Translations under genes and position numbers: made by a program
Source: Bacteroidales bacterium
GTDB taxonomy: Bacteria; Bacteroidota; Bacteroidia; Bacteroidales; VadinHA17
NCBI GenBank assembly: GCA_049294075.1
Contig: JBAQCK010000138.1
Coordinates: 38,361-102,360, forward strand
Length of the DNA: 64,000 nucleotides
Direction of reading: 5' to 3'
In this document: positions 1-64,000 of the stretch, piece after piece
Layout: each line of letters opens with the position of its first letter
Position numbering within the stretch: the stretch's first letter is position 1
Notes under the pieces: generated by a model
What the model was told of the DNA's origin: nothing
Databases searched by the model: none
What the model saw: only the letters and a program-made list of their open reading frames with translations

Positions 1-647
1 GCCTGCCGGTAGCTGGTCTGTGCGTACCTGTATGCAAAGGAAAGATAGGTTTCCATTTCCTCGTTCGACCATGAAATTCCGGTTCCCAGGGTCAGCATGC
101 CTCCTCCCTTGTAGTCCTTCCTGAGATAATCATTTGTCGGATCGGTTCCGCCGTCGCCGCCTGAGTGAATTAACGTGCCTCCCCTGAAGAAAACGAAGGG
201 AGCCGTTTTATGCTCGTTCATCAGCAGCTTGTATTCGGCGAAAACAGGAACATAACCCGAATTGAAGTATTCGATTCCCGATCCGATGCCGATAATGTTT
301 CTGGTAGCTGCAGTGTAACTCAGAATGAGATTGAAACTTACAGGTGTGGCATATTCGTTGTCGGGGGCGCCTACCAGAAGACCTATTTCGGGAGAGAATC
401 CGATTCCGCCGGTTTTCCTTCCGTCATATAACGGAGTTTCCTTTTTAAATCTGTCTACTTCGTCGGAGCTGAATTTAAACAGACTGCCGTCGTAGGTGCG
501 GATTGTGTAAGTGTTGTCTGAAATTTCCTGAAGCTTTCCGTAAATAACGCTGCCGTTCCTGAGGCAGAGGGCGTCTTTGGTTCTTTGTGCCGATAGCGGC
601 AAAACGAATATAGCCGCCAGAAGGAGAAGTGTAACGATTTTTTTCAT
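1..647 (-). CDS. hypothetical exported protein (3' end outside window)
   Basis: Reverse-strand ATG at 647-645 gives MKKIVTLLLLAAIFVLPLSAQ (signal peptide). The frame stays open to position 1, and the ORF is absent from the track only because no stop lies in the window. Confidence 0.6.
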   Translation of the reverse strand, partial: MKKIVTLLLLAAIFVLPLSAQRTKDALCLRNGSVIYGKLQEISDNTYTIRTYDGSLFKFSSDEVDRFKKETPLYDGRKTGGIGFSPEIGLLVGAPDNEYATPVSFNLILSYTAATRNIIGIGSGIEYFNSGYVPVFAEYKLLMNEHKTAPFVFFRGGTLIHSGGDGGTDPTNDYLRKDYKGGGMLTLGTGISWSNEEMETYLSFAYRYAQTSYRQ

Positions 648-713
648 GTCAGGGTCAGATTAGAGTAGATTAGCATGATTTTTGTTCATGCATTGATATA
701 AAACCTGACCTCC

Positions 714-2006
714 ATGAAAACAAAAATCATTCCAATTATGGGAATAATTGCGCTTTTCGCCACCTTATTTTTTTCCTGCGAGGATAAAACCTTCAGGGAG
801 TACGAGGGGAACGCACCCGTTTATATGACCTATGAAGATATGAGGAAAGCGATAGTTACCGATTATGATTCTGAACTGAAGAACCCCGGGAAAATATACT
901 ACAAGGATGATTATATATTTATTGTAGAGGAGCTTAAGGGAATCCATGTCTACGATAACTTAAATCCTTCCTCCCCGGTTAAAAAGGTTTTTGTCACCAT
1001 ACCCGGGGTGGTTGATATTTCAATAACAGGCTATATCCTGTATGCTGACAGTTATGTTGATCTGGTTATCCTTGATGTTGAGAACATCGACAATATTCAT
1101 GAGGTGGGAAGGATGAAGGATGTTCTTCCGTATACGGTTCCGCCCACCGGCAATGATCTTCCGATGGCCTGGGTGGACGAAAAGAAGGGAGTCGTTACCG
1201 GGTGGGAGGAGAGGACAATCAGGGAAAGGATTTATACAGTTCCATCGTATCCGTGGCCGATTTTCTTTGAAGGAGGAGGGATGAGATATCTCGACATGGC
1301 AAATGCTTCCGGAGCATCTTCTGGAGTAAGCGGAAGCGGGACGGGCTTCGGAGGATCCATGGCCCGTTTTGGTATAAAGGGAAACGTTCTTTACATTGTT
1401 GACCGTAATAATCTTTCAGTGATTGATATTACAAATAAAACAAACCCCCGGGAAATGGGAGATTTCTACCCCGGGTGGGATGTGGAGACCATGTTCCTTG
1501 CGGGCGACAGGATGTATCTTGGCGCTTCCACGGGAATGGTGATCTTCGATATATCCAATCCGCTGGTTCCGAAATCGAGGGTGTTTTTCAACCACGCGAG
1601 TAGCTGTGATCCGGTTGTTGTGGATGACACAATAGCCTATGTGACTCTCAGAAGCGGAAACACCTGCGCGGGTACAGTCAACTGCCTCGATGTAATTAAT
1701 GTGAAAAATATTAACTCTCCCTCAATGGTTGCCACGTTCCCGATGACCAATCCTCACGGGCTTGGCAAGAGCGGCGATCTGCTCTTTATCTGCGACGGTG
1801 ATGCCGGGCTTAAGATTTATGATGCCTCCGATCCTGCATCGGTAGGGAACAAGCAGGTATCTGCATACCCCGATATCAATGCATACGATGTGATACCCAT
1901 CGGTTCCCTGCTTGTGATGATAGGAGAAGACGGATTGTACCAGTACAGCTATTCGGACATTCAGAATATAAGGCTCCTGAGCAGTATTGCGATCAGCAGT
2001 GAATAA
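714..2006 (+). CDS. LVIVD-repeat beta-propeller lipoprotein
   Basis: Lipoprotein signal (LFFSC). Recurrent LVIVD-like units: LVILDVENIDNIHEVG, LSVIDITNKTNPREMG, MVIFDISNPLVPKS, LKIYDASDPASVG. Confidence 0.75.
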   Translation: MKTKIIPIMGIIALFATLFFSCEDKTFREYEGNAPVYMTYEDMRKAIVTDYDSELKNPGKIYYKDDYIFIVEELKGIHVYDNLNPSSPVKKVFVTIPGVVDISITGYILYADSYVDLVILDVENIDNIHEVGRMKDVLPYTVPPTGNDLPMAWVDEKKGVVTGWEERTIRERIYTVPSYPWPIFFEGGGMRYLDMANASGASSGVSGSGTGFGGSMARFGIKGNVLYIVDRNNLSVIDITNKTNPREMGDFYPGWDVETMFLAGDRMYLGASTGMVIFDISNPLVPKSRVFFNHASSCDPVVVDDTIAYVTLRSGNTCAGTVNCLDVINVKNINSPSMVATFPMTNPHGLGKSGDLLFICDGDAGLKIYDASDPASVGNKQVSAYPDINAYDVIPIGSLLVMIGEDGLYQYSYSDIQNIRLLSSIAISSE

Positions 2007-2303
2007 TTCCGTTCATTGGTTGTTTTCTTTTGTCAGGCCTAAAAATATTGACTTATGGTATAGTGATTTTTTCACAATCCTGACTTCATTTCTTTTTTGT
2101 GCCAAATAGCAACAAATCAAGTATTTAATTAGATATAAGAGACTGAAAATAATATCGGTCTACAGGGTTATTAACATAGTTTATGAAAAATTATGATTTG
2201 TGCTTTGGTAAATTAGGAATTATTGTTATTAATTTAACAGAACGAAGGAATTAGACTCCGTGACAGGTTAAAATTATAGTAATTATTTAAAAATCAATTA
2301 AAT

Positions 2304-2771
2304 ATGTATGAAGTTGAAGATCTTGTAAAGGATTTGTCCCTTAAGTACGGCAGCAACAGGAGCAGTCTCATGCCCATTCTTCAGGGAATAGTGGAGAAAC
2401 ACAACTATCTGTCTGATGAAGTGATGGTCGAGGTCGCGAAGACACTTGACATATCAGCAGCGGAAGTATATGGGACAGCTTCGTTTTACACTTTTCTCGA
2501 TACGCAGGTACGGGGAAAATATGTGATAAGGGTTTGTAAGACAATCACTTGTTCGATGAAGGGGAAAGGAGAGATAATGCAGGTCATTGAAGATATGCTG
2601 AAGATCAAGGCAGGAGAGACGACTCCCGACAGGATGTTCAGCCTTCTTGAGACTAACTGCATAGGATGGTGTCACAAAGCGCCGGCAATACTGATAAATG
2701 AAATACCCTATACGGAGCTTACACCGGAAAAGGTTGTGGAAATACTTAAAAGTTACATGAAAACCAAATAA
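2304..2771 (+). CDS. hydC: [FeFe]-hydrogenase gamma subunit, NuoE-like 2Fe-2S protein
   Basis: Thioredoxin-like 2Fe-2S ligands VCKTITCSM and NCIGWCHKAP. First gene of the hydC-hydB-hydA run. Confidence 0.85.
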   Translation: MYEVEDLVKDLSLKYGSNRSSLMPILQGIVEKHNYLSDEVMVEVAKTLDISAAEVYGTASFYTFLDTQVRGKYVIRVCKTITCSMKGKGEIMQVIEDMLKIKAGETTPDRMFSLLETNCIGWCHKAPAILINEIPYTELTPEKVVEILKSYMKTK

Positions 2772-2782
2772 TCTGCTGTATT

Positions 2783-3943
2783 ATGGAAAACAAAGTTTTA
2801 AATAAAGTAGGGCTGATATTCGAGAATGTTGATCCGAAGGAGGTTCTTACGAAGGCTTTCAATATGTCGAAAGATGAGGTGATTCAGCAGGTTCTTGATT
2901 CAGGGCTTAAAGGACGCGGCGGAGCAGGATTTCCCACTGGTCTCAAGTGGAAGTTTACTGCTGCCGAAAAAGATCCCGAGAAATATATAGTATGCAACGC
3001 CGATGAGGGAGAACCGGGGACTTTCAAGGACAGGGAGATACTCGACCGGGTTGCCTACAAGGTTTATGGAGGTATGGCGATAGCTGGCAGGACCATAGGA
3101 GCGAAGGAAGGATACGTTTATCTGAGGGGAGAGTACAAGTTCCTTCTCCCGAAGCTCATGAAGGAACTTGATGAATTCCATAAGATGATTGATGAGATAG
3201 GCTACGACTTCAGGATTCATTACCGGCTCGGAAGCGGTGCATATATATGCGGTGAGGAGAGTGCGCTGTTTGAATCGATAGAGGGTTTCAGGGGTGAACC
3301 CAGGAACAAGCCTCCTTATCCCACGACATCAGGTGTCTTTTACAAACCCACTTCCATTAATAATGTGGAAACCCTGGTAACCGTGATGATGATCATCAAA
3401 GACGGAGCCGAATCATATTTCAAGCTGGGAACCACGGATTCAAGGGGGTCAAAGGTCTTCTCAATATCAGGTGACACTCCAACCCCGGGCATTTTTGAAC
3501 TTGAACTGGGAATGTCTGTCCAGCAATTCGTGGATGAGTTCGGCGATGGTGACACAAAAGCCGTGCAGGTCGGAGGGGCTTCGGGTTTCTGTGTCCCGAG
3601 GAAGAAGTTTACTGAGACGATCATCGGCTTTGAGGGAGTTCCCACCGGCGGATCGATGAAGCTTTTCAACAGCTCCAGGTCGATGTACAATGTTCTTCAT
3701 AATTACCTTGATTTCTTTACTGAGGAGTCGTGCGGACAGTGTACTCCATGCAGGGTCGGCTGTCAGCAGCTGCTCAAGGGCGTTGAGAAGGTGAAAAAGG
3801 GAGAAGCAAAATCAACATATCTGCATGAACTCGTGAAGCTGGCCGACACCATGAAGATCGCTTCAAAATGCGGGCTTGGCCAGTCGGTCGGAAATGCATT
3901 CCGTACCATCGTTGAAAACTTCAGGGAAGAGATCATCTATTAA
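2783..3943 (+). CDS. hydB: [FeFe]-hydrogenase beta subunit, minimal NuoF-like flavoprotein
   Basis: GRGGAGFPTGLKW, CNADEGEPGTFKDR and YICGEESAL motifs. The single [4Fe-4S] motif is ESCGQCTPCR...KCGLGQ. At 386 aa there are no flanking ferredoxin or 2Fe-2S domains. Confidence 0.85.
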   Translation: MENKVLNKVGLIFENVDPKEVLTKAFNMSKDEVIQQVLDSGLKGRGGAGFPTGLKWKFTAAEKDPEKYIVCNADEGEPGTFKDREILDRVAYKVYGGMAIAGRTIGAKEGYVYLRGEYKFLLPKLMKELDEFHKMIDEIGYDFRIHYRLGSGAYICGEESALFESIEGFRGEPRNKPPYPTTSGVFYKPTSINNVETLVTVMMIIKDGAESYFKLGTTDSRGSKVFSISGDTPTPGIFELELGMSVQQFVDEFGDGDTKAVQVGGASGFCVPRKKFTETIIGFEGVPTGGSMKLFNSSRSMYNVLHNYLDFFTEESCGQCTPCRVGCQQLLKGVEKVKKGEAKSTYLHELVKLADTMKIASKCGLGQSVGNAFRTIVENFREEIIY

Positions 3944-3966
3944 TTCACTTTGAAAATCAGAAAAAT

Positions 3967-5748
3967 ATGATAAATCTGACTATAAACGAACAAAAAGTTT
4001 CAGTACCGGCCGGAACAACAGTTCTGGAAGCTGCGAAATTATTAAAGATAAACATACCCACGTTATGCAACCATCCCGACCTGTGTGTCGCCGGTAATTG
4101 CCGTGTATGCGTGGTGGAACAAAAAAGAGCCAGGACGCTTGTCGCTTCATGTGCGACACCGGTTTCAGAGGGCATGGAAATAAATACAAATACCCTGAAG
4201 GTCCGGAATGCCCGCAGGCATATTGTTGAACTCCTTCTTTCCGAACACAGGTCCGACTGCACGAAATGCTATAAGAACACCAAGTGCGAACTTCAGGCCC
4301 TGGCAAATGAGTTTGCCTTCGGCGACAGTATTTTCCTTGATCTTGTGGAGGATCATCCTTACACAATTGATCGGTCATCCCCGGCTTTCATTAAGGACGA
4401 CAGCAAGTGTATCAGGTGTCAGCGCTGTGTCAGGACCTGTTCCGAGCTGCAGTACATCTCCGCCATTGCCGTTGCCAACAAGGGAGCGCATCAGAAAATT
4501 TCATCATTCCACGACAGGCCGATGAGTCATGTTATATGCACCAACTGCGGACAGTGCGTGAACCGCTGTCCCACGGGAGCGCTCACCGAAAAGACCTATA
4601 TTGATCAGGTCTGGGATGCAATTTATGATCCCGACAAGTATGTAATTGTCCAGACCGCGCCTGCTGTAAGAGTAGCCCTTGGTGAGGATCTTGGCTACGA
4701 CCCGGGAGAAAGGGTTACGGGAAAGATGGTCAATGCCCTGAGGCAGATTGGATTCGATTCGGTTCTTGATACTGATTTCAGCGCTGACCTTACAATTATG
4801 GAAGAAGGGACAGAACTACTGACAAGGCTGAAGAAAGCCCTGGTTGACAAGGATGCATCTATAAAATTCCCGATGTTCACATCCTGTTCTCCCGGCTGGA
4901 TAAAGTTCATTGAACACAAATACCCTGAATTCCTTCCTAACCTTTCAACCTGCAAGTCGCCTCAGCAGATGTTTGGGGCCCTGGCAAAAACCTTTTATGC
5001 CGAAAAAAAGAAGGTCGACCCGTCAAAAATTGTATCTGTGTCGATCATGCCGTGCACCGCGAAGAAATATGAAGCCGACAGGCCTGAAATGAGGGCAAGC
5101 GGGTACAAGGACATAGATTTCGTTCTTACGACGCGCGAACTGGCAGTTATGATAAAACAGGCAGGTATTGATTTCAGAAATCTCGAACCGGCTCACTACG
5201 ATTCTATAATGGGCGATTCAACAGGTGCCGCAGTTATATTCGGAGCCACGGGCGGGGTGATGGAAGCTGCACTCAGAACAGCTTACGAGATAGTTACGGG
5301 AAGAGAGGTTCCGTTTGCCAACCTGAACATTACTCCTGTGAGAGGGCTGGAGGGAGTTAAGGAAGCTTCGGTGAAAATTGAAGGATGCACTGATGACTGG
5401 AAATTCCTCGAGGGTGCTGAACTTAAGGTTGCAATTGCGCATGGACTTGTCAATGCCAACACGATCATGGCAGAGGTTCGTGAAGGGAAATCCCCATATC
5501 ATTTTGTGGAAATAATGGCTTGCCCCGGTGGCTGTATCGGCGGCGGAGGACAACCTATTCCTACAAGCAAAGAGATCCGGCAGAACAGGATTAATGCAAT
5601 CTATTCAGAGGATGAGCACATGGTGCTCCGAAAGTCACATGATAATCCTGATGTAATAGCGCTTTACAAGGAGTTTCTTGGCAAACCCAACAGTCACAAA
5701 GCTCATGAGCTTTTGCATACCCACTATGTTGAGAGAGATAACTTTTAG
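3967..5748 (+). CDS. hydA: [FeFe]-hydrogenase catalytic subunit (M3-type domain layout)
   Basis: N-terminal 2Fe-2S Cys pattern and the ferredoxin motifs CIRCQRCVRTC and CTNCGQCVNRCP. H-cluster motifs are FTSCSPGW, MPCTAKKYEA and EIMACPGGCIGGGGQP. Confidence 0.92.
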   Translation: MINLTINEQKVSVPAGTTVLEAAKLLKINIPTLCNHPDLCVAGNCRVCVVEQKRARTLVASCATPVSEGMEINTNTLKVRNARRHIVELLLSEHRSDCTKCYKNTKCELQALANEFAFGDSIFLDLVEDHPYTIDRSSPAFIKDDSKCIRCQRCVRTCSELQYISAIAVANKGAHQKISSFHDRPMSHVICTNCGQCVNRCPTGALTEKTYIDQVWDAIYDPDKYVIVQTAPAVRVALGEDLGYDPGERVTGKMVNALRQIGFDSVLDTDFSADLTIMEEGTELLTRLKKALVDKDASIKFPMFTSCSPGWIKFIEHKYPEFLPNLSTCKSPQQMFGALAKTFYAEKKKVDPSKIVSVSIMPCTAKKYEADRPEMRASGYKDIDFVLTTRELAVMIKQAGIDFRNLEPAHYDSIMGDSTGAAVIFGATGGVMEAALRTAYEIVTGREVPFANLNITPVRGLEGVKEASVKIEGCTDDWKFLEGAELKVAIAHGLVNANTIMAEVREGKSPYHFVEIMACPGGCIGGGGQPIPTSKEIRQNRINAIYSEDEHMVLRKSHDNPDVIALYKEFLGKPNSHKAHELLHTHYVERDNF

Positions 5749-5767
5749 AAATATTTTGTAATTTGAT

Positions 5768-5799
5768 GGCCGGCGTTTTTTTTAATGCCGGCTTTTTTA
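5768..5799 (+). terminator. rho-independent terminator after hydA
   Basis: GGCCGGC ... GCCGGC stem followed by a T6 run, 20 nt after the hydA stop. Confidence 0.7.
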
Positions 5800-5863
5800 T
5801 TGGGCGACAATTCGCCGGACAATTGATCCGGAAAAGAACGGGATAAGACTAAATAAAACATAC

Positions 5864-6835
5864 ATGGAAAATAGTGAATTGAAGATAGCGACAGCACAAT
5901 TCGAGAACAGGAGCGGAGACAAAGAGTACAATCTGTCGGTTATTGATACTCTTGCAGAAAAAGCGGCTGCAGAAGGAGCGGATGCAATAGCTTTTCATGA
6001 GTGCTCTCTTACAGGCTACACTTTTGCCGGGAAGTTATCCGAAAGCGAGCTTCGAGACATTGCGGAGCCGATACCCGACGGCCCGGGCACTGCAGCCCTG
6101 ATAAAAATTGCCAGGAAGCATAACATATTTGTTCTGGCCGGTCTCTTTGAAAAGGACAAGAGTGGAAAAATATACAAGGCTTATGTATGTGCTGGTACTG
6201 AAGGGCTTGTGGCAAAGCACCGGAAGATTCATCCCTTTATAAACCCTGCAATTGTACCCGGCGACAGCTATACTGTTTTCGACCTGAAGGGATGGAAGTG
6301 CGGCATACTTATCTGCTACGACAACAATGTGATAGAGAATGTCAGGGCCACAGCCCTGCTTGGCGCCAGGATATTGTTCATGCCTCATGTCACCATGTGC
6401 ACTCCCTCGCCCCGTCCGGGAGCAGGATTTGTGGATCCGCAGCTATGGATGAACCGGCATGCCGATCCTGACACATTGAGAATGGAGTTCGACGGACCCA
6501 AGGGCCGGGAATGGCTTATGCGCTGGCTTCCGGCCCGTGCTTATGATAACGGAATATACGTTGTGTTCTCCAATCCTATAGGGATGGATGACGATCAGCT
6601 TAAAAACGGCTGTTCAATGATAATAGATCCTTATGGCGAGATTATTGCCGAGTGCAGGGAACTTGGCGACTGCTTCGCTACCGCGGAAATCAGCAGGCAG
6701 AAACTCGAAGATGCCGGAGGATTCAGGTATACGATGGCGCGGCGCCCCGATCTTTACAGGGATATCATCGGCCGCGACCATACGGCGGTACAGAAAGTGG
6801 CATGGTTGAAAGGGAAAGGTAAATTTCCGGGTTAA
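5864..6835 (+). CDS. carbon-nitrogen hydrolase (nitrilase superfamily)
   Basis: Glu-Lys-Cys triad context: AFHECSLTGY, KHRKIHPF, GILICYDNN. Confidence 0.8.
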   Translation: MENSELKIATAQFENRSGDKEYNLSVIDTLAEKAAAEGADAIAFHECSLTGYTFAGKLSESELRDIAEPIPDGPGTAALIKIARKHNIFVLAGLFEKDKSGKIYKAYVCAGTEGLVAKHRKIHPFINPAIVPGDSYTVFDLKGWKCGILICYDNNVIENVRATALLGARILFMPHVTMCTPSPRPGAGFVDPQLWMNRHADPDTLRMEFDGPKGREWLMRWLPARAYDNGIYVVFSNPIGMDDDQLKNGCSMIIDPYGEIIAECRELGDCFATAEISRQKLEDAGGFRYTMARRPDLYRDIIGRDHTAVQKVAWLKGKGKFPG

Positions 6836-6892
6836 ACAGCAGTTTTGTATTTTTGTATTGATTTCGATCATTTCTCAAAGAGCCTTTCAAAA

Positions 6893-7357
6893 ATGGAAAT
6901 TCGTTACGACTGGAAGACAAAATTTTTCAGTAGGAAGTTCGAGATTTATCAGAACGATCAGCTCAAGGGAGAACTGTTCAAGGAGGGATTGTCGGGAAAA
7001 GTGACCGGGGAGCTGAATACGAAGCGGTTTCAGTTTGAGACCAAAGGATTTTTTAAATTTGAAACGAAAATCGCTGATCTCCAGAGGCATATTGAAGCCG
7101 GCAAGATAACCTTCCTTCGTGGGGAAAGCGGTACTATTATCCTTTATAAGGAAAGGCAGTATAAATGGAAATTTGAAAATTTTATTTGTTCGCGCTGGAG
7201 CCTGAGTGATGAAAAGCGGGTGCTCATCAAATATCATTCGAATGCGTTTACCGGTATGATTGAATCGTACACAACCGATGAACTGCTAATATTATCAGGT
7301 TTCTATATCAGGAACTGCCTAAGGAAAAGATCGGCCCGGATTGCAGCTGCCTCGTAG
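6893..7357 (+). CDS. hypothetical protein
   Basis: Open frame with the first ATG at 6893 (the track start at 6845 is TTG). No motif recognised. Its 3' end overlaps the annotated dinB upstream region. Confidence 0.45.
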   Translation: MEIRYDWKTKFFSRKFEIYQNDQLKGELFKEGLSGKVTGELNTKRFQFETKGFFKFETKIADLQRHIEAGKITFLRGESGTIILYKERQYKWKFENFICSRWSLSDEKRVLIKYHSNAFTGMIESYTTDELLILSGFYIRNCLRKRSARIAAAS

Positions 7358-7388
7358 AACCACCGACCTGTTGATTGCTATTGGCAAA

Positions 7389-8468
7389 ATGAGAAAGATC
7401 ATCCACATCGACATGGATGCTTTTTTTGCATCCATAGAGCAGCTTGACCATCCGGAACTCAGGGGCAAGCCTGTTGCGGTCGGGGGCAGCGGTATCCGTC
7501 ATGTGGTTGCTGCAGCAAGCTATGAAGCACGCAAGTTCGGTGTTCATTCCGCCATGCCTTCGGTAACGGCCAGAAAGCTGTGCCCTGAACTGATTTTTGT
7601 AAGGCACAGGTTTGAACGTTATCACCAGCTGTCGGAGAATATTTTTGATATATTCAGGGAGTTCACTGATCTTGTCGAACCCCTTTCGATCGATGAAGCA
7701 TTTCTTGATGTCACAAACGACAAAAAAGGGATGGGATCTGCAACACTAATTGCACGAACTATAAAGAAGGAGATAAAGGCAAGGACAGGACTGACAGCTT
7801 CGGCCGGGATATCTGTAAACAAGTTCCTGGCAAAGATTGCTTCCGATATGGACAAACCAGATGGATTGTACCTGATCGCTCCGGAGAAAGCTGCGGAATT
7901 TATAGAGAAACTCCCAATCGAGAAATTCTTTGGCATTGGAAGGGTTACGGCTGCAAAAATGCACAAGCTTGGAATACATTGCGGGGCTGATCTCAAAAAG
8001 TGGGACCTTCTTTCGCTGATCAGAAACTTCGGCAAGTCCGGCAGGTTTTATTACGATATTGCGAGGGGTTTAGATGAACGTCCTGTAGAAGTCAACTCGG
8101 AGCGGAAATCAGTGGGCACCGAACTTACATACGAAAAGGACCTGACCACTCAGTTTGAGATCATTGCCGAGCTTTACAAAGTCGAAAAGGAGTTGATGGA
8201 AAGGATTGAAAATGCCGGTGTAACAGGAAGAACAGTCACCTTAAAGGTTAAGTTTTCAGATTTCAGACAGATTACAAGAAGCAGGACTTTGCCTGAATAT
8301 ATCCGTTCGTTCGGGAAACTTCATGAGGAAGTAACAGGAATAAGGAAGTCGCTCGATCTGAGCGGAAGCAGGATAAGACTTCTGGGAGTGAGCATTTCAA
8401 ACCTGGAAACCGATGATAGCTCCGACAGGCAGCTGGAACTGTTTGACCATGATGATCCTATTGGCTGA
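7389..8468 (+). CDS. dinB: DNA polymerase IV (Y-family)
   Basis: MRKIIHIDMDAFFASIEQ and SIDEAFLDVT motifs. Start moved to the internal ATG that opens the conserved N-terminus. Confidence 0.9.
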   Translation: MRKIIHIDMDAFFASIEQLDHPELRGKPVAVGGSGIRHVVAAASYEARKFGVHSAMPSVTARKLCPELIFVRHRFERYHQLSENIFDIFREFTDLVEPLSIDEAFLDVTNDKKGMGSATLIARTIKKEIKARTGLTASAGISVNKFLAKIASDMDKPDGLYLIAPEKAAEFIEKLPIEKFFGIGRVTAAKMHKLGIHCGADLKKWDLLSLIRNFGKSGRFYYDIARGLDERPVEVNSERKSVGTELTYEKDLTTQFEIIAELYKVEKELMERIENAGVTGRTVTLKVKFSDFRQITRSRTLPEYIRSFGKLHEEVTGIRKSLDLSGSRIRLLGVSISNLETDDSSDRQLELFDHDDPIG

Positions 8469-9120
8469 AGCCTGCTTCACTGCCAAACTCCCTGAAAAAA
8501 TCATCCAGCATAAGATATCTTTTCCTGTGCTTTTCTATCAGAACAGTGTATTTTCCAAACCACGATTCCAGGTTCCGGAACCTTTTTGCAGCGTTCTTCC
8601 TGATCTCATCCGCGATTTTTTCAGGAGGGACACCCCGCTCAATATAAATCTCAAGATAACGGTAGATCCCCGTATGCCCGAAGGCATCCATGTCGTCTGC
8701 AGCAGAAAGTATTACCAGAATATTGTTTTTTTCTTCAAGTCCTGAGGAATACTCCTTATTGTCATGTTTTTCAATTGCGTCAAGCATGTCGGTCCAGCCG
8801 GATAAATCCTGCCTGAGTCCTGAAAGGAACTCCGCAGCTAAATTCCGGCTGTGGAAGCCATGATCGACCCCGGTTGTGACTGTCATCCCAAGGTCGTGAA
8901 GATAACATGCGATCAGTGTCTTGCTGTAAAAGTCGAGGGAGTGCGGATTGCTTTTATTTTCCGTGCTGATCAGCAGTTCCCTTGCTAAGTTCCATACTCT
9001 TCGATGGTGGCTGATATCGTGGGAAAACAGCGTTCTGTTGCCCCATTTCCGGGCAAAAAAAACTTCAAGAGCCTGCTGATGCATGTTTTCAGCAAGCCCG
9101 GGGGTATCTATAATATCCAT
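8458..9120 (-). CDS. HD-domain phosphohydrolase
   Basis: H...HD pattern (SHHRRVW ... CYLHDLGM). Its 3' end overlaps the dinB 3' end by 11 bp. Confidence 0.7.
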   Translation of the reverse strand: MDIIDTPGLAENMHQQALEVFFARKWGNRTLFSHDISHHRRVWNLARELLISTENKSNPHSLDFYSKTLIACYLHDLGMTVTTGVDHGFHSRNLAAEFLSGLRQDLSGWTDMLDAIEKHDNKEYSSGLEEKNNILVILSAADDMDAFGHTGIYRYLEIYIERGVPPEKIADEIRKNAAKRFRNLESWFGKYTVLIEKHRKRYLMLDDFFREFGSEAGFSQ

Positions 9121-9135
9121 CTGTTGGTTGAACTA

Positions 9136-9164
9136 TTGAAAAGCAAACCCTTCCGGAAGGTTGC
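9136..9164 (-). terminator. putative terminator of the 80-aa gene
   Basis: On the minus strand, an imperfect GC-rich hairpin (GCAACCTTCC/GGAAGGGTTTGC) is followed by TTTTC. Confidence 0.45.
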
Positions 9165-9177
9165 CTTCTATCTGCTT

Positions 9178-9420
9178 CTATTTGAGCATGCTTTCTGCCA
9201 GATCGAGGATGGTAGTATCATCAAAAGTCACTATTCCGCCTCCCGGACCCTGTTCGTAGTGAACGCCAACACACTGTCCAAGTTTAAAATTTGTTCCTCC
9301 GAAGTAGTTTCTGACAGTTTCTTCATGCAGATCCAGCTTCTCTGCAATCTTTTTCATACTACCGGAGGGTAATTGGTCTTTGATCTTCCGGAGTTCATTG
9401 AATGTGATTGTCTTTGCCAT
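9178..9420 (-). CDS. small putative DNA-binding protein
   Basis: 80 aa. The segment MKKIAEKLDLHEETVRNYF looks helix-turn-helix-like. Confidence 0.55.
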   Translation of the reverse strand: MAKTITFNELRKIKDQLPSGSMKKIAEKLDLHEETVRNYFGGTNFKLGQCVGVHYEQGPGGGIVTFDDTTILDLAESMLK

Positions 9421-9496
9421 GATAGCAGAATTTAGTTAATATAAAGTAAAGTACAATAACCTTACCAAAGTTAGTTATAAATCGGCATAAAAAAAA

Positions 9497-9955
9497 TCAA
9501 ATGTCCATTTTCGGTACATCTCTTATTATGTAAACCAGGTAATCTCCCAGATACCTGAATCCGAATGACTCATAAAGCTTTATCGCTTTTTTGTTTGTGG
9601 TATGTACCTCAAGTTTTACCTGATAACCCGTTGACTTTACGAACCTTAGCGATTCGCCGAGCAGAAATTTAGAAAGACCTTTGCCCTGAAATTCCGGCAG
9701 AATGCCAAAATGGTGGAGGAAAATTCTTCTGCCGTCGAAAGTCAGCCAGGATGTTCCGGCTATCCGGCCTGAGCTTATGTCTTCCAGGATAAGAAGCTTG
9801 CCGCCAAGCCGGATGGTTTCCAGGATTGTGTCACAGTCATCTCCCCGTTCCGGATTTCCCATTTCTGTCTGCTTCCACAGGGCTGCGACAAGTTCAAAGT
9901 CATCTTCCCTGAACGGCCGCACCAGGAATTCATCTTTAATCCGGCTTTCTGTCAT
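9497..9955 (-). CDS. GNAT family N-acetyltransferase
   Basis: 152 aa. Q/RxxGxG/A-type CoA loop (EFQGKGLSKFLL). 4-bp overlap with the mqnA stop. Confidence 0.8.
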   Translation of the reverse strand: MTESRIKDEFLVRPFREDDFELVAALWKQTEMGNPERGDDCDTILETIRLGGKLLILEDISSGRIAGTSWLTFDGRRIFLHHFGILPEFQGKGLSKFLLGESLRFVKSTGYQVKLEVHTTNKKAIKLYESFGFRYLGDYLVYIIRDVPKMDI

Positions 9956-10707
9956 AGCTTCCTGAGATATCCGAGAAACAAATCCAGTGCTTTTCTTTTG
10001 CGCTCGTCGAAGTTGTAATCTATATTATTTTTCAGATAATCCTTCAAGACTTTTCCTGTTATGGTTCCCGCATTTTCAAATCTTTCAGCTACCTTGTCGA
10101 TGTTGTTGACTCCCAATGCCAGTGCATCATTGAAACCGGAGATAAAATCCGCGGGCAGCTCCTTGTTGGCAATCCAGCAGGCAAATACGAAGGGCAGACC
10201 TGTGAAATTTTTCCATTCCTCTGCCAGATCAATACTGTAACTGTATCTGTTCTCCAGTTCAAAGCATTGATCGCCGATCAATACTACAGCATCATTGATT
10301 CCAACTGATTTGAAGTCAAACCCTTCGAAGGTGTTTATCCATTCAGGTTCCCTTTTCCAGAAATTCCGCGCGATAACTCTTATCAGATTCACCGATGTTC
10401 TCGATCTGTAATCGAGGAACACCCGTTGTACGGTTTCAGGCCTGGAATCGCTCATAAGTTGCACCGTTCTAACCTTACCGTCAGCGCCTATGCAGTAATC
10501 TCCGATGATGTGATATCTTTCAATCAGCGGTATTGCAGCCACCGGAACAAGTCCGAGATCAGCCCTTCCCGAAATCAGCTTGGCTGCGCATTCCGACGGA
10601 TGGTCCGTCTCGATGACAGCCCTGCTGTCAAATCTGCTTTCTGTAAGTCCATAGATAAAAGGATATGTGTTGGCGTACCTTACGGCTGATATTCTGATTT
10701 TATGCAT
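9952..10707 (-). CDS. mqnA: chorismate dehydratase (futalosine pathway)
   Basis: MHKIRISAVRYANTYPFIYGL ... GRADLGLVPVAAIP. Start set at the ATG at 10707, so the gene no longer overlaps purB. Confidence 0.75.
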   Translation of the reverse strand: MHKIRISAVRYANTYPFIYGLTESRFDSRAVIETDHPSECAAKLISGRADLGLVPVAAIPLIERYHIIGDYCIGADGKVRTVQLMSDSRPETVQRVFLDYRSRTSVNLIRVIARNFWKREPEWINTFEGFDFKSVGINDAVVLIGDQCFELENRYSYSIDLAEEWKNFTGLPFVFACWIANKELPADFISGFNDALALGVNNIDKVAERFENAGTITGKVLKDYLKNNIDYNFDERKRKALDLFLGYLRKL

Positions 10708-10735
10708 TACTTGTAATTTGGAGCTTCTAAAATAG

Positions 10736-10743
10736 TACTTTTG
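10736..10743 (+). promoter_or_regulatory. candidate Bacteroidota -7 box (TACTTTTG) for purB
   Basis: Perfect TAnnTTTG match 40 nt upstream of the purB ATG. Confidence 0.4.
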
Positions 10744-10783
10744 TATACATATTGTAACAATGGAACAGCCAAAAAGGTAAACA

Positions 10784-12127
10784 ATGGAATTGAATAATCT
10801 TACTGCCATTTCACCCGTCGACGGACGATACAGGCACAAGACAGGCAAACTGGACGGGTACTTCTCGGAGTTCGCCCTGATAAAGTACCGGCTGATGGTG
10901 GAAGTTGAATATTTCATTGCTCTCTGCGAAATACCCCTTCCGCAGCTTTTGGATTTCGGAAAGGAGAACTTCACTTCACTAAGGGCTCTTTATGAGGATT
11001 TTGACATTAAGGAAGCTGAGCGCGTGAAGGAACTGGAACGAACCACAAACCACGATGTGAAAGCTGTGGAGTACTATCTTAAGGAGCGGTTTTTCAAGTC
11101 GGGGTGGGGCAGATGGTCGGAATTCATTCACTTTGGTCTGACATCGCAGGATATTAATAACACAGCTATTCCGCTTTCGCTGAAAGACGGCCTTGCCGAA
11201 GTGTATTTTCCTTTTCTTTTTGAATTGAGGGAAATGTTAGCCGGTCTTGCCGAGGAATGGAAAGACATACCGATGCTCGCCAGGACTCATGGTCAGCCGG
11301 CATCGCCAACGCGGTTGGGAAAAGAGATAAGGGTATTTATCGCCAGGATAGATGAACAATCGAAATATTTCGGGCAGATTCCATATTCGGCAAAATTCGG
11401 CGGAGCGACAGGCAATATGAATGCTCATAAGGCAGCATATCCGGATATTGACTGGACAGGATTCGCCGACGGCTTTGTTAGTGAGGTGCTGGGGCTTCAG
11501 CGGTCTTTCCCGACGACCCAGATTGAGCACTACGACAATCTTGCCGCCTTGTTTGACAATCTTCGCCGGATAAACGTGATACTGACTGACCTGGCCAGGG
11601 ACATGTGGCTCTATATATCATTCGAATACTTCAGGCAGAAGATCCGCAAGGGTGAGATAGGATCATCAGCCATGCCCCACAAGGTTAATCCAATCGATTT
11701 TGAAAACAGCGAGGGCAACCTGGGATATGCAAATGCTATTTTCGGGTACATGGCTGAAAAACTTCCGGTCTCACGGCTTCAGCGCGATCTTACCGATTCC
11801 ACTGTGCTAAGGAACATAGGCGTCCCGATCGGACATACGGTGATTGCCATGAATTCCCTTCTGAAAGGATTGAACCGTGTTGTGGTTAACAGGGAAAAGA
11901 TCGAAAGCGACCTTGAAAATAACTGGGCAGTAGTGGGGGAAGCCATACAGACCATTCTGAGAAGGGAGGGTTTTCATAAGCCATATGAAGCTTTGCTTGA
12001 TCTTACCCGGACAAACCAGAAGATAACCAGGGAGTCAATAATTGATTTCATTGATGGTCTCGATATCAGCGAATCCCTGAAATCGGAACTTAAAGGGATC
12101 ACACCCTCTAATTACACCGGTTTCTGA
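10784..12127 (+). CDS. purB: adenylosuccinate lyase
   Basis: Fumarate-lyase signature GSSAMPHKVNP. Full length at 447 aa. Confidence 0.93.
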   Translation: MELNNLTAISPVDGRYRHKTGKLDGYFSEFALIKYRLMVEVEYFIALCEIPLPQLLDFGKENFTSLRALYEDFDIKEAERVKELERTTNHDVKAVEYYLKERFFKSGWGRWSEFIHFGLTSQDINNTAIPLSLKDGLAEVYFPFLFELREMLAGLAEEWKDIPMLARTHGQPASPTRLGKEIRVFIARIDEQSKYFGQIPYSAKFGGATGNMNAHKAAYPDIDWTGFADGFVSEVLGLQRSFPTTQIEHYDNLAALFDNLRRINVILTDLARDMWLYISFEYFRQKIRKGEIGSSAMPHKVNPIDFENSEGNLGYANAIFGYMAEKLPVSRLQRDLTDSTVLRNIGVPIGHTVIAMNSLLKGLNRVVVNREKIESDLENNWAVVGEAIQTILRREGFHKPYEALLDLTRTNQKITRESIIDFIDGLDISESLKSELKGITPSNYTGF

Positions 12128-12128
12128 A

Positions 12129-13949
12129 ATGAGCAAAGCCAGGCTTCTTCTCAAGTATATCGAACCATATAAATGGTCGGCATTAAGGAATATTATCTAC
12201 AATATCCTTAGTGCGTTGTTTGCCCTCATATCCTATACTCTTGTGATTCCGTTCCTGCAGATACTTTTCGACCGTGTCGGCACTACCCCTGATCCCGGAG
12301 AATTTCAGATGAACCTCGACTACCTTGGCAAAGCCGCCAGGTATTACCTGTACGACTTTATCGACACTTATGGCGAATTCCGGGCGCTTATGCTTGTTTG
12401 TGCGATTGTTGTCGGTGCAAGTCTTTTAAAGAACGGGTTCATTTTTATGGCAAACAACAGCATTGCCTTTATCAGGGCTTCAGTTGTCAGGGATCTGAGA
12501 AAAAAAATGTATGACAAGGTGTTACGACTTCAGCTGTCATTCTTTTCCGATGCGAGGAAGGGAGATGTGATGACGAGGATATCGAACGATGTCCAGGAAA
12601 TCGAACTATCGGTGGTGTCATCCCTGACCATGATGTTCAGGGATCCATTGTATATTCTTTTGTTTGTCATTTATCTTTTTATCGCCAGTTATCAGCTCAC
12701 CCTGTTTGCCCTTGTTCTGCTTCCGATCAGCGGCTGGCTGATAGGAAAGGCAAGCCGTACGCTTCGATCTTCATCCTTTGTTGGCCAGCAGTATCTCGGG
12801 AAACTCTTGTCGGTTGTCGAAGAGACACTTACCGGATTACGAATAGTGAAGGGATTCAACGCCGAGGAAAAGATGACACAGCAGTTTGCACAAACAAATG
12901 AGCGCTATTCGAAAGTATTCAAGAGGGTTACCCGCAAGGCATATCTGGCTTCTCCTGTCAGTGAATTTCTGTCGACGATAGTCCTGATGGTGCTTATGTA
13001 CTTCGGCAGCACGCTTGCCCTGAAGGGTTCAGGCAATATGGGACAGGAGCAGCTGATCGCCTTTCTGGTGATCTTCTCCCAGATCCTTCCGCCTGCAAAA
13101 AACATTACAACAGCATGGTTCAGTATACAGAAAGGGATGGCATCGGTCGACAGGATTGACCAGATACTTGAAGCTGAGGAAACAATCACTGAGAAGCCGG
13201 ACGCATTGCCTGTGAGTGACTTCAGCGACTCGATTGAATTCAGGAATGTATGGTATGGTTACAACGATGAACCGATTCTGAAGGATATCAATCTTAAAAT
13301 AAAAAAAGGTCAGACAGTAGCCGTTGTTGGCAAATCAGGAGCCGGAAAATCGACACTGGCCGACCTCCTGCCCAGGTTCATGGATGTTGATACGGGTCAG
13401 GTACTGATCGATGGCGTTGATGTCCGCGACCTTAAGCTGACTGATCTGAGAAGCCTGATGGGGATCGTGAGCCAGCAATCGATTCTTTTCAACACTACTT
13501 TCAGGGAGAACATTGCTTTCGGAGTTGCTGAACCTGATATGGAGAAGGTGATTGAAGCAGCAAGAATAGCCAATGCTCACGATTTTATTATGGAGACCGA
13601 AAATGGCTATGAAACCGGCGTGGGAGAGGGTGGAAGCAAGCTGAGCGGGGGACAGCGGCAGAGGATAAGCATTGCAAGGGCTATTATGGCCAATCCTCCC
13701 ATTCTTATTCTCGACGAAGCAACATCAGCCCTCGACACCGAATCAGAACGACTTGTTCAGGAGGCAATCGTGAACCTCATGAAGAACAGGACCTCGCTTG
13801 TGATTGCTCATCGTCTTTCAACCATTAAGCATTCCGATATGATTGTTGTTATTGACAATGGCCGCATCATTGAGACCGGAACGCATACTGAACTGATGGA
13901 CAGGGAAGACGGATACTACCGGAAGCTTCACAGTTATCAGGCTATATAA
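12129..13949 (+). CDS. ABC exporter, fused permease/ATPase (MsbA-like)
   Basis: N-terminal 6-TM domain. Walker A GKSGAGKST, signature LSGGQRQR, Walker B ILILDEATSALD. Confidence 0.9.
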   Translation: MSKARLLLKYIEPYKWSALRNIIYNILSALFALISYTLVIPFLQILFDRVGTTPDPGEFQMNLDYLGKAARYYLYDFIDTYGEFRALMLVCAIVVGASLLKNGFIFMANNSIAFIRASVVRDLRKKMYDKVLRLQLSFFSDARKGDVMTRISNDVQEIELSVVSSLTMMFRDPLYILLFVIYLFIASYQLTLFALVLLPISGWLIGKASRTLRSSSFVGQQYLGKLLSVVEETLTGLRIVKGFNAEEKMTQQFAQTNERYSKVFKRVTRKAYLASPVSEFLSTIVLMVLMYFGSTLALKGSGNMGQEQLIAFLVIFSQILPPAKNITTAWFSIQKGMASVDRIDQILEAEETITEKPDALPVSDFSDSIEFRNVWYGYNDEPILKDINLKIKKGQTVAVVGKSGAGKSTLADLLPRFMDVDTGQVLIDGVDVRDLKLTDLRSLMGIVSQQSILFNTTFRENIAFGVAEPDMEKVIEAARIANAHDFIMETENGYETGVGEGGSKLSGGQRQRISIARAIMANPPILILDEATSALDTESERLVQEAIVNLMKNRTSLVIAHRLSTIKHSDMIVVIDNGRIIETGTHTELMDREDGYYRKLHSYQAI

Positions 13950-13954
13950 ACCGG

Positions 13955-16900
13955 TTGAAAATTTCAAAAAGTCTTATGCCGGGGAAGGAAAAATATTGCA
14001 GCCTTTTGTTATTGTTTATTCTTTTTGCGCTGATAGAATCACCTCTCAATGCCCAGATAGACTTTTCATACCAGTCGGATTACTATTTCCTCAAGGGGAA
14101 GGATGCGGTGTCGCTTCCGGCAACCTGGAAGGATCCCGGATTTGATTGTACTTCGTGGAACTGGGGCAAAGCGCCATTCAGGTACGGAAACGGAGCAGGA
14201 GGGACGGAGCTGACTGATATGCAGAATAGCTTCACGACTCTGTTCCTGAGATCGGAATTTGACTGTCAGAATAAGGATCTCCTTAAGGAAATAGTAATTG
14301 CTGCTGATTTTGACGACGGTTTTATAATCTGGATAAACGGATCGGAGGCACTGAGGACCAATTCTCCGTCAGCACCTTCGTACAACAGTGTCGCACCGGC
14401 CAACCATGAATCGGGTACAGGTGAATATTTTACTCTGGATGCTACTGAGGTTGACCTGGTAAACGGAACAAACTACATCGCCATTCAGGGTTTTAATGTC
14501 AGTCTGAACAGTACGGACTTCTATCTTGATTTTGAAATCCATGCAGAGATAAGCCTGCCCCAGCTTACAGATACCCTGGGACTTGATTTTTCTGTGAAAT
14601 CCGGATTTTATGACTCTCCTTTCAGCCTTTCTGTGTCATCACCTGATCCGGCACTTGAAATAACTTACACCCTTGATGGCAGTAATCCGCAGAACTCCCC
14701 TACATCATTCGTTGTCCCCAATCCTGCGTTAATACTTATCGATCCGGAAAGCACAGAAGGAAGGCCAGCTGCCCCATCGGTTACAGTGCGGGCTTCAGCA
14801 TCAAGGACGGGAATGAAGCCGGCAATGTCATCAACAAGAACATATATTTTTCCTGAAAAAGTCAGGACTCAAAAATGGCCGGGAGGCAACTGGCCTGCAA
14901 CCAGTATAAACGGGCAGATCATTGATCTTGAAATGGATCCTGAAGTGGTGGAGGATCCTTTGTATTCTCCCCGGCTGACAGGCTCTCTTCTCGGGATACC
15001 ATCGGTTTCAATTGTGACTGACAACCGTAACCTGTTTGATCCGTCTTCAGGAATCTATGTAAATGCAAAGGGACACGGACTGGGATGGGAAAGGGAATGC
15101 AGTTTTGAGTTGATTTACCCCGATGGAAGGGAGGGATTCAGCATCAATGCCGGTTTAAGAATCCGGGGCGGATACAGCCGTGATGACGCATTTCCGAAAC
15201 ATGCCTTCCGGCTTTTCTTCAGAGAGAAATATGGATATGATAAACTCAGATATCCGCTTTTTGGAGATGAAGGAGTCGATGTGTTCGATAAAATCGACCT
15301 GAGGGCAGAACAGAATTATGCCTGGAGCAACGGTCAGTCGAATAATTCAATGGTAAGAGAGGTGTTTTCGCGCGATACCCAGCGCGACATGGGTCAGCCT
15401 TATACCCGGAGCAGGTATTATCATCTTTATCTCAATGGTATGTACTGGGGCCTGTTCCAGTCGCAGGAAAGATCGGAAGCAAGATATGGCCAGTCTTATT
15501 TTGGAGGAAGCGAGGACGACTATGACGTTATAAAGGTAAATACAGAAAATGGTTACCTGGTGGAAGCCACCGACGGAACGCTCGATTCATGGAGGGTTCT
15601 TTACAATATGTGTACAAAGGGATTCACTTCAAATGCAGAATATTTCAGTATTGAAGGGAAAGATGCCTGGGGGAAGCCTGTCATCGGAGGTGAAGTAAAG
15701 ATTGATCTCGACAACCTGATTGATTTCATGTCGGTCATTTTTTATACTGGTAACTTTGATTCTCCCACTGCAGTTTTCATGCAGAATAAAAAGGCTAATA
15801 ATTTCTATGCCATTGACGACCGAAATGATAAGTCGGCAGGATTTAAATTTTTTATCCATGATGCCGAGCATTCGTTGTTTGATGAGGCTCACAGCCCCGG
15901 CACAGGACTGTTTGAAGACAGGGTGAATATCGGAACCAGGACAGACGCTCTCCGAATGGAAGTCAGCGATCTAACCAGGTTTCATCCGCAGTGGATTCAT
16001 TTCAGGCTGTCAGATAACCCCGAATACCGCATCCGTTTTGCCGACAGGGCCTGGCGGCACTTTTCCGATACGGGAGTATTTGCCCCGGATAGAGTGCTGG
16101 ACCGGCTTGAAAAGAGGATCAGCGAAGCAGATATTGCAGTTGTGGCAGAATCGGCCAGATGGGGTGATGCAATACGGTCAGGGGCACCATACACAAAAGA
16201 CAACAACTGGATTCCGGAAATCAATAAAATCAGAAACAGGTTCATCCCGGAGAGGACACGGATAGTGATAAACCAGCTGAAGCAGGCAGGACTCTATCCG
16301 CTGATCAAGGCTCCGGTTATAAGCGCTGAGAACGGGATAGTTAGTCGGGACGTAATGCCGATTATCGGATCGGTGCATGTTACTATCGGGAATCCGAACC
16401 CCGCGGGAACCATTTACTATACTCTTGATGGTTCCGACCCGAGGAAGATTGGAGGAGGCGTTAACAAGGGTGTAGCCTTTTCGCTCGATAAGGTAAGCAT
16501 GGAGCTTAACGAGTCGACTGTGATCAGGGCGAGGATCCTTTCTTCCGGCGAGTGGAGCGCAATCGTCCATGCAAATTTCATTAAGCAGCCTGAAGATTAC
16601 AGCGGGCTTGGAATAACTGAGCTTAATTATCATCCTCCCGATATTATTAATGGATACGATACGCTTTCCGGGAAGGATCTCGAATTCATCGAATTTAAAA
16701 ATACCGGGAATCACTCAATAAATCTCGGGGGACTTGAGATTGACTCGGCAGTTCATTACAAGTTTCCTGAAAATTGTCTTCTTCCACCGAAGCAGTTTTT
16801 TGTTATCGCATCAAAGCCTTCAAATTTCTTCACTCATTACGGGATGCTTCCCTCTGGTAATTACGAGGGAAATCTTTCCAATGCCGGCGAGGAAGTACTT

Positions 16901-17371
16901 GTAAGGGACAGGAGTGGTGCCGAAATAATAAGGTTTATCTATGAAGATTCCGCGCCCTGGCCTGATGGTGCCGACGGAGACGGCTTTTCAATGGCCTCGG
17001 CAGCTGTCAATCCTGCCGGTGATCCGGGTGATCCTTCATACTGGACTCTTTCGGTTGAGAAGGACGGTAATCCATTTGCTGACAACGTTATGACCCCGGA
17101 TGTTCCGATTGATCCGGCTCCGGATGGATCACTTCTTGTATATCCGAATCCGACTACCGGAATTGTGACGGTTCATCTGTTTACCGATGAAGTACTTGAA
17201 GAAATGGATCTGGAAATACACTCAGCAGCCGGTAAACTGATGAAAAGACTTGAAATAGGAAATCCGGGGCTAATTGATCTTAAATCTGAAGGACTTCCGG
17301 CAGGATTCTATATCTTAGGGGTCAAAACAGCAGATTATTCAATTAAAACTGCAATCATACTGACAAAATAA
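13955..17371 (+). CDS. CotH kinase-family protein with lamin-tail domain and T9SS C-terminal sorting domain
   Basis: CotH core (YVNAKGHGLGWERECSFEL...LRIRGGYSRDDAFPKHAFRLFF). Two xYYTLDGSxP modules. LTD-like segment (ITELNYHP...EFIEFKNTG). C-terminal LLVYPNPTTGIVTV...TAIILTK. The start is either TTG 13955 or ATG 13976. Confidence 0.8.
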   Translation: MKISKSLMPGKEKYCSLLLLFILFALIESPLNAQIDFSYQSDYYFLKGKDAVSLPATWKDPGFDCTSWNWGKAPFRYGNGAGGTELTDMQNSFTTLFLRSEFDCQNKDLLKEIVIAADFDDGFIIWINGSEALRTNSPSAPSYNSVAPANHESGTGEYFTLDATEVDLVNGTNYIAIQGFNVSLNSTDFYLDFEIHAEISLPQLTDTLGLDFSVKSGFYDSPFSLSVSSPDPALEITYTLDGSNPQNSPTSFVVPNPALILIDPESTEGRPAAPSVTVRASASRTGMKPAMSSTRTYIFPEKVRTQKWPGGNWPATSINGQIIDLEMDPEVVEDPLYSPRLTGSLLGIPSVSIVTDNRNLFDPSSGIYVNAKGHGLGWERECSFELIYPDGREGFSINAGLRIRGGYSRDDAFPKHAFRLFFREKYGYDKLRYPLFGDEGVDVFDKIDLRAEQNYAWSNGQSNNSMVREVFSRDTQRDMGQPYTRSRYYHLYLNGMYWGLFQSQERSEARYGQSYFGGSEDDYDVIKVNTENGYLVEATDGTLDSWRVLYNMCTKGFTSNAEYFSIEGKDAWGKPVIGGEVKIDLDNLIDFMSVIFYTGNFDSPTAVFMQNKKANNFYAIDDRNDKSAGFKFFIHDAEHSLFDEAHSPGTGLFEDRVNIGTRTDALRMEVSDLTRFHPQWIHFRLSDNPEYRIRFADRAWRHFSDTGVFAPDRVLDRLEKRISEADIAVVAESARWGDAIRSGAPYTKDNNWIPEINKIRNRFIPERTRIVINQLKQAGLYPLIKAPVISAENGIVSRDVMPIIGSVHVTIGNPNPAGTIYYTLDGSDPRKIGGGVNKGVAFSLDKVSMELNESTVIRARILSSGEWSAIVHANFIKQPEDYSGLGITELNYHPPDIINGYDTLSGKDLEFIEFKNTGNHSINLGGLEIDSAVHYKFPENCLLPPKQFFVIASKPSNFFTHYGMLPSGNYEGNLSNAGEEVLVRDRSGAEIIRFIYEDSAPWPDGADGDGFSMASAAVNPAGDPGDPSYWTLSVEKDGNPFADNVMTPDVPIDPAPDGSLLVYPNPTTGIVTVHLFTDEVLEEMDLEIHSAAGKLMKRLEIGNPGLIDLKSEGLPAGFYILGVKTADYSIKTAIILTK

Positions 17372-17388
17372 TAATCAAAACCAGGACT

Positions 17389-19209
17389 ATGCCACGAAGA
17401 ATTTTACTGATAAGTCTTTCTGTTATTTTTATAACAGTGTCGGGATTTTCGCAGAAGGCAAAAACGAAGCAAACCTTTGCTCTGGGCACAACTGAGTTTT
17501 TGCTTGATGGGAGCCCTTTCCAGATTATAAGCGGCGAGTTGCATCCTTCGAGGATTCCTGCCGACTACTGGCGTCACAGGATCCAGATGGCAAAAGCAAT
17601 GGGATGCAACACAATCAGTGTGTACATCATGTGGAACTACCACGAACAGGAGGAGGGTGTCTTTGATTTTGAGACAGGCAACAGGAATCTGGCGCAGTTC
17701 TTCAACATAGTGCAGGAAGAGGGTTTATGGCTGATTGTCAGGCCGGGACCATACGTATGTGCAGAATGGGAGCTTGGAGGCATTCCTCCTTATCTGCTCA
17801 GGATTCCTGACATCAGGCTCAGGTGCATGGATCCAAGGTACATGGCTGCCGCGGAGCGTTACATGGCAAAGCTTGCCGAAGTGGTTAAACCTTTCCAGGT
17901 GACCAACGGAGGCCCCCTTCTTTTGCTGCAGATAGAAAATGAGTATGGCAGCTTTGGAAATGACAGGAATTACCTTGCCCGCCTGAAAGAGGTATGGACT
18001 GAGAACGGGATTAATGTTCCGCTTTTCACCGGCGACGGACCAACTACCTATATGCTTGAAGCAGGCACTCTGCCGGGCTGTGCCGTGGGTCTCGATTCGG
18101 GAAGCAGGCCCGAACATTTCGAGCTTGCAGCCAAAATGAATCCCGGAGTTCCTGTTTTCAGCAGTGAGACTTATCCGGGCTGGCTCACACACTGGGGAGA
18201 AGAATGGGCAAGGCCCGATACCACAAGTCTGCTGAAGGAGATCAAATACCTTATGGACAACAAGAAGTCTTTTAACTTTTATGTCATTCACGGAGGAACC
18301 AACTTTGGCTATACCGCCGGAGCCAATTCAGGCGGTAAGGGATACGAGCCGGATGTTACCAGTTATGATTATGATGCTCCAATTGATGAGCAGGGAAGGC
18401 CCAGGGCCAAATATTTTGCATTGAGGAACCTCATTGGCTCTTACCTTCCAAAGGGAAAAAAACTTCCTCCGGTTCCCGAACCGATACCCTCTTATGATAT
18501 CCCGTCCATCGGTCTTACAGTTTTTTCATCAGTATGGGACAATCTTCCTCAGGCCGTCAGTTCTGTCCAGCCTAAACCATTTGAAGCTTACGGCCAGGAT
18601 TATGGATTCATTCTTTATTCAACCGAGCTGATTGGTCATAAGAAGGGTAAACTGACAGTTACCGATCTTCATGATTACGCGACAGTGTTTCTGAATGGCG
18701 AATTCATTGGTACACTCGACAGGAGAGAAGGAATTAACACTATTGATATCCCTGAGAGTAAAGCTGAGCGCCCGCTTCTTGAAATTCTGGTGGAGGGAAT
18801 GGGACGTATCAATTTTGCCCAGAATCTGATCGATCGCAAAGGTATAACCGACCGGGTGACCCTTAACGGTATGACTTTGATGAACTGGAAAGTGTACAAT
18901 CTTCCGATGGATGACAAATTCATTTATGACCTCAGGTCATCCAACAGGACCCCCGGGAAGAGGGGCATTTTCTTCAAGGGCAACTTTTTTCTGTCGGCTG
19001 CCGGTGACACTTTTCTTGATATTACGAACTTTCAGAAAGGAGTTATCTGGATCAACGGCCATAACCTCGGCCGCTACTGGAATATCGGACCACAGACAAG
19101 ATTTTATTGTCCGGCTTCATTCCTGAGAAAAGGCAACAATGAAATGATCGTATTTGATCTGTTGCAGACAGAGCCTCAGATTGTTGTCGGTTTCAAGACA
19201 GCGGAATAG
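17389..19209 (+). CDS. GH35 beta-galactosidase
   Basis: Signal peptide, GCNTISVYIMWNYHE, and the catalytic QIENEYGS motif. Confidence 0.88.
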   Translation: MPRRILLISLSVIFITVSGFSQKAKTKQTFALGTTEFLLDGSPFQIISGELHPSRIPADYWRHRIQMAKAMGCNTISVYIMWNYHEQEEGVFDFETGNRNLAQFFNIVQEEGLWLIVRPGPYVCAEWELGGIPPYLLRIPDIRLRCMDPRYMAAAERYMAKLAEVVKPFQVTNGGPLLLLQIENEYGSFGNDRNYLARLKEVWTENGINVPLFTGDGPTTYMLEAGTLPGCAVGLDSGSRPEHFELAAKMNPGVPVFSSETYPGWLTHWGEEWARPDTTSLLKEIKYLMDNKKSFNFYVIHGGTNFGYTAGANSGGKGYEPDVTSYDYDAPIDEQGRPRAKYFALRNLIGSYLPKGKKLPPVPEPIPSYDIPSIGLTVFSSVWDNLPQAVSSVQPKPFEAYGQDYGFILYSTELIGHKKGKLTVTDLHDYATVFLNGEFIGTLDRREGINTIDIPESKAERPLLEILVEGMGRINFAQNLIDRKGITDRVTLNGMTLMNWKVYNLPMDDKFIYDLRSSNRTPGKRGIFFKGNFFLSAAGDTFLDITNFQKGVIWINGHNLGRYWNIGPQTRFYCPASFLRKGNNEMIVFDLLQTEPQIVVGFKTAE

Positions 19210-19223
19210 ACAATTCGTGCAAT

Positions 19224-19257
19224 AAAAAAAGGAGCGCCTGACGACGCTCCTTTTTTT
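19224..19257. terminator. bidirectional rho-independent terminator
   Basis: A7-GGAGCG-CCTGACGA-CGCTCC-T7, between convergent genes. Confidence 0.75.
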
Positions 19258-19282
19258 ATGAGGCATCCCGCTTATTGACTGA

Positions 19283-20230
19283 TCAAACCAGGATCTTTGT
19301 AGTAAGGTTGGTGATGCTTTTCCGGATGTCAAGGAACATATCGCCGTCCCTGCTGTCATCCTGCTCGACGATCATGTACTTCATCCCTGCCACGTCTTTC
19401 GCTGCAATGATCTCCTTGAAATTGACTACACCTTCTCCGACCGGTGCGACGTTATCCTTTACAACATCAAAGTAAGGAGGAAGCTGCTGATAACCGTCTT
19501 TCAGGTGGTAAATAGGGAATCTTCCGGGATATTTGTTGAAGATATCCACCGGATTATGACCGGCCTGTGTTACCCAGAACATATCCATCTCCATAATCAC
19601 CAGATCCTTATCCAGTTCAGCGAGCATCACATCGAAATAGGGGACTTTTCCCTCCACTGTTGCAAACTCAAAATTGTGGTTATGATAACCGAACTGCAGT
19701 CCGAATTCCTTCATTACCTTTCCAATTTCATTCCAGTTTGCGGCCATTTTCTGGTAAGTGGCTATTGAGTTTCGCATCTCCTCAACTATCCATGGCTGGA
19801 TGCAGTATTTGGCTCCGATAATGGCATGATCCTCAGCCATCTTTCTGGCACTATCGAGAGTAACGCCTGCTCCCTCAACCTGGGTGTGGCTGCTTAAAAT
19901 CTCCATTCCAAGATCATTCACAAGTTTCTTAAAGTCGGCCGGTGCATAGCCATAAAACTTGCCATCGACATAATCAGCAAGCTCTACATACTTGTAACCA
20001 AGGTCGGAAACCTTTTTCAGTGAACCAGGAGCATCTGTTGCCATCGCATCCCTGATTGTATAAAGCTGAAGGCCGAGATTAAATGATTTCGGATCGACGA
20101 TTACAGGTTCCGGAGCCTTCGCGGCCTTATTCGAGGCGTTCCGGCAGGAAGACTGTGATAAAACGAAAGCTCCGAGAGCGCCAGCAGCTGACACTCGCAG
20201 AAATTCTCTCCTGGATTGTGATTTTTTCAT
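19283..20230 (-). CDS. TAT-exported sugar phosphate isomerase/epimerase (xylose-isomerase-like TIM barrel)
   Basis: Twin-arginine signal SRREFLRVSAAGALGA. The TIM-barrel family assignment comes from overall pattern only. Confidence 0.65.
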   Translation of the reverse strand: MKKSQSRREFLRVSAAGALGAFVLSQSSCRNASNKAAKAPEPVIVDPKSFNLGLQLYTIRDAMATDAPGSLKKVSDLGYKYVELADYVDGKFYGYAPADFKKLVNDLGMEILSSHTQVEGAGVTLDSARKMAEDHAIIGAKYCIQPWIVEEMRNSIATYQKMAANWNEIGKVMKEFGLQFGYHNHNFEFATVEGKVPYFDVMLAELDKDLVIMEMDMFWVTQAGHNPVDIFNKYPGRFPIYHLKDGYQQLPPYFDVVKDNVAPVGEGVVNFKEIIAAKDVAGMKYMIVEQDDSRDGDMFLDIRKSITNLTTKILV

Positions 20231-20325
20231 CAGTATATAATTTTGATTTTAAAGGTCTGATGGAACCCACATGTTTGAAAATTATATACATACGTGTTTG
20301 TGTATTTGATACATGTGGGTTTCAT
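20224..20325 (+). repeat. conserved ~100-bp intergenic element, copy A
   Basis: Aligns by eye with 30794-30900 and 41803-41907. Hairpin arms are 20262-20273 (GGAACCCACATG) and 20312-20323 (CATGTGGGTTTC). Confidence 0.8.
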
Positions 20326-20594
20326 AGTGGTAATTCTAAATGATTATAAGTTAATTGTTTGTTTTAACGAGATATAACTTCCAAAAATAATACAATTCTT
20401 AAATGAATTTAATTGAATTTCGATTTTTCTGCTTTATTCCTGCAGGCGGAATAGCAGAAGTATGCTTTGAAAAGCCTGCTGATCTTGCTTTCGACGAAAA
20501 GCATTAACTTGCTTTGGAATTTCCAGGAGAGTCCATAAATCCTGATGAAAGCTTTGTATAAAAACTACAGGTATAACAAAAATTTTATAAGAAC

Positions 20595-21772
20595 ATGTCC
20601 GGAATTATCATTATCATGACCATCATTCTTGTTTCATCGTGCGGTTCGAGGCCGTTATCGGAGAAAAAGACTGATACAGAGTTGAAGTGGTCGGTCAGGA
20701 TGGCCAACACGGTCATCAACAGGTCTGACAGTCTTGTCTTTTATGTCGACCGGCACCCAAATGGGCATATGATGTTGCTTTCCTGTGAATGGGCATGGAC
20801 CGTCTGGGAGCTGTTGATCCCTTATACTCCGGATACATGGAGGAATGGGTAGATTATTTCGTACAGCCAGATGGCAGTGTTCTTGATTACAGAAAAGAGG
20901 AATATAACCTTGACAGGATTTTTCCCGGCAGGAACGTGCTGACGGTTTACAGGAGGAGAGGGGATGCAAAATACAAGACTGCCCTGGACGGATTAATTGA
21001 CCAGCTCCGCGATCATCCTAAAACCCAATCGGGCGGTTACTGGCATAAAAAGATATACCCGTGGCAGATGTGGCTTGACGGGATCTTCATGGGATCGACC
21101 TACATGGTTCAGTATGCTTCCGAATTCGGCGCACCGGAATGGTTTGACGTTGCCGTGAACCAGGCAGTGATGGCTTATGAGAAGACACTCGATAAGGAAT
21201 CGGGATTACTTATGCATGCCTGGGATGAAAGCAGGCAGCAGAAGTGGTGCGATCCTGAAACAGGCCGTTCTCATTATCCATGGAGTCGTGCAACTGGCTG
21301 GTATCTGATGGCCCTTACGGATATCCTGGAATATCTTCCTGAGGATCATCCCGGAAGGGTCGATTTGCTCAGGATATTACAATCCACGTCTGAAGCTCTC
21401 CTGAAAGTGCAGGATCCAAATACCGGGCTCTGGTTCCAGGTGCTGAATCAGGGCGGGAGGGATGGTAATTATGTTGAAGGATCAGGTTCGGCAATGTTTG
21501 CTTATGTTTTTGCCCGTGAGGCAAACAAGGGATTTCTCGATAAGACTTACCTGGAAATCGCTGAAAAGGCATTTGACAACATAGTAAAGGAACTAATTAC
21601 AATTGATGAAAGAGGCAACCTGACAATGCATAATATAGTCGGAGGATGCGGTCTGGGAGGGAATCCATACCGTGATGGTTCATACGAATACTACGTCAAC
21701 GAAAAACGTGTTGACAATGACACTAAAGGTGTGGCTCCCTTTATTCTGGCAGCGCTGGAACTGGATAAATAA
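20595..21772 (+). pseudogene. GH105/GH88-type unsaturated (rhamno)galacturonyl/glucuronyl hydrolase, disrupted
   Basis: Lipoprotein signal plus N-terminus lie in frame 0. The GH-like sequence PKWAYDVAFL continues in another frame after the A3 run at 20759-20761, then meets an in-frame TGA at 20786-20788. The remaining 327 aa are intact (YWHKKIYPWQMWLDGIFMG...). Confidence 0.6.
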
Positions 21773-21775
21773 AGA

Positions 21776-23044
21776 CTACAGGAATATCCTTTTTATGTGT
21801 CGTTCGTACATGTTCTCAAAGACACATTGGGAGACAATCTCCTTGTACTCATCAAGCAGCCTGTAAAAATCATCCATTTCGTGAGCGGCCAGCTTGTAGG
21901 CAACATGAACCAGTTGCCGCATATTCGGATTATAATCGCGGTTCGACTGATCGTGCCGGAGCGATGATGAAAATTTCCTGCTGTTCCATGAACGCACCTC
22001 TCCCGCCGAGGGCAGGAGAGATGTATTTATGTCAATCACATCGGCATAGGGGGCACATAGCTCCTCAATCTTTTCAAGTGCTTGTATGTAAATGGATAAG
22101 GCAAAATCAAGAGCCTCTCCTCCGGCTTCTGCAAGTCCGATTACCTCCTCGAGCCATGTGGTTCCGGCAGTTTTGAGATGCACCCCCTTGTCATGTTTTT
22201 TGAGGATAGAACCGATGTGAGGATACAGGGCAAATTTGTCAGAACCGGAATGAATGCTGATCTTCAGTTCGGGTGGCAGTCCGAATTTTTTCACTGCATG
22301 ATCGATGACCAGAAGATCCTCCTCGAACTCAACGGCAAACTCATTTGCATCACCAACATAGTCAACTCCCTTGTTGAATCTTCCCGAGAATTTCGGAGCG
22401 ATGGTCTGGACCGGTACTTTTTCATTTCCCAGCATGAGCAGGATGAAAAACAGATCCACAGGCGACTGGGGCTTGGCTACTTCATCCATCGATACTTCGG
22501 TGATGAAGTTGCCGGCACCCTTTGCTTTTTCAATCTTCCTGTAAATCTCGCCTGCTTTTTGCGCAGCATAGAGATAATTTTCAGCTATCCCCGTCAACTG
22601 GTCAATGGAACATTTAACCGGTCTTTTGATACCCGGCACTTCGATCCTGCCGGTGTATTTCTTTGCCTTTTCGATGAATTCGCCGACTTTTGAATCAGCT
22701 GCACGCTTCCCAATATAAGAAGCGACGTCGATGGTGAAGAAGTCGGAACTCGATATAAATTTGTCGACCGTATCAAGATTTATATGATCGGCATCGACAA
22801 AATAGGGTTCCGCAAAACCGGATGCCTTTGTGACGGCATCAGCCTCCTTTCTTACATCCTGGGGCTGGGTGCCGATAATCATGTGTTCCCTGTTTGACTT
22901 GTTCCATACAGGTGTAATTCCGGCACCATTTTTCCCGGCCTCGATAATTGCTTTAAGCTGGGCATGGCCCTGGTGGCCAAAGCGGTCACCCATCCCCATT
23001 GAATATTTCCCTAATTTCTTCATTACCTGGCTATAAGTTTTCAA
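21776..23044 (-). CDS. putative tagaturonate/fructuronate epimerase (UxaE-like)
   Basis: YSMGMGDRFGHQG N-terminal motif, TIM-barrel-like length, and position in the hexuronate operon. Assignment from memory of the family. Confidence 0.5.
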   Translation of the reverse strand: MKTYSQVMKKLGKYSMGMGDRFGHQGHAQLKAIIEAGKNGAGITPVWNKSNREHMIIGTQPQDVRKEADAVTKASGFAEPYFVDADHINLDTVDKFISSSDFFTIDVASYIGKRAADSKVGEFIEKAKKYTGRIEVPGIKRPVKCSIDQLTGIAENYLYAAQKAGEIYRKIEKAKGAGNFITEVSMDEVAKPQSPVDLFFILLMLGNEKVPVQTIAPKFSGRFNKGVDYVGDANEFAVEFEEDLLVIDHAVKKFGLPPELKISIHSGSDKFALYPHIGSILKKHDKGVHLKTAGTTWLEEVIGLAEAGGEALDFALSIYIQALEKIEELCAPYADVIDINTSLLPSAGEVRSWNSRKFSSSLRHDQSNRDYNPNMRQLVHVAYKLAAHEMDDFYRLLDEYKEIVSQCVFENMYERHIKRIFL

Positions 23045-24443
23045 CGCGTTTCATTTTGGGAACAAGGAAGTGCATCAGAATCCAGGCCAGGATGTAAGCT
23101 ATTCCACAGAATATAAACATAATACTGTATCCGACTTCTGTTTTATCGAGAGCTGTGTAATGCTTCAGCAGAAGACCTGCCGCCTGCGCAACAAGGATAC
23201 CGCCAACTGCACCTGCCATACCTCCGATACCGGTGACGGATGCCACGGCTTTTTTAGGGAACATGTCGGTTACAGTTGTAAATATGTTTGCAGACCATGC
23301 CTGGTGAGCTGCACAGGCCAGTCCGATAACAAGAACTGCATACCATGTATTAAACTGTCCGAGCCAACTTGCCAGAAGAACTGAAAGCGGAAACAGAGCA
23401 TAGATAAACATCGATAGTTTCCTGGCCTTGTAGGTAACCATTCCGCTGTTCATGAATTTCTTCGGCAGCCAGCCGCCGAAGATAGATCCGACGGTGGCAA
23501 TTGTATAAACGACTGCCACTGCGAATGTCCAGCTTATAACGCCGGGAATGTCAGCCCCGGTGCCCGCGTAAGTGGGATTCATTGTTTTGAATTCAAGTAT
23601 CTTCCTTGCATTTTCTCCGTTAAGGAAGGCTGGTAACCAGAAAAGGTAGAACCACCACACGGGGTCGGTGAGGAACTTTCCGAAGAAGAAGGCCCATGTC
23701 TGACGTTTCGCAAGAAGTATCACCCATGGAACCTTTTCTGTCTGGCCTTCAACTTCTTTCTTTTTTTCTTCTTTTTCGTCGATGTCGCTGTGGATGTAAT
23801 CATATTCAGCCTGAGACAGGATACCTGCCCTGAGCTTTTGTTCAGGAGAGGCATAGGTGCGGAACCAGAATAACAGCCAGATCAGTCCGATCACACCGAC
23901 AAATATGAATGCCACCTGCCAGCCCCAGTGCACCGCGATCCATGGAACGAAAAGCGGGGTGAGGATGGCTCCGACGTTGGTTCCTGAGTTGTAAATACCT
24001 GTGGCAAGTGCTCTTTCCTTCTTTGGAAACCATTCTGCCATAGTCTTGTTGGCGGCAGGGAAGTTACCTGCTTCAGTGAAGCCCAGAGCTGCTCTCCATA
24101 TACCAAAGGTGAAAGTGTTATATGCCAGAGCGTGGCCTATCGCCGCAATGCTCCAGCCAAGAAGCGAAAAGGCATATCCTCTTTTGGTCCCGATCCAGTC
24201 GATGAACCTGCCTGCAAGTGTCATACCTATGGCATAGGCAATCTGAAAACTCATGACGACCCATGAATAATACAATTCCTGGTTTGCCTTGTCGGGTCCG
24301 AAAATGCCATCTTCGGCCAGAGTGGGTTTAAGAAGACCAAGAACGTTCCGGTCGAAATAGTTCACTGTGGTTGCGAAAAAAACAAGAGCACAGATTGTCC
24401 ACCTGTATTTTCCAATTGTCTCATTGATTGAAGCTGCTGACAT
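23031..24443 (-). CDS. exuT: MFS hexuronate transporter
   Basis: 12-TM MFS protein. N-terminal FFATTVNYFDRNVLG is typical of the ExuT/ACS family. Confidence 0.8.
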   Translation of the reverse strand: MSAASINETIGKYRWTICALVFFATTVNYFDRNVLGLLKPTLAEDGIFGPDKANQELYYSWVVMSFQIAYAIGMTLAGRFIDWIGTKRGYAFSLLGWSIAAIGHALAYNTFTFGIWRAALGFTEAGNFPAANKTMAEWFPKKERALATGIYNSGTNVGAILTPLFVPWIAVHWGWQVAFIFVGVIGLIWLLFWFRTYASPEQKLRAGILSQAEYDYIHSDIDEKEEKKKEVEGQTEKVPWVILLAKRQTWAFFFGKFLTDPVWWFYLFWLPAFLNGENARKILEFKTMNPTYAGTGADIPGVISWTFAVAVVYTIATVGSIFGGWLPKKFMNSGMVTYKARKLSMFIYALFPLSVLLASWLGQFNTWYAVLVIGLACAAHQAWSANIFTTVTDMFPKKAVASVTGIGGMAGAVGGILVAQAAGLLLKHYTALDKTEVGYSIMFIFCGIAYILAWILMHFLVPKMKRVENL

Positions 24444-24463
24444 AACATCCGGATTAGGTAGGC

Positions 24464-25918
24464 TTAAACATTATAGGTTGTTGATGCGGTTGATCCTCCG
24501 CGGCCGGTCCAGTTGGTATGGAAAAATTCTTTCCTGGGCTTGTCGATGCGTTCATAGGTATGGGCACCGAAGTAATCCCTCTGGGCCTGAAGCAGGTTGG
24601 CCGGAAGATTTTCGCATCTGTATCCGTCAAAATAGCAGAGCGCCGAAGACATGGCTGGCACAGGAATCCCGTTGACGAGAGCGGCAGAGATAACATTTCT
24701 CCATCCGGCCTGTGCCTTCTCAACCTTTGTCTTGAAGAACGGATCGAGAAGCAGGTTGGGAATATCCTCATTGGCATCAAATGCTTCCTTTATCTTTCCG
24801 AGGAATGCTGACCTGATTATGCAGCCACCCCTCCACATCAGGGCTATCCCACCGTAATTCAGTTTCCATCCGAATTCCTGAGCTGCAGCTCTCATCAGGG
24901 AATAACCCTGTGCGTATGACACGATTTTCGAGGCGTAAACTGCTTCTTTGAGGTCAGTCACAAATGATTTCAGATTGCCTTTGAATACTTTGGCCGGACC
25001 TGTGATTATCTTCGATGCAGCCACTCGTTCATCTTTCAGTGCCGAAAGACATCTCGCGAACACGGCTTCGCCTATCAGGGTAAGTGGGATACCGAAGTCA
25101 AGCGCAGTTACCGCGGTCCATTTACCGGTGCCCTTCTGACCGGCAGTATCAAGGATTTTATCGACCATTGGTTCTCCGTCTTCATCCTTGAAGGCAAGAA
25201 TATCCCTTGTTATTTCAATCAGATAACTGTCGAGGTCCCCCTTGTTCCATTCCCTGAACACAACGTGCATCTCATCGGCGTTCATTTTGAGAAGATCCCT
25301 CATAATCTGGTAAGCTTCGCAGATAAGCTGCATATCGCCATATTCAATACCGTTATGCACCATTTTCACGAAATGGCCTGCGCCATTTTCACCCACCCAG
25401 TCACAGCATGGAGTTCCGCCGTCAACTTTTGCGGCAATAGCCTGGAAAATTGGTTTGACTTCGGGCCAGGCAGCAGGTGAACCTCCGGGCATGATGGACG
25501 GTCCGAGAAGTGCTCCTTCCTCTCCGCCTGAAACACCGGTTCCGATGTATAGAAGTCCCTTGCTTTCAACAAGGGCTGTTCTTCTGTTTGTATCAGGGAA
25601 ATGAGTGTTTCCGCCGTCAATGATAATATCGCCCTTTTCAAGGAGGGGGATAAGTGAGTTGATCATGTCGTCAACAGCACTTCCGGCCTTTACCATTATC
25701 ATTATTTTCCTTGGCCTTTTTAGTGACTTAACCAACTCTTCCAGGGAGTGGGCTCCGACAATTCTTTTTCCTGAGGCCCGGCCTGACAGGAAATCATCAA
25801 CCTTTTGAAGCGTGCGGTTGTACACTGTGACCTGGAATCCTTTGCTCTCCATGTTGAGAACAAGGTTTTCGCCCATCACAGCCAGTCCGATCAATCCGAT
25901 ATCCGATTTTGTGTTCAT
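24464..25918 (-). CDS. gnd: 6-phosphogluconate dehydrogenase (decarboxylating)
   Basis: GLIGLAVMGENL Rossmann motif, IIDGGNTHF, and full-length 6PGD C-terminal domain. Confidence 0.93.
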   Translation of the reverse strand: MNTKSDIGLIGLAVMGENLVLNMESKGFQVTVYNRTLQKVDDFLSGRASGKRIVGAHSLEELVKSLKRPRKIMIMVKAGSAVDDMINSLIPLLEKGDIIIDGGNTHFPDTNRRTALVESKGLLYIGTGVSGGEEGALLGPSIMPGGSPAAWPEVKPIFQAIAAKVDGGTPCCDWVGENGAGHFVKMVHNGIEYGDMQLICEAYQIMRDLLKMNADEMHVVFREWNKGDLDSYLIEITRDILAFKDEDGEPMVDKILDTAGQKGTGKWTAVTALDFGIPLTLIGEAVFARCLSALKDERVAASKIITGPAKVFKGNLKSFVTDLKEAVYASKIVSYAQGYSLMRAAAQEFGWKLNYGGIALMWRGGCIIRSAFLGKIKEAFDANEDIPNLLLDPFFKTKVEKAQAGWRNVISAALVNGIPVPAMSSALCYFDGYRCENLPANLLQAQRDYFGAHTYERIDKPRKEFFHTNWTGRGGSTASTTYNV

Positions 25919-25968
25919 AAAAATATGTTTTTCAATTAATTATAAATTTGTCTCTTCGTATAAAAGCT

Positions 25969-26964
25969 CTATGTTTTAAGCCCTGTTCCCCGATAGTATT
26001 CCCTTACAACCTCATCCAGCACCCAACTGGTTCTCGCAGCCGTTGCTCCTGTGCTTACAACATCCCCGGCGCCTGAAAGGGCCCTGACGATTTGTTCTAT
26101 AAGGTAGAACTGGATATTTTCAGGTCTTTCATTCACAAATTCCTGTGTTCCGGCGGAATTGACAAGTACGATCGGGTCGTATGTAAAAGTAGAGGTTTTT
26201 ATAATTCCTTTTTCACCCGCTATTTCAAAATAATCCCTGTTTGCTTCCCGGGAAACGCTGAAACTCCATATTCCGGTTCCGATTATATTGTCACGGAAAA
26301 GAAAGCTGGCAGCAACGAAATCCTCAGCCTTATACAGCTGGCCCTGGTTGGCGGCAAGGGCCGATACTTTCAGGACAGGGCCGAAAAGATAGTCAAGGAA
26401 ATCAAGCTGATGTGAACCGAGGTCAAAGAAATGGCCCGCACCGGAGATTTCAGGGATGACACGCCACGGCAGATTTCCTGATTTTTCATTTTCTGAAGCA
26501 TAATTATAAATCTGGAAATTTGTGAATCGCGGTTTCCCTATTTCGCCGGCATCGATAAGTTTTTTTATAAGCCGGAAACCGGGTAGAGTTCTTCTGTAAT
26601 ATGCAACGTAAACCGGGATGCCTGTAAGTTCAGCCATCTCATTTATCATGACGCACTCCCTGTAATTTGCAGCCATTGGTTTTTCAATATAAACCGGCTT
26701 GCCGGCTTTGAGAGCCCTGATGGCGTATTCGGCATGACTTCCCGGGGGAGTGGCTATGTATACGGCATTTACCTCATTGTCGTTGATGAGTTCATCGGGG
26801 TCGGAATAAAATCTTGGTACATTATGTCTCCTTGCATAGTCTTCGGCCAGGGCTTTGTCACGCCGCATCACGGCGACAAGCCTCGAACCGGCCACCTTGC
26901 TGAATGCCGGACCGCTTTTTTGTTCTGTGACTTTGCCGCAGCCTATTATCCCCCAGTTGATCAT
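25969..26964 (-). CDS. Gfo/Idh/MocA family oxidoreductase
   Basis: WGIIGCGKV Rossmann motif and the EKPMA motif. Confidence 0.85.
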   Translation of the reverse strand: MINWGIIGCGKVTEQKSGPAFSKVAGSRLVAVMRRDKALAEDYARRHNVPRFYSDPDELINDNEVNAVYIATPPGSHAEYAIRALKAGKPVYIEKPMAANYRECVMINEMAELTGIPVYVAYYRRTLPGFRLIKKLIDAGEIGKPRFTNFQIYNYASENEKSGNLPWRVIPEISGAGHFFDLGSHQLDFLDYLFGPVLKVSALAANQGQLYKAEDFVAASFLFRDNIIGTGIWSFSVSREANRDYFEIAGEKGIIKTSTFTYDPIVLVNSAGTQEFVNERPENIQFYLIEQIVRALSGAGDVVSTGATAARTSWVLDEVVREYYRGTGLKT

Positions 26965-28232
26965 TTGAGCTTGTCTTTAGCCGCCCAAAGTCCCAGCGCG
27001 GGATTTGAGATATAGTAAATTTCCTCACCGTCAGGCATACTGTTCACACCTTCGTGCAGTAGGGCCGGATCATATTTCTTTATCTTGGTCTCAAGGCTGG
27101 CGTATTTGAAATTGACCGATTCAATTTCCTGCCTTGTAAGGTTGCCCGGACAATAGGTTATTGAGAATCTTCCTTCCGAACTGCCGTGAATAAGGTGTGC
27201 TGCAGCACTAAGATTGTCCATCAGTTCCGGATTCTGGTCGAGCGCCTTAAGTGTGGCGGGGGTTCCCCTGTAGCCATATTTCCTTATAAGCCTGTCAATC
27301 TCCTTGTCCTCCCCAAACTCACTCAGTCCGGGTGCAAGTATAATCAGTTCGCCATTGTCAGCCATCGCCATCCTGGTCCGGTAAATGCTTTTGTTGCCGA
27401 GCCAGGTGCTTTTGAACTCAGAGGGATCGAGATAAACGACTGCCTTCTTTATCGGCTTGTCGAGAACTGTAAAATTGACCTTGATTGAAAGTTCAGAGGC
27501 CAGTCTGAACACTTCGTAGTCGTCGCCAATGAAAAGTCCCCGGATCACAAGTTTGCCGTCATCATCGCGGCCAATGACCGTCTGAATATAAACAACCGGC
27601 AGTTCCTTAATGAAGCTATCGGAAGCATAGTTGAGCAATCTTCTTACCGGAGTGTCAGCTTTGCCCATCATCCGTTCCATACCGTAGACAGCTCCTACGA
27701 AATGGCTTTTGTTGATCCCTTCCGGACCACCTGTTCCGATAAACAGGTTCTTGTTATAGTTGGCCATCCCCACCACCTCGTGGGGCACAACCTGGCCAAT
27801 TGAGATAATAAGATCGTGCCTGCCGTTTACCAGAAGCTTGTTGAGCTGAGCCGGCCAGGAGTAGCTGAGCTTTCCTTCGGTGATTTCGCTTATGAATTCG
27901 CCAGGAACAGTTCCCACAGTTACAACATCATTCCTCCAGTCGTGAACCCTGAACAACTCTGCAGGGACCCCTCTGAACATTTCAGAAATCTCAGCCGGTG
28001 ACATTGGAGAGTGGGTGCCCAGGGCCGGTAGTATGTCGGTCAGGTTCTCCTTGTAATACCGGTGAACGAGAGTGGTAATGTCCCCGGCCCGGGAGTGGAA
28101 CCTGGTGAAATCAGGAGGCAATGCAAGTACTTTTTTGCGCTGCCCCAGCTTCACGAGTGCTGAAAAGACTCCATACTCAAGTTCATTTGGGCCGATTACT
28201 GTATTTTCCGAACCGAATTGGTAGTATATCAT
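26961..28232 (-). CDS. LarA-family (DUF2088) putative nickel-pincer 2-hydroxyacid racemase/epimerase
   Basis: The segment IGQVVPHEVVGMANYNKNLFIGTGGPEGINKSH matches the LarA PH...G..K......H spacing. 423 aa. Confidence 0.6.
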   Translation of the reverse strand: MIYYQFGSENTVIGPNELEYGVFSALVKLGQRKKVLALPPDFTRFHSRAGDITTLVHRYYKENLTDILPALGTHSPMSPAEISEMFRGVPAELFRVHDWRNDVVTVGTVPGEFISEITEGKLSYSWPAQLNKLLVNGRHDLIISIGQVVPHEVVGMANYNKNLFIGTGGPEGINKSHFVGAVYGMERMMGKADTPVRRLLNYASDSFIKELPVVYIQTVIGRDDDGKLVIRGLFIGDDYEVFRLASELSIKVNFTVLDKPIKKAVVYLDPSEFKSTWLGNKSIYRTRMAMADNGELIILAPGLSEFGEDKEIDRLIRKYGYRGTPATLKALDQNPELMDNLSAAAHLIHGSSEGRFSITYCPGNLTRQEIESVNFKYASLETKIKKYDPALLHEGVNSMPDGEEIYYISNPALGLWAAKDKLK

Positions 28233-28278
28233 TTCTTTTTCTTTTATGTCACACTAAAATTCATTCGTCAGTTTCTTG

Positions 28279-28362
28279 CACGGCGTGCGGCTTGCGGTTT
28301 TCGGCTTATGCGACTTTCCTGCTTTACTGCCGACCGCACACTGCCAACTGCCAACTTCTGCG
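28279..28362. repeat. degenerate tandem heptamer tract
   Basis: One 7-nt register throughout: cacggcg tgcggct tgcggtt ttcggct tatgcga ctttcct gctttac tgccgac cgcacac tgccaac tgccaac ttctgcg. Confidence 0.7.
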
Positions 28363-28368
28363 GGTGCC

Positions 28369-29205
28369 CTACACTCCACTAAAGGCGCTGAATCCGCCGT
28401 CGACCGGGATAATGACTCCGGTAACGAACTTCGACAGGTCGGAAGCCAGGTAAAGGAGGGTCCCGGTCAGTTCTTCCGGAGTTCCGAATCTTTCCATCGG
28501 AGTGCTTCCAAGTATTTTCCTGGTTCTGGCAGTGGGTTCTCCGGTTTTTTCATCCATAAGCAGGAACCTGTTCTGGTTCGTGAGAAGAAATCCCGGTGCA
28601 ATGGCATTAACTCTGATGCCTGTTTTCGAGAAATGCACAGCCAGCCATTGTGTGAAATTATTAACAGCTGATTTTGCGGCTGAATATGCAGCTATCTTGG
28701 TAAGAGGCCTGTAGGAGTTCATCGATGAAATGTTGATTATAACCCCTGTTTTATTCTTTACCATATCGGTTGAGTACACCAATGTCGGGATGAGAGTCCC
28801 CTTGAAGTTAAGGTCGAATACCTTGTCAAAACCTTCAAGTTTCAGTCCGAAGAATGTATCGTCGGGGTCCTCGGTACCATCCATTTTTTCAACCTTTGTG
28901 GTAGCGGCCGGAGAATTTCCTCCGGCGCCGTTCACCAGGATATCGATAGCGCCGAACTTCTCGTTTATGATTTTCTTTGATGCCAATAGTGATTCCTTGT
29001 CGAGCACGCTGGCAGGGAGCCCTATTGATTGTGTTCCGAACTCCTTCTGGATTTCAGTTGCAACTTTCACTGCAGCTTCCTGGTTGAGATCAATGATCAC
29101 AGTCTTTACTCCCTGGGATGCAAGTGATCGGGCCATTTCTGAACATATGAGACCTGCGCCGCCGGTGATAACCGCTGTTTTTCCTTTAAGATTTAATTCG
29201 TTCAT
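28369..29205 (-). CDS. SDR oxidoreductase, probable fructuronate/mannonate reductase (UxuB-type)
   Basis: TGGAGLICSE cofactor motif, YSAAK catalytic motif, and a position next to uxaC. Confidence 0.6.
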   Translation of the reverse strand: MNELNLKGKTAVITGGAGLICSEMARSLASQGVKTVIIDLNQEAAVKVATEIQKEFGTQSIGLPASVLDKESLLASKKIINEKFGAIDILVNGAGGNSPAATTKVEKMDGTEDPDDTFFGLKLEGFDKVFDLNFKGTLIPTLVYSTDMVKNKTGVIINISSMNSYRPLTKIAAYSAAKSAVNNFTQWLAVHFSKTGIRVNAIAPGFLLTNQNRFLLMDEKTGEPTARTRKILGSTPMERFGTPEELTGTLLYLASDLSKFVTGVIIPVDGGFSAFSGV

Positions 29206-29229
29206 GTTTAAAAATATTTATTGACAGTC

Positions 29230-29258
29230 CGGCATCCTCAGGTTTTTCCCGGATGCCG
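29230..29258 (-). promoter_or_regulatory. intercistronic hairpin between uxaC and the SDR gene
   Basis: CGGCATCC / GGATGCCG 8-bp stem with a 13-nt loop. Confidence 0.4.
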
Positions 29259-29279
29259 CCCTGCCGGAATGATTTAATG

Positions 29280-30677
29280 TTAGAATCCGAAGTATTCTTT
29301 CGCGTTTTTGTAGGATACACCTTCGATCAGAGGTCTTACAAGTTCATCCTCATCGGGTATGTTTCCTTTTTCTATTTCAGAACCGATATAATTACACAAT
29401 ATTCTCCTGAAGTACTCATGACGGGGGAATGAGAGGAAACTTCGGGAGTCGGTGACCATCCCCACGAATCTTCTCAGCAGTCCGAGAGAAGCGAGGTCCC
29501 TGAAGTGTTTTTCCATCCCGTTTTTCTGATCGAGGAACCACCATGCTGCACCGTACTGCACTTTAACTGCCCCGGAGCCGTCGTTGAAGTTGCCTGCCAT
29601 AGTGATCATTAGTTCGTTATCGGCAGGATTAAGATTGTAAAGGATTGTTTTTGCAAGCTGATCCGAATCATCGAGCGCGTCAATGAATCTTGACATTCTG
29701 AAAGCATCCTGAGGTACACCGATGGAATCCCATCCCGTATCGGGACCCATTTTCCTGAACATTCTGGAATTGTTGTTTCTGAGCGCGCCCACATGGAACT
29801 GCTGGGTCCATCCTCTTTTGTGATTCATCCTGCAGAGCTCGAGCATTATGGCCATCCTGTATTTTTCAGTTTCATCGGCAGAAACCTGCTGTCCCTTTAA
29901 AATTGACCTGAATATAAGGTCCGCTTCCCTCTCGCTGCACGGCGAAAAGAAAAACCTCTCGGATCCGTGGTCGGAGAGGCGGCATCCCATTTCATGGAAA
30001 AAGGCATGCCTTTCGTCCAAAGCCTCTGTCAGGGCTTCAAAACTTCCGATTTCCTTTCCGGTGACTTTTTCAAGCTTCAGTATATACTCTCTGAATTTAT
30101 CCGGGTCATCAGTTTTGATTACATTGTCGGGACGGAAGGCCGGAAGCATCTTAATCTCACTGCTGCCTTTCATCTGAGTGTGGAATTCGAGGGTGTCAGC
30201 CGGATCGTCAGTAGTGCAGACAACTTCCACATTATTCTTTCTGAGTAGCGACCTGATGCTGAATTCCCTTGTTCTGAGCATTGATGATGCTCTTTCATAG
30301 ATCTCAGCGGCATTGGATGGTGAAAGGAGGTCATAAATCCCGAAATACCTTGCCAGTTCAAGATGAGCCCAGTGGTACAAGGGATTTCCAATTGTTGCAG
30401 GCAGGGTCTCAGCCCACTTCTCAAATTTCTCTTTCGGAGGGGCTTCGCCTGTACAGTAAAGCTCGTTAATACCATTCATTCTCATGGCCCTCCATTTGTA
30501 ATGATCGCCGTCGAGCCATGCCTGGCCTATATTATCAAAGCAGATGTCACCGGCAATCATCGAGGGCGATAAGTGGCAATGAAAATCGATGATTGGCTGA
30601 TTTTCTGAAAATTCATGATAAAGTCTCCTTGCTGTCTTTGTTTCCAGCAGAAAGTCGTCGTTTATAAATCTTTTCAT
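29280..30677 (-). CDS. uxaC: glucuronate isomerase
   Basis: MKRFINDDFLL...IIDFHCHL N-terminus. Full length at 465 aa. Confidence 0.92.
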   Translation of the reverse strand: MKRFINDDFLLETKTARRLYHEFSENQPIIDFHCHLSPSMIAGDICFDNIGQAWLDGDHYKWRAMRMNGINELYCTGEAPPKEKFEKWAETLPATIGNPLYHWAHLELARYFGIYDLLSPSNAAEIYERASSMLRTREFSIRSLLRKNNVEVVCTTDDPADTLEFHTQMKGSSEIKMLPAFRPDNVIKTDDPDKFREYILKLEKVTGKEIGSFEALTEALDERHAFFHEMGCRLSDHGSERFFFSPCSEREADLIFRSILKGQQVSADETEKYRMAIMLELCRMNHKRGWTQQFHVGALRNNNSRMFRKMGPDTGWDSIGVPQDAFRMSRFIDALDDSDQLAKTILYNLNPADNELMITMAGNFNDGSGAVKVQYGAAWWFLDQKNGMEKHFRDLASLGLLRRFVGMVTDSRSFLSFPRHEYFRRILCNYIGSEIEKGNIPDEDELVRPLIEGVSYKNAKEYFGF

Positions 30678-30793
30678 CCCTGGTTGTATATAATTTGATT
30701 ATTCTTGATCAGCTGCTTTAAGCGAAAAAATGAGTTATTAAAAATAGCAAATAAAATCAGAGGTAAGGACAAAAAGCCGTTAAGGTAAGTTAA

Positions 30794-30900
30794 TTTTCAT
30801 CATAATCTAATTTTGATTTTAGCGGTATGATGGAACCGCGCATGATTGAAAATTATTTTCATTAAGTGTTTGTGTTTGAAATCAATCATGTGGGTTTCAT
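30794..30900 (+). repeat. conserved ~100-bp intergenic element, copy B
   Basis: Hairpin arms are 30832-30849 and 30882-30898. The flanking and loop blocks AATTTTGATTTTA and GTGTTTGTGT are shared with copy A. Confidence 0.8.
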
Positions 30901-31034
30901 ATATTTCCGGTGAGGAGCCAGGGGCATCCCGGGTAACAAATATGGATTTTCTCTTCATCATTTCAGCCAAAGATTGTATTTTTAACATTCCAAATCAGGT
31001 CTTGTCATTTTTAACAATCAAAATTTATTGAATT

Positions 31035-31871
31035 ATGAAGATTGAGTTGAGATATGCAGTGCATCCTGACGATTTCAGGTCGTATGATACCGGAAAACTG
31101 AGGAAGGAATTCCTGATAGAGAAGGTGTTTGTTCAGGATGAGATAATGCTTGTTTATTCAATGTACGACAGGTATATCGTGGGTGGCGCCATGCCTGTTG
31201 ACAAAGTCCTTAAGCTTGAGTCGGCTGATGATCTTAAGGCTTCTTATTTTCTCGAAAGAAGAGAAATGGGAATGATCAATGTCGGTGGTGAAGCCGAAAT
31301 TGAAGCAGGCGGGGTGACATATAATGTCGGGTTCAAGGAGGCGCTATACCTTGGCAGGGAGACAAATGACGTGTTTTTCAGATCGAAGGATGCCTCAAAT
31401 CCGGCCAGATTGTATATTAACTCGGCTCCGGCCCACCATAAGTATCCTTCAAGAAAAGTCACCCTGAGGGATGCAGAGATTGTCACACAAGGATCCGCCG
31501 AAGCCTCCAACCACCGGACGATCAACAAGCTTATTGTGAACAGCGTCCTTCCGACATGCCAGCTTCAGATGGGGATGACGGAACTTAAGACAGGCAGTGT
31601 ATGGAACACCATGCCTGTTCATACCCATAACCGCAGGATGGAAGCATACTTTTACTTTGAACTCCCGGATAAGCAGGGTATTTGCCATTTCCTGGGGGAC
31701 CCTGACGAAACCCGTCATATCTGGATGAAAAATGAGCAGGCGGTGCTGTCACCTTCGTGGAGCATTCATAGCGCCTCAGGCACATCCAGTTATACATTCA
31801 TCTGGGGAATGGCCGGTGAGAACCTTGATTACAGCGATATGGATGTCCGACATCCCGATACTCTTAAATAA
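31035..31871 (+). CDS. kduI: 5-dehydro-4-deoxy-D-glucuronate isomerase
   Basis: 278 aa, MKIELRYAVHPDD..., cupin His cluster (MPVHTHNRRMEAYFYF). Confidence 0.9.
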   Translation: MKIELRYAVHPDDFRSYDTGKLRKEFLIEKVFVQDEIMLVYSMYDRYIVGGAMPVDKVLKLESADDLKASYFLERREMGMINVGGEAEIEAGGVTYNVGFKEALYLGRETNDVFFRSKDASNPARLYINSAPAHHKYPSRKVTLRDAEIVTQGSAEASNHRTINKLIVNSVLPTCQLQMGMTELKTGSVWNTMPVHTHNRRMEAYFYFELPDKQGICHFLGDPDETRHIWMKNEQAVLSPSWSIHSASGTSSYTFIWGMAGENLDYSDMDVRHPDTLK

Positions 31872-31877
31872 CATTTA

Positions 31878-32681
31878 ATGGAAACTGTAAAGGAATTATT
31901 TGATCTGAAGGGCAAGGTGGCCCTTGTTACCGGTGGAACTCATGGTATCGGACTGGCAATTGGCCTTATGCTGGGAAAGGCGGGAGCCAGGGTGTGCGTT
32001 AATGATCTCAGCACTGAGAAGCTTGCCCTGTGCAGGGAGGCATTCGGGAAGGAGGGTCTGAGTGTTTACACGCTGGTGTTCGACGTCACCGACGAAAAGG
32101 ATGCAGACAGGGGGATATCACAGATTGAAGCCGATGAAGGTCCTGTTGACATCCTTGTAAATAATGCCGGAATAATAAAAAGAATACCGATTCTCAGCAT
32201 GCCCGTCGCGGAGTATAAACAGGTCATTGACGTGGATCTGGTTGCCCCTTTCATTGTCTCCAGACGTGTAGCCCCGAATATGATATCAAAGCGAAGCGGG
32301 AAGATAATCAACATGTGTTCTATGATGAGCGTTTACGGCCGGAATACCGTGTCAGCTTATGCTTCAGCAAAGGGAGGTCTTGCGCTTCTTACAAGGAACA
32401 TGACATGCGAATGGGCAAAATACAACATTCAGATTAACGGGATCGGTCCCGGATACATTGAGACCGCTCAGACAGGTCCGATTCGTGAAAACGGTCATCC
32501 GTTCAACGACCTGGTAATGACCAGGACTCCGGCAGGTAGATGGGGTCAGCCTGAGGACGTGGCCAACGCTGCTTTGTTTCTTGCATCAAGGGCAAGCGAT
32601 TTCGTCAACGGGCATATTCTGTTCGTCGACGGAGGCATTCTTGCCAACTTCGGCTACGTGAAAGGAGAAAACGATTTATAG
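31878..32681 (+). CDS. kduD: 2-dehydro-3-deoxy-D-gluconate 5-dehydrogenase (SDR)
   Basis: TGGTHGIG, YASAKGG, and immediately downstream of kduI. Confidence 0.8.
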   Translation: METVKELFDLKGKVALVTGGTHGIGLAIGLMLGKAGARVCVNDLSTEKLALCREAFGKEGLSVYTLVFDVTDEKDADRGISQIEADEGPVDILVNNAGIIKRIPILSMPVAEYKQVIDVDLVAPFIVSRRVAPNMISKRSGKIINMCSMMSVYGRNTVSAYASAKGGLALLTRNMTCEWAKYNIQINGIGPGYIETAQTGPIRENGHPFNDLVMTRTPAGRWGQPEDVANAALFLASRASDFVNGHILFVDGGILANFGYVKGENDL

Positions 32682-33506
32682 ATTATTTTCCGCCTCCCTG
32701 GCTCTTGCATTGAAATACAGAATGCTTGAGAAGATCGGAAGCAGAGGCAGGGTGATGGCGTTCACCACAGCCGACAGAATAATGTAAAGCGGCCTGGTGC
32801 TGATTTCAAGGGCAGCCGTGGCCTCTTCAGGATTGCTGACCGCCGAAAGGAAACTTCCTGTAAATGGCAGCAGTACCAATCCGGACAAAAGAATCGATAT
32901 AACAAGCAAAAGAATTATGAAAACCGCTGTCCAGCCGAGGTTGTTCCAGAAATTCCGGTGGGCAAGGGTTGCCGTTCTGACTATTGCATGAGCGATAATG
33001 GGCCCTTCAACCATCATTACAGGAAGTATGAAAAGATAAAGGGTCATGATATATACGCCTGCAAATAAAGCCCCGACAAACAGGAGAATAAGTCCGAGGA
33101 AAAGGGCAAAAGAGCCCACAAACGCCAGTATTACAAGTATAAGGAGATAGGGGACATAGTATCTCAGCGATTTCACCAGGCACTTCAGGAAATTGTATTC
33201 CCTGTCAAGCGGATTGAACATTACAAAATACTGCAGAATAACCGTGAACAGCACATTTACAAGTGTGAAAATGATCATCGGCCATTTGAATTCATTAAGC
33301 TTATTCATCATTTCATCCATATTGAAGGTCTGGTAATCGCCGATATCTATCCTGATGAATGTGCCCAGATACTGAATGACAAGTCCCATTGCAAATGAGA
33401 TAAGGAAAAGCCCCACGAATCTTTTCTTATAAAAATCCCACAGCGAATTCATTGCACTGTCGATAGTATGAGCCTTGTACAGGGGGTGATTTTCTATTGG
33501 TTCCAT
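32676..33506 (-). CDS. polytopic membrane protein, unknown function
   Basis: Six or more hydrophobic helices. No catalytic motif recognised. Confidence 0.6.
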   Translation of the reverse strand: MEPIENHPLYKAHTIDSAMNSLWDFYKKRFVGLFLISFAMGLVIQYLGTFIRIDIGDYQTFNMDEMMNKLNEFKWPMIIFTLVNVLFTVILQYFVMFNPLDREYNFLKCLVKSLRYYVPYLLILVILAFVGSFALFLGLILLFVGALFAGVYIMTLYLFILPVMMVEGPIIAHAIVRTATLAHRNFWNNLGWTAVFIILLLVISILLSGLVLLPFTGSFLSAVSNPEEATAALEISTRPLYIILSAVVNAITLPLLPIFSSILYFNARAREAENNL

Positions 33507-33556
33507 TTAAACCTGCTTCAATTAATACTTGTTTACGTTCCCGGCCTTGTTTTGCA

Positions 33557-34156
33557 TTACTTTCCCGGCCTCCAGCCGCGGATCACATTTGCGAAAGGGA
33601 ATATATGACTTTTCTTGCGGGGATTGAATATACCCTCATTTACCGACTTTACGTCCTCGATGGTGTAAAAAGCCCTGGAGTTGAAAGAAGTGATAATATT
33701 TATTACGTTCTTAAGTTCACTGCGGTGAATGATTGAATAGATTATGTGGATTTTTTCCTTTGCACCGTGCGCTTCAATGGTTGTGGCTCCGAATCCGTTT
33801 GAATTCAGATTTCTGACAAGCTCCATGCCGTTCTCGCTTACAAAAACCCTTATCATCTGGATACCCATTGCCAATCGTTCCTCAATTTTCATCCCGACAA
33901 AATTCCCTGTGGCGAATCCGGCTGCATAGGCAACGTAATTAATGTAGTTATCAAGATTCTGCATGATCTTGCTGATTGCAATGATCCATATGAGTACTTC
34001 AAAGAATCCGAGAATCGGAGCTGCTTTCCTGTTCCCCTTCGAGACGAAGATGATTCTCATCGTGCCTATCGATACATCGCAGATCCTTGCCAGAAATATC
34101 AGGATAGGCATGACAGCATAATCGAAAATTTCTGAGTCGAAAAATGATGTCTCCAT
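33557..34156 (-). CDS. UPF0316/DUF2179-family membrane protein
   Basis: N-terminal 3 TM segments (LIFLARICDVSIGTMRIIF) plus a C-terminal soluble domain. Confidence 0.6.
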   Translation of the reverse strand: METSFFDSEIFDYAVMPILIFLARICDVSIGTMRIIFVSKGNRKAAPILGFFEVLIWIIAISKIMQNLDNYINYVAYAAGFATGNFVGMKIEERLAMGIQMIRVFVSENGMELVRNLNSNGFGATTIEAHGAKEKIHIIYSIIHRSELKNVINIITSFNSRAFYTIEDVKSVNEGIFNPRKKSHIFPFANVIRGWRPGK

Positions 34157-34296
34157 GATCGGGTTATTTTACCGGCTAAAGATAGTAATTGTAGTGAAGG
34201 AATTATAGCAGACCGGATTGCTTTATCGATGTGCCGTAATTCCATTTCGTTCATTATAGTTCTTTATATCTTATCTTCGCCTTAAATTTAAATCAA

Positions 34297-35073
34297 ATGT
34301 CGAGATTCAAACTTACAATAGAATATGACGGGACAAGGTATTCCGGGTGGCAGATGCAAAAGGGTGGCAAATCGGTTCAGGGTGAAATTGTTGATGCCTG
34401 CAGGGATCTGTTCGGAGTGGAAGATATAGATGTGTTCGGAGCCGGCCGCACCGACAGCGGTGTACATGCCATTGGCCAGGTTGCTCATCTTGAAGCAACC
34501 ACCGACCTGAACCCCTTAAGGATCCGTTATGGAATAAACGACAGGCTTCCGCATGATATATCCATTCTCAATGTTGAAAAGGTGCAGGATGGATTCCATG
34601 CACGGCATGATGCAGTGGCCCGGAGTTATTTTTACCAGATCAGCCGCCGCAGAACATCTTTTGGGAAAAAATATGTCTGGTGGATAAAGGATCAGCTGGA
34701 TGTCGATCTGATGAATGAAGCGGCGAAGCATTTTCCGGGACTGAAAAACTATAAGTCATTCACTGATGAGGAACAGGAGCAAAGATCAACGAAGGTCGAG
34801 ATAATGCACTCCAAAGTTTATGATTACGGCGATATGCTGCTGTTCCATGTGATCGGATCGCATTTTCTTTGGAAGCAGGTTCGCAGAATGACAGGAGTGG
34901 TTATTGAAGCCGGACGTGGCAAGCTTGATCCGGGAGATATCCCCGGATTTTTCAGGAACAGGTCCGATGTACCGGCCGGACTTACAGCGCCGCCAAGTGG
35001 TCTTTTCCTTGAGAGGGTATATTATCAGGATGAAAAAATAAATTTCACAGCCCGGCCGGTTATCAGTTTATGA
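34297..35073 (+). CDS. truA: tRNA pseudouridine(38-40) synthase
   Basis: YDGTRYSGWQ and the GAGRTDSGVHA catalytic Asp motif. Confidence 0.92.
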   Translation: MSRFKLTIEYDGTRYSGWQMQKGGKSVQGEIVDACRDLFGVEDIDVFGAGRTDSGVHAIGQVAHLEATTDLNPLRIRYGINDRLPHDISILNVEKVQDGFHARHDAVARSYFYQISRRRTSFGKKYVWWIKDQLDVDLMNEAAKHFPGLKNYKSFTDEEQEQRSTKVEIMHSKVYDYGDMLLFHVIGSHFLWKQVRRMTGVVIEAGRGKLDPGDIPGFFRNRSDVPAGLTAPPSGLFLERVYYQDEKINFTARPVISL

Positions 35074-35128
35074 CTTGTGCGACAACTTTTTTTTGTTTGT
35101 CGGGAACAATTTCGTAACTTTTCACCTT

Positions 35129-35176
35129 TTAAAAAAAGATACTATTATGAAGTTAAAAAAAGATACTATTATGAAG
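35129..35176 (+). repeat. perfect 24-bp tandem duplication spanning a start codon
   Basis: TTAAAAAAAGATACTATTATGAAG occurs twice, at 35129-35152 and 35153-35176. Confidence 0.95.
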
Positions 35177-36136
35177 CGACGCGATTTCATCAGGACGACC
35201 TCACTGGCTGTGCCCGTTATTGGTCTTTTCCCTGCTGACCTGAGCAGGATAGCGAGAATAAGTGCTCCCGGAGGTATCGAAAAAAGAGCCCTTGGAAGGA
35301 CAGGCGAGATGCTCTCAATTATTGGTTTTGGAGGCATTGTGGTTATGAACGCCACAACTGAAGAGTCATCAGCCCTTGTACGTCAGGCAATCGAAGCCGG
35401 GATTAATTATTTCGATGTAGCCCCGTCATATGGAAATGCCGAGCAAATGCTTGGCCCGGCACTGGAGCCTTACAGAAAGGATGTATTTCTTGCCTGTAAG
35501 ACAGGCAAAAGGAAAAAAGCCGAAGCCCGTGCCGAACTTGAACAGTCGCTTAAGAATATGCGGACTGATCATTTTGATCTCTATCAGCATCATGCAGTCA
35601 CCTCCCTTGAGGATGTTGACACCCTGCTGGGTCCGGGAGGAGCCATGGAGACTTTCATCGAGGCCAGGAAGGAGGGCAAGATTAAATACATCGGGTTCTC
35701 AGCTCACTCCGTTGAAGCCGCAATGGCCATGATGGAACGCTTCGACTTCGACAGCATCCTTTTCCCTTTCAACTATACAACATGGAATTCAGGGAATTTC
35801 GGCCCTCAGGTGCTGGCCCGAGCCCGTGAGAAGAAAATGGGAATCCTTGCCCTGAAGGCAATGGCAAAAGGCCCCTGGGCAAAGGGAGCCGACAGGTCGG
35901 CTTATCCGAAATGCTGGTACGAACCTCTGGTAACGCCTGAAGATATAAAGATGGGATTGCGATTCACCCTCAGTCACCCTATAACAGCTGCTGTTCCTCC
36001 GGGCGAAGCCGAATTGTTCAAAATCGCACTCGGGATGAGAAACGATCTCAAACCTCTGAAAAAATCAGAAATAAAAGCCTTAAAGGAAAAAGCTGCCGCG
36101 GGTGTTCCCCTGTTCAGTTACAAAGGCACCGTCTGA
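35171..36136 (+). CDS. TAT-signal aldo/keto reductase
   Basis: MKRRDFIRTTSLAVPV signal, then an AKR core (GINYFDVAPSYG, DLYQHH). An alternative in-frame start at 35147 is created by the duplication. Confidence 0.8.
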   Translation: MKRRDFIRTTSLAVPVIGLFPADLSRIARISAPGGIEKRALGRTGEMLSIIGFGGIVVMNATTEESSALVRQAIEAGINYFDVAPSYGNAEQMLGPALEPYRKDVFLACKTGKRKKAEARAELEQSLKNMRTDHFDLYQHHAVTSLEDVDTLLGPGGAMETFIEARKEGKIKYIGFSAHSVEAAMAMMERFDFDSILFPFNYTTWNSGNFGPQVLARAREKKMGILALKAMAKGPWAKGADRSAYPKCWYEPLVTPEDIKMGLRFTLSHPITAAVPPGEAELFKIALGMRNDLKPLKKSEIKALKEKAAAGVPLFSYKGTV

Positions 36137-36150
36137 GCAGGATCGACCGG

Positions 36151-36582
36151 CTAATCGGCAGTGTAGTTAAGCCGGAGGTCAAGCTCGCGGTCGTAAACGT
36201 ACCAGCAGGCATCCTCGCACTGCGTCCTGGTAAATTTTGTCCTTGGAATTGCTGAGTCGACTGCTGTATAGGTTTTGCCATTTCTCTCATAACTGGCAGT
36301 CGCCGTGTATTTCTTATTTAGCCTGACATCTAACCTGTAGATGTCAGAGGGGGGATTTACCGTGTTCAGAAGCACCCCGTCCTCCAGTTCGCCCTCATAC
36401 ACATTAATTGTCGCAGCCGGATTGTTCTCCGAGAATTTGATAAGCAGATAGTCGCTTGCAGGCTCATTGGAAGTGCAATCGCCGCAATCGGCAATCCATC
36501 CCTGTTCCTCGCACGAGAACGCAGCGGCGAGAACCAGGAAAAGAAAGATACCAAGGCAATGTTTCGTGATTTTCGCTACCAT
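36151..36582 (-). CDS. hypothetical lipoprotein
   Basis: Signal peptide plus lipobox (AAAFSC). 143 aa. Confidence 0.6.
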   Translation of the reverse strand: MVAKITKHCLGIFLFLVLAAAFSCEEQGWIADCGDCTSNEPASDYLLIKFSENNPAATINVYEGELEDGVLLNTVNPPSDIYRLDVRLNKKYTATASYERNGKTYTAVDSAIPRTKFTRTQCEDACWYVYDRELDLRLNYTAD

Positions 36583-38015
36583 TCTATTGTCTTTTCATGT
36601 TTTTTGACCCGGCTCAGTCTGTAGCTGTAAGTGAAGCCCAGCCTGCCCCAGAGAGGACCAATTTTATAGAATTCGGTTTTCAGATATTCAATACCTGCAC
36701 TCACAGCCAGGTTTGACCTTTCGAACTTTATTCCTGCGGCCGGCATTATTCTTGCCTTACTTTCGGGCCGGGCAATCGTTCCATTGAAAGCGGGGCCGAA
36801 GTTATATCCTGCCGACAGGGAAGCAGAGGCCATAATGGTGAATCCCGAAGGTCTCTCCAGAAGTGTGAAGTCCTTGAATAGTCCTGCGTAAGCCAGGGAG
36901 CTTTTATCGAGATACTGGTAAAACTCATTGTCGCCGGTTTCCTTCATGACTCTTGTTCTGAAGGGTTTTGTATCAAATCCGGCCATGAATCCCGCATTGA
37001 GGAGCGGTTCTTTGAATGAAAGCATCAGTCCGGCCAGAAAATCCCTGTTGTTGGCCCTGGCATTGGCCGACAGGGAGATCACATCAATTCTTAATCCCGG
37101 TTTGCCCTTTATATTATATTTTTCAAGAAGTGAAGTGATATCCTTTCTTCCGAAAGCTGCTGCCACGGTATAGGGATTGACTCCTCCCTTTTCCGGATCA
37201 TTCCACAGGTCTCCTTTTTTTAGAAGAAGCTCTGCTGCCGGGATATGGTTCGACTGGATAGCCAGGGCCAGTGCATTGTAATTATAGATGTTCTTTTCAT
37301 ACAGGTCGACACCCTCCTTGAGCAGCAGGCTCATTATCGCGGTGTCACCTTTCTGGGCTGCTATAAGAAATGGGGTGAAGCCTTCCTGGTCCCTTGCTTC
37401 CAGATTGGCACCGTTTTGAAAGAGCAAATCGGTTACATCGGCATATCCCGAAAGGATAGAGGCCATCAGCGGGGTTGTTCCGTCATCTGACTTCAGGTTG
37501 CAGTCTGCATCATAATAAAGCAGGAGGTCAGTCATCAGCATATCACCGTTCACCGCGGCGTAATGTAACGGAGTGGCGCCGTGATTGTCAGGAAGATCAA
37601 TATCTGCCCCGCCCCTGATGAGAGTCTCTGCAATTTCAGTGTTCATATTTTTGACTGCAATCAGGAGAGCAGTCTCATGCCCGGCAGTTTTCTTATCTAT
37701 ATTTGGATTCCAGGCCAGCAATGCTTCCACCGCAGAATGCCTGTTATTTGCAACGGCAAAGATCAGGGGCGTTGCTCCCTCGTAAGTCTCCGCGTCTATT
37801 TCGGCTCCTTTTGAAAGAAGTCTGTTGACTTCGGTGTGGAGCCCCTTTGATGATGCAATCATGAGATTGTATTCAAGCGCGCCCTCGGTGTCCATCGGTA
37901 TGTAATCGAGAGTGTCAAGAATTGTAATAACCTGTCCTGATAATCTTTGCAGCGGGAAGGTCAGATTAGCGAGGATCAGCGTTATGGCAAATATGCTACT
38001 TCGTGTTAATAACAT
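36576..38015 (-). CDS. exported ankyrin-repeat protein with C-terminal beta-barrel-like domain
   Basis: Signal peptide. About 8 ANK units (G.TPL..A......V..LL..GA). The last ~170 aa show alternating-hydrophobic strands and end in ...GFTYSYRL...IEW. Confidence 0.7.
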   Translation of the reverse strand: MLLTRSSIFAITLILANLTFPLQRLSGQVITILDTLDYIPMDTEGALEYNLMIASSKGLHTEVNRLLSKGAEIDAETYEGATPLIFAVANNRHSAVEALLAWNPNIDKKTAGHETALLIAVKNMNTEIAETLIRGGADIDLPDNHGATPLHYAAVNGDMLMTDLLLYYDADCNLKSDDGTTPLMASILSGYADVTDLLFQNGANLEARDQEGFTPFLIAAQKGDTAIMSLLLKEGVDLYEKNIYNYNALALAIQSNHIPAAELLLKKGDLWNDPEKGGVNPYTVAAAFGRKDITSLLEKYNIKGKPGLRIDVISLSANARANNRDFLAGLMLSFKEPLLNAGFMAGFDTKPFRTRVMKETGDNEFYQYLDKSSLAYAGLFKDFTLLERPSGFTIMASASLSAGYNFGPAFNGTIARPESKARIMPAAGIKFERSNLAVSAGIEYLKTEFYKIGPLWGRLGFTYSYRLSRVKKHEKTIEW

Positions 38016-38162
38016 ATTCGCAAAGTTAGTTTTTTGGCCATTCGGTGTTTGAAATTTCTGAACAAAAAAACAATATTTGCAAAACCTGTAAGTTAATTTT
38101 TATGAAAGTTCAATGCCAAACTTGAATTCTGTTAATAAAACATATATTTTTATCCCCTAAAA

Positions 38163-39479
38163 GTGAAATTCTTGACCATTTCGAAGAAAATCCTCCTGGT
38201 TGTAATTTTGTCGCTGGTGGCGCGTTACAGCCCCATTGCAGTGGAGAAACCAGGCAACCCCGCCGACAGGCTGGCGCCTGCCTACGTGAGGCTTACAAAT
38301 ACCGATTCGTCGGTTTCGGAGTTTGACGGCTGTGTCCCTGTCATCAATTCCTTCATGAAGAAGTGGTCCATCCAGGGTGCATCCGTGGCGATCGCAAGAG
38401 ATGGAAAACTTGTGTATGCAAGGGGATTTGGATATGCCGATACAGCGGCCGGGATTGAGATACAGCCTTACAGCAAATTCCGGATAGCCAGTATTTCGAA
38501 GCTGGTAACTGCAGTCGCAATTATGAAACTGAGGGAGGATGGAAAGCTTTCACTCGACGACAGGGTGTTCGGTCCGGAGGGTGTTCTTAATGATTCATGC
38601 TATTGTGACGCCAAAGACAAAAGAGCCTATAACATAACCATTGCTCACCTGTTGTCGCACGAGGGAGGATGGTCGCAGCGTTACGGCGATCAGATGTTCA
38701 TGCCTCATCAGGTGGCCAGTCAGATGAAATGTGAGCTTCCGGTAGATACCCGGACCATTGTCCGGTTTGCCCTTTCAAAGAAGCTTCATTTTACTCCGGG
38801 GACAGGTCGTTCTTACTCAAATCTGGGATACAGTATACTTGGACTTGTGATTGAAAAGGTTTCCGGACTGCCGTACGAAGAATACTGCAGAACGGCAATA
38901 TTCGAACCCCTGGGGATTTACGACATAGTCCCGGCCAAAAACCTTCCTGATCAGAAAGCTCCGTTTGAGGTCACCTATTATGAACCTGCAGGTATGCCGA
39001 TGCGGCCTTCTGTTTACGGTACCGGAGAGTTGGTTCCTGCCCGTTACGGAGGGAACGATGTTGAGACTCTGGGTGCAGCCGGTTACTGGCTTGCAACGGC
39101 GCCCGACCTCATGAGACTGGTTCTTGCTGTTGACGGATTTGATTATAATGATGATATTCTTACCGATGGAAGTATAAGTTTAATGACGGACGTGAACAAC
39201 AAATTCTCGCCGGTCGGATGGAAGACCACCTACGAAAACGGTACATGGATCCGCACAGGTTCCTTCGCGGGAACTGCGGCCATGATAAAGCGCCAGCCCG
39301 ACGGCCTGTCATGGATAGTGCTTCTTAATACAAGCGCCTGGAACGGTCCGGGAATCCATACCTACATAAGCAGTATGATGGCGGGAGCGGTTTCAAAGAT
39401 TGATAAATGGCCGGAATACAACCTGTTCGACAATACGCTTCCGGTTCCGATACGATTTGAGCTGACAGGAATCAACTAA
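38163..39479 (+). CDS. serine hydrolase, class C beta-lactamase/PBP family
   Basis: S-x-x-K motif (ASISKLV) and a YSN motif. GTG start. Confidence 0.75.
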   Translation: MKFLTISKKILLVVILSLVARYSPIAVEKPGNPADRLAPAYVRLTNTDSSVSEFDGCVPVINSFMKKWSIQGASVAIARDGKLVYARGFGYADTAAGIEIQPYSKFRIASISKLVTAVAIMKLREDGKLSLDDRVFGPEGVLNDSCYCDAKDKRAYNITIAHLLSHEGGWSQRYGDQMFMPHQVASQMKCELPVDTRTIVRFALSKKLHFTPGTGRSYSNLGYSILGLVIEKVSGLPYEEYCRTAIFEPLGIYDIVPAKNLPDQKAPFEVTYYEPAGMPMRPSVYGTGELVPARYGGNDVETLGAAGYWLATAPDLMRLVLAVDGFDYNDDILTDGSISLMTDVNNKFSPVGWKTTYENGTWIRTGSFAGTAAMIKRQPDGLSWIVLLNTSAWNGPGIHTYISSMMAGAVSKIDKWPEYNLFDNTLPVPIRFELTGIN

Positions 39480-39482
39480 GGA

Positions 39483-40208
39483 ATGTGCTTTACAGTCAAT
39501 GTAAACTTAGTAAAGGATGAACTTGAAAACAGGTACGGGGTTTCTTTTCCCGACCGAGACAGGTATCAGCCCAGTTACTATTATCATGCATTCAGTCTGC
39601 CTGAGCTCCCGGCCATCTGCCTGGATGATCCGGAAAGGGCCCGGCTTCTTAAATGGGGTCTGATTCCGTCCTGGACAAAGAAACCTGAGGATGCAGATGA
39701 AATAAGATACAAGACATTCAATGCCAGGGCTGAAACCGTATTTTCAAAGCCTTCGTTTTCAAGATCATTCAGATCAGGTCGCTGCATTATCCCGGTTAAA
39801 GGATTCTTTGAATGGCAGCATGCAGTTAACGAAAAGATTCCATGGTATATCCGCCATGCAGGTGAGGAGATATTTTCACTGGCAGGTTTGTACGACAGGT
39901 GGACAAATACAGCAACGGGAGAGGTCCTTGATACCTTTACGATAGTGACCACCGATGCAAACGATCTGCTCGCCGTTATTCACAACTCGAAGAAAAGGAT
40001 GCCTGTGATTCTCGACCATGACGCTGAAAAAAGATGGATTAGTTCAGACACTTCTCCTGAGGAAGCGTTTTCACTCCTGAAACCCTGTCCCACGGCTTTA
40101 CTCAAAGCCTGGACGATCAGCAATCTGATAAACAATAAGTCTGCCAACCGGAACACTCCGGAGGTGATAAGGCCTTACCCCCGGCAGAATAACACGCTCT
40201 TTGGCTGA
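39483..40208 (+). CDS. SOS-response-associated peptidase (SRAP/YedK family)
   Basis: Catalytic Cys2 (MCFTV), FNARAET, and the GFFEW motif. Confidence 0.85.
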   Translation: MCFTVNVNLVKDELENRYGVSFPDRDRYQPSYYYHAFSLPELPAICLDDPERARLLKWGLIPSWTKKPEDADEIRYKTFNARAETVFSKPSFSRSFRSGRCIIPVKGFFEWQHAVNEKIPWYIRHAGEEIFSLAGLYDRWTNTATGEVLDTFTIVTTDANDLLAVIHNSKKRMPVILDHDAEKRWISSDTSPEEAFSLLKPCPTALLKAWTISNLINNKSANRNTPEVIRPYPRQNNTLFG

Positions 40209-40248
40209 GATTGCAGAAGTGATCCGGCTGTGTAAAACGGATACTTCC

Positions 40249-41013
40249 TTATTGGGCAACAAATATGTAAGTAAGAGTACCCTTCTGGATTTTTGGGGCA
40301 TCAAGATTGCTTTCAAATCTTGATCTCAGGGCAGTGCCGACAGCTGTTTCGACCAGGCATTCGTCTGTGGCGCTGCTCTGGGCCTGAATTATTGAGGCAT
40401 TTTCAACATATCCCCGCTGGTTAACCTCGATAAGCAGCACCACTTTCCCCGATCCTTCGCACTTATAGATAGGTATCGGCAGGTATATGTGATTTCTCCC
40501 GGTGAGTTCATAAAAAATTCTGGTCGGTCCCTGAAAATTGGCAGCCATCTTTTGTGATTCGTTGGCTTCCTTCTCTTTCTCCTCCGCTTCATCCTGATCG
40601 TCAACTGCAATCTCTTCTGCATTGGTCTGCTGGTAGCCTGTCCCCCTGGAATCTATAAAATTGTCAGTGCCAAGTTTACCGCTTTCAATCAGTTCGTCCT
40701 TTACCTGATCGATATATGCCTGCGGGTCGACTTTTTCCTCGCCTCTGGCTGCCAGGTTACGGGCAATGTTTAGCATCTCGGGATCGTTACGCAATATGTT
40801 TTCAACTGTTACGGCTGAGAGATTTTCAGCAGGCACTGCAGGGGCCATCTCCATCCTTTCCTCTACCGCGGCAAATTCAATCTCAAACTTATCGATTTCC
40901 TTTTCCCTGGTTTTCATTGAACCAAGCTGGTAGGACATGAAAATTATACCCGCTGTCAGATGGATGCTAACGGTTCCAAGTATTCCCACTAATCTGCCGT
41001 TATTTCTGCTCAC
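40249..41013 (-). CDS. TonB-C-like domain membrane protein
   Basis: Single N-terminal TM segment, an acidic linker, and a C-terminal TonB-like fold pattern (GKVVLLIEVNQRGYV). Confidence 0.5.
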   Translation of the reverse strand: MSRNNGRLVGILGTVSIHLTAGIIFMSYQLGSMKTREKEIDKFEIEFAAVEERMEMAPAVPAENLSAVTVENILRNDPEMLNIARNLAARGEEKVDPQAYIDQVKDELIESGKLGTDNFIDSRGTGYQQTNAEEIAVDDQDEAEEKEKEANESQKMAANFQGPTRIFYELTGRNHIYLPIPIYKCEGSGKVVLLIEVNQRGYVENASIIQAQSSATDECLVETAVGTALRSRFESNLDAPKIQKGTLTYIFVAQ

Positions 41014-41758
41014 TTTTTTTCTTCTTCCTGGGTTTTTTCATCTTCACCTTTGATGGTTTATCAGAATTGTGCTGATTTTTAAACAGGCCGTTTTGCAATC
41101 CATTTACAAATTTCGCCCAGGCAAAGGGATTCAGCAGGTTGTTGATGGGATACTGTCCCCTTGTTACATTATTCCTGAAGTTTTGCTGCATGGCATAGCG
41201 GTATCCGGCCTCCGGTGTGATTTTTACATCCACGGTTGTCGACATTGCTTCCTCAATTGAGGCAATGTTCCTGTTCATATTTTCAATTTCCGGCCCCAGT
41301 GGCGATGGTGTTGACATATCCCTGATGAATTCGCTGTAACTTTTCCATGGAATCACCACTACATTGTCGATCGGTATTGTATCCAGACTCAGTTTAACGT
41401 CCAGATTGTAATTGCGTCCTGTAAAATCGTTTGGCAGTATCACCAGTTTCCTTTTAAAACCAAGCGCCCTGAAAAATATTGTGTCGCCTGGGGTGCTTGT
41501 GATACTGTAAATCCCCGTTCTCTCGCTTATGGTACCCCTTTTGAGCTTTAGGGAAACGACGCCCACGTTTGCCATCGGATTGTTTTCCTCGTCAGATATT
41601 ATTCCGCTTACCTGGAAAAACCTTTCCATTTCCCGGGTTTGACCTTTCAGGAGGCACAGTGGCAGCAGAAGAAAAAATACTATATGGAGAAACCGTTTCA
41701 ATTCCTGATTCCTTGAATAATTTCTGAGTTTTACAATCAGTGCCTGCAAAATAAACAT
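41000..41758 (-). CDS. carboxypeptidase-regulatory-like domain protein
   Basis: VSGIISDEENNPMANVGVV...TGIYSI pattern and a basic C-terminal tail. Confidence 0.55.
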   Translation of the reverse strand: MFILQALIVKLRNYSRNQELKRFLHIVFFLLLPLCLLKGQTREMERFFQVSGIISDEENNPMANVGVVSLKLKRGTISERTGIYSITSTPGDTIFFRALGFKRKLVILPNDFTGRNYNLDVKLSLDTIPIDNVVVIPWKSYSEFIRDMSTPSPLGPEIENMNRNIASIEEAMSTTVDVKITPEAGYRYAMQQNFRNNVTRGQYPINNLLNPFAWAKFVNGLQNGLFKNQHNSDKPSKVKMKKPRKKKKSEQK

Positions 41759-41802
41759 TATTGGATGGAACGTTAAAAGCTTTTAGGTTATTTTTAACTA
41801 AA

Positions 41803-41907
41803 TTTCATCATAATAAAATTTTGAATTTAATGGAAAGATGGAACCGCACATGATGATAATTCTGTTCATCAGGTGTTTATGTTTAAAATCAATCATGTGG
41901 GTTTCAA
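41803..41907 (+). repeat. conserved ~100-bp intergenic element, copy C
   Basis: Hairpin arms are 41840-41854 and 41892-41905. The right half is near-identical to copy B (AATCAATCATGTGGGTTTCA). Confidence 0.8.
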
Positions 41908-41924
41908 AATTGAACTTATTCAGG

Positions 41925-41932
41925 TAATTTTG
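41925..41932 (+). promoter_or_regulatory. candidate -7 box (TAATTTTG) for iorA
   Basis: Perfect TAnnTTTG match 43 nt upstream of the iorA ATG. A TTTC sequence lies 19 nt upstream as a weak -33 element. Confidence 0.4.
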
Positions 41933-41975
41933 AACCGTTAAAATAAGGTTCGATCGGATCAACAGGAAATACATT

Positions 41976-43589
41976 ATGCAGAAACAATTATTAATGGGTG
42001 ACGAGGCAATTGCGCTTGGAGCACTTGATGCCGGCCTGAGCGGCATGTACGCTTACCCCGGAACCCCCTCGACCGAAATAATGGAGTATATTCAGTCGTC
42101 GGAAGAGGCAGCCGGAAGAGGTGTACACAGGGAATGGTCGGCCAATGAGAAGACTGCCATGGAGGCAGCTTTGGGAATGTCGTATACGGGAAGAAGAGCC
42201 ATGGTAGCCATGAAGCATGTTGGTCTCAACGTGGCTGCCGACCCCTTTATCAATTCATCTGTGACCGGGATTAATGGCGGACTCGTGGTTGTATCAGCCG
42301 ACGATCCCTCGATGCATTCATCACAGAATGAACAGGATTCAAGATTCTACGGAAAATTTGCTTTTGTGCCGGTTTTTGAGCCTTCAAACCAACAGGAGGC
42401 CTACGATATGGTAAGCGATGCCTTTGACCTTTCTGAGAAATTCAGGATTCCCGTGCTGTTCAGGATAACTACGCGTCTTGCCCATTCACGTTCAGCGGTA
42501 AAGAGGAAAACTGCAATTCCTCAGAAGTCTTTTCAGCTTCCTTCCGATCCCCGCCAGTTTGTACTTCTTCCTGCCATAGCAAGGAAGAAGTACCATGCAC
42601 TGCTGGCCACTTACGAATCTCTGAAATATGATAACAGGCTTTCAAGATACAACGTGTTCAAGGATGGGAAGAACAGAAGAATGGGCGTAATAGCATGCGG
42701 CATAACATATAATTATCTTATGGAGAACTTTCCGGATAAGGGTCCGGGATTTCCCGTGCTGAAAATCACCACCTACCCGTTTCCGAAAGATATTATCAGT
42801 GATCTGACAAGCAGATGTGAGGAGGTTCTTGTTCTCGAGGAGGGGTACCCTATTATTGAGGAGGGTCTGAGAGGAATACTGGATAACAGCCTGTCGGTTT
42901 ACGGACGACTCGACGGTGCAATCCCGAGGGAAGGTGAACTGAATCCGTCGGTTGTGGCCAAAGCACTGGGGATCAAATCAGAGCCATTGTTCAAAGTCCC
43001 CGATGTTGTAAAAACCCGGCCGCCGTCATTTTGCAAGGGATGCGGGCATTCCGACACTTTCCTTGCTGTTATCGATGCCTTGAAACCGTCGGGCGGCAGG
43101 GGAGTATTCTCGGACATCGGATGTTATACACTGGCTGCACTGCCTCCATACAGCATCATAAACTCCTGTGTCGATATGGGAGCATCTGTTACCATGGCTG
43201 TAGGGGCCGCTGACGGGGGATTAAGACCCTCTGTTGCAGTGATAGGCGATTCAACCTTCACCCATTCGGGCATGACCGGGCTACTCGATGCAGTGATGAA
43301 AAACTCCCCGGTAACAGTAATCATATCGGATAACTCAGCCACGGCAATGACCGGCGGACAGAAATCCCATGCCACCGGACGGCTTGAAAAAATCTGCGAA
43401 GGACTTGGCGTTGACCCCAAACACATCAGGACGATAGTGCCGCTTAAGAAGAATCACGCGGAGAATGTGGAAGTCATGCAGGAAGAATTCGAATATCAGG
43501 GTGTCTCGGTGATAATTTCTGCAAGGGAATGCATCCAAACTGCCTCAAAGCGCAGGAAATCCAATAAAAGCAACGAGCAGGAATCATGA
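41976..43589 (+). CDS. iorA: indolepyruvate:ferredoxin oxidoreductase alpha subunit
   Basis: MQKQLLMGDEAIALGALDAG...YPGTPSTEI and a TPP-binding domain (FCKGCGH, GDSTFTHSG). Confidence 0.85.
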   Translation: MQKQLLMGDEAIALGALDAGLSGMYAYPGTPSTEIMEYIQSSEEAAGRGVHREWSANEKTAMEAALGMSYTGRRAMVAMKHVGLNVAADPFINSSVTGINGGLVVVSADDPSMHSSQNEQDSRFYGKFAFVPVFEPSNQQEAYDMVSDAFDLSEKFRIPVLFRITTRLAHSRSAVKRKTAIPQKSFQLPSDPRQFVLLPAIARKKYHALLATYESLKYDNRLSRYNVFKDGKNRRMGVIACGITYNYLMENFPDKGPGFPVLKITTYPFPKDIISDLTSRCEEVLVLEEGYPIIEEGLRGILDNSLSVYGRLDGAIPREGELNPSVVAKALGIKSEPLFKVPDVVKTRPPSFCKGCGHSDTFLAVIDALKPSGGRGVFSDIGCYTLAALPPYSIINSCVDMGASVTMAVGAADGGLRPSVAVIGDSTFTHSGMTGLLDAVMKNSPVTVIISDNSATAMTGGQKSHATGRLEKICEGLGVDPKHIRTIVPLKKNHAENVEVMQEEFEYQGVSVIISARECIQTASKRRKSNKSNEQES

Positions 43590-44152
43590 AGAGCGACATT
43601 ATACTATCAGGAGTAGGAGGGCAGGGGATATTGTCAATTGCGGCAATTATCGGCCTTGCCGCAATAGAAAATGATCTTTATCTCAAGCAGGCTGAAGTTC
43701 ATGGAATGAGCCAGAGGGGAGGAGATGTCCAGTCACACCTCAGGCTGTCATCAATGCCGGTTCATTCTGATCTGATTCCATATGGAAAAGCCGATCTGAT
43801 AATTTCAGTCGAACCAATGGAATCGCTCAGGTACCTGCCATGGCTTTCGGCATCCGGATGGCTGGTCACCAATTCAACACCATTCGTGAATATCGACGAC
43901 TATCCTCCTGTGGAAGATATCCTCAGCAGGATAAGGAAAGTGGGCAATCATAAAATTGTTGATGCTGACGAGATTGCACGACAGATAGGTTCGGCGCGTT
44001 CGGGTAATGTGGTGATCCTCGGCGCCGCCTCTAATTATCTTGATCTTCCCTGGGAAAGCCTCGAGAATGCTGTGATGAGATTATTTTCAAAGAAGAGTCC
44101 TGAACTGGCTGAGTTGAACGTGAAAGCCCTAAAGGCAGGACGAAACGCATGA
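43586..44152 (+). CDS. iorB: indolepyruvate:ferredoxin oxidoreductase beta subunit
   Basis: GVGGQGILS motif. 4-bp overlap with iorA. Confidence 0.85.
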   Translation: MKSDIILSGVGGQGILSIAAIIGLAAIENDLYLKQAEVHGMSQRGGDVQSHLRLSSMPVHSDLIPYGKADLIISVEPMESLRYLPWLSASGWLVTNSTPFVNIDDYPPVEDILSRIRKVGNHKIVDADEIARQIGSARSGNVVILGAASNYLDLPWESLENAVMRLFSKKSPELAELNVKALKAGRNA

Positions 44153-44164
44153 AAATGAAAAACA

Positions 44165-44189
44165 AGAGGCTGTCCTGACGACAGCCTCT
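44165..44189. terminator. terminator hairpin between iorB and ssb
   Basis: AGAGGCTGTC-CTGAC-GACAGCCTCT. The strong T-run lies on the minus strand (TTGTTTTTCATTTTC). Confidence 0.7.
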
Positions 44190-44219
44190 TTCCACCAGGA
44201 AAACAGCGAGTGATCCGTG

Positions 44220-44582
44220 CTATTCTTCCTTCTCCTCGCCGTTCCTGCCCGACGACCCCAGAAAGAGCATTTCATTCAGGACAATCTCCGTCACATACTT
44301 GGTCACACCCTTCTTGTCCTCATAGCTCCTGTACACAAGTCTTCCGTCGATGGCCACTTCCTTGCCTTTCCTAAGGTACTTGGCAGCTCGCTCTGCAAGG
44401 CCATTCCATGCTACGATATTGTGCCAGGTCGTCTCCTCAACCTTCTGACCTTCAGTGTTCTTGTAGGCATCATTGGTGGCAATTGTGAAATTCACAACCT
44501 TTTTCCCGTTTTCAAGGTTCTTGATCTCGGGATCCTGCCCCAGATGCCCGATAAGCTGTACGCGGTTCCTTAAATTGTTCAT
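44220..44582 (-). CDS. ssb: single-stranded DNA-binding protein (short form)
   Basis: OB-fold N-terminus MNNLRNRVQLIGHLGQDPE. 120 aa. Confidence 0.85.
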   Translation of the reverse strand: MNNLRNRVQLIGHLGQDPEIKNLENGKKVVNFTIATNDAYKNTEGQKVEETTWHNIVAWNGLAERAAKYLRKGKEVAIDGRLVYRSYEDKKGVTKYVTEIVLNEMLFLGSSGRNGEEKEE

Positions 44583-44620
44583 GACTAAAAGATTTTGGTT
44601 TTACATGTTTTTAACTGATA

Positions 44621-44628
44621 CAAACTTA
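44621..44628 (-). promoter_or_regulatory. candidate -7 box (TAAGTTTG) for ssb
   Basis: Perfect TAnnTTTG match on the minus strand, 39 nt upstream of the ssb ATG. Confidence 0.4.
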
Positions 44629-44744
44629 AACCCTCGCGGCCGGAGCTGTCGGTTATTAAATATTTATACCTGTTTCAAAATCATTTATAATCGTTTGCTG
44701 TCGCTTTTTACGTTTTTTTGTAACTTTATCAAAACTTTCGTGCT

Positions 44745-45110
44745 GTGGAAAAGAAATGTCTCGATTGCGGCTGCACAATACGCGGCCGGACTGATAAGAA
44801 ATTCTGCTCTGATCAGTGCAGAAACAATTACAACAACAAGCTGAACCGTGATTCGAACAATTTCATGAGGAATGTTCACGGATTACTCAGGAAAAACAGG
44901 CGCATCCTTGCAGACCTGTACCTTGAAGGAAGGTGCAGGATCCACAAGGATGCGCTTTTTGCCCTGGGTTATAATTTCAGTTTTTTCACCCATCTGATAG
45001 AAACATCAGATGGTACCCGGTACCATTACTGTTTCGAGTATGGATACAGGGAAACAGGCGATGACTTCATCGAACTGAAGGAGAACAGCCAGTATATCGA
45101 ATATCAATAG
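44745..45110 (+). CDS. zinc-ribbon protein, unknown function
   Basis: CLDCGC...FCSDQC four-Cys pattern at the N-terminus. Confidence 0.55.
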   Translation: MEKKCLDCGCTIRGRTDKKFCSDQCRNNYNNKLNRDSNNFMRNVHGLLRKNRRILADLYLEGRCRIHKDALFALGYNFSFFTHLIETSDGTRYHYCFEYGYRETGDDFIELKENSQYIEYQ

Positions 45111-45991
45111 AAAGGGAAGTAGTGTCTTATATTCTCCTTTGTCAGAGGCGTTCCATAGCCGCTGTCCTGGAATGCTTCACAGTTTCTGATTTTTGAGCCC
45201 CTTTCCTTACCGTACTGTTCAATCAGTCTGGCCCTGAATGGTTCGGCATTCGATCTTGCGCCCCAGGTCTTGCCCAGCCATGCCCTTCTTTCCTTTTCTG
45301 TTGCAGGAACCTGATCAAGCTGACCGCGGTTGAAGGGGAGCCATTCATACATCTGAGAGGTGTGCTGATGATACATGTCTATCTTCTTCTCCATCACATC
45401 ATCTATGTCGATGCATACATCCGGGATGAAAGGCTCGGGATGAACGAACTGGTCATAAGTGTAAAGAAATACCGGATTTTTTTCAAGGAAAGGTACTTCC
45501 GGAAGTATCTTCGGAACTGTAACCATGTAGGCAGCATCCAGAACCAGTGTCCCGCAATACCGGTGGTCAGGGTGATAGTCGTAGGGGCGGGGGAAAATGA
45601 CGATGTCTGCCTTCTGTTCCCTGATGAGCTTTATCACCTCCAGCCTGTTCTCATAAGTAGGCATCAGCTGACCGTCGTGGTTGTCGAGTGTAATGTACCT
45701 GACACCTATGACTTCACCAGCCTTCCTTGCTTCTTCCCTCCTGATTTTTGCCAGTTCTTCTGAACTGTAGGTCTGATGCCCTGCATCGCCGTTTGTAAGC
45801 GAAACCATGAGAACATCATGTCCTGCCTTTGCCCATTTGTATGCTGTACCTCCCACTTCATCAGGGTCGTCGGGATGGGCGCCTATGATAATAATATGAA
45901 GCTTGTCATTTTGTTTTACCTGCTGACTGCTGGCCCCTGATGCCAGGCCCAGTAAAACAGGCATCAATGCAATAAGTCTGAGTATTTTCAT
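45104..45991 (-). CDS. PIG-L/LmbE family deacetylase (exported)
   Basis: Signal peptide and the IIIGAHPDDPDEVGG motif. Confidence 0.8.
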   Translation of the reverse strand: MKILRLIALMPVLLGLASGASSQQVKQNDKLHIIIIGAHPDDPDEVGGTAYKWAKAGHDVLMVSLTNGDAGHQTYSSEELAKIRREEARKAGEVIGVRYITLDNHDGQLMPTYENRLEVIKLIREQKADIVIFPRPYDYHPDHRYCGTLVLDAAYMVTVPKILPEVPFLEKNPVFLYTYDQFVHPEPFIPDVCIDIDDVMEKKIDMYHQHTSQMYEWLPFNRGQLDQVPATEKERRAWLGKTWGARSNAEPFRARLIEQYGKERGSKIRNCEAFQDSGYGTPLTKENIRHYFPFY

Positions 45992-46043
45992 GTCGTACGG
46001 GTTTTGGGTGACAATATACGAAAACCATTGATAATTTCAATGA

Positions 46044-46148
46044 ACCGGAAACGAGAAACCAAAAACGGTAATCGGTAATCAGTAATCGGTAAACAGAACC
46101 GAATACCGAATACTGAATACCAGCGACCTTGAACCTTGAACCAGCCCA
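46044..46148. repeat. tandem heptamer tract (15 units in one register)
   Basis: accggaa acgagaa accaaaa acggtaa tcggtaa tcagtaa tcggtaa acagaac cgaatac cgaatac tgaatac cagcgac cttgaac cttgaac cagccca. Confidence 0.85.
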
Positions 46149-46154
46149 ATCTGA

Positions 46155-47765
46155 TCACCATTCGCTGTTGGCAAGTTCCCAGATATTCGCGAACCCGATT
46201 CTTACTATCTTCTGCATGATATCCCAGTCAACCGTCGAAATGTCATCCGCGGGGGTATGATATTCTTCCCTGTGTCCGGGTTTGAATCGCATAACAGGAA
46301 TACCTGCGTCAACGAATGACCTGTGATCGCTTCCTCCGGGCGGATCAGCGGAAGGCTGGTATTCCACCTCCAGATCAATCCCGTATCTTTTAAGATGCTT
46401 CTCCGTCATGGTTTTGAATCCGGGATAAGTGTCGGTGTAGATCATGTATGCTTTTTTGTATTCCTTTTCGGATACATATCTCGATATCATGTCAAAATTC
46501 AGATTGAGCCGGATGTTACGCACCGGGAAGGGAAGATTTGCCACAAAATGCCTCGAACCAAGCAGGCCCTCTTCCTCCGCTGCCCACAAGGCAATAATGA
46601 TAGTCTTTTCAGGCTTTACACCGGTTTCCATGACAGCCTTTGCAATTGTCATTATGCCGACGGTCCCCGATCCGTTGTCGTCGGCTCCATTCCAGACATA
46701 CCCGTTCCACATGCCAATGTGGTCGTAATGGGCGCCTGCCACTATTATCCGTGAGGGATCCTTTCCTTCGATAATCCCGATCACATTCCTCGCCTTTACA
46801 ATCTCAGTTTTCACTGTTGTCTTCAGAAATATCTTCTTCCCGGTCAGGTCAGCCTGCGGTTTGACGTAACTGCCGGCAGATTTGCTTATATAATCTTCCG
46901 TGTTGAAACCGGATCCACTGAATAATTCATCTGCAATTCCGGGGGAGATCATGATCCTTACGAAGCTGTCGGAGCTCTTTGCAGAAGGGAGAGAATAGTC
47001 AGCATACGGGCGGCCGGATCCCGGTCTTTTTTCCGATGGTGCCATATCCGGAAAAGGAAGACCAGGGACTGATCCTGACACCGCAACAGCAGGATCAAAC
47101 TCTATTATTCCGGCTGCTCCCATCTGCCTGGCAACACGTTCCGCCTGCATCGAACTATTTGAAATTTCTGATATTGACAATTTTTCTTTAAGGAATCCTG
47201 GTGATCCTGCAATTCTAAGCACGAATTTTCCCCTGAGGTCCTGATTGCCGAAATCATCGATCCGTAGTTTTTCGTTTCTGATGCCGAAACCAACAAATAC
47301 AACAGGAGCCTCAGTCTCAACAGATTGCTCTGGGATTCTTGTCAGGAAATCGACGTTATGAGCAAGGCTCAGGGTTTTAATGTGTTCTTTCCCGTCCGAA
47401 ACTATGATTTTCATTACTGGGGCTTCACCCCTGGTTGACTTTACAAGTGGGAAGTTCTGAAAGTACGTTTTCTCAGGAGTTCCGAATGTTCCTGATGGAG
47501 TTCTTTCACTCGAGGTATCTCCACCTGGAGCAACGCCGTAAAGCCGCAACTGGCTGGCAATATATTCGGAAGCCAGGTAATCGCCCCTGGTGCTGGTTCC
47601 CCTGCCTTCCATCTGGTCGGAAGCCAGAAAACCAAGCTGTGCCTTAAGAACATTCTCATTTATGTTCCGGAGAGCCTCCATGAAATTGTCACCTCCCGTC
47701 TGGGCTTGCACCTCCATGATGGCCGATGCGATAATAAAAAGGAGAATCAATTTGTGCTTTTTCAT
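46155..47765 (-). CDS. M28 family metallopeptidase with PA domain
   Basis: HYDHIG, GADDNGSG and AAEEEGLLGS zinc-ligand motifs. Start set at MKKHKLILLF (47765). Confidence 0.85.
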   Translation of the reverse strand: MKKHKLILLFIIASAIMEVQAQTGGDNFMEALRNINENVLKAQLGFLASDQMEGRGTSTRGDYLASEYIASQLRLYGVAPGGDTSSERTPSGTFGTPEKTYFQNFPLVKSTRGEAPVMKIIVSDGKEHIKTLSLAHNVDFLTRIPEQSVETEAPVVFVGFGIRNEKLRIDDFGNQDLRGKFVLRIAGSPGFLKEKLSISEISNSSMQAERVARQMGAAGIIEFDPAVAVSGSVPGLPFPDMAPSEKRPGSGRPYADYSLPSAKSSDSFVRIMISPGIADELFSGSGFNTEDYISKSAGSYVKPQADLTGKKIFLKTTVKTEIVKARNVIGIIEGKDPSRIIVAGAHYDHIGMWNGYVWNGADDNGSGTVGIMTIAKAVMETGVKPEKTIIIALWAAEEEGLLGSRHFVANLPFPVRNIRLNLNFDMISRYVSEKEYKKAYMIYTDTYPGFKTMTEKHLKRYGIDLEVEYQPSADPPGGSDHRSFVDAGIPVMRFKPGHREEYHTPADDISTVDWDIMQKIVRIGFANIWELANSEW

Positions 47766-47853
47766 CAGTCTGCAGAATTTTGTATTGCAATCGGATTTCA
47801 ATATTAATCAAAAAATAGATTTTTTCTTCTGAACAGGCACCAATTTAACCAGC

Positions 47854-47909
47854 GCCTTAATGCCTTCACCCCTTAATGCCTTAACACCTTAACGCCTTAA
47901 CGCCTTCAA
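47854..47909. repeat. tandem octamer tract (7 units)
   Basis: gccttaat gccttcac cccttaat gccttaac accttaac gccttaac gccttcaa. Confidence 0.85.
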
Positions 47910-48027
47910 AACCATATCGTTTCAGGTAAAAAAATTGTCGTAAAACGATAAGCGGGATATCGTTTTGGGTAAAAAATTCTGTTATTCTGCCTCTTACGGC
48001 CTTCCTGCCTCAATTTTCAGGGATTGC

Positions 48028-48035
48028 TATATTTG
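48028..48035 (+). promoter_or_regulatory. candidate -7 box (TATATTTG)
   Basis: Perfect TAnnTTTG match 13 nt upstream of the ATG at 48049. Confidence 0.4.
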
Positions 48036-48048
48036 CAAAAAAATTACC

Positions 48049-48582
48049 ATGAAGAGAATATTACTGGCTGCAATATCCGCTGCTATTTTAAGTATTTCCC
48101 TGACCGGACAGGAAAAGAAGGTTTATGATAACGGTTACATAGTTAAGGTGGGAGACCAGGCTCCCGATTTTGCTATTAAGGAAGCCGGCGGCAAATCGTA
48201 CAGGCTTTCGGATCTCAGGGGAAAGGTCGTGATGCTTCAGTTTACCGCCAGCTGGTGTTCTGTATGCAGGCAGGAGATGCCATTTATTGAGAAGGAGATC
48301 TGGCTCCCCGCCAATAAGCCGGATATTGCAGTAATAGGCATCGACCGCGACGAACCACCGGACAAAGTATTGAAATTCAAAAAGGATATAGGTGTAACTT
48401 ACCCTCTTGCCCTTGATCCGGGAGCCGATATTTTCGGGCTCTATGCCCTTAAGGAAGCCGGTGTCACCAGGAATGTGATCATTGACCGGTCGGGCAAAAT
48501 AGTATTCCTGACGCGTCTTTTTGACAGGGATGAATTCGACCTCATGAAGAAGGCGATATTCAGCGAGCTTGCCGGGAAATAA
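48049..48582 (+). CDS. TlpA/AhpC-like thiol:disulfide oxidoreductase (exported)
   Basis: Signal peptide from MKRILLAAISAA and the thioredoxin motif SWCSVC. Confidence 0.8.
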   Translation: MKRILLAAISAAILSISLTGQEKKVYDNGYIVKVGDQAPDFAIKEAGGKSYRLSDLRGKVVMLQFTASWCSVCRQEMPFIEKEIWLPANKPDIAVIGIDRDEPPDKVLKFKKDIGVTYPLALDPGADIFGLYALKEAGVTRNVIIDRSGKIVFLTRLFDRDEFDLMKKAIFSELAGK

Positions 48583-48599
48583 GTACTTTCCCTTCCCTG

Positions 48600-48625
48600 C
48601 CGGGCTTTGCATGGCCCGGTTTTTG
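48600..48625 (+). terminator. rho-independent terminator
   Basis: CCGGGC-tttgcatg-GCCCGG followed by a T5 run. Confidence 0.65.
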
Positions 48626-48745
48626 ACGAATGTCCGAAACATTTATTGAACTTTACCGTTATATGTCAGATGAAGATGAATGTAACTTCAATTGTCTGTG
48701 TGTATTTTTTTATCTGATTAACATGTAGAACTAAAAACCAAAGAA

Positions 48746-49387
48746 ATGAAAAAATCAATTTTAATTGTATTAACTGTTTTTCTTGCACTTCCCGCATTTT
48801 CGCAGGTGAATTTCGGACTTAAGGCGGGCGTCAGCACCACAAATGTTAAGATGGATGATGTAAAAACGCTTACTTCAGGTGAAACAGAGTATCTGGTCGA
48901 CGCGATAAATGGGGCCAATTATGGTTTCCACGCCGGCGCATTTGTAAGGTTCAGTATGTTGGGATTCTACATTCAACCGGAACTTGTTTTTGCATCAAGG
49001 ACTGATGAGTATACAGTTGCTGATGCCGAAACCCCGACTGAAGAAACCATCAAGAAGCAGCAGTTCAACAGGCTTGACCTTCCCATAATGCTTGGGACAA
49101 AGCTTGGCCCGATCCGCCTCAACGCCGGCCCTGCAGCACGTCTCCTTATCAATTCACCCAAGGATCTGATAGCAGAAGCCGACGACTTAAAGGCGATGTA
49201 CAATGACCTTACCTTCGGCTATCAGGCAGGAATTGGAGTAGATATTGTAAAAAGGATCACCATTGACCTGAGATATGAAGGCAGTCTGCAGAAGTACCAG
49301 ACAAAAATAGAGAATGCAGCTGGCACCACGGTCACACTTGATGACAGGACCAATGCATTTCTGCTTAGTGTTGGAATAATGTTCTAA
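48746..49387 (+). CDS. outer-membrane beta-barrel (porin-family) protein
   Basis: Signal peptide, alternating beta-strand pattern, C-terminal ...LLSVGIMF. Confidence 0.7.
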   Translation: MKKSILIVLTVFLALPAFSQVNFGLKAGVSTTNVKMDDVKTLTSGETEYLVDAINGANYGFHAGAFVRFSMLGFYIQPELVFASRTDEYTVADAETPTEETIKKQQFNRLDLPIMLGTKLGPIRLNAGPAARLLINSPKDLIAEADDLKAMYNDLTFGYQAGIGVDIVKRITIDLRYEGSLQKYQTKIENAAGTTVTLDDRTNAFLLSVGIMF

Positions 49388-49406
49388 AATATAACAGACC
49401 ACCAGG

Positions 49407-49437
49407 CAGGGACATTGTTTTCATTGTCCCTGTTTTT
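49407..49437 (+). terminator. rho-independent terminator
   Basis: CAGGGACA-ttgttttcat-TGTCCCTG followed by a T5 run. Confidence 0.7.
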
Positions 49438-49804
49438 ATTTTGAGAACAGCATTTTCAGGGATACAAGGAGCAGGAGAAGGCCAAAAATCTTCTTAAGGA
49501 TGTGCTGGGGGATGTTGAGCGCCAGCTTCGATCCGAAAAATGAACCGATAAGGAATGCCCCTGCAAGTATCAGTGCAAATTTAAGATTTACCTCACCTGC
49601 CTTGTAGTAGTTATACGCGGCAATGATACCGATGGGAGGAAGCATAACTGCAAGACTTGTACCCTGTGCCTGGTGCTGGGTCAGACCCATGATGAACACA
49701 AGTGCCGGAACCATGATTATCGCACCCCCGATGCCCAGCATACCTGCGGCAACACCGGTGATGATACCGATTACGATAAGTGACAATAAAACTGTTGTGG
49801 TCAT
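49436..49804 (-). CDS. half-size TSUP/TauE-SafE family membrane protein
   Basis: 122 aa, 4 TM segments, with G-rich helices (GMLGIGGAIIMVP). Confidence 0.65.
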   Translation of the reverse strand: MTTTVLLSLIVIGIITGVAAGMLGIGGAIIMVPALVFIMGLTQHQAQGTSLAVMLPPIGIIAAYNYYKAGEVNLKFALILAGAFLIGSFFGSKLALNIPQHILKKIFGLLLLLVSLKMLFSK

Positions 49805-49914
49805 AAGAATTTATTTGAATGGTTTGTCAAACTCAAGAGCTCAAAAATAATCATTTGTCTCAGAGTAAGTCAAATCGGCAGCTTTCTTTAAATTTGTAAG
49901 ATATCCTTTAATGC

Positions 49915-50949
49915 ATGAGTAGGAGGAGATTGCTTTTAATTGCCCTGTCGCTGGTTGTCCCTGCAGCGTTTTTCATCGCAGTTATATTGTATGGCAGGTT
50001 GTACAGCCCGTCGGTCTTTCCGGTGGGTGAAGAGTCGGTACTTTTCATCCCTGAGGGAGCAGGCTATGAGCAGGCAATGGACACTATTGAAGCCAACCTG
50101 GAGATCAAAAACCTTAAGGCCCTGAAATGGGCAGCCGGGAAAAAGAAATACCCCGCTCTGATCAAACCGGGCAAGTATGTTATTAAAACGGCATTGAGCA
50201 ATAACGACCTGATAAACATGCTCAGGGGCGGCCGGCAGACACCGGTAAAGATCACCTTCAACAACATCAGGACGATTAACGAGCTTGCCGGAAAGATAGG
50301 TGGACAAATTGAAGCTGACTCGGCAGAGATAATGGCTTTCTTTTCTGACCCGGAAAACTACAGTGATGACGGATTCTTGCCGGAGACAGTTATTTCGGTC
50401 TTTATCCCCGATACCTATGAGTTTTACTGGAACACCAGCGCGAGGAAGCTTTACACCAGGATGCTGAGGGAATATAACAGATACTGGAACAAGGACAGGA
50501 TTGAAAAGAGCGAAGAAATAGGGCTTTCGCCGGTCGAGGTGGCGACACTCGCCTCAATTGTAGATGAGGAGGTTCTTAAAAATGATGAGAAACCAAGGAT
50601 CGCAGGAGTTTACATGAACAGGCTCAGGAGAGGCATGCCCCTCCAGGCTGATCCCACTATAAAATTTGCAATCAATAATTTCAATGTCAACAGGATACTT
50701 TACCGTCATCTCGAAACCGATTCTCCGTATAACACTTACAAATACGCGGGCTTACCTCCAGGTCCGATAGGTTGTCCTTCAATCAGCGGATTGGAAGCGG
50801 TACTGAACGCCGAGAAGCACGATTATCTTTATTTTGCTGCCAGACCTGATTTTTCGGGATATCATAATTTTTCCAGGACGCTGTCGGAGCATAACCTGAA
50901 TGCCCGAAGGTACCAGAACGAGCTCAACAGGAGGCGGATTTACAGATAG
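49915..50949 (+). CDS. mltG: endolytic murein transglycosylase
   Basis: YceG-like protein: N-terminal TM segment, ASIVDEE, and the LQADPT motif. Confidence 0.88.
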   Translation: MSRRRLLLIALSLVVPAAFFIAVILYGRLYSPSVFPVGEESVLFIPEGAGYEQAMDTIEANLEIKNLKALKWAAGKKKYPALIKPGKYVIKTALSNNDLINMLRGGRQTPVKITFNNIRTINELAGKIGGQIEADSAEIMAFFSDPENYSDDGFLPETVISVFIPDTYEFYWNTSARKLYTRMLREYNRYWNKDRIEKSEEIGLSPVEVATLASIVDEEVLKNDEKPRIAGVYMNRLRRGMPLQADPTIKFAINNFNVNRILYRHLETDSPYNTYKYAGLPPGPIGCPSISGLEAVLNAEKHDYLYFAARPDFSGYHNFSRTLSEHNLNARRYQNELNRRRIYR

Positions 50950-50956
50950 TAAGGCT

Positions 50957-51964
50957 TCAGATCACCTCAACCTCGCGTTCGAGGTCGATGCCGAAAGTAT
51001 CAGCAACGGATTTCCTTACCTTTTCCGACAGGTCAAAAAGTTCCCTGCCTGTTGCGTTTCCATGATTGACAATAACCAGAGCCTGTTTTTCGTGGATGCC
51101 TGCATCCCCTATCCTTCTGCCCTTCCATCCGCACTGTTCGATAAGCCAGCCTGCCGGTATCTTGACTCCGCCTGACCGGTCCCTGAAAACTGGCATTTTA
51201 GGGAAATTCTTCTGAATATTTTTTAGGACTTCTTCGGATACAAACGGATTCTTGAAGAAGCTGCCTGCATTTCCAATCTGTTCGTGGTCCGGAAGCTTTG
51301 CCTGCCTTGTGCTTATTACAATTTTTCTGATATTGGCAAGTGATGTGGAGCCGAGCTTGCTCAACTCATCCTTGAGCGACCCGTATTCAAGGCATAGTTT
51401 GGGCCGGGTTGACAGTCTGAATAAAATTTTTGTTATCAGGTATTTGCCCTTAAGTTCGTGTTTGAAAACGCTGTCCCTGTATCCGAACTTGCATTCGCTG
51501 CCTGTGAATTCCCTGATTGTCCCGTCTTCGAGAGAGATGGCTCTTACTTTTTCAATCACATCCTTTACTTCTGCCCCGTAGGCGCCAATGTTCTGAACTG
51601 CAACAGCGCCAACACGGCCGGGTATGAGGGAAAGGTTTTCCAACCCTCCCAGACCGTTTTTTACGGTCGATTCCACCAGTTTGTCCCACAATACTCCGGC
51701 TCCGGCAGAAATGATGATATCGGCCCCCTTTTTCCCTTCCATGGTAATGCCTTCCATTTCGGGATGGATAATTGTGCCGTGAAAATCATCCGTAAAAAGG
51801 ATATTGCTGCCACCGCCCAGAACCAGGTAGTTTTGTTCTGTTCCCCTGTTTTTCCGGAAGAAGTGAACGGCATTATCCTCGAGTTTGAAGGCAGCCAGGT
51901 GATCGGCCCGTACATTAATGCCGAATGTATTAAACTTCTTTAGTGAAATCTTTTCGTAGATCAT
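50957..51964 (-). CDS. murB: UDP-N-acetylenolpyruvoylglucosamine reductase
   Basis: FAD-binding LVLGGGSNILF and a C-terminal MurB domain (SAGWLIEQCGWKG). Confidence 0.9.
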   Translation of the reverse strand: MIYEKISLKKFNTFGINVRADHLAAFKLEDNAVHFFRKNRGTEQNYLVLGGGSNILFTDDFHGTIIHPEMEGITMEGKKGADIIISAGAGVLWDKLVESTVKNGLGGLENLSLIPGRVGAVAVQNIGAYGAEVKDVIEKVRAISLEDGTIREFTGSECKFGYRDSVFKHELKGKYLITKILFRLSTRPKLCLEYGSLKDELSKLGSTSLANIRKIVISTRQAKLPDHEQIGNAGSFFKNPFVSEEVLKNIQKNFPKMPVFRDRSGGVKIPAGWLIEQCGWKGRRIGDAGIHEKQALVIVNHGNATGRELFDLSEKVRKSVADTFGIDLEREVEVI

Positions 51965-52095
51965 GTCAGGTTAGTGTGGCGTAAAATTAGCAAAACGAAG
52001 CTAAATCCTTTGAAAGGAGGGGTTGGTTTTTATCATTAAAGTAGTATTTTCGCTGTAATCAATCCATTATCAAACGCCGACAACCTGAATCTGAT

Positions 52096-52565
52096 ATGAA
52101 AAGCAATCGTCGGGATTTTTTGAAGCATGCAACAGTGGCTGGCGCGGGAGCCTTTGCAGGAGGACTCCTTTCGCCCCCTTTGCAAATCTTAGTTATCGCG
52201 GAAACATGAACACTTCGCTGGTCAGAACAAACCCTGGAAAGACTATTCTGATACAGCACGACGTGTCTTCGGTTCGTCCCTGTTCCCGGCTCCATGTGAT
52301 TAGGGGAACATCAGGCGCGGCAAGCAAGTATCCAGGGCCCGAACGGATTGCGATGGGGCATGACTGGTTCAATGAGGAATAGATGAAGGATGTCACTGAG
52401 AAGTTCACTCCTGAAATAGTGAGAAGAATTGGCGAGATGGCAAAAAAGGCCGGAGGCCACGGAGGAATCGATTTCATCATGGACTGTGGAGGCTGATCGA
52501 TTGCCTTAGGAAAGGTCTGCCGCTCGATCAGGATGTTTACGACGGCGCATTGTGGAGTTCCGTTA
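52096..52565 (+). pseudogene. relic of a TAT-signal Gfo/Idh/MocA glycosidase-like (GH109-type) gene
   Basis: An intact TAT signal (MKSNRRDFLKHATVAGAGAFAG) runs directly into C-terminal-domain fragments in three frames: GKTILIQHDV...; AKKAGGHGGIDFIMD; WRLIDCLRKGLPLDQDVYDGALWSSV. The Rossmann domain and the extreme C-terminus are missing. Confidence 0.7.
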
Positions 52566-52571
52566 TTTTTT

Positions 52572-52579
52572 TACTTTTG
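52572..52579 (+). promoter_or_regulatory. candidate -7 box (TACTTTTG) for the hyf-like operon
   Basis: Perfect TAnnTTTG match 33 nt upstream of the ATG at 52613. Confidence 0.4.
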
Positions 52580-52612
52580 CGGGCACAATTAAAGATAGGA
52601 AATTATCCTGCA

Positions 52613-54604
52613 ATGAATATCGCGCTTTTTTTTACCGTTCTGATTCTCTCTTTTGCGCTTTTCCTGGTCCCTAAAATCCTGAAGCACAGTACCGCACTGT
52701 TTGTACTTGCAGCAGGCATTCTGGTAACCACAGGCTGGAGCTTTGAAGTGTTTGCGGGAAGAACCGGTGAACTAAGGCTGGAAACCGTTGTTCCCCTTAT
52801 TGGAAAGTCAGTCACTCTCATAATTGACAGGCTGTCGGCGTTTTTCATACTTGTGGTTAATATTACCCTTCTTGTCGGATTGATATACGCAAAAGGATAT
52901 CTGAAGCCATATTACCAGATCAGGAACTCCCTGCGCTTTTCAATACATTACTTTTCGTACCTGTGGCTTTATTTCTCAATGATCCTGGTGTTGATCACGC
53001 GCGACGGATTGTCCTTTCTGATAGTGTGGGAAATAATGGCGCTTTCGTCATTCATGCTGGTCATTTTCGATGCAGAGGACACCTCGATCATGAAAACCGG
53101 TATCAGCTATCTTATCCAGATGCATGTTGGCATGTTCTTCCTGATGTTTGCCTTTCTCATTCTTGACCGTGAAACGGGGGAAATGAGTTTTGATGCCCTG
53201 GGCGGCTACTTCAGGGATCATTCGAACCTGCTCCTTTTCATTCTGTTCTTCATGGGATTTGGCATCAAAGCCGGATTCATTCCGCTGCACACATGGCTTC
53301 CACAGGCACATCCGGCTGCCCCTTCGCACGTTTCGGGAGTGATGTCGGGAGTGATGATAAAGATGGGAATATATGGTATTATGAGAGTACTGCTCTATGT
53401 CAGTCAGGATCTTCTGCAGATCGGAATCCTGATCCTGATCGTATCGCTCATATCGGGGCTGCTTGGAGTGATGATGGCGATAGTGCAGCATGACCTGAAA
53501 AGGTTGCTGGCTTACCACAGCATCGAAAACATAGGGATAATTGGCATCGGCATCGGGCTGGGAGTAATCGGACTCGCTACCGGGAACAATGCGCTGAGTA
53601 TCCTGGGATTCAGCGGCGGATTGCTGCATGTGCTTAACCATTCCCTGTTTAAATCGCTCCTTTTTTTCAGTGCGGGATCCGTATACACCTCCACTCACAC
53701 CAGGAATATTGAAAAGATGGGAGGGCTGATGAAGCGAATGCCCTATACATCCGTGCTTTTTCTTATAGGGTCGCTTGCTATCTGCGGTCTGCCTCCCTTT
53801 AACGGATTCATTTCCGAATACCTTATTTACCTGGGTATGTTCAGAGACCTGCCGTCGGCGGGGATGCACGAGTCAATACTTGTGCTTGGATCAATTGTAG
53901 GCCTGTCACTCATCGGAGGCCTTGCCGTTTTCTGTTTTACAAAGGCATTCGGGATAGCTTTTCTCGGGGAACCACGCTCACAGCATTCAACATCAGCCAT
54001 TGAAGTTGAGAAGGTGATGATTTTCCCGCAATTTGTTTCAGTTGCCATGATAATACTCATCGGAGTGGCTTCGCCATGGTTTGTCAGGCCCGTTTTTGAA
54101 ATCGTCTCATCGGGATTCGGAATTGAAGGGATGCCCGCAGTAGCAAATTCAACATTACCGGGACTTTCAAAGATTAGTATCATTTCAGGAGTCTTCATTA
54201 TGCTTGTGCTTGCTTTGTCACTGTACAGGCAATTCCATCTTAAGTCGGTCAAAGTGAGCCGGGGTCCGACATGGGGTTGCGGCTACACTGCCCCGGATCC
54301 TAAACAGCAATACACTTCAACGTCTTTTGCATACAACTACAACCATCTGGCAAAACCGGTTATCGGGACAAAAAAAATGATGCCGGAGATAATGGAGGAA
54401 GAGATTTTCCCGGTGGAAAGAAGCTTCAGTTCGTTTAGTGACGATGTTTTCCGGAAAGTGTTAATTGACAAGCCAGCCGGTATGGTCTCTTCGCTTCTCA
54501 AGAAGATAGCCGTGATGCAGACCGGGAAGGTTCAGCACTACGTACTATACGCGTTTATTTTCATGCTCTTTGTGCTTTTGCTCACCTGGCTCAATATTAT
54601 CTGA
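52613..54604 (+). CDS. HyfB/NuoL-like antiporter-type membrane subunit
   Basis: About 16 TM segments and Mrp/NuoL family motifs (GFIPLHTWLPQAHPAAPSHVSG). Start set at MNIALFF rather than the upstream TTG. Confidence 0.85.
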   Translation: MNIALFFTVLILSFALFLVPKILKHSTALFVLAAGILVTTGWSFEVFAGRTGELRLETVVPLIGKSVTLIIDRLSAFFILVVNITLLVGLIYAKGYLKPYYQIRNSLRFSIHYFSYLWLYFSMILVLITRDGLSFLIVWEIMALSSFMLVIFDAEDTSIMKTGISYLIQMHVGMFFLMFAFLILDRETGEMSFDALGGYFRDHSNLLLFILFFMGFGIKAGFIPLHTWLPQAHPAAPSHVSGVMSGVMIKMGIYGIMRVLLYVSQDLLQIGILILIVSLISGLLGVMMAIVQHDLKRLLAYHSIENIGIIGIGIGLGVIGLATGNNALSILGFSGGLLHVLNHSLFKSLLFFSAGSVYTSTHTRNIEKMGGLMKRMPYTSVLFLIGSLAICGLPPFNGFISEYLIYLGMFRDLPSAGMHESILVLGSIVGLSLIGGLAVFCFTKAFGIAFLGEPRSQHSTSAIEVEKVMIFPQFVSVAMIILIGVASPWFVRPVFEIVSSGFGIEGMPAVANSTLPGLSKISIISGVFIMLVLALSLYRQFHLKSVKVSRGPTWGCGYTAPDPKQQYTSTSFAYNYNHLAKPVIGTKKMMPEIMEEEIFPVERSFSSFSDDVFRKVLIDKPAGMVSSLLKKIAVMQTGKVQHYVLYAFIFMLFVLLLTWLNII

Positions 54605-54605
54605 T

Positions 54606-55526
54606 ATGGCAGGACTGATAATGATATTGATATCGGCCATGTTCTTCCCGGGAATGATACTCCGGACCAGGAGCATCGCATCAGGGCGCAAGGGACCCGG
54701 TATCCTTCAGCCTTTGAGAGATGCCGGAGTCCTGGTAAGGAAAGGGAGCGTATTCAGCACGACGACGGGTATTATTTTCCAGGTTGCACCTGTGGTTTCG
54801 CTTTCTTCAGTCATCTGCGCGATACTGGTGGTGCCTTTTGGACATCAGGAGGCGCTTATTCACTTCGAAGGGGACTTTGTATTTTTTGCGTATATCCTGG
54901 CCCTGGGACGTTTTTTCATGATAATTGCCGCTCTCGACACAGGTAGCAGCTTTGAAGGAATGGGAGCAAGCCGCGAAGCCTTTTTTTCAATGCTTATCGA
55001 ACCCGCATTCTTTATCCTTATGGCTACCTTCTCGATGTTTACAGGACTCGTTTCCTTTTCGGATATCTTCAGCCATTTCTTCATTACCGGTAATCATTAT
55101 GTACTTATATTCAGCATTATAGGTTTTTATTTATTCATACAGACCGCTTTGATCGAAAACAGCCGGCTTCCTGTCGATGATCCCAAAACCCATCTGGAGC
55201 TGACAATGATTCATGAAGTGATGATCCTCGATTACAGCGGCTTCGACAAGGCGCTTATCCATATTACTACATGGCTCAAATTTGCTGCATACGGATCGCT
55301 CATGTATAATGTTATAGTGCCGGCGGGATGGAATATATTCCTTCAGATTGCACTCTTCATTGCCGTTCAGGCTTTGTTTGCGATTATTGTAGGATTTCTC
55401 GAATCATTCAGGGCAAGAAACAAGATGAACAAGAATCCCAAGTTCATATTAACGATTTCGGCAATTGCCCTTCTTGCCTTTGTGGTTATACTGATATTGA
55501 ACCTGAATATGAATAGTAATTTTTAG
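54606..55526 (+). CDS. HyfC/HycD/NuoH-like membrane subunit
   Basis: RTRSIASGRKGPGILQPLRD N-terminal loop and 8 TM segments. Confidence 0.8.
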   Translation: MAGLIMILISAMFFPGMILRTRSIASGRKGPGILQPLRDAGVLVRKGSVFSTTTGIIFQVAPVVSLSSVICAILVVPFGHQEALIHFEGDFVFFAYILALGRFFMIIAALDTGSSFEGMGASREAFFSMLIEPAFFILMATFSMFTGLVSFSDIFSHFFITGNHYVLIFSIIGFYLFIQTALIENSRLPVDDPKTHLELTMIHEVMILDYSGFDKALIHITTWLKFAAYGSLMYNVIVPAGWNIFLQIALFIAVQALFAIIVGFLESFRARNKMNKNPKFILTISAIALLAFVVILILNLNMNSNF

Positions 55527-55532
55527 CAAGCG

Positions 55533-56147
55533 ATGGAGATTTACCTTATAGTGTTATTTGCGATAACACTCGTATATTTTGCTTCAGCCGAACGACTGGT
55601 GACCTACATACGGCTCATCGGCATTCAGGGTCTGCTTTTGTGCGGGATCGCCATATTTGAACTTACCGAGGTGAACACCGTAAACCTGATATTCATTATT
55701 GCAGAGACTATCATAATAAAGGCAACAGTGATACCTTACCTTCTTAAACGCATCACAACGGAATCAGGTGTAACCAAAGTTCACAGGCAGGCAATGCCCG
55801 GATTTTATCTTATCATACTGTCGGTTACAGCCCTGCTGGCAAGCCTTATCCTTTCTTATTCGATGAAGAACCCGTATGTGAACGTGATTTACATGACGAT
55901 TGCACTGTTCAGCCTTTTTACAGGGCTACTGATGATTGTAACCCACAGGCTGATCATTTCCCATCTTACCGGCTTTCTTATAATTGAGAATGCTGTTTTC
56001 GTTTTTTCGATTGCTGTTGGAAATGAAATGCCGATGCTTATAAATATCGGAATTCTCCTTGATATTTTTGTCGGGGTTCTTATTCTTGGCTTTTTCGGAT
56101 TGCGCCTTAAACCCCACACCAACGAACTAACCCTGCTAAAGGACTGA
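55533..56147 (+). CDS. HyfE-like small membrane subunit
   Basis: 204 aa, about 6 TM segments, positioned between the NuoH-like and NuoM/N-like genes as in hyf operons. Confidence 0.65.
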   Translation: MEIYLIVLFAITLVYFASAERLVTYIRLIGIQGLLLCGIAIFELTEVNTVNLIFIIAETIIIKATVIPYLLKRITTESGVTKVHRQAMPGFYLIILSVTALLASLILSYSMKNPYVNVIYMTIALFSLFTGLLMIVTHRLIISHLTGFLIIENAVFVFSIAVGNEMPMLINIGILLDIFVGVLILGFFGLRLKPHTNELTLLKD

Positions 56148-56148
56148 C

Positions 56149-57573
56149 ATGCTGCTGTTGTTTTTTATAATATCTGTGCTTATATGTCTGTCGATGCTGC
56201 TCTTCAGAAGCAAAAACCTTACAAAAATCCTGATGGTGGGCTTCGCAATGATGCATATAGTGCTGAGCATCTACTCATTTACCAGACTCGGCAATACCGA
56301 GCTCCGATTTTTCACCTATACAGGGATAGGAGTTCTTCTTCTTTCGGTGCTTTCAATTCTGGCGGTTCCCGTTGTTTACCATGGATTTATATATACGGCC
56401 GGCGATGATACAAGGAAATTCAACATCTATCATGCTTCTCTGGTTGCCCTTATGACCTTTATGACCGGAGCTTACCTGGCAAACGGAATGACAGTGCTTT
56501 GGGCATTTGTGGAAGCAACCACTCTGGCTGTGGCATTATTGATTTATCACGACCGGACTCCGGCAGCTCTTGAAGCAACCTGGAAATATGTGTTTATCTG
56601 CTCAGCCGGAATTGCCCTTGCATACCTGGGGATTCTGTTCCTGGGATTTATCTACGGACGCGAGGATGCGGCCAGCCTTTCATTCTCATCACTTTCCACA
56701 ATAATCAACCAGGCAAATCCGATGTATCTAAGGATTGCCTTCCTGTTTGTTCTGACAGGCTTCAGCACGAAGATGGGTCTTTTCCCCATGCACACCGTTA
56801 CTATCGATGCCCATTCCGTTGCCCCTCCTCCAATTTCCGCCTTGATCTCCACCACTCTTATGAATGTGGGCTTTCTGGCGATTTTCAGGGTTTATTCCCT
56901 GTTCTCGTCTTCATCGGTTTTTCCGTTTATGAACAATGTGCTGATCTTAGCCGGACTGCTTTCAATCCTCGTCGCTTCAGGCTACATGCTTAAGGCCAAG
57001 CATCTGAAACGTATGCTGGCATATTCAAGCCTTGAGAATATGGGGTTGGTTGCAATAGCGATCGGAGTGGGAGGCATAGGGTACTATGCCGGAATATTGC
57101 TGCTTTTATTGCATTCTCTGGCTAAATCGAGCCTGTTTTTCCAGATGGGTCAGCTGTCGAGGGTGCTTCATACCTTTAAGCTGGACAATTGCGGCAGATA
57201 TATGGAACTGTATCCCGCCGGGGCGATGGTATTGCTCCTGGGAATGATCTGTATACTTGCGCTTCCGCCGTCGGGACTTTTTATTACTGAATTCCTGATC
57301 TTCAAGGGAATGGTTAGCAATGGCCAATGGGTTGTGATGATTACGGCTGTGGCGCTTTTATGCTTTGTGGTTTATGCAATGAGCACACGCTTCATGCATA
57401 TTTTATTCTCAAATCCGCGCGGTGATGCCGGACTTACGGAACCGGGTAAAGTAAACGGGATTGAGACGGTCAGCCAGTTTGTCCTTCTGGGTGTGGTGGT
57501 GCTTATGTGCTTTTATCAGCCCTCCTTCCTGTCGGAAATGATCTTTCAAAGCATCAGCCTATTGCCAAAATGA
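56149..57573 (+). CDS. HyfF/NuoM-N-like antiporter-type membrane subunit
   Basis: About 13 TM segments, with FSTKMGLFPMHTV and AYSSLENMG motifs. Confidence 0.8.
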   Translation: MLLLFFIISVLICLSMLLFRSKNLTKILMVGFAMMHIVLSIYSFTRLGNTELRFFTYTGIGVLLLSVLSILAVPVVYHGFIYTAGDDTRKFNIYHASLVALMTFMTGAYLANGMTVLWAFVEATTLAVALLIYHDRTPAALEATWKYVFICSAGIALAYLGILFLGFIYGREDAASLSFSSLSTIINQANPMYLRIAFLFVLTGFSTKMGLFPMHTVTIDAHSVAPPPISALISTTLMNVGFLAIFRVYSLFSSSSVFPFMNNVLILAGLLSILVASGYMLKAKHLKRMLAYSSLENMGLVAIAIGVGGIGYYAGILLLLLHSLAKSSLFFQMGQLSRVLHTFKLDNCGRYMELYPAGAMVLLLGMICILALPPSGLFITEFLIFKGMVSNGQWVVMITAVALLCFVVYAMSTRFMHILFSNPRGDAGLTEPGKVNGIETVSQFVLLGVVVLMCFYQPSFLSEMIFQSISLLPK

Positions 57574-57580
57574 GTAAATA

Positions 57581-59098
57581 ATGAACGAACTTTTCATAGA
57601 GATATCATCCAATCCGTTTACTGTCAGCATTGATATGATCCCGGTGCTGGAATATGAACTTTTCTGTGATCAGGCTGCCCTGATGCTTAAGGATGAATCG
57701 CAGCATTGTGTTGCCTATTATGCCGTGGAGACTCAAGGAAGCCTGAAGCTTATCTGCTGCATTGCAGATGACAGGGATCACAGTTTCAGGTTATTTTCTT
57801 CCATGCTTTCTGGCTGCAAAAGCACGGTAAGGTCACTGTCGAAGGAAGTCCCGCAGCTTCATGTATATGAACGCGAGATTCACGAGAATTACGGTGTTGT
57901 TTTTGAGGGGCATCCCTGGCTCAAGCCTGTGAGGTATCCTCACAACCGGGCATCAATGGCATCGGTTATGGACAACTATCCTTTTTACAGGATAGAAGGA
58001 GAGGAGCTTCATGAGGTTGGTGTCGGACCTGTACATGCCGGCGTGATAGAACCCGGACATTTCAGGTTCATCTGCAACGGCGAAAAGGTTCTGCATCTTG
58101 AAATACAGCTTGGTTACCAGCACAGGGGAGTGGAGCGTCTGCTGGCAGAAACCGGAAGCGGGATCAGGCGTTGTGTCCTGTGCGATAACATCGTGGGCGA
58201 TACCTCTGTCGGTTACGCACTTACATACGCCCGGGTAATTGAATCTCTGGCAGGTATCCAGCCCTCCAGGGCAATTCAGATTGAGCGTAACATCGGCCTG
58301 GAACTGGAAAGGATTGCTGTCCATATCGGCGATACGGCGGCATTGTGCGGTGATGTGGCATACCAGCTTGGTCAGGTTGTATGTGAGGCTCTGCGGACCG
58401 AAATAATAAACACCACACAGCTCTGGTGCGGCAACAGGTTTGGAAAAGGACTTGTTCGTCCGGGAGGCACAAATTATAAAATGACTTCCGAAGTTACTGA
58501 CAGGATACTTATTGTGCTTAAGGATGTTGGAGAAAGGTTTGCCACTATTTCCGACAGGATATATTCCCTTCAGAGTGTTCTGGCCCGGTTCGAGGATATT
58601 GGCCAGGTAACCCGGCAGCAGGCGCTTTTAACTGGCGCAGTAGGGATGGCAGCAAGGGCATGCGGAATCAGACGTGATATAAGATGGTCGCATCCTGACC
58701 AGTATTACCAGGATTGTTCTTTTGAGCCGGTGGTTCTCGAAACCGGGGATGTTCTTGCACGCGGGCTGCTCAGGGTTAAGGAAGTAAGTGAATCCATAAA
58801 CATTATCTCCCGACTTATAGCTGACCGGCAGAATCAGCAGGACGAGCTCTCCCTTCCTGATTACAATTGCAGTCTCAGGGCTGACAGTTTCGCACTGTCA
58901 CTTACAGAAGGCTGGAGAGGTGAGATATGCCATTCCGCAATCACTGACGGGAGCGGAAATATTGTTCATTACAAGGTAAAGGACCCGTCGTTCCATAACT
59001 GGATGGCTCTTGCTCTGGCGGTAAGAAACGAGGAGATTTCCGATTTTCCGGTCTGTAACAAGAGCTTTAACCTTAGTTACTGCGGGAATGATCTTTAG
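57581..59098 (+). CDS. fused NuoC-NuoD / HycE-like 'large subunit' lacking the canonical Ni-Fe cysteine motifs
   Basis: NuoC-like YEREIHENYGVVFEGHPWLKP. NuoD/HycE-like GPVHAGVIEPGHFRF and LGYQHRGVERL. The expected RxCGxCxxxH position reads NIVGDTSVGY, and the C-terminus reads NLSYCGNDL-stop instead of DPCxxCxxR. Confidence 0.8.
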   Translation: MNELFIEISSNPFTVSIDMIPVLEYELFCDQAALMLKDESQHCVAYYAVETQGSLKLICCIADDRDHSFRLFSSMLSGCKSTVRSLSKEVPQLHVYEREIHENYGVVFEGHPWLKPVRYPHNRASMASVMDNYPFYRIEGEELHEVGVGPVHAGVIEPGHFRFICNGEKVLHLEIQLGYQHRGVERLLAETGSGIRRCVLCDNIVGDTSVGYALTYARVIESLAGIQPSRAIQIERNIGLELERIAVHIGDTAALCGDVAYQLGQVVCEALRTEIINTTQLWCGNRFGKGLVRPGGTNYKMTSEVTDRILIVLKDVGERFATISDRIYSLQSVLARFEDIGQVTRQQALLTGAVGMAARACGIRRDIRWSHPDQYYQDCSFEPVVLETGDVLARGLLRVKEVSESINIISRLIADRQNQQDELSLPDYNCSLRADSFALSLTEGWRGEICHSAITDGSGNIVHYKVKDPSFHNWMALALAVRNEEISDFPVCNKSFNLSYCGNDL

Positions 59099-59115
59099 AT
59101 GCATATAACTGAGAG

Positions 59116-59871
59116 ATGTACAGGGAAATTAAAATATTAAAGCAGCATGGGATCCAGTATGTAAGGGACCTCCGGAATCAGCCGGTCTCTGACCTTTTCC
59201 GGGGAAGGCCGGTGATTTCAAGGGATATTACGGCCGCTGAAATCGAAAAGGTCAGTTCCCTTTGTCCGGCCGGCGCTATCGATAAGGTAAGCGGGTCAAT
59301 CGATCTGGGAAAATGTGTTTTTTGCAGAGAATGTGAATTCTGTCTGAAAGAAAAGATCCGTTTTACAAATGATTACCGGATAGCAGCCAGCAGGAGGGAG
59401 GATCTTGTAATCCGGCCGGGAACGGAGGCTCTGCTCAGGCTTGACGGGGAAGTAATAAGAAAGGAGATAAGGAAGATTTACAAGCGTTCGCTTAAGCTGA
59501 GGCAGGTATCTGCCGGTGGGGATAATTCGTGTGAGATGGAGCTCAATGCAACGGGCAATGTGAACTTCGACCTGGGGCGGTATGGGATTGAGTTTACAGC
59601 ATCGCCGCGTCATGCTGACGGGATAGTGATTACCGGACCTGTTTCAGCAAACATGGCTGCAGCACTACGACTAACATATGAAGCAGTGCCCGATCCGAAG
59701 GTGATCATCCTGGTTGGAACCGATGCGATCAGCGGAGGCATGTATGCCGGCTCACCTGCTGTTGAAAGGAGTTTTATCGAAGAACATCACATTGATCTTT
59801 ATGTTCCGGGCAACCCGGCCCATCCTTTGACTTTCATTAACGGGATTCTCGATCTTCTTGGAAAAAAATGA
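59116..59871 (+). CDS. NuoB/HycG-like 'small subunit' with N-terminal ferredoxin remnant and degenerate cluster ligands
   Basis: N-terminus has LCPAGAI...CVFCRECEFC. The NuoB core is RHADGIVITGP. The cluster motifs read GGDNSCEME, GTDAISGG and VPGNPAHP, so only 1 of 4 Cys is kept. Confidence 0.75.
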   Translation: MYREIKILKQHGIQYVRDLRNQPVSDLFRGRPVISRDITAAEIEKVSSLCPAGAIDKVSGSIDLGKCVFCRECEFCLKEKIRFTNDYRIAASRREDLVIRPGTEALLRLDGEVIRKEIRKIYKRSLKLRQVSAGGDNSCEMELNATGNVNFDLGRYGIEFTASPRHADGIVITGPVSANMAAALRLTYEAVPDPKVIILVGTDAISGGMYAGSPAVERSFIEEHHIDLYVPGNPAHPLTFINGILDLLGKK

Positions 59872-59921
59872 CAGAAAAGGCAGAAAAATTTGCCTGCAAC
59901 TGTATCTGATGTATTATTGAA

Positions 59922-61613
59922 TCAATACCCGGCGGCCTGTCCGTCCTTCCTGGACTCCGAGGCCCCGTACCAGACCATGTTTTTCTCATCCCACATGATA
60001 GCCTGATAACCCCCGTAGGAGCCCAGGTTCCACTGGACATTATGGCCCATTGAAAGAAGCTGCCTGATTTCTTCCCAGCGTACCCCGCTTTCGAGGTAAA
60101 GAATGCCGCCGTCGGTCATCACCTGGCCTGTTGGTTCTGACGATCCGGTATGGTATATCCTGGGTGCATCACCGGCTTCCTGGAGGTTCATTTTGAAATC
60201 CACCAGGTTCACTATCACCTGGACATGTCCCTGGGGCTGCATATCGCCGCCCATAACACCAAAGCTGATATAAGGCTTTCCGTTTTTGGTGATGAAGCCG
60301 GGTATGATTGTGTGAAACGGCCTTTTCCCGGGGGCATATGCATTGGCATGGCCCGGATCGAGGCTGAACATTTCACCTCTGTCCTGGAGGATAAAGCCCA
60401 GTCCGGTGGGGCACATTCCTGAACCCATTCCTCGGTAGTTGCTCTGGATGAGTGAAACCATGTTGCCATATCTGTCGGCAACTGTAAGATAAATTGTATT
60501 GCCTGCTTCAATTTTTCCCGCGCTGACCACGTTGGCGGCCTTTGCCGGATTGATATGCTTCCTCCGTTCAGCAGCATATTTCTTCGAAATGAGCTGTGCA
60601 ACCGGTACCTTGCTGTACCTGAGGTCGGCATAGAATTTAGCCCTGTCCTCGAATGCCAGTTTTTTTGCTTCAGTGAAAGTATGGATATACTGGGCTGATC
60701 CGAATCCCATCCTGGCAATGTCGAAGCCTTCGAGGATATTAAGCATCTGGATGGTAGCTATGCCTTGTCCGTTAGGGGGAAGCTCCCAGATGTCGTAACC
60801 CCTGTAGGAAGAACTGACAGGCTCGATCCATTCCGAATTGTGTCTCGACAGATCGTCAAATGTAAGGAATCCGCCATGCGACTTCATGAAAGCATCTATA
60901 GCTTTGGCAATGCTACCGCGGTAAAATTCGTTTCTCCCGCCTTTTGCTATCTTGTCGAGGGTGTTGGCAAGATCAGGATTTCTGAAGATCTCGCCCTTTC
61001 CTGGAACTTTTCCGTTAGGCATGTAGGTTTCCTTTATATTAGGGAACCCACTCAAAGCCTTGACATTGCTTTCAAGATAATAGGCTATGACCTCGGTAAC
61101 AGGGAAACCGTTTCTGGCATAATTAATGGCGGGCTGAAGAATATCACGCATTGGAATCCGTCCGAATAATTCATGCATTTCAAACCAGCCGTCAACGCAT
61201 CCGGGAACACTAACTGGAAGAGGGCCGGTAGAGGGTATGAACTGGAGACCCTGTTTCTTGAAATATTCCATTTTTAGAGATCTCGGCGATCTTCCGCTTG
61301 CATTGAGTCCGTATAATTTTTGTTTTTCGGCGCTCCAGATTATTGCAAACAAGTCTCCCCCGATACCGCAACCGGTAGGTTCCACCACTCCAAGCACTGC
61401 ATTGGCTGCAATGGCCGCATCAATTGCATTTCCTCCCTTCTTGAGGATGTCCAGGGCAGCCTGGGTAGCAAGAGGCTGGCTGGTTGCCGCCATCCCGTTC
61501 TGGGCAATTACTTCCGAACGTGTTGCAAAGTCTCTGCCTGTAACCCTGTCCTGAGCCACTATAAGTAACGGTATAAGAAAAAACACCGACGCGATCAATA
61601 TCTTTTTATTCAT
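59922..61613 (-). CDS. ggt: gamma-glutamyltransferase
   Basis: Signal peptide and the autoprocessing Thr context (AGNTIYLTVADRYGN). 563 aa. Confidence 0.9.
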   Translation of the reverse strand: MNKKILIASVFFLIPLLIVAQDRVTGRDFATRSEVIAQNGMAATSQPLATQAALDILKKGGNAIDAAIAANAVLGVVEPTGCGIGGDLFAIIWSAEKQKLYGLNASGRSPRSLKMEYFKKQGLQFIPSTGPLPVSVPGCVDGWFEMHELFGRIPMRDILQPAINYARNGFPVTEVIAYYLESNVKALSGFPNIKETYMPNGKVPGKGEIFRNPDLANTLDKIAKGGRNEFYRGSIAKAIDAFMKSHGGFLTFDDLSRHNSEWIEPVSSSYRGYDIWELPPNGQGIATIQMLNILEGFDIARMGFGSAQYIHTFTEAKKLAFEDRAKFYADLRYSKVPVAQLISKKYAAERRKHINPAKAANVVSAGKIEAGNTIYLTVADRYGNMVSLIQSNYRGMGSGMCPTGLGFILQDRGEMFSLDPGHANAYAPGKRPFHTIIPGFITKNGKPYISFGVMGGDMQPQGHVQVIVNLVDFKMNLQEAGDAPRIYHTGSSEPTGQVMTDGGILYLESGVRWEEIRQLLSMGHNVQWNLGSYGGYQAIMWDEKNMVWYGASESRKDGQAAGY

Positions 61614-61637
61614 TTAATTACAGTTTGAGAACTTTTA

Positions 61638-61645
61638 CAAAGTTA
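61638..61645 (-). promoter_or_regulatory. candidate -7 box (TAACTTTG) for ggt
   Basis: Perfect TAnnTTTG match on the minus strand, 24 nt upstream of the ggt ATG. Confidence 0.4.
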
Positions 61646-61663
61646 ACAAACTAACGCGACAAA

Positions 61664-64000
61664 TTATATGATCTGAATGTCTTCCTCAAGCAGGTTCACC
61701 TCTTTAACACTGCGGTTTTTGCAGTCGAGCCGCAGGCTCTTTATTTCACAGGGTCTGAAGGTGCCTGTCCACCTGCGGTTAAGAAATGAAAAATTAACAG
61801 TGGCCGTAACGCTTTTTCCTGAGGTTTCGACGCACCTGACAATAAGATCTTCTCCCTCCTCCGCCTGTTTGATTGAAGAAACAATAACGTTTTCATTGTC
61901 AACCGACACAAATGATCCGGCTCCCGGCATTGATCCTCCATGAATTCCCTGGTAGATTGCGATTGGAGGAGAAAGGAATTCCTCGGCCTTCCGGGTGACT
62001 GAATTTTCCTGCCATGTTCCCCTGTGAGGGACCAGCATCATGCGGAAAGTATGTATACCCTGATCCTGCCAGATATGTTCCTTGTCCATTTCGAGAACTC
62101 GCGGATTGTGATGGGCGAAGACAGCAGAACGGATCACTGAAATGCGCATGTCATTTCCATTTACACTGTATCCGTATTTTGCATCATTGATAACTGCCAG
62201 CCCGTAAGTTCCTCCCTTGCCTGTTCCCGTAACATCTATCCATCGCTGCCCCGGATCCTCGTCGCCGTTTGCCTTTCGCCTGATGAAACCGTAGGAGGTT
62301 TCGTAGGTTGCTGCCGGGGATTCAACATTGACAGGGAAGGAGAACTTGACCATCTTAAGTTTTTCGTTCCAGTTAAGGCTGACTTTTGCCTCGACGGTTC
62401 TTGTACCTGCATAAAGTACCCAGTCGATTGTAAGAGTCGAATCGCCGTATTTGGAAACTGACCTTATTATTCCGCGAAGCGGACCCGTTTCGGGAATTTT
62501 TACAACTGTGTTGCCGAATGATCCGATCTCTTTTGAGAACGACTTTATGTCGTGGCTCCATGTATCGCTCGGATCATCTATAACTATGGCACGGCATCCG
62601 GAGGAGTTTCCCCTGAATACTTCAATCCCGTTTTCCTTGTCAAGCAAGCCTATGGATCCCGGTTCGTGGACCGTAAGTTTAAGGAATTCATTCTCAATAG
62701 AATTTCCGGCGGCGCTTACACCGGGCATGGCATCCTGAGGTTCGCCGGCCCTGATCCTGATCTGCCTGTATCCCAGGGCGGGAATGGTGGTTCTGACTAC
62801 AATACCCTTTCGGCTTCCTGTTTCGGTTGTCCCTGCAGTCCACTGGTGTCGCAGCAGGTTCCCCTTTTCATCCTCGGCTGTTGAAGGTGTTTTCAGATCC
62901 CAGTTGAAATCGTATTCAATGTTACCCTTGATGTCCCAGGCATGCGGATTGAAGGCGATCATGTACTGTGAAGCTGGATCCTTTGATTCGATTTGCCATT
63001 CAAGTTTTTGAACGGCCTTATAAACAGCCTGATGTGCAACATCAAGGGCATAGCCGTAACCTTCGCGGGCTGCTGCAGAGTGTTCGGGAACGGATGTGCC
63101 GGCCAGGCTGTCGTGGAATTGAAGGAAGAGGACCCTTTTCCACGCGGAAGTAAACTCTTCCCCCGGATATTTGAAATTCCAGATTACTGATCCGAGAGCT
63201 GATATCTTTTCAGCTGTTATAAGGGCGGCCTCTGAAAGCCGGTTATTCTTTTTTATCTCCGCTTCGGCCGTATAACAGCCGACAGCATGATGCTGAAGGT
63301 CATCCTTTATTACAGGAAGATTCAAACTTTTATCAGTTCTTATTTCAGCAAAATATTTCTCAGGTGTGCTGAAAATGAGTTCGGGTGCCCCGCCTTCAGC
63401 CTGGATTTCCTTTATTGAAGCTATGTTTTCCTTTGTGGCCCCTCCGCCGTGATCACCGGCACCGTAATAAGACATGAAGGATCTGAAAGGCTGTTCCCTG
63501 AACTGTTCCATGATCTTCTCTATTCTGCCCCGCACTGATCTGTTGTCGTTGTAGCTGATGGGTATCCGGTAGGTGAGGACTGAGGATCCGTCGGGCCCTT
63601 CCCACCAGAACATGTCGGCCGGTATCTCTTTCTCCCCTGGTCCGGGGCGCATGAAGACGTAATTATCCATTCCCTGCGATTTGATTATCTGAGGCAGGGT
63701 TCCGGTATGACCGAACGAGTCGGGGTTAAAGGCTACTGTTGCCCGGCGGCCAGTCAGTTTCTGCAGGGTTCGTTGTCCGTAGAGTCCCTGGCGCACCATA
63801 GCTTCGCCTCCGGGGATATTCATGTCAGGTTCGACCCACCAGCCTCCGACTACATTCCAACGACCCTCCCCGACGCGCTTTCTTATTTCTGCAAGCATCT
63901 CCGGGTCATTTTCGTCTACCCATTCATAAAACTGGGCGGAGCTGGAGGTAAAAGCGAAGTCGGGGGTTTCGTTCATCCTGTCGAGGGCTGAACGGAAAGT
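61664..64000 (-). CDS. GH38 alpha-mannosidase (5' end outside window)
   Basis: FAFTSSSAQFYEWV...GRWNVVGGWWVEPDMNIPGGE is typical of the GH38 N-domain. The frame remains open upstream of the track's ATG through to position 64000. Confidence 0.85.
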   Translation of the reverse strand, partial: TFRSALDRMNETPDFAFTSSSAQFYEWVDENDPEMLAEIRKRVGEGRWNVVGGWWVEPDMNIPGGEAMVRQGLYGQRTLQKLTGRRATVAFNPDSFGHTGTLPQIIKSQGMDNYVFMRPGPGEKEIPADMFWWEGPDGSSVLTYRIPISYNDNRSVRGRIEKIMEQFREQPFRSFMSYYGAGDHGGGATKENIASIKEIQAEGGAPELIFSTPEKYFAEIRTDKSLNLPVIKDDLQHHAVGCYTAEAEIKKNNRLSEAALITAEKISALGSVIWNFKYPGEEFTSAWKRVLFLQFHDSLAGTSVPEHSAAAREGYGYALDVAHQAVYKAVQKLEWQIESKDPASQYMIAFNPHAWDIKGNIEYDFNWDLKTPSTAEDEKGNLLRHQWTAGTTETGSRKGIVVRTTIPALGYRQIRIRAGEPQDAMPGVSAAGNSIENEFLKLTVHEPGSIGLLDKENGIEVFRGNSSGCRAIVIDDPSDTWSHDIKSFSKEIGSFGNTVVKIPETGPLRGIIRSVSKYGDSTLTIDWVLYAGTRTVEAKVSLNWNEKLKMVKFSFPVNVESPAATYETSYGFIRRKANGDEDPGQRWIDVTGTGKGGTYGLAVINDAKYGYSVNGNDMRISVIRSAVFAHHNPRVLEMDKEHIWQDQGIHTFRMMLVPHRGTWQENSVTRKAEEFLSPPIAIYQGIHGGSMPGAGSFVSVDNENVIVSSIKQAEEGEDLIVRCVETSGKSVTATVNFSFLNRRWTGTFRPCEIKSLRLDCKNRSVKEVNLLEEDIQII

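Follow-up and report, generated by a model that had tools for sequence, protein, structure and literature searches.

A Bacteroidales Ehr-type membrane complex without Ni-Fe site or proximal cluster keeps one complete four-cysteine [4Fe-4S] site

The 64,000-nucleotide stretch of Bacteroidales DNA analysed here (the window) carries an operon of six co-directional plus-strand genes at 52613-59871 (Table 1). As described in an earlier note made from the sequence, these genes lie 1 to 17 bp apart (gaps of 1, 6, 1, 7 and 17 bp) in the order hyfB-C-E-F-G-(H)I, and all six ORFs are full length. The subunit families proposed there are upheld by Pfam and NCBIfam, with every NCBIfam score under its curated cut-off, and the folds of the two peripheral subunits match HycE and NuoB plus HycF. 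A candidate Bacteroidetes-type -7 promoter box, TACTTTTG, lies 34 bp 5′ of the first gene's start codon. Matches to this consensus number 32 in the window versus 38 expected by chance; the placement of this one resembles that of other matches found 25-50 nt 5′ of genes (iorA, mltG, ggt). Given the position of the box, ATG 52613 is favoured over TTG 52550 as the start of the first gene. For the NuoH-like gene, comparison with 70 orthologues identifies ATG 54606 as the true start. TTG 54570, proposed by the ORF lister, was rejected as upstream read-through.

Table 1. Genes and sequence features of the operon
Feature	Positions	Strand	Basis
Candidate Bacteroidetes-type -7 promoter box TACTTTTG	52572-52579	+	Consensus match only
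HyfB/HycC/NuoL-like antiporter-type subunit, 663 aa	52613-54604	+	Pfam, NCBIfam, solved match HycC
NuoH/HycD-like subunit, 306 aa	54606-55526	+	Pfam PF00146 at 2.6e-30
HyfE-like small membrane subunit, 204 aa	55533-56147	+	NCBIfam hydrogenase-4 membrane subunit, 5e-8, below cut-off
HyfF/NuoN-like antiporter-type subunit, 474 aa	56149-57573	+	Pfam PF00361 at 3.6e-41; NCBIfam hydrogenase-4 subunit F
Large subunit of 505 aa, a NuoC-NuoD/HycE-like fusion lacking Ni-Fe ligands	57581-59098	+	Pfam PF00329 and PF00346
V205-G-D-T208, replaces N-terminal CGxC Ni-Fe motif	58193-58204	+	Alignments to MbhL, HycE and nearest true hydrogenases
S499-Y-C-G502, replaces C-terminal CxxC Ni-Fe motif	59075-59086	+	Alignment to nearest true hydrogenases
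Small subunit, 251 aa, NuoI/HycF-like half-ferredoxin and NuoB/HycG-like domain	59116-59871	+	Pfam PF01058, NCBIfam
C50-P...C67xxC70xxC73, complete four-Cys [4Fe-4S] site	59263-59334	+	Invariance in relatives
D136-N-S-C139, replaces CxxC giving two proximal (N2-type) cluster ligands	59521-59532	+	Alignments
D203, replaces third N2 cysteine	59722-59724	+	Alignments
N233, replaces fourth N2 cysteine (GCPP to GNPA)	59812-59814	+	Alignments

The large subunit combines the Complex1_30kDa and Complex1_49kDa domains of Pfam. Among solved structures it matches MbhL at 1.9e-34 and HycE at 1e-29, and HycE is also its top fold match (Foldseek, TM 0.78). Three sets of references were used to align the ligand columns of both peripheral subunits: the solved structures of MbhL/HycE and MbhJ/HycG, the true hydrogenases that came closest in a search of 1.8 billion proteins, and the small subunits of N2-retaining Ehr (energy-converting hydrogenase-related) operons. 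These alignments of 57581-59098 and 59116-59871, which the earlier note had proposed, bear out its manual reading that both Ni-Fe cysteine pairs are gone and that the four NuoB cysteines are not present as a set. Where the nearest true hydrogenases have ERxCGxCxxSH, the window has VGDT; where they have NKSF[NE]LCYSC[TL]D[RL], the window has NKSFNLSYCGNDL, which contains SYCG. No CxxC pair occurs anywhere in the large subunit. The single cysteine of SYCG, C501, is one position off the CxxC register; it is found in 81/81 members of the close family, and the position is C, S or A across the wider Ehr. Within VGDT, D207 is invariant in two sets of relatives (n=119 and n=81), and Gly206 occupies the site of the quinone-binding Tyr of NuoD in the MbhL/HycE alignment.

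The small subunit had been described as NuoB/HycG-like alone, a reading that overlooked a NuoI/HycF remnant fused to NuoB. PF01058 (Oxidored_q6) spans residues 137-246, the HycF/NuoI models of NCBIfam span residues 19-100, and residues 57-100 align to HycF (7z0s_F) and NuoI; Foldseek likewise returns both NuoB and HycF. In the NuoB part, one of the four N2 cysteines is left, as had been claimed, with the ligand columns reading D/C/D/N. Every N2-less member (100%) has D136 and 84-90% have C139, which gives way to A or V in L087, L088 and L093. The D203 column holds Asp in 79/80 loci and E or S in deeper members, while the N233 column holds Asn in 79/79 loci and A or S in deeper members.

In the NuoI part, the first CxxCxxC ferredoxin motif, present in N2-retaining Ehr, is absent. 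What remains is a complete four-cysteine site, whose putative cluster ligands come from the second motif (C67, C70 and C73) and from the CP of the first motif (C50). All four are invariant in 80/80 loci and 121/121 database proteins, and are also kept in the deeper N2-less members L087, L088, L092 and L093; C76 is variable (7/80). Judging from the general ligand-swap rule of ferredoxins and the Thermus structure, we tentatively place the surviving cluster at the N6b position. The claim that nearly all metal ligands have been lost therefore holds for the Ni-Fe and N2 ligands but was overstated, since this site is intact.

Databases annotate proteins of this kind as 'Ni,Fe-hydrogenase III large/small subunit' or 'NADH-quinone oxidoreductase subunit C', which would suit a genuine group-4 [NiFe] hydrogenase or complex I whose ligand loss is a mere misaligned register. 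The likelihood of this is next to nil. HMMER pairwise alignments to solved MbhL, HycE, MbhJ and HycG fix the columns independently, and true hydrogenases and N2-retaining Ehr have Cys where the window has V/T, S/G and D/D/N. The missing CxxC pair, Gly206 at the quinone Tyr position and the sub-threshold NCBIfam scores speak against it as well. Structure-based and family alignments thus refute this reading, and the complex is neither a [NiFe] hydrogenase nor complex I.

Instead, the operon encodes an Ehr-type six-subunit membrane complex. Its set of a NuoC-D fusion, a NuoI-NuoB fusion, HyfB, HyfF, NuoH and HyfE is the one that goes by the name Ehr in, among others, Margulisbacteria and Firmicutes (PMC6349859 Supplementary Note 4). 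Of the 113 full-length representatives of 50%-identity clusters that are nearest to the large subunit, 105 carry the Ehr signature GD[ST]...NKSFNLSY[CSA]GxDL. The few true hydrogenases among these 113 have CGxC and CxxC in exactly the signature columns. The resemblance to Ehr that had been proposed is thus confirmed by signature and architecture; the accompanying description of an undescribed system is not, as the architecture had already been reported. Ehr has been found in Margulisbacteria, Saganbacteria, Nitrospira and CPR bacteria (PMC6349859, PMC10284858, PMC7304191), without an assigned function, and is routinely filtered out by HydDB. A literature search for Ehr in Bacteroidota found no mention.

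Within Ehr, the window's operon falls into a derived subclade centred on Bacteroidales, in which the proximal N2-type cluster and the first-motif NuoI-like cluster are lost and the middle one is kept. Inside this clade, 5/5 lineages tested (37-100% identical, the 80 close loci being counted as one lineage) are N2-less with one ferredoxin motif. Outside it, where large subunits are 29-42% identical to that of the window, the four N2 cysteines are kept in 6/6 operons tested, including those of Sulfurospirillum and Ca. Magnetoovum, and both ferredoxin motifs in 5/6, both being incomplete in the remaining one (L085). Loss of the Ni-Fe site is common to all Ehr, whereas loss of N2 is particular to the Bacteroidales-centred subclade. 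It is this subclade-specific loss that is new, Ehr as a class having been described before.

All six genes are under purifying selection, with dN/dS values of 0.04-0.21 (0.10-0.21 for the large subunit and 0.04 for the NuoH-like subunit), and gene order is identical in 80/80 related loci examined, as would be expected from the earlier claim that the operon is selected. A relative of the large subunit is encoded in at least 575 species genomes, and the operon is strongly conserved across hundreds of species of Bacteroidales. The antiporter-type motifs are likewise intact. The HyfB-like subunit matches PF00361 (Proton_antipo_M) at 4.9e-56, in NCBIfam it scores best with hydrogenase-4 subunit B (548 bits versus a cut-off of 667), its closest solved structure is HycC (7z0s_C, 2.5e-69), and 65/65 relatives share E140, K219, H226, H233, K250, H343, K347 and E402. 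The HyfF-like subunit carries the same Pfam domain and is closest to MbsH (6u8y_H); 74/74 relatives share E122, K208, H215, H322, K326 and E381, and the TM8 position is Asn239, likewise in other Ehr operons. Conservation reaches at least 95% for 24 charged residues and for an acidic loop (E196...D226) of the NuoH-like subunit. The HyfE-like subunit gives no hit in a Pfam search; its orthologue in L087 has a weak NuoK match (PF00420), and the gene is found in its operon slot in 72 loci. Over the four membrane subunits, 30-35% of positions are at least 95% conserved. In the peripheral arm, about 750 residues are under purifying selection; many of its polar residues that descend from the hydrogenase pocket never vary, e.g. 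E157, R182, H248, D251, R446 and H451.

No hyp, hycI, fdh or CODH genes occur in the window flanks or adjoin the 80 related loci, in agreement with what had been noted for this locus. A survey of gene neighbourhoods, also proposed earlier, shows that donor, acceptor or maturation genes are not linked in the 80 close loci, nor were any seen beside the ten more remote loci that were inspected. A Gfo/Idh/MocA gene, the one neighbour that recurs on the same strand, is a pseudogene in this window. Ferredoxin-linked metabolism is encoded in the same window by IorAB (41976-44152) and a HydABC-type [FeFe]-hydrogenase. In one deep member, a SulP-family transporter gene lies directly 3′ of the operon and a P-II gene is near.

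The stepwise loss of cofactor ligands, along with related lineages in which just three genes (L092) or a lone large subunit (L091) remain, could be taken as the signs of a decaying, functionless relic of a hydrogenase or Ehr operon. This is very improbable, being contradicted by the six full-length ORFs and the low dN/dS values. The conserved membrane-subunit positions with their invariant proton-path residues, the constant gene order and the spread of relatives over many species also count against decay, as does the neighbouring Gfo/Idh/MocA gene, which became a pseudogene while the operon stayed whole.

Our tentative preference is that this cluster-poor complex acts as a cation/proton translocator, with the peripheral arm as its gate or plug. 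The cluster order in complex I is N5-N6a-N6b-N2-quinone (PMC10068793), and in the window complex this canonical chain would be cut on either side of the surviving cluster. Hence, electrons probably cannot reach the old pocket at the NuoB/NuoD interface, and the complex is most likely not a redox-driven pump. By analogy, the HyfB- and HyfF-like subunits and the NuoH-like channel may carry out Mrp-like antiport, with the conserved peripheral arm gating or plugging ion flow and the surviving cluster serving as a structural or redox/oxygen-sensing element. The last N2-site cysteine, C139, is itself dispensable in deeper members. However, some 750 conserved peripheral-arm residues seem excessive for a mere plug, and Mrp antiporters work without any peripheral arm. 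Moreover, the surviving cluster has kept all its cysteines through deep divergence while two clusters were lost, which points to a redox function still at work and away from a structural part. The monomer AlphaFold models, being unreliable precisely at the subunit interfaces, yield no usable distance from the cluster to the pocket. Of the suggestion that the function is non-hydrogenase and possibly non-redox, the first part stands, while the invariant [4Fe-4S] site leaves a redox or redox-sensing role possible.

Such a role would be played in a redox-driven ion pump with a shortened wire, which we regard as rather unlikely. Reduced ferredoxin or flavodoxin would dock on the exposed [4Fe-4S] cluster, which would reduce an acceptor at a nearby remodelled site, so that redox chemistry would still drive the membrane arm; PFOR or IorAB could supply the ferredoxin. 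No N2-less member has lost any of the four cysteines, and both the pocket residues and the NuoH-like acidic loop are conserved. Polar residues (E235, T252, Q280, W282 and K289) make up the changes that set the N2-less clade apart, suggesting an interface that was remodelled rather than abandoned. The ferredoxin-linked metabolism of the host fits as well. Nevertheless, the canonical ferredoxin entry cluster is gone too, acceptor-related genes are neither linked in the 80 close loci nor seen beside the ten distant ones, and the N2-replacing residues vary in deep branches and so form no conserved new cofactor site. We know of no complex-I-type enzyme that couples without its proximal cluster, and in complex I itself, by accepted distance arguments, the cluster before N2 is too distant from the substrate pocket for direct transfer.

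The former Ni-Fe/N2 pocket may alternatively house non-redox chemistry or ligand binding coupled to ion flow, e.g. a small anion or a metal-substrate complex bound or converted at a carboxylate-rich site, with the ion gradient driving the chemistry or the reverse. The Asp that all N2-less members have for the first N2 cysteine, the further acidic or polar residues in the remaining ligand columns and, within the large subunit, at E235, T252 and Q280, and the invariant D207 at a former Ni-Fe cysteine site are consistent with this, as are the SulP-family transporter and nearby P-II gene. Complex-I-type membrane modules with non-redox chemistry do exist in the cyanobacterial CupA and the DabAB CO2-hydration systems. 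We nonetheless judge this improbable, since those precedents sit on antiporter-like subunits and not on the NuoB/NuoD pocket, the replacing residues other than D136 are not conserved clade-wide, the SulP association is limited to one locus, and Pfam and NCBIfam reveal no known hydrolase, carbonic anhydrase or binding-fold signatures.

The complex can be set beside several known systems. With other Ehr, reportedly placed close to group 4f hydrogenases, the window operon shares the identical six-subunit set, the absence of Ni-Fe cysteines and the signature (GD[ST]...NKSFNLSY.GxDL), but the others examined have the N2 cysteines in 6/6 and both NuoI-type motifs in 5/6 cases, whereas the window clade has one cluster. 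A proposed FDH-Ehr of Margulisbacteria differs in that FdhA or NuoEF genes are not near the window operon. E. coli hydrogenase-4 (HyfABCDEFGHI) and formate hydrogenlyase (HycBCDEFG, 7z0s) match the gene order B-C-E-F-G-(H)I, and HycF and HycG correspond to the two halves of the window's small subunit. By comparison, the window complex has no Ni-Fe ligands, no N2-type cluster and half of HycF only; HyfA/HycB, HyfD, FdhF, hyp and hycI are missing, and HyfH and HyfI are fused.

MbhL and MbhJ of Pyrococcus Mbh (6cfw) are the top sequence matches among solved structures, and the Pyrococcus Mbs/Mbx sulfane reductase (6u8y) exemplifies the same scaffold working without a Ni-Fe site. Unlike the window complex, however, Mbh and Mbs retain all three [4Fe-4S] clusters in their published structures and use ferredoxin, and a complete Mrp module is among their 13-14 subunits. 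Complex I (NuoA-N) has homologues of its NuoB, C, D, H, I and L/M/N modules in the window complex, where the TM5 Glu, TM7 Lys and TM12 Glu/Lys positions are also conserved, and in alignment R182 and H248 correspond to the N2-adjacent Arg and His of NuoD. In contrast, the window complex lacks N2, the quinone Tyr and NuoA, J, K, E, F and G, and its NuoI part holds only one cluster. Mrp cation/proton antiporters have no NuoH-like subunit or peripheral arm but do have MrpB, C, E, F and G. With them the window complex shares two MrpA/MrpD-type subunits with intact charged residues and, possibly, freedom from an obligatory redox input, a likeness that would be an analogy of mechanism rather than of membership.

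The operon comprises six co-directional ORFs at 52613-59871, with intergenic gaps of 1, 6, 1, 7 and 17 bp if the second gene begins at ATG 54606, a start backed by 70 orthologues. By Pfam and NCBIfam models, the first and fourth products are antiporter-type subunits, with hydrogenase-4 subunit B and hydrogenase-4 subunit F, respectively, as top NCBIfam models; the second is of NuoH type, the third matches hydrogenase-4 subunit E weakly, the fifth fuses NuoC with NuoD/49-kDa, and the sixth is a NuoB/20-kDa subunit. Because all NCBIfam scores fall under the curated cut-offs, these proteins are to be regarded as relatives, not members, of the named enzymes. Their top sequence matches among solved structures are HycC, MbsH/MbhH, MbhL/HycE and MbhJ/HycG. 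The AlphaFold monomer models of the two peripheral subunits are well folded (overall pLDDT 80 and 79): that of the large subunit matches HycE over its full length (TM 0.78), that of the small subunit matches NuoB plus HycF, and pLDDT is below 50 in interface segments (residues 130-179 and 485-505 of the large subunit, 127-165 of the small). A TTG at 52550 is a spurious start for the first ORF, being the tail of an upstream pseudogene. A search of the whole window for RNA elements that might give a functional clue yielded no riboswitch or other known RNA at Rfam gathering scores; in 51900-52700, the Rfam matches are at chance level only. Features outside the six genes are collected in the table.

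Features of the window other than the six operon genes
Feature	Position	Strand	Remarks
HydC (NuoE-like)-HydB (NuoF-like)-HydA [FeFe]-hydrogenase, HydABC type	2304-5748	+	~47 kb from operon
Secreted protein, 1138 residues	13955-17371	+	CotH kinase-like, chitobiase C-terminal and lamin-tail domains; type IX secretion C-terminal sorting signal
Ankyrin-repeat protein, 479 residues	36576-38015	-	largely repeats
IorA/IorB-type indolepyruvate (2-oxoacid):ferredoxin oxidoreductase	41976-44152	+	8.5 kb upstream of operon
Gfo/Idh/MocA (GH109-like) pseudogene remnant	52066-52573	+	internally deleted, in-frame stop, frameshift
Candidate Bacteroidetes-type -7 box TACTTTTG	52572-52579	+	34 bp 5' of ATG 52613; consensus match only

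The register of the metal ligands was fixed in three independent ways: against solved structures, against true hydrogenases, and against N2-retaining small subunits of Ehr complexes (relatives of energy-converting hydrogenases), N2 being the proximal [4Fe-4S] cluster of NuoB-like subunits. In pairwise HMMER alignments with solved MbhL and HycE, the CGIC motif pairs with V205-G-D-T208 of the large subunit, and the C-terminal CxxC with S499-Y-C-G502; alignment to MbhJ and HycG places D136-N-S-C139, D203 and N233 of the small subunit on the four proximal-cluster cysteines. When 1.8 billion cluster representatives were searched in full with HMMER, five true hydrogenases were among the best 150 matches. 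At the Ni-Fe columns these read ERxCGxCxxSH and NKSF[NE]LCYSC[TL]D[RL], with C at both ends of each of the two large-subunit motifs, and the window reads DNIVGDTSVGY and NKSFNLSYCGNDL. In more distant Ehr small subunits, all four columns that read D, C, D and N in the window hold Cys. All three alignments bear out the manual register of the earlier note, and the pairwise alignments against MbhL/HycE and MbhJ/HycG agree with it that the canonical CxxC pairs and the four-Cys set are absent, which refutes a mis-registered true hydrogenase.

[NiFe] group 4 enzymes bind Ni-Fe through two CxxC pairs (L1 and L5 motifs) and their proximal [4Fe-4S] cluster through four small-subunit Cys; the window lacks both pairs, and D136, C139, D203 and N233 stand in place of the four. 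The same D/C/D/N columns leave the NuoB-like subunit without cluster N2 of complex I, alignment to Aquifex NuoCD puts Gly206 in the column of the quinone-binding Tyr of NuoD (DRxDY motif), and the six genes include no NuoA, NuoJ, NuoK or two-cluster NuoI. The large-subunit loop for the His that accompanies this Tyr in NuoD reads EPGHFRF, which is hydrogenase-like. Because the Ni-Fe and N2 ligands are absent and the quinone-Tyr position is Gly206, the predicted protein set is neither a [NiFe] hydrogenase nor complex I.

Substitute metal sites were also considered. C501 can be ruled out as a relocated Ni-Fe ligand, since this position is C, S or A across the wider Ehr. The residues that replace the N2 cysteines vary in the deep branches, except at D136: D203 becomes E or S, N233 becomes A or S, and C139 becomes A or V. 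This rules out, in general, a new conserved metal site formed by D136, D203 and N233. Six cysteines of the large subunit (C165, C283, C501, C492, C256 and C450) are invariant or nearly so in 81 close-family sequences, and none is a Ni-Fe ligand.

The small subunit (251 residues) is itself a fusion, in which residues ~19-100 match HycF/NuoI and residues 135-248 match NuoB. The first CxxCxxC motif is absent from its N-terminal part, so that the NuoI-like part contains only one complete Cys set. C50-P and C67xxC70xxC73 occur without exception (80/80 related loci, 121/121 database proteins), and C76, the fourth Cys of the second motif, is poorly kept (7/80 loci). In two-cluster ferredoxins, each cluster is held by three Cys of one motif and the CP Cys of the other; by this rule, C50/C67/C70/C73 is one complete predicted [4Fe-4S] site. 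The surviving site probably corresponds to N6b of the Thermus structure, which lies between N6a and N2; one of the three canonical clusters thus survives, presumably the one in the middle of the chain. In complex I, the clusters are ordered N6a, N6b, N2 (PMC10068793). The near-total loss of metal ligands that had been claimed is hence correct for the Ni-Fe pairs and the N2 Cys, and overlooked the NuoI-like fusion with its complete four-Cys site.

The flanks of the operon offer no partner. Genes for hyp, hycI, fdh, CODH, cytochromes or a separate ferredoxin flank it neither in the window nor in the 80 related loci, and Hyp maturation/endopeptidase genes are found neither in the 64-kb window nor within 5-10 kb of those loci; the neighbourhood survey of the 80 loci thus recovered no donor, acceptor or maturation partner, in keeping with what had first been noticed next to the operon. 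Recurrent neighbours (MltG, MurB, a TAT-signal Gfo/Idh/MocA oxidoreductase, gamma-glutamyltranspeptidase, PiT/PhoU) were rejected as partners, as they reflect shared synteny among related Bacteroidales. Only the Gfo/Idh/MocA oxidoreductase recurs on the same strand, 82 bp upstream in 30 loci. It cannot be an obligatory partner because the window has a pseudogene in its place, which retains only residues 39-76 and 359-492 of the 548-residue orthologue. IorAB, a source of reduced ferredoxin, is not syntenic with the operon in related loci. Together with the HydABC-type enzyme, its presence in the window implies that the metabolism of the host is ferredoxin-linked and includes a genuine hydrogenase, one of another class.

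Other neighbours are isolated observations. In one deeper relative (L093, 1799-4256), a SulP-family anion transporter follows the small-subunit gene on the same strand, with a P-II gene nearby; this is a single case. Ankyrin repeats in the amount found in the window are unusual for a bacterium, and an ankyrin-repeat gene lies near the Ehr operon in a second locus (L083).

Relatives of the large subunit number >8000 in the database and are encoded by at least 575 GTDB species genomes. The 80 best of them all belong to MAGs of uncultured Bacteroidales/Rikenellaceae, sampled in fens, sediments, groundwater, biofilms and digesters; no cultured host was found, every organism-labelled relative being from a MAG. 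The gene order B-C-E-F-G-I is kept in all 80 loci as far as the contigs reach, and each operon gene, those of the two peripheral subunits included, has a dN/dS of 0.04-0.21 when compared with two relatives. Residues of the proton path are invariant in the HyfB-like (E140, K219, H226, H233, K250, H343, K347, E402) and HyfF-like (E122, K208, H215, H322, K326, E381) subunits, as is the acidic loop of the NuoH-like subunit from E196 to D226. The operon is therefore under selection, as had been suggested from its full-length ORFs, and these data contradict a decaying relic, the reading to which such a loss of ligands might otherwise be put down. At its TM8 position the HyfF-like subunit has Asn, as in other Ehr operons; a Lys-to-Asn change there was ruled out as a clade-specific defect, since N2-retaining Ehr have N or T too. 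In one related locus (L072, 4012-8556), the operon is typical but for an insertion of ~4.5 kb that separates its HyfE-like gene from its HyfF-like gene.

We conclude that the operon is very probably a cofactor-depleted Ehr. Its large subunit is homologous to those of group 4 and to NuoD and has no Ni-Fe cysteines, and its gene clusters with NuoB-, NuoH- and Mrp/antiporter-like genes, including NuoC-D and NuoI-B fusions, HyfB, HyfE and HyfF. The signature GD[ST] ... NKSFNLSY[CSA]GxDL, devoid of Ni-Fe Cys, is present in 105/113 of the nearest full-length 50%-identity cluster representatives. In a neighbour-joining tree (a crude distance tree built without labelled HydDB references and rooted on true hydrogenases), the large subunit groups with those of Ehr, leaving the five true hydrogenases as the outgroup. 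Ehr are relatives of group 4 (4f) hydrogenases without CxxC motifs and of no known function (PMC6349859, PMC10284858, PMC7304191, PMC5037454). The same architecture (NuoC-NuoD fusion, NuoI-NuoB fusion, HyfB, HyfF, NuoH, HyfE) has been described in Margulisbacteria (PMC6349859 Supplementary Note 4) and, citing Marreiros et al. 2013, in Firmicutes and hyperthermophiles (same note). Architecture, signature and grouping thus agree with the Ehr resemblance seen in the earlier note; its proposal of an undescribed system does not hold, since the class and gene set are already known from PMC6349859 and the window carries a variant of them. What is new is the loss of the N2 cluster, apparently specific to one Bacteroidales-centred subclade. 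No mention of Ehr together with Bacteroidota was found in the literature searched.

The comparison took in twelve further operons or loci, which belong to more distant representatives. Six Ehr operons outside its clade, among them a Sulfurospirillum and a Candidatus Magnetoovum MAG, have large subunits 29-42% identical to the window's; the four N2 cysteines are kept in 6/6 and both ferredoxin motifs in 5/6. The complete three-cluster relay of the other Ehr operons examined (two NuoI-type clusters and N2) is reduced in the window to ligands for 1/3 clusters. All tested members of its clade, namely L087 (53%), L088 (47%, Rikenellaceae), L093 (42%), L092 (37%) and the 80 close loci, are N2-less with a single cluster site. 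In the crude tree rooted on true hydrogenases, N2-retaining Ehr enclose a single clade made up of the N2-less members; therefore, with small-subunit states read in 11 lineages and the 80 close loci out of ~600 genomes, the loss appears to be derived and essentially confined to Bacteroidales.

Clade-specific substitutions are few. In the small subunit they are chiefly the three Cys replacements, and in the large subunit there are five, to E235, T252, Q280, W282 and K289, of which E235, T252 and Q280 are polar residues replacing mostly hydrophobic ones. In the alignment, T252 follows by one helical turn on H248, which corresponds to the His next to N2 in NuoD. Reduced gene sets also occur. L092 (6578-10207) has a three-gene version (HyfF-like, large subunit and N2-less small subunit), without HyfB-, NuoH- or HyfE-like genes upstream. 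L091 (9001-10503), a Bacteroidales MAG, has an orphan Ehr-type NuoC-D large subunit (P0248, on 10 contigs). Its neighbours are mutS and a purple-acid-phosphatase-like gene, and within 9 kb there are no genes for a small subunit or membrane subunits.

Taken together, the Ni-Fe site, N2 and the first-motif cluster are absent and one invariant cluster site is left; the membrane machinery is intact and selected, the peripheral arm is selected, and no partner is linked. In all characterised members of the superfamily known to us, electrons reach the NuoB/NuoD pocket via the proximal cluster. Electron transfer through to the old pocket appears unlikely here because the proximal cluster and the usual entry cluster are both gone. 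For this reason we favour, tentatively and at somewhat less than even confidence, an ion translocator that would no longer be redox-driven. It would carry out Mrp-like cation/proton exchange via HyfB, HyfF and the NuoH-like channel, with its gate formed by the peripheral arm, and the cluster that is left would have a structural role or sense redox state or oxygen. The main rival, in which ferredoxin reduces the exposed cluster and the cluster in turn reduces an acceptor at a new nearby site, has its best argument in the strict invariance of the four cluster cysteines; we consider this rival unlikely. A pocket remodelled for non-redox chemistry or for a ligand function is conceivable and quite improbable, as little speaks for it. 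Beyond the favoured translocator, it is possible, though less likely than not, that this widespread complex-I/hydrogenase-type machine works wholly without through-electron transfer. Its NuoB/NuoC-D/NuoI arm, with one isolated [4Fe-4S] cluster, would then serve an Mrp-like ion translocator of anaerobic Bacteroidales, either as a gate that senses redox state, pH or a ligand, or as a catalytic head whose chemistry is non-redox.

For complex I, Mbh and FHL, the central question is by what means the membrane arm is driven from the chemistry at the NuoB/NuoD interface. The N2-less clade keeps the coupling apparatus (NuoH acidic loop, antiporter-like Lys/Glu, pocket Arg and His) under purifying selection, and, having neither terminal cluster nor catalytic metal, it allows one to test what such a scaffold is capable of when redox input is lacking. 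A translocator with a single-cluster arm, if true, would be the first natural case of the complex I coupling apparatus at work without its terminal cluster. The stepwise loss of Ni-Fe, then of two clusters and, in some lineages, of membrane genes illustrates how an energy-converting module is repurposed or dismantled. Public databases label the operon genes 'Ni,Fe-hydrogenase III' or 'NADH-quinone oxidoreductase', and a relative is encoded in at least 575 GTDB species genomes. Metabolic reconstructions may therefore credit Bacteroidales of fens, sediments, digesters and guts in error with H2 production, formate hydrogenlyase or a further complex I. The interest of the operon hence lies in an unprecedented terminal-cluster loss in a still-selected complex-I-type machine, and in its wide spread in anaerobic Bacteroidales under systematic mis-annotation as hydrogenase or complex I. 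It also differs from the Mrp antiporter, a seven-subunit MrpA-G set without NuoH-like subunit or peripheral arm, with which it has only the MrpA/D-type modules in common.

Follow-up and report, generated by a model that had tools for sequence, protein, structure and literature searches.

A probable Ehr operon

Within the window, the 64,000-nucleotide stretch of Bacteroidales DNA analysed here, the open reading frame at 57581-59098 on the forward strand was confirmed; it starts with ATG and encodes 505 amino acids ending in Leu505. It is the fifth of six genes on the forward strand at ∼52.6-59.9 kb, which encode HyfB-, NuoH-, HyfE- and HyfF-like proteins, a NuoC-NuoD fusion and a NuoI-NuoB fusion. 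The reading frame very probably encodes EhrL, a NuoC-NuoD fusion that forms the “large subunit” of an energy-converting-hydrogenase-related (Ehr) complex, as part of a self-contained six-gene operon, ehrA-B-C-D-L-S.

EhrL is sub-divided into a NuoC-like domain (amino acids 32-120, nt 57674-57940) and a NuoD/HycE-like domain (amino acids 146-505, nt 58016-59095, followed by the stop codon at 59096-59098), which correspond to PF00329 and PF00346. The protein passes the Pfam domain models Complex1_49kDa and Complex1_30kDa, and falls far under the cutoff of all NCBIfam Nuo models, scoring 163 bits against NuoD where the cutoff is 360. The best HMMER sequence match among solved structures is MbhL (6cfw_L, E = 1.9e-34), and HycE (7z0s_E) is matched at E = 1e-29. 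The protein has the large-subunit fold: its top Foldseek match is HycE (7z0s_E, E = 3.8e-18, TM 0.72), with Escherichia coli NuoCD fitting almost as closely, and the second of two AF2 runs gave a model with a pLDDT of 85 and a pTM of 0.88. EhrL has at least 8000 homologues among the matches listed, with 4885 representatives at 50% identity.

Ehr complexes were first described in Geobacter (PMC3569383; PMC7894505). In the Ehr passages of the literature, they are defined by a group-4-hydrogenase-like large subunit without the Ni-Fe cysteines, and H2 metabolism is denied to them (PMC3569383; PMC4758237; PMC5037454; PMC7304191). EhrL corresponds to this definition, combining homology to group 4 hydrogenases with the absence of the Ni-Fe cysteines. 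The survey of Marreiros et al. in 2013 reportedly established Ehr as a widespread class.

Four membrane proteins are encoded ahead of EhrL, and their best NCBIfam matches are to Hyf B, C, E, and F rather than to NuoA/J/K/L/M/N. The HyfB/NuoL-type antiporter-like subunit EhrA (52613-54604; PF00361, E = 2e-55) has its likely ATG at 52613, giving 663 amino acids; the mechanically called reading frame starts at 52550, and the gene call in an 89%-identical locus (L081) is also 663 amino acids long. EhrA scores 549 bits against NCBIfam hydrogenase-4 subunit B, under the cutoff of 667, and its Glu161, Lys240, Lys271, and Lys368 are invariant across 46 loci. EhrB (54639-55526; PF00146, E = 2.6e-30) is a NuoH/HycD-type membrane anchor with a series of acidic residues that are at least 90% conserved (Glu129, Glu136, Glu144, Glu196, Asp203, Asp204, Glu210, Glu216, Asp221, and Glu278). 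The HyfE-like membrane subunit EhrC (55533-56147) is assigned from a match to the NCBIfam hydrogenase-4 membrane subunit (E = 5e-08, under the cutoff) and from its place in the ABCDLS order. EhrD (56194-57573; PF00361, E = 3.6e-41) is a HyfF/NuoN-type antiporter-like subunit, whose nearest solved relatives are MbsH and MbhH; Glu122, Lys208, and Lys326 are conserved, and the position of the TM8 lysine is held family-wide by Asn239.

This architecture is the same as that of the Ehr set described in Supplementary Note 4 of PMC6349859, which comprises a NuoCD fusion, a NuoI-NuoB fusion, HyfB, HyfF, NuoH, and HyfE. The Ehr complex of Geobacter sulfurreducens (ehrA-1, A-2, B, C, D, L, S; GSU0739-45) shares the subunit set and gene order, although two ehrA genes are found in Geobacteraceae and one in the window. 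We compared 80 loci, a subset of the matching stretches (at least 592) found across species-representative genomes, and found the order ABCDLS in 34 and AABCDLS in 11, together at least 45 of the 80. Carriers of the operon include the cultured Ancylomarina sp. 16SWW S1-10-2 (L004) and, in the form of MAGs, Alistipes. Geomonas limicola (L046, 45% identity) and Geobacter sp. (L079) carry an identical gene order, and the Geobacteraceae large subunits are 42-45% identical to EhrL; the tree built for the family was an NJ tree of representatives. In the flanking genes scanned, no conserved redox-partner gene was found beside the Bacteroidota operons. Immediately ahead of ehrA, 650 bp of sequence represent a pseudogene remnant, and an Rfam scan of them for a riboswitch that could give a clue to the substrate or ion returned noise only.

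The former Ni-Fe site of EhrL

All four Ni-Fe ligands are replaced in EhrL. Where group 4 [NiFe]-hydrogenases carry the L1 motif C-[GS]-[ILV]-C-x-x-x-H, HMMER alignments place Val205-Gly206-Asp207-Thr208 (58193-58204) on the C-G-I-C of Pyrococcus furiosus MbhL and E. coli HycE, and Tyr212 on the motif histidine. At the position of the L2 motif, D-P-C-x-x-C-x-x-[RH], EhrL reads N497-L-S499-Y-C-G502-N-D-L505, the greater part of which lies in the C-terminal motif C492-N-K-S-F-N497-L-S499-Y-C501-G502 (59054-59086). Ser499 aligns with HycE Cys531 and Tyr500 with Tyr532, and continuing the alignment without gaps brings Gly502 onto HycE Cys534 and Leu505, the last residue, onto Arg537. In HycE maturation, Arg537 becomes the terminal residue once HycI has cleaved the precursor, and the 32-residue C-terminal extension of HycE is absent from EhrL. 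When 114 representatives of the family, five true hydrogenases among them, were aligned with MAFFT, the CGxC and CYSC of these five fell in the matching columns. The original prediction had placed V-G-D-T...Y where C-G-x-C...H is expected, with serine and glycine at the L2 cysteine positions and no C-terminal maturation extension, and these alignments bear it out on each point.

Across the 114 representatives, the ligands have given way to a family-wide signature, [A/S/V/C]-G-D-[S/T] together with S-Y-x-G-x-D-L-stop, and in nearly all of them the final leucine is the end of the protein, with no residue beyond. Gly206 and Asp207 are here termed family-invariant, with Asp207 present in 79/79 loci, in 119/119 close homologues (sequences with at least 62% identity to EhrL), and in 102/114 representatives. 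Ser499, Tyr500, Gly502, Asp504, and Leu505 are invariant in the close homologues and almost so in the representatives.

From these replacements, we infer that Ni-Fe binding by EhrL is impossible, that the protein neither produces nor uses H2, and that it has no need for Hyp/HycI maturation, a HycI step being excluded by the lack of a C-terminal extension. The loss of the Ni-Fe motifs is the defining and already published property of Ehr, which the original prediction missed. The finding in EhrL as such therefore matters little, and classifiers such as HydDB already filter Ehr out.

Among characterized relatives, E. coli HycE and HyfG (group 4a) are NuoC-NuoD fusions like EhrL and have Hyf-type membrane partners, and the “EPGHFR” β1-β2 loop is identical in HycE and EhrL. 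However, HycE Cys241, Cys244, Cys531, and Cys534 are all absent from EhrL, Asp529 is replaced by Asn497 and Ser283 by Val247, and the partner subunit of EhrL is without a proximal cluster. The MBS/Mbx complex of P. furiosus is also hydrogenase-derived and has also lost Ni-Fe binding, although two of the four ligand cysteines survive in its MbsL and none in EhrL. MBS has a three-cluster chain in which the 3-Cys proximal cluster is the proposed catalytic site, whereas the complex in the window has a medial-cluster motif only. MBH, like MBS, comes with a full Mrp module, in contrast to the Hyf-type subunits of Ehr.

Cysteines outside the ligand positions

The C198-V-L-C201 pair (58172-58183) lies within a helix predicted by AF2 (residues 194-202) that precedes the 203-208 loop, placing Cys198 and Cys201 seven and four residues upstream of position 205. 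Every alignment anchors on the invariant Gly206, and CVLC as a shifted L1 motif is for that reason rejected; it was rightly taken as non-canonical and upstream of L1, since no alignment puts it there. The pair is lineage-specific and unconserved as a motif. Cys198 occurs in 107 of the 119 close homologues and Cys201 in 22 (serine in 80, alanine in 15), and in distant members among the 114 representatives position 198 is Leu/Val/Ile and position 201 is alanine, with Met/Ala in MbhL. Because Cys201 is so infrequent and distant members carry hydrophobic residues at both positions, the expectation that the displaced cysteines would be conserved in orthologues fails for CVLC. With 17 cysteines in the 505 residues of EhrL, 0.57 CxxC pairs (502 × 0.0337^2, ∼0.6) are expected by chance, so that the occurrence of one is not improbable. 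CVLC is best read as a coincidence in a Cys-rich protein, neither a relic nor a ligand.

Four further cysteines were assessed by a position-by-position comparison with hydrogenases and by their conservation patterns. Cys165, which the AF2 model places at the end of strand β2 that adjoins an N-G turn and points away from the β1-β2 loop, is present in 79/79 loci, which span more than 10 phyla, and in 119/119 close homologues. Cys283, Cys492, and Cys501 are invariant in the 119 close homologues, present in most of the 79 loci and common across phyla. Each can be replaced on its own in lineages that retain the rest: Cys492 in 13/79 loci (asparagine in 12 and serine in 1), Cys501 in 9/79 (serine or alanine), and Cys283 in 18/79 (glycine, serine, or threonine). 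A branch at 33-40% identity has V/T/I/S at the Cys165, Cys283, Cys492, and Cys501 columns (Ile/Val in the Cys492 column and Ser/Ala in the Cys501 column), yet keeps GD[ST] and SYxGxDL. The same four columns are filled by V/L, T/S, I/A, and S when the protein is a true hydrogenase. Across phyla, Cys165 (in every locus), Cys501, Cys492, and Cys283 are kept more strongly than plain packing needs.

It could be argued that Cys165, Cys283, Cys492, and Cys501, perhaps with Cys198, have come to make up a novel metal or Fe-S site that replaces the Ni-Fe center and is catalytic or electron-accepting. Such a site would fit the invariance of Cys165 and the presence of the other three in most loci, the location of Cys501, flanked by what used to be the two L2 ligand positions, and the loss of the proximal cluster in Bacteroidota, where a substitute cofactor would be welcome. 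The single replacement of individual cysteines and the packing residues found in the hydrogenase columns nevertheless make a new site unlikely, and it is further disfavored by the branch that has replaced all four cysteines while keeping the family signature, by the placement of Cys165 away from the β1-β2 loop, and by the lack of conservation of CVLC. In addition, MBS offers a precedent for conserved, non-catalytic cysteines in a vestigial site (PMC8165549). We consider the probability of a new site to be low, and core-packing substitutions to be the better description of the four residues. Of the suggestion that the displaced cysteines might be relics or ligands of a different site, the first half thus falls for Cys492 and Cys501, whose positions were never Ni-Fe ligands, both halves fall for CVLC, and the second half is left with the small likelihood just given.

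EhrS and its Fe-S clusters

The ehrS gene (59116-59871, forward strand) encodes a fusion of a NuoI-like half-ferredoxin with a NuoB/HycG-like domain, recognized by PF01058 (E = 1.2e-19) and by alignments to MbhJ and HycG. EhrS has one ferredoxin motif, C50-P with C67xxC70xxC73 (nt 59263-59334). The positions of the proximal ligands are occupied by Asp136 (59521), Cys139 (59530), Asp203 (59722), and Asn233 (59812), and with three of the four being D, D, and N, the four cysteines of a proximal [4Fe-4S] cluster are not present. The distal ferredoxin cluster is also lost, leaving only the medial [4Fe-4S] motif.

When the proximal positions were compared across 70 loci, 41 were CCCC and 28 of the D-C-D-N type, the latter all from Bacteroidota. 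Within these 28, Asp136, Asp203, and Asn233 are conserved in 24-26. The medial cysteines of the ferredoxin domain are kept in 68-69 of the 70 loci, and so also where the proximal cluster has been lost. Members of the CCCC clade retain a wire of two or three clusters; in Geobacteraceae, and in most lineages other than Bacteroidota, EhrS has the four proximal cysteines and often a second ferredoxin cluster, unlike the D-C-D-N and single motif in the window. The charges of the antiporter-like subunits (TM5 Glu, TM7/TM12 Lys) are intact in both clades.

With the proximal ligands and the distal cluster gone from EhrS, the chain of three clusters that normally leads to the L-subunit cavity appears to be interrupted. 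This state of EhrS is a more unusual feature than the motif loss in EhrL, and no report of electron-wire loss in Bacteroidota Ehr was found among the abstracts and Ehr passages covered here. The near-invariant medial-cluster cysteines might mean that some redox role persists. It is also possible that Asp136, Asp203, and Asn233 do more than fill the space of the lost cluster and could bind a metal or another ion; no clade-specific compensating residue was found, such as a new lysine or arginine paired with Asp136 or Asp203.

Proton relay, quinone site and the relation to complex I

The β1-β2 loop of EhrL (amino acids 149-160, 58025-58060), placed by alignments to 7z0s_E and 7q5y_B, carries Ile156 and Glu157, each present in 79/79 loci. 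Glu157 aligns with HycE Glu193, the proton-exchange glutamate (PMC9474812), and the other relay positions retained are His248 (HycE His284), Arg359 (Arg395), Glu401 (Glu437), and Arg446 (canopy Arg478). Asn497 takes the place of the canopy aspartate (HycE Asp529), with asparagine in 73/79 loci and aspartate in 4/79. The quinone ligands of complex I are His38 and Tyr87 in Thermus thermophilus Nqo4 (PMC4758237), and in the alignment to Aquifex aeolicus NuoCD (7q5y_B) the complex I quinone histidine and tyrosine become Ile156 and Gly206, so that EhrL lacks both quinone-site residues.

Could EhrL still belong, as NuoCD, to a small complex I that reduces menaquinone in the L/S/B cavity with electrons from ferredoxin? 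Complex I NuoD/NuoCD (Nqo4, NDUFS2) has also lost the four Ni-Fe cysteines and shares the fold and proton relay of EhrL. The Pfam matches, the proximity of the fold to E. coli NuoCD, the retained relay residues, and a C terminus that ends like that of NuoD (..DR in complex I, ..DL at the matching position in EhrL) are all compatible with this proposal, as is the two- or three-cluster wire kept by members of the CCCC clade. Against it stand the NuoD score well short of the NCBIfam cutoff, the residues at the quinone-ligand positions, and asparagine at the canopy aspartate, which is described as strictly conserved in complex I. Three of the four ligands of the tandem-Cys N2 cluster are absent in the window, and the membrane subunits are Hyf-type and not Nuo-type. 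The absence of the quinone ligands and of N2 leads us to reject a canonical complex I, and a small complex I of the kind outlined is improbable.

Selection and possible function

The six genes of the operon are intact and under purifying selection, with dN/dS values of 0.04-0.21 at dS 0.21-0.44. A decaying hydrogenase operon, or functionless pseudogene in progress, would account for the seemingly stepwise loss of the Ni-Fe ligands and of the proximal and distal clusters, for the real pseudogene remnant next door, and for EhrL having the highest dN/dS of the six (0.21), but it is rejected on the dN/dS values and is scarcely credible given six intact reading frames, at least 8000 homologues, the invariant Asp207, Ser499, Tyr500, Gly502, Asp504, and Leu505, and an operon order kept across phyla.

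Since no Ehr complex has been characterized biochemically, every functional statement here is inferential; for Ehr, PMC7894505 states in its passage on the complex that the “physiological role ... never investigated”. We tentatively propose that EhrL carries out no redox catalysis and would act as a proton-relay and coupling cap, seated together with EhrS on EhrB, and that this cap may gate or stabilize an Mrp-like cation/proton translocator made up of EhrA, EhrC, and EhrD. By extension, Bacteroidota Ehr might be a redox-independent ion translocator in which the peripheral arm inherited from hydrogenases serves for coupling or gating, and Asp136/Asp203/Asn233 could then form a new ion site, a view that we regard as possible though doubtful. 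The Mrp antiporter resembles Ehr in having PF00361 subunits with a conserved TM5 Glu and TM7/TM12 Lys, while it differs in having no peripheral arm, Ehr having kept both its conserved L/S cap and an anchor of the NuoH type. Mrp would be the most plausible functional analogue should the electron wire really be interrupted.

The Bacteroidota Ehr complex is abundant, conserved, and selected, and its redox wire is apparently cut on either side of one remaining cluster. A version of Ehr that is unable to pass electrons to the old cavity would make it testable whether the peripheral arm of complex-I-type machines is useful without redox chemistry. If the redox-independent reading is true, the complex would be a natural experiment in which what the complex-I Q-module does mechanically is set apart from what it does as a redox device.

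In NCBI, EhrL is labelled “NADH-quinone oxidoreductase subunit C”, and homologues of the Geomonas EhrL recovered by sequence search bear names such as “hydrogenase large subunit”; the cluster-member names for ten distant EhrL representatives were uninformative. The practical value of the present assignment lies in annotation, as neither “NADH-quinone oxidoreductase subunit C” nor “Ni,Fe-hydrogenase III large subunit” is a correct name for the thousands of Bacteroidales genes that bear one or the other.

EhrL and the ehr operon

The open reading frame at 57581-59098 (+ strand) encodes a protein of 505 amino acids, the same as that quoted in the original prediction, with a Pfam NuoC-like domain (aa 32-120) and a NuoD-like domain. 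All NCBIfam NuoD models score far under their cutoff (163 versus 360 bits). Among solved structures, P. furiosus MbhL is nearest in sequence (6cfw_L, E = 1.9e-34), followed by E. coli HycE (7z0s_E, E = 1e-29) and then by the NuoD/NuoCD chains of complex I. An AlphaFold2 model from a second run (pLDDT 85, pTM 0.88) has the HycE/NuoCD fold, and a Foldseek search with the first model returned 7z0s_E as best match (E = 3.8e-18, TM 0.72).

Alignment to the solved structures places V205-G-D-T208 on the C-G-I-C of MbhL and HycE (L1, the N-terminal Ni-Fe ligand motif) and Y212 on the motif His. At the C-terminal ligand motif (L2), S499 aligns with HycE Cys531 and Y500 with Tyr532 (7z0s_E), and ungapped continuation of the alignment pairs G502 with Cys534 and the terminal L505 with Arg537, the last HycE residue remaining after HycI cleavage. 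The original description, with both motifs replaced, no C-terminal extension and a CVLC pair upstream of L1, is borne out throughout by the MbhL and HycE alignments. Across 114 full-length EhrL-family representatives (33-53% identity), the L1 position reads [A/S/C/V]-G-D-[S/T] (G in 107, D in 102) and the L2 position S-Y-[C/S/A]-G-x-D-L (S 101, Y 99, G 104, D 110), and nearly all stop at the final Leu. As nearly all end there, lack of an extension is normal for the Ehr (energy-converting-hydrogenase-related) family; it is normally absent also from NuoD and some group-4 hydrogenases. Five representatives (P0229, P0231, P0244, P0254, P0267) carry CGxC and CYSC in the L1 and L2 columns, likewise without an extension, and group together within the Cys-less members in a rough neighbor-joining tree, consistent with PMC3569383, in which the EhrL of D. 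ruminis is reported to retain the four Cys.

The protein is EhrL, the large subunit of an Ehr complex. It is under selection and unable to ligate Ni-Fe, and we infer that it performs no H2 chemistry and requires neither Hyp proteins nor HycI. Its replaced motifs are a known hallmark of Ehr, and the gene belongs to an already known family. Geobacter is where Ehr complexes were first recognised (PMC3569383, PMC7894505), and HydDB is trained to leave them out, since these homologues “do not metabolize H2” (PMC5037454).

The EhrL gene is the fifth of six closely packed genes that form an operon on the + strand: HyfB-like ehrA (52613-54604), NuoH/HycD-like ehrB (54639-55526), HyfE-like ehrC (55533-56147), HyfF-like ehrD (56194-57573), the NuoCD fusion ehrL (57581-59098) and ehrS (59116-59871), a NuoI-like half-ferredoxin fused to a NuoB/HycG-like domain. 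This subunit set matches the Ehr description in PMC6349859 (Supplementary Note 4), with a NuoCD fusion, a NuoI-NuoB fusion, HyfB, HyfF, NuoH and HyfE. Gene calls of 663, 295 and 459 aa in the homologous operon of a related genome (L081) give ATG starts at 52613, 54639 and 56194 for ehrA, ehrB and ehrD; the longest-ORF starts at 52550 (ehrA, TTG), 54570 (ehrB, TTG) and 56149 (ehrD) are probably too far upstream.

The former active-site cavity

Residues discussed in the structure paper on FHL (PMC9474812) were placed on EhrL through the HycE alignment. E157 corresponds to HycE Glu193, the proton-exchange Glu of the β1-β2 loop (PMC9474812), while H248, R359 and E401 correspond to His284, Arg395 and Glu437, and R446 to the canopy Arg478. 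E157, E401 and R446 are each present in 79/79 genome loci, H248 in 76 and R359 in 74. The canopy Asp529, described as strictly conserved in hydrogenases and complex I (PMC9474812), is N497 in EhrL (N in 73/79 loci), canopy Ser283 is V247, and the quinone ligand positions of complex I are I156 and G206; the adjoining D207 is an invariant Asp gained in the cavity. Since these five relay residues are retained, with the Ni-Fe Cys and quinone ligands replaced, the cavity has lost its metal and quinone ligands and kept a proton-relay skeleton.

Cluster ligands of EhrS

In the small subunit EhrS, the four Cys positions of the proximal [4Fe-4S] cluster, aligned to MbhJ and HycG, are D136 (nt 59521), C139 (59530), D203 (59722) and N233 (59812). 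These positions read C-C-C-C in 41 of 70 loci, comprising essentially all non-Bacteroidota and two labelled Bacteroidota/Bacteroidetes, and D-C-D-N or close variants in 28, every one Bacteroidota. The D, D and N are conserved in 24-26 of these 28, and at the position of the one remaining Cys V, A, T, I, H or D also occur. The medial-cluster motif of the N-terminal ferredoxin-like domain (C50-P and C67xxC70xxC73) is kept in 68-69/70 loci. A distal-cluster motif (CxxCxxxCP with the final CP) occurs in 22/40 CCCC-type EhrS versus 1/29 of those without the proximal cluster; the EhrS of the window lacks it. Judged by its residues, the Ehr complex of the window has ligands for the medial cluster only and none for the proximal. 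Bacteroidota EhrS with single-cluster ligands and no proximal set is the more unusual part of the system; it lies outside 57581-59098 and is worth carrying forward.

Selection, membrane subunits and a proposed working

Compared with the L081 operon (EhrL 89% identical), dN/dS is 0.11 for ehrA, 0.04 for ehrB, 0.07 for ehrC, 0.10 for ehrD, 0.21 for ehrL and 0.10 for ehrS, at dS of 0.21-0.44; by these measures the six-gene operon is functional. EhrA retains E161, K240, K271 and K368, EhrD retains E122, K208 and K326, and EhrB retains a series of acidic residues. The charged residues of EhrA and EhrD are conserved both in the CCCC clade and in the clade without the proximal cluster, and the TM5 Glu and the TM7 and TM12 Lys of EhrD are essentially invariant (E122 in 30/32 CCCC-clade loci). 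The central TM8 Lys, present in the aligned antiporter-like MbhH, MbsH and chloroplast NdhD, is replaced family-wide in EhrD by Asn (N239; 24/25 and 23/32 loci in the two clades).

In CCCC-type Ehr, ferredoxin presumably supplies electrons that pass along two or three clusters and reach an acceptor in the L/S/B cavity; in the Bacteroidota type, the electron wire appears to be broken on both sides of the medial cluster. There, EhrL and EhrS may sit on an Mrp-like cation/proton translocator as its proton relay and as a cap without redox function. This hypothesis is the most economical reading of the sequences and is put forward tentatively, as one that may well prove wrong. Alternatively, a cofactor of an unrecognised kind may sit at D136/D203/N233 or at Cys positions, or a detachable redox partner may serve the Bacteroidota complex.

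Distribution and gene neighborhood

Scanning one genome per species gave at least 600 matching stretches, at least 592 of them encoding a relative, and gene order and distribution were compared in the 80 best loci of these 592 or more. The 80 span Bacteroidota, Spirochaetota, Victivallales, Melainabacteria, Desulfobacterota, Planctomycetota, Verrucomicrobiota, Fibrobacteres and Omnitrophota, and include Geomonas limicola (45% identity) and a Geobacter sp. The order ABCDLS is found in 34/80 and AABCDLS in 11/80, Geomonas among the latter, in agreement with G. sulfurreducens, whose cluster spans seven locus tags (GSU0739-45) and includes an ehrA-1 label. One locus (L006) has the rearranged order L-A-B-C-D-S, another (L072) apparently has two L-S pairs, and in three (L014, L019, L067) the ehr ORFs are fragmented, probably by assembly frameshifts.

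Bacteroidota ehr operons have no gene for a redox partner at their flanks. In the window, the operon is flanked by murB and yceG upstream and by gamma-glutamyltranspeptidase and GH38 mannosidase genes downstream. A pseudogene between murB and ehrA (52096-52564) is a GFO_IDH_MocA/GH109-like remnant with a twin-arginine signal (MKSNRRDFLK...), matching aa 1-26 and 309-439 of an intact 498-aa gene (L081:2373-3869); the remnant carries two internal deletions as well as frame changes. Within 3 kb upstream of ehrA, 12 CCCC-clade loci carry a gene fusing an HTH_17 DNA-binding domain to PTS EIIA-2 (PtsN-like), on the same strand as ehrA in 11 and abutting it in one (L032:1350-2024); this gene is absent from Bacteroidota ehr operons. 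Its product may be a regulator tying Ehr to the nitrogen-PTS or ion homeostasis.

Cysteines of EhrL

The interpretation in the original prediction is partly supported: motif replacement holds, and CVLC, for which it weighed a relic against a ligand of a different site, is neither. C198 and C201, seven and four residues before the L1 position, correspond to M and A in MbhL, and a CxxC is unsurprising given a chance expectation of ~0.57 with 17 Cys in 505 residues. C201 is kept in only 22 of 119 homologues of at least 62% identity (S in 80, A in 15) and C198 in 107, and both positions hold ordinary hydrophobic or small residues in 79 species loci and the 114 representatives. As these columns never held ligands, the pair is neither relic nor motif. 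Lack of conservation in orthologues, which the original prediction named as refuting its reading, thus applies to this pair.

Conservation, which failed for C201, does hold for C492 (“PVC”) and C501 (“SYC”), invariant with C43, C165 and C283 in the 119 close homologues; C165 is also invariant in 79 loci of many phyla, where C501, C492 and C283 each persist in about 77-89%. That these Cys form a new site is nevertheless very improbable. Each of three is lost singly while the others stay: C492 (N in 12, S in 1 of 79 loci, Geomonas included), C501 (S/A in 9/79) and C283 (G/S/T in 18/79). In a more distant branch of Ehr, the C165, C283, C492 and C501 positions hold V, T, I/V and S/A while GD[ST] and SYxGxDL are retained, and true hydrogenases carry typical packing residues in these columns (V/L, T/S, I/A, S). 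The AlphaFold2 model puts C492 within a short helix (486-495), C283 at the end of helix 261-283, and C165 at the end of strand β2 beside the N166-G167 turn, the predicted hairpin end opposite the β1-β2 loop that reaches the cavity. All four lines speak against these Cys acting together as ligands. MBS offers a precedent for conserved Cys without a catalytic role: two persist at what is left of its Ni-Fe site, “although ... not involved in catalysis” (PMC8165549).

Bacteroidales proteins have additional Cys at C43, C59, C60, C256, C268 and C450, several of them conserved: C43 in 119/119, C256 in 116/119 and C450 in 116/119 close homologues, with V/L, A or S in other phyla. These extra Cys are not strictly coupled to loss of the proximal cluster, as Alistipes and Rikenellaceae loci are mostly without C43.

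Follow-up and report, generated by a model that had tools for sequence, protein, structure and literature searches.

Can a small subunit of the hydrogenase and complex I type that keeps the ligands of a single iron-sulfur cluster still pass electrons on and, if not, what might it be kept for? The question is raised by EhrS, the 251 aa product of an ORF with an ATG start (59116..59871, + strand, end coordinate including the stop codon) in the window, a 64,000 nt stretch of DNA from a Bacteroidales bacterium (contig JBAQCK010000138.1, positions 38,361-102,360, forward strand; assembly GCA_049294075.1). A first-pass annotation had read this protein as a half-ferredoxin fused to a NuoB core stripped of its cluster ligands. 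The strings on which that reading was built (SSLCPAGAI, CVFCRECEFC, GGDNSCEME, GTDAISGG and VPGNPAHP) are all present and their codons were checked, and the fusion of a HycF/HyfH/NuoI-type domain to a HycG/NuoB-type core is borne out by the agreement of HMMER searches, a family profile and Foldseek comparison of an AlphaFold2 model. Annotation pipelines label such proteins ‘NADH:ubiquinone oxidoreductase’ or ‘Ni,Fe-hydrogenase III small subunit’.

The ehrS gene is the last of a six-gene Ehr (energy-converting-hydrogenase-related) operon, an assignment that rests here on motif and synteny criteria. Upstream of it, all on the + strand, lie the genes for EhrA, a HyfB/HycC-type antiporter-like subunit (52613..54604; Pfam Proton_antipo_M; NCBIfam hydrogenase 4 subunit B, 549 bits; HycC 7z0s_C, E 2.5e-69); EhrB, a NuoH/HycD-type membrane anchor subunit (54606..55526; Pfam NADHdh, E 2.6e-30; syntenic in Bacteroidota loci); EhrC, a HyfE-like membrane subunit (55533..56147; NCBIfam hydrogenase 4 membrane subunit, E 5e-8; likewise syntenic); EhrD, a HyfF-type antiporter-like subunit (56149..57573; Pfam Proton_antipo_M; NCBIfam hydrogenase 4 subunit F, E 2.3e-70); and the large subunit EhrL, a NuoC-NuoD/HycE-type fusion (57581..59098; Pfam Complex1_30kDa and Complex1_49kDa). 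The ORF list starts EhrA and EhrB at TTG codons (52550 and 54570), and the ATG codons at 52613 and 54606 are the likelier starts. A profile scan built on a nine-sequence alignment located the operon in other Bacteroidota, where its six genes are syntenic across orders, and it is present in the cultured Chryseolinea serpens, Arcticibacter and Millionella, whose physiology spans aerobes and anaerobes. No donor, partner, maturation or oxidoreductase gene was found conserved beside the Bacteroidota operons; the HTH_17+PTS_EIIA_2 gene that precedes the operons of relatives with three clusters is absent both from the Bacteroidota and from the window, and a promoter and terminator scan gave no signal over shuffled background.

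The N-terminal domain of EhrS (aa 1 to about 105, 59116..59430, with an amphipathic helix at aa 2-11) is of the HycF/NuoI ferredoxin type, and is modelled with a pLDDT of 91-97 over aa 31-100. Taken as a single sequence, this part of the protein bears only a faint resemblance to ferredoxins (Pfam Fer4, 14.1 bits where the cut-off is 21.1, E 0.041; NCBIfam FHL iron-sulfur subunit PRK12387, E 1.1e-6). A profile of the family’s N-terminal domains, however, matches Escherichia coli HycF (7z0s_F) end to end over residues 1-109 with an E value of 1.6e-22, and NuoI and MbhN with E values of about 1e-15; the N-terminal helix of HycF has been described previously (PMC9474812). The domain is thus ferredoxin-derived, as the first-pass annotation held, but it is not the truncated half that was proposed: it is full length, with one degenerate site.

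That degenerate site is the distal one, where T39, I43 and V46 (59230..59253) take the place of three of the Cys of ferredoxin motif 1 in alignments with relatives that keep CxxxCxxC. Two complete CxxCxxCxxxCP motifs would supply eight Cys for two clusters; motif 1 of EhrS retains only its fourth Cys, in C50-P51 (59263..59268), and motif 2 contributes C67-x2-C70-x2-C73 (59314..59334), its own fourth Cys not being conserved. In the published assignment, the Cys of the motif 1 CP and the first three Cys of motif 2 together ligate the medial [4Fe-4S] cluster (PMC8165549), so that the earlier reading of these residues as one cluster’s ligands, with the twin site lost, is upheld. None of C50, P51, C67, C70 and C73 varies among 120 close homologues or across 80 species-level Bacteroidota genomes (81 sequences); in the latter, the medial Cys have an entropy of 0 bits and the former distal positions drift (1.3-2.9 bits). 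The last Cys of CVFCRECEFC, C76 (59341..59343), is not conserved (A/L/R/C/Q). An apparent loss of the medial Cys in two sequences (P0123 and P0138) proved to be an artefact of frameshifted N-termini, in which the string ‘GNVLFAENV’ is an out-of-frame reading of ‘GKCVFCRECx’. From this invariance and the published ligand topology we infer one predicted [4Fe-4S] cluster, held by the four remaining Cys.

The C-terminal core (aa 117-250, 59464..59865) is of the HycG/MbhJ/NuoB type (Pfam Oxidored_q6, E 1.2e-19). It aligns with the solved MbhJ (6cfw_J, E 2.2e-21) and HycG (7z0s_G, E 8e-19), so that both halves of the protein match the families to which the first-pass annotation had proposed aligning them, and the model of EhrS (pLDDT 92.1, pTM 0.89) superposes on both structures at 1.8 A rmsd in Foldseek. 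The curated NuoB cut-offs are missed (PRK06411, 88.7 bits against 116; TIGR01957, 85.1 against 142.7), and the tandem-Cys (CC) motif of N2 is absent. In gap-free alignments to MbhJ and HycG, the residues that fall on the four proximal [4Fe-4S] cysteines are D136 and C139 (in D136-N-S-C139, 59521..59532), D203 (59722..59724) and N233 (59812..59814): three of the four canonical cysteines are replaced by D, D and N, just as had been noted. The fourth, C139, is the single Cys of the core, and is kept in about 90 % of species, with A, T or G as the alternatives in Bacteroidota. D136 and N233 are without exception (N233 in 81/81; 0 bits each), and D203 is D in 80/81 sequences and E in one (0.1 bits). 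This cluster-ligand pattern is not a product of chance, because the medial Cys, D136 and N233 never vary and D203 does so in a single sequence; and because the Asp/Asp/Asn positions are fixed, not decayed, the proximal pocket appears to have been converted rather than simply lost. The medial site (C50, C67, C70, C73) is, as judged by alignment, the sole ancestral cluster site that keeps its ligands in Bacteroidota EhrS.

The ancestral condition is preserved in relatives outside the Bacteroidota. Across the eleven ligand positions (3+1+3+4), the pattern is TIV-C-CCC-DCDN in EhrS against CCC-C-CCC-CCCC in 120/120 and 82/84 three-cluster relatives, and the sampled Verrucomicrobiota, Planctomycetota, Spirochaetota and Hydrogenedentota relatives keep all eleven cluster Cys. 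The comparison indicates that the ancestral fused subunit carried three putative [4Fe-4S] sites, distal, medial and proximal. The fusion is older than the ligand losses, is family-wide, and has already been published for Ehr complexes. Fusion and substitution do not co-occur across orthologues, a link that the first-pass annotation had put forward for checking; most fused relatives retain the eleven cysteines. Among representatives at 50 % identity, all three sites are present in 11, the medial and proximal sites in eight and the medial site only in four, and none has a distal site without a proximal one. A second, unrelated Ehr lineage is likewise medial-only with the Asp/Asp state; it has V, I or D at position 139, and its large subunit is without the conserved cysteines of the query family. 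When a neighbour-joining tree was built after masking of the ligand columns, 0/200 bootstraps united the two Asp-type groups in one clan; the second lineage therefore reached the medial-only Asp/Asp state independently.

Ligands are missing from the large subunit too. Alignments of EhrL to MbhL and HycE place ‘DNIVGDTSVGY’ at the L1 motif ‘RxCGxCxxxH’, and ‘FNLSYCGNDL’ at the C-terminal ‘DPCxxCxxR’. The [NiFe] cysteines are missing in the same way from 64-65 Bacteroidota large subunits, and the three-cluster relatives share a large subunit without the NiFe site; the Tyr and His of the complex I quinone site are also missing from the EhrL alignment. On this point the earlier suggestion that a remaining cluster would have no downstream acceptor is half secured: the [NiFe] cysteines and the quinone Tyr and His are indeed gone, but the suggestion would hold only conditionally, since EhrL has gained H42, C43, C59, C60 and C256.

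Our data are consistent with a model, to which we assign about an even chance of being correct, in which through-electron transfer no longer takes place, the medial cluster has a structural or sensory role, the Asp/Asp/Asn triad fills the old pocket, and ion translocation is what the complex does. The internal electron wire would be cut, because the medial cluster alone keeps its ligands and this state is fixed across the Bacteroidota; with the entry and exit clusters gone, a cytoplasmic donor would no longer be wired to the large-subunit pocket. The medial cluster may have been retained for a structural role in the ferredoxin domain, and might possibly sense redox state or iron as well, while the two carboxylates would occupy the former cluster pocket and preserve its net charge of -2. 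The complex would then be a cation- or proton-translocating machine that is not driven by through-electron transfer, with the conserved peripheral arm serving as a structural or regulatory cap. The antiporter-like subunits retain every canonical Glu, Lys and His; in the HyfB-like EhrA, E140, H226, H233, K250, E305, K347 and E402 do not vary across 52 Bacteroidota species. A purely passive cap is, however, not an obvious explanation, as conservation is stronger in the peripheral arm than in the membrane arm, and Mrp antiporters need no such arm. A bolder form of the model, which we offer tentatively and think unlikely to hold, is that the pocket was converted at least twice independently into a carboxylate site (Asp-Asp-Asn/Ser, adjoining the conserved His of EhrL) for cation binding or as a fixed-charge or proton relay, through which the peripheral arm would gate or drive ion translocation without an electron chain, the medial [4Fe-4S] cluster acting as a redox or iron sensor.

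The same fixed residues can be read as a new metal or catalytic site, in which D136, D203 and N233, with or without C139, and with H248 of EhrL, would hold a mononuclear metal or a substrate and exchange electrons with the medial cluster, as part of a redox enzyme that ferredoxin feeds directly at that cluster. The invariant triad and the strongly conserved EhrL motifs (DxIxGD, ELERIxxH and CNKSFNLSYCGxDL) would suit an active metal or substrate site too. H248, which lies in the ELERIxxH helix, is present in 100 % of both the Bacteroidota and the three-cluster groups, and we take its complex I counterpart to be the His adjoining cluster N2. The constancy of the triad beside the drifting former distal positions, and the twofold independent origin of Asp/Glu at positions 1 and 3, point the same way. 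Some lineages have the medial and proximal clusters only, which shows that the medial one can be an entry point, and in MBS the chemistry takes place at the proximal site itself (PMC7684303). However, Asp/Asp/Asn is a set of hard ligands, atypical of an electron relay, and position 139 is permissive, accepting A, T and G here and, in the second lineage, V, I and D. Cys and His residues that are conserved in the EhrL of three-cluster relatives have been relaxed or lost in the Bacteroidota (H166, from 83 % to 3 %; C217, from 83 % to 0 %; C268, from 100 % to 23 %), the pocket cysteines are entirely absent in the second lineage, and the operon has no linked donor or acceptor genes. Taken together, we regard a new redox site as doubtful.

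A two-cluster wire might also persist if a cluster near the proximal position had been rebuilt from C139 of EhrS and the residues gained by EhrL. These residues (H42, 97 %; C43, 97 %; C59, 95 %; C60, 83 %; C256, 98 %) are specific to the Bacteroidota, standing at 83-98 % there against 0-2 % in three-cluster relatives, and could, judging by their conservation, be ligands of something new; C139, too, is kept in most species. Yet C139 gives way to A, T or G without a compensating change at C256, no covariation between the two positions was found, and H42, C43, C59 and C60 sit in the NuoC-like domain, which in complex I family structures presumably lies away from the NuoB-NuoD interface where N2 is housed. 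The second lineage, moreover, has the same small-subunit state and a large subunit without the conserved cysteines of the query family. A rebuilt cluster is accordingly quite improbable.

With two of its three cluster sites and the [NiFe] site lost, EhrS might be taken for a pseudogene-like relic of a former hydrogenase small subunit, decaying and without present function, but we give this reading very little credence: a dN/dS of 0.08-0.10 rules out a pseudogene, the ORF is intact within an operon that is syntenic across Bacteroidota orders, about 70 EhrS positions are at least 97 % conserved, and no other subunit of the operon is as conserved as EhrS. That EhrS is an ordinary HycG/NuoB small subunit whose missing cysteines are an artefact of alignment, a view favoured by overall homology alone, has practically no chance of being right, as relatives at about 50 % identity carry Cys at exactly the substituted columns, and misalignment is ruled out by the gap-free MbhJ and HycG alignments, the 1.8 A superposition and the presence of a single Cys in the core.

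Our preferred reading, an ion translocator with a severed electron wire, bears on a widespread group of relatives of complex I and the membrane-bound hydrogenases, in which the documented loss is that of the large-subunit [NiFe] site. To this we add a Bacteroidota branch in which the Fe-S wire appears to be cut on both sides of the medial cluster, while the small subunit remains under the strongest constraint in its operon, and a second lineage in which the same end state evolved independently. Such complexes represent a natural experiment on whether a membrane arm of the complex I type needs redox input, and on what a peripheral arm may contribute to coupling beyond the delivery of electrons. 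As the branch includes cultured organisms (C. serpens, Arcticibacter and Millionella massiliensis), it may be suited to genetics. By the ligand tests EhrS is neither a hydrogenase subunit nor a complex I subunit, and metabolic reconstructions should therefore count it as neither.

Among known systems, the closest likeness is to the published Ehr complexes, which have an identical set of subunits and combine HyfB-, NuoH-, HyfE- and HyfF-like subunits with NuoC-NuoD and NuoI-NuoB fusions (PMC6349859, Supplementary Note 4), and whose large subunit lacks both CxxC [NiFe] motifs. They have been reported as EhrA-D,L,S in Geobacter sulfurreducens, and in Margulisbacteria, Saganbacteria, Nitrospira, Sulfobacillus and CPR (PMC6349859, PMC7894505, PMC10284858, PMC4378227). 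EhrS differs in being also without the distal and proximal Fe-S ligands, and in its invariant Asp/Asp/Asn. In the accessible literature on Ehr complexes we found loss of the large-subunit [NiFe] site only, and not of small-subunit Fe-S ligands, which Marreiros 2013 or Coppi 2005 may tabulate; our literature search found no published study of the Bacteroidota version of the operon.

In E. coli formate hydrogenlyase (7z0s), the counterpart of the EhrS N-terminal domain is HycF 1-109, the match taking in the amphipathic helix and the positions of both ferredoxin motifs, and that of the core is HycG residues 29-161, at 34 % identity. HycF and HycG, like HyfH and HyfI of E. coli Hyf, are two proteins and not the one of EhrS. 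HycF carries two clusters and a C-terminal Cys-quartet metal site, a quartet that EhrS lacks; HycG has G1, the proximal cluster, with ligands that are missing from EhrS, and HycE has the [NiFe] site that EhrL does not. More generally, EhrS shares the Oxidored_q6 fold of the group 4 [NiFe]-hydrogenase small subunits (HycG/MbhJ/EchC), but neither their four proximal Cys nor their [NiFe] partner. The Pyrococcus furiosus MBH (MbhN and MbhJ) and MBS (MbsN and MbsJ) complexes share the ancestral three-cluster peripheral arm and the same distal and medial ligand logic, which is similar in complex I (PMC8165549). In MBS the proximal site has been remodelled to three Cys and the [NiFe] site lost (PMC7684303). 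There the proximal cluster is kept and used catalytically, whereas EhrS has non-Cys residues at three of the four ligand positions and has lost the distal cluster too.

The folds of complex I NuoI (N6a and N6b) and NuoB (N2) are homologous to those of EhrS, and the NuoC-NuoD-like partner has likewise lost [NiFe]; from the shared ligand logic, we take the medial cluster to be the counterpart of N6b and the proximal cluster that of N2. EhrS differs in lacking the CC tandem motif and N2, and the quinone-site Tyr and His are unaligned in EhrL. For an Fe-S cluster retained in a structural role, the closest precedent is the off-pathway cluster N7 of complex I. The complex described here is not a member of the Mrp Na+/H+ antiporter family, which has no NuoH-, NuoD- or NuoB-like subunits, whereas the Ehr operon has NuoH-, NuoCD- and NuoIB-like genes, and Pfam and NCBIfam searches found no MrpB, C, E, F or G in it. 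Nevertheless, the two share MrpA/D-type subunits with conserved Glu, Lys and His, and Mrp, as a redox-independent relative within the same superfamily, represents a possible working model for the complex.

The EhrS small-subunit gene (59116..59871, + strand), a genuine 251-aa reading frame, is the final member of a six-gene operon. The other genes, all on the + strand, encode a HyfB/HycC-like antiporter-like subunit (52613..54604), NuoH/HycD-like (54606..55526), HyfE-like (55533..56147) and HyfF-like (56149..57573) subunits, and a NuoC-NuoD/HycE-like large subunit (57581..59098). For the first two ORFs the listed starts, TTG 52550 and TTG 54570, probably lie too far upstream: alignments with homologues start at ATG 52613 and ATG 54606, and ATG 54606 is 2 nt past the preceding stop. 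The large subunit lacks the [NiFe] cysteines, reading 'DNIVGDTSVGY' at the L1 motif 'RxCGxCxxxH' and 'FNLSYCGNDL' at 'DPCxxCxxR', and NuoD's quinone-site Tyr and His also have no aligned counterpart. Such a large subunit is the published definition of the energy-converting-hydrogenase-related (Ehr) complex (PMC6349859, PMC10284858, PMC7894505, PMC4378227), and the fusion is likewise in print, where earlier work on Firmicutes and hyperthermophiles is cited (PMC6349859 Supplementary Note 4), so the NuoI-NuoB fusion is not in itself new. Residue 212 (window 58214-58216) is Tyr here; this is the place of the L1-motif His, found in all three-cluster relatives (100%) and in 97% of Bacteroidota.

Upstream, the frames in window 52087-52550 are broken after a short ORF that carries a twin-arginine signal (MKSNRRDFLKHATVAGAGAFAGG...), and the region looks like the remnant of a putative oxidoreductase-like gene with a Tat-type signal; one relative (locus L002, 1704-3356) has this gene intact, as a 551-aa frame, upstream of its operon. 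Two genes 8.5 kb upstream of the operon (window 41976-44152; POR_N + TPP_enzyme_C, then POR gamma) encode a 2-oxoacid (indolepyruvate-type):ferredoxin oxidoreductase, so the organism runs ferredoxin-linked metabolism; the pair is no conserved neighbour of the Ehr operon.

Every string quoted in the first-pass annotation is found in the small-subunit frame, with codons verified: SSLCPAGAI (C50-P51), CVFCRECEFC (C67, C70, C73, C76), GGDNSCEME (D136, C139), GTDAISGG (D203) and VPGNPAHP (N233). EhrS has six Cys in total, C139 alone lying in the C-terminal half. Pfam Oxidored_q6 covers residues 137-246 (E 1.2e-19), and the NCBIfam NuoB score falls short of the curated cut-offs (88.7 vs 116 bits). 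Gap-free alignment of residues 117-249 with solved MbhJ (6cfw_J, E 2.2e-21) and HycG (7z0s_G, E 8e-19) establishes the identity of the core directly and maps D136, C139, D203 and N233 to the proximal [4Fe-4S] Cys columns, bearing out the proposed NuoB core with D, D and N at three of the four positions. A confident AlphaFold2 model built on 90 homologues (pLDDT 92.1, pTM 0.89) superposes its core on HycG and MbhJ at 1.8 A rmsd.

By itself, the N-terminal part is weakly ferredoxin-like (Pfam Fer4 E 0.041, under cut-off); residues 19-100 match the NCBIfam 'FHL iron-sulfur subunit' (E 1.1e-6). A profile of 22 N-domains of the EhrS family spans residues 1-109 of E. coli HycF (E 1.6e-22) and matches NuoI and MbhN (E about 1e-15). 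By this span, the domain is a HycF/NuoI-type ferredoxin domain of full length, with the N-terminal amphipathic helix described for the whole superfamily (PMC9474812). Alignment with relatives places T39, I43 and V46 at three Cys positions of motif 1. The earlier description as a HyfH/NuoI-derived domain fused to a NuoB core therefore stands, whereas the label 'half-ferredoxin' has to be dropped. HycF differs in its C-terminal Cys-quartet extension, which the EhrS N-domain lacks.

In MbsN, the distal cluster is ligated by C61, C64, C67 and C106 (motif 1 Cys1-3 and motif 2 Cys4) and the medial cluster by C71, C96, C99 and C102 (the motif 1 CP and motif 2 Cys1-3) (Yu et al., PMC8165549). On these assignments C50-P51 with C67/C70/C73 of EhrS forms the medial site, and the earlier count of one cluster from the CP of motif 1 plus the CxxCxxC of motif 2 was correct. 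The sites lost are those of entry (distal) and exit (proximal, N2-type). We take the remaining site to be equivalent to N6b of complex I.

Cluster loss does not accompany the fusion across orthologues, a co-occurrence that the first-pass annotation had raised. Among 50%-identity cluster representatives (4,305 hits), many fused homologues have four proximal Cys and many also an intact first motif; a profile of fused Cys-keeping homologues recovered 120 proteins, all 11 aligned cluster Cys being present in 120/120. Those named belong to Verrucomicrobiia, Phycisphaerae/Planctomycetes, Spirochaetales and Hydrogenedentota, and one group member scores above the Pfam dicluster cut-offs. Gene order in the operons of these proteins is unchanged (HyfB-, NuoH-, HyfE- and HyfF-like genes, B-C-E-F, then large and small subunit, L-S), and their large subunits are likewise without [NiFe] Cys and have the C-terminal 'CNKSFNLSYCGxDL' in common, so [NiFe] loss and fusion are older than Fe-S loss. 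The order of loss can be read directly from the full-length representatives at 50% identity: 11 keep three clusters, eight medial and proximal, four medial only, and none distal without proximal.

Directly upstream of the three-cluster operons, 16 of 23 loci with sufficient upstream sequence carry an HTH_17 + PTS_EIIA_2 gene (L081:1744-2433, L082:1832-2506, L083:1819-2514, L084:1-464), which is missing from the Bacteroidota loci and from the window. At L082, two Na_H_Exchanger+CBS genes and a further EIIA_2 gene come after the operon; such neighbours hint at ion-homeostasis regulation. In a Hydrogenedentota MAG (L083, 9782-14727), a second B-C-E-F set, four membrane-subunit genes without large or small subunit, immediately follows the complete operon and is a possible membrane-arm-only paralogue.

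In a neighbour-joining tree with ligand columns masked (200 bootstraps), the Bacteroidota group and proteins P0121 and P0122 form one clan (77% bootstrap), neighboured by three-cluster P0125/P0126 and two-cluster Cloacimonadota and Wallbacteria proteins. Two-cluster proteins in another part of the tree surround a second Asp/Glu-type group (P0191, P0204, P0206, P0239), and both Asp-type groups form a single clan in 0/200 bootstraps. A locus of this second group (L165, 3958-12161; 68% GC) departs from the usual gene order, with DUF190-C-E-F-L-S-B-Usp; its large subunit is without the Cys conserved in the query family and ends in 'INEASWGLSVASHDR', and its small subunit has D, V, D and S at the proximal positions with the medial Cys intact. 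The separate placement and this locus indicate at least two origins of the medial-only, Asp/Asp end state.

The best 120 database homologues of EhrS (69-88% identity) are Asp-type, those named being Bacteroidales. Scanning one genome per species gave at least 587 relatives, of which the best 80 (56-92% identity) are Bacteroidota without exception: Bacteroidales, Rikenellaceae, Prolixibacteraceae, Lentimicrobiaceae, Chitinophagaceae, Saprospiraceae and Flavobacteriales, with Arcticibacter (2 species), Chryseolinea serpens DSM 24574 and Millionella massiliensis as cultured species. The Ehr gene order is kept in Bacteroidota loci, now and then with one additional antiporter-like gene, and a comparison of their neighbours found no conserved gene beside the operon. 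Two loci are exceptions: L031 (10001-10747) has EhrS with no further Ehr gene in 10 kb upstream, and L017 (8377-10759) has large and small subunit alone, the four membrane-subunit genes not being upstream. Over 81 EhrS sequences, the medial ligands C50, C67, C70 and C73 are invariant, as are D136 and N233 of the former proximal site; position 203 is D in 80/81 (Glu in one) and position 139 is C in 73/81, with A/T/G tolerated. The former distal positions 39, 43, 46 and 76 are drifting (1.3-2.9 bits). The distal site has decayed, and what took the place of the proximal site is itself selected.

The large subunits of 64 Bacteroidota and 53 three-cluster relatives have C165, C283, C450, C492 and C501 in common. 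The Bacteroidota have lost H166 (3 vs 83%), C217 (0 vs 83%) and C268 (23 vs 100%), which fits redox-site decay, and have gained H42 and C43 (window 57704-57709) and C59 and C60 (window 57755-57760), these four at 83-97% vs 0-2%, and C256 (window 58346-58348; 98 vs 0%). The first four form an 'HC-x15-CC' motif within the NuoC-like domain and, with C256, are possibly a new metal site. In the membrane arm, E140, H226, H233, K250, E305, K347 and E402 of the HyfB-like subunit are invariant (52 species) and sit in motifs common to HycC and MbhH, and the NuoH-like subunit retains its 'ENSRLPVDDP..E.E' loop; with these features kept, selection appears to maintain ion translocation.

Loss of the distal and proximal sites would leave the medial cluster isolated. 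From inter-cluster spacings in FHL and MBS (PMC9474812, PMC8165549), we estimate that the large-subunit pocket lies about two tunnelling steps away, probably too far for turnover. The reading we favour, and give an even chance, is that the ferredoxin domain keeps the medial cluster as a cofactor with a structural and possibly also a sensory role, that two carboxylates (-2) substitute, speculatively, for the net -2 of an oxidised [4Fe-4S](Cys)4 site and so preserve the interface, and that the complex would act as a cation/proton translocator without drive by through-electron transfer. A new metal or catalytic site formed by D/D/N would suit the invariance of D136 and N233, less so the tolerance at C139, and is unlikely. 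Rebuilding of a cluster with large-subunit ligands is more doubtful still; C139 of the small subunit and C256 of the large do not covary. The gain of H42/C43/C59/C60/C256 is the main caveat to our view that no cluster is rebuilt. Loss of two of three cluster sites and of the [NiFe] site might suggest a decaying relic, which is highly improbable: no other subunit of the operon is as conserved as EhrS, and its dN/dS is 0.08-0.10 (vs three relatives). That the missing Cys are an alignment artefact is, next to gap-free alignments, scarcely credible.

A phylum-wide medial-only variant, invariant Asp/Asp/Asn and convergent origin are undescribed in the literature accessible to us, a scope that does not include the Marreiros 2013 Ehr survey. 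The Ehr class and its NuoI-NuoB fusion are already known; what would be new is the phylum-wide, medial-only EhrS variant of that known class.
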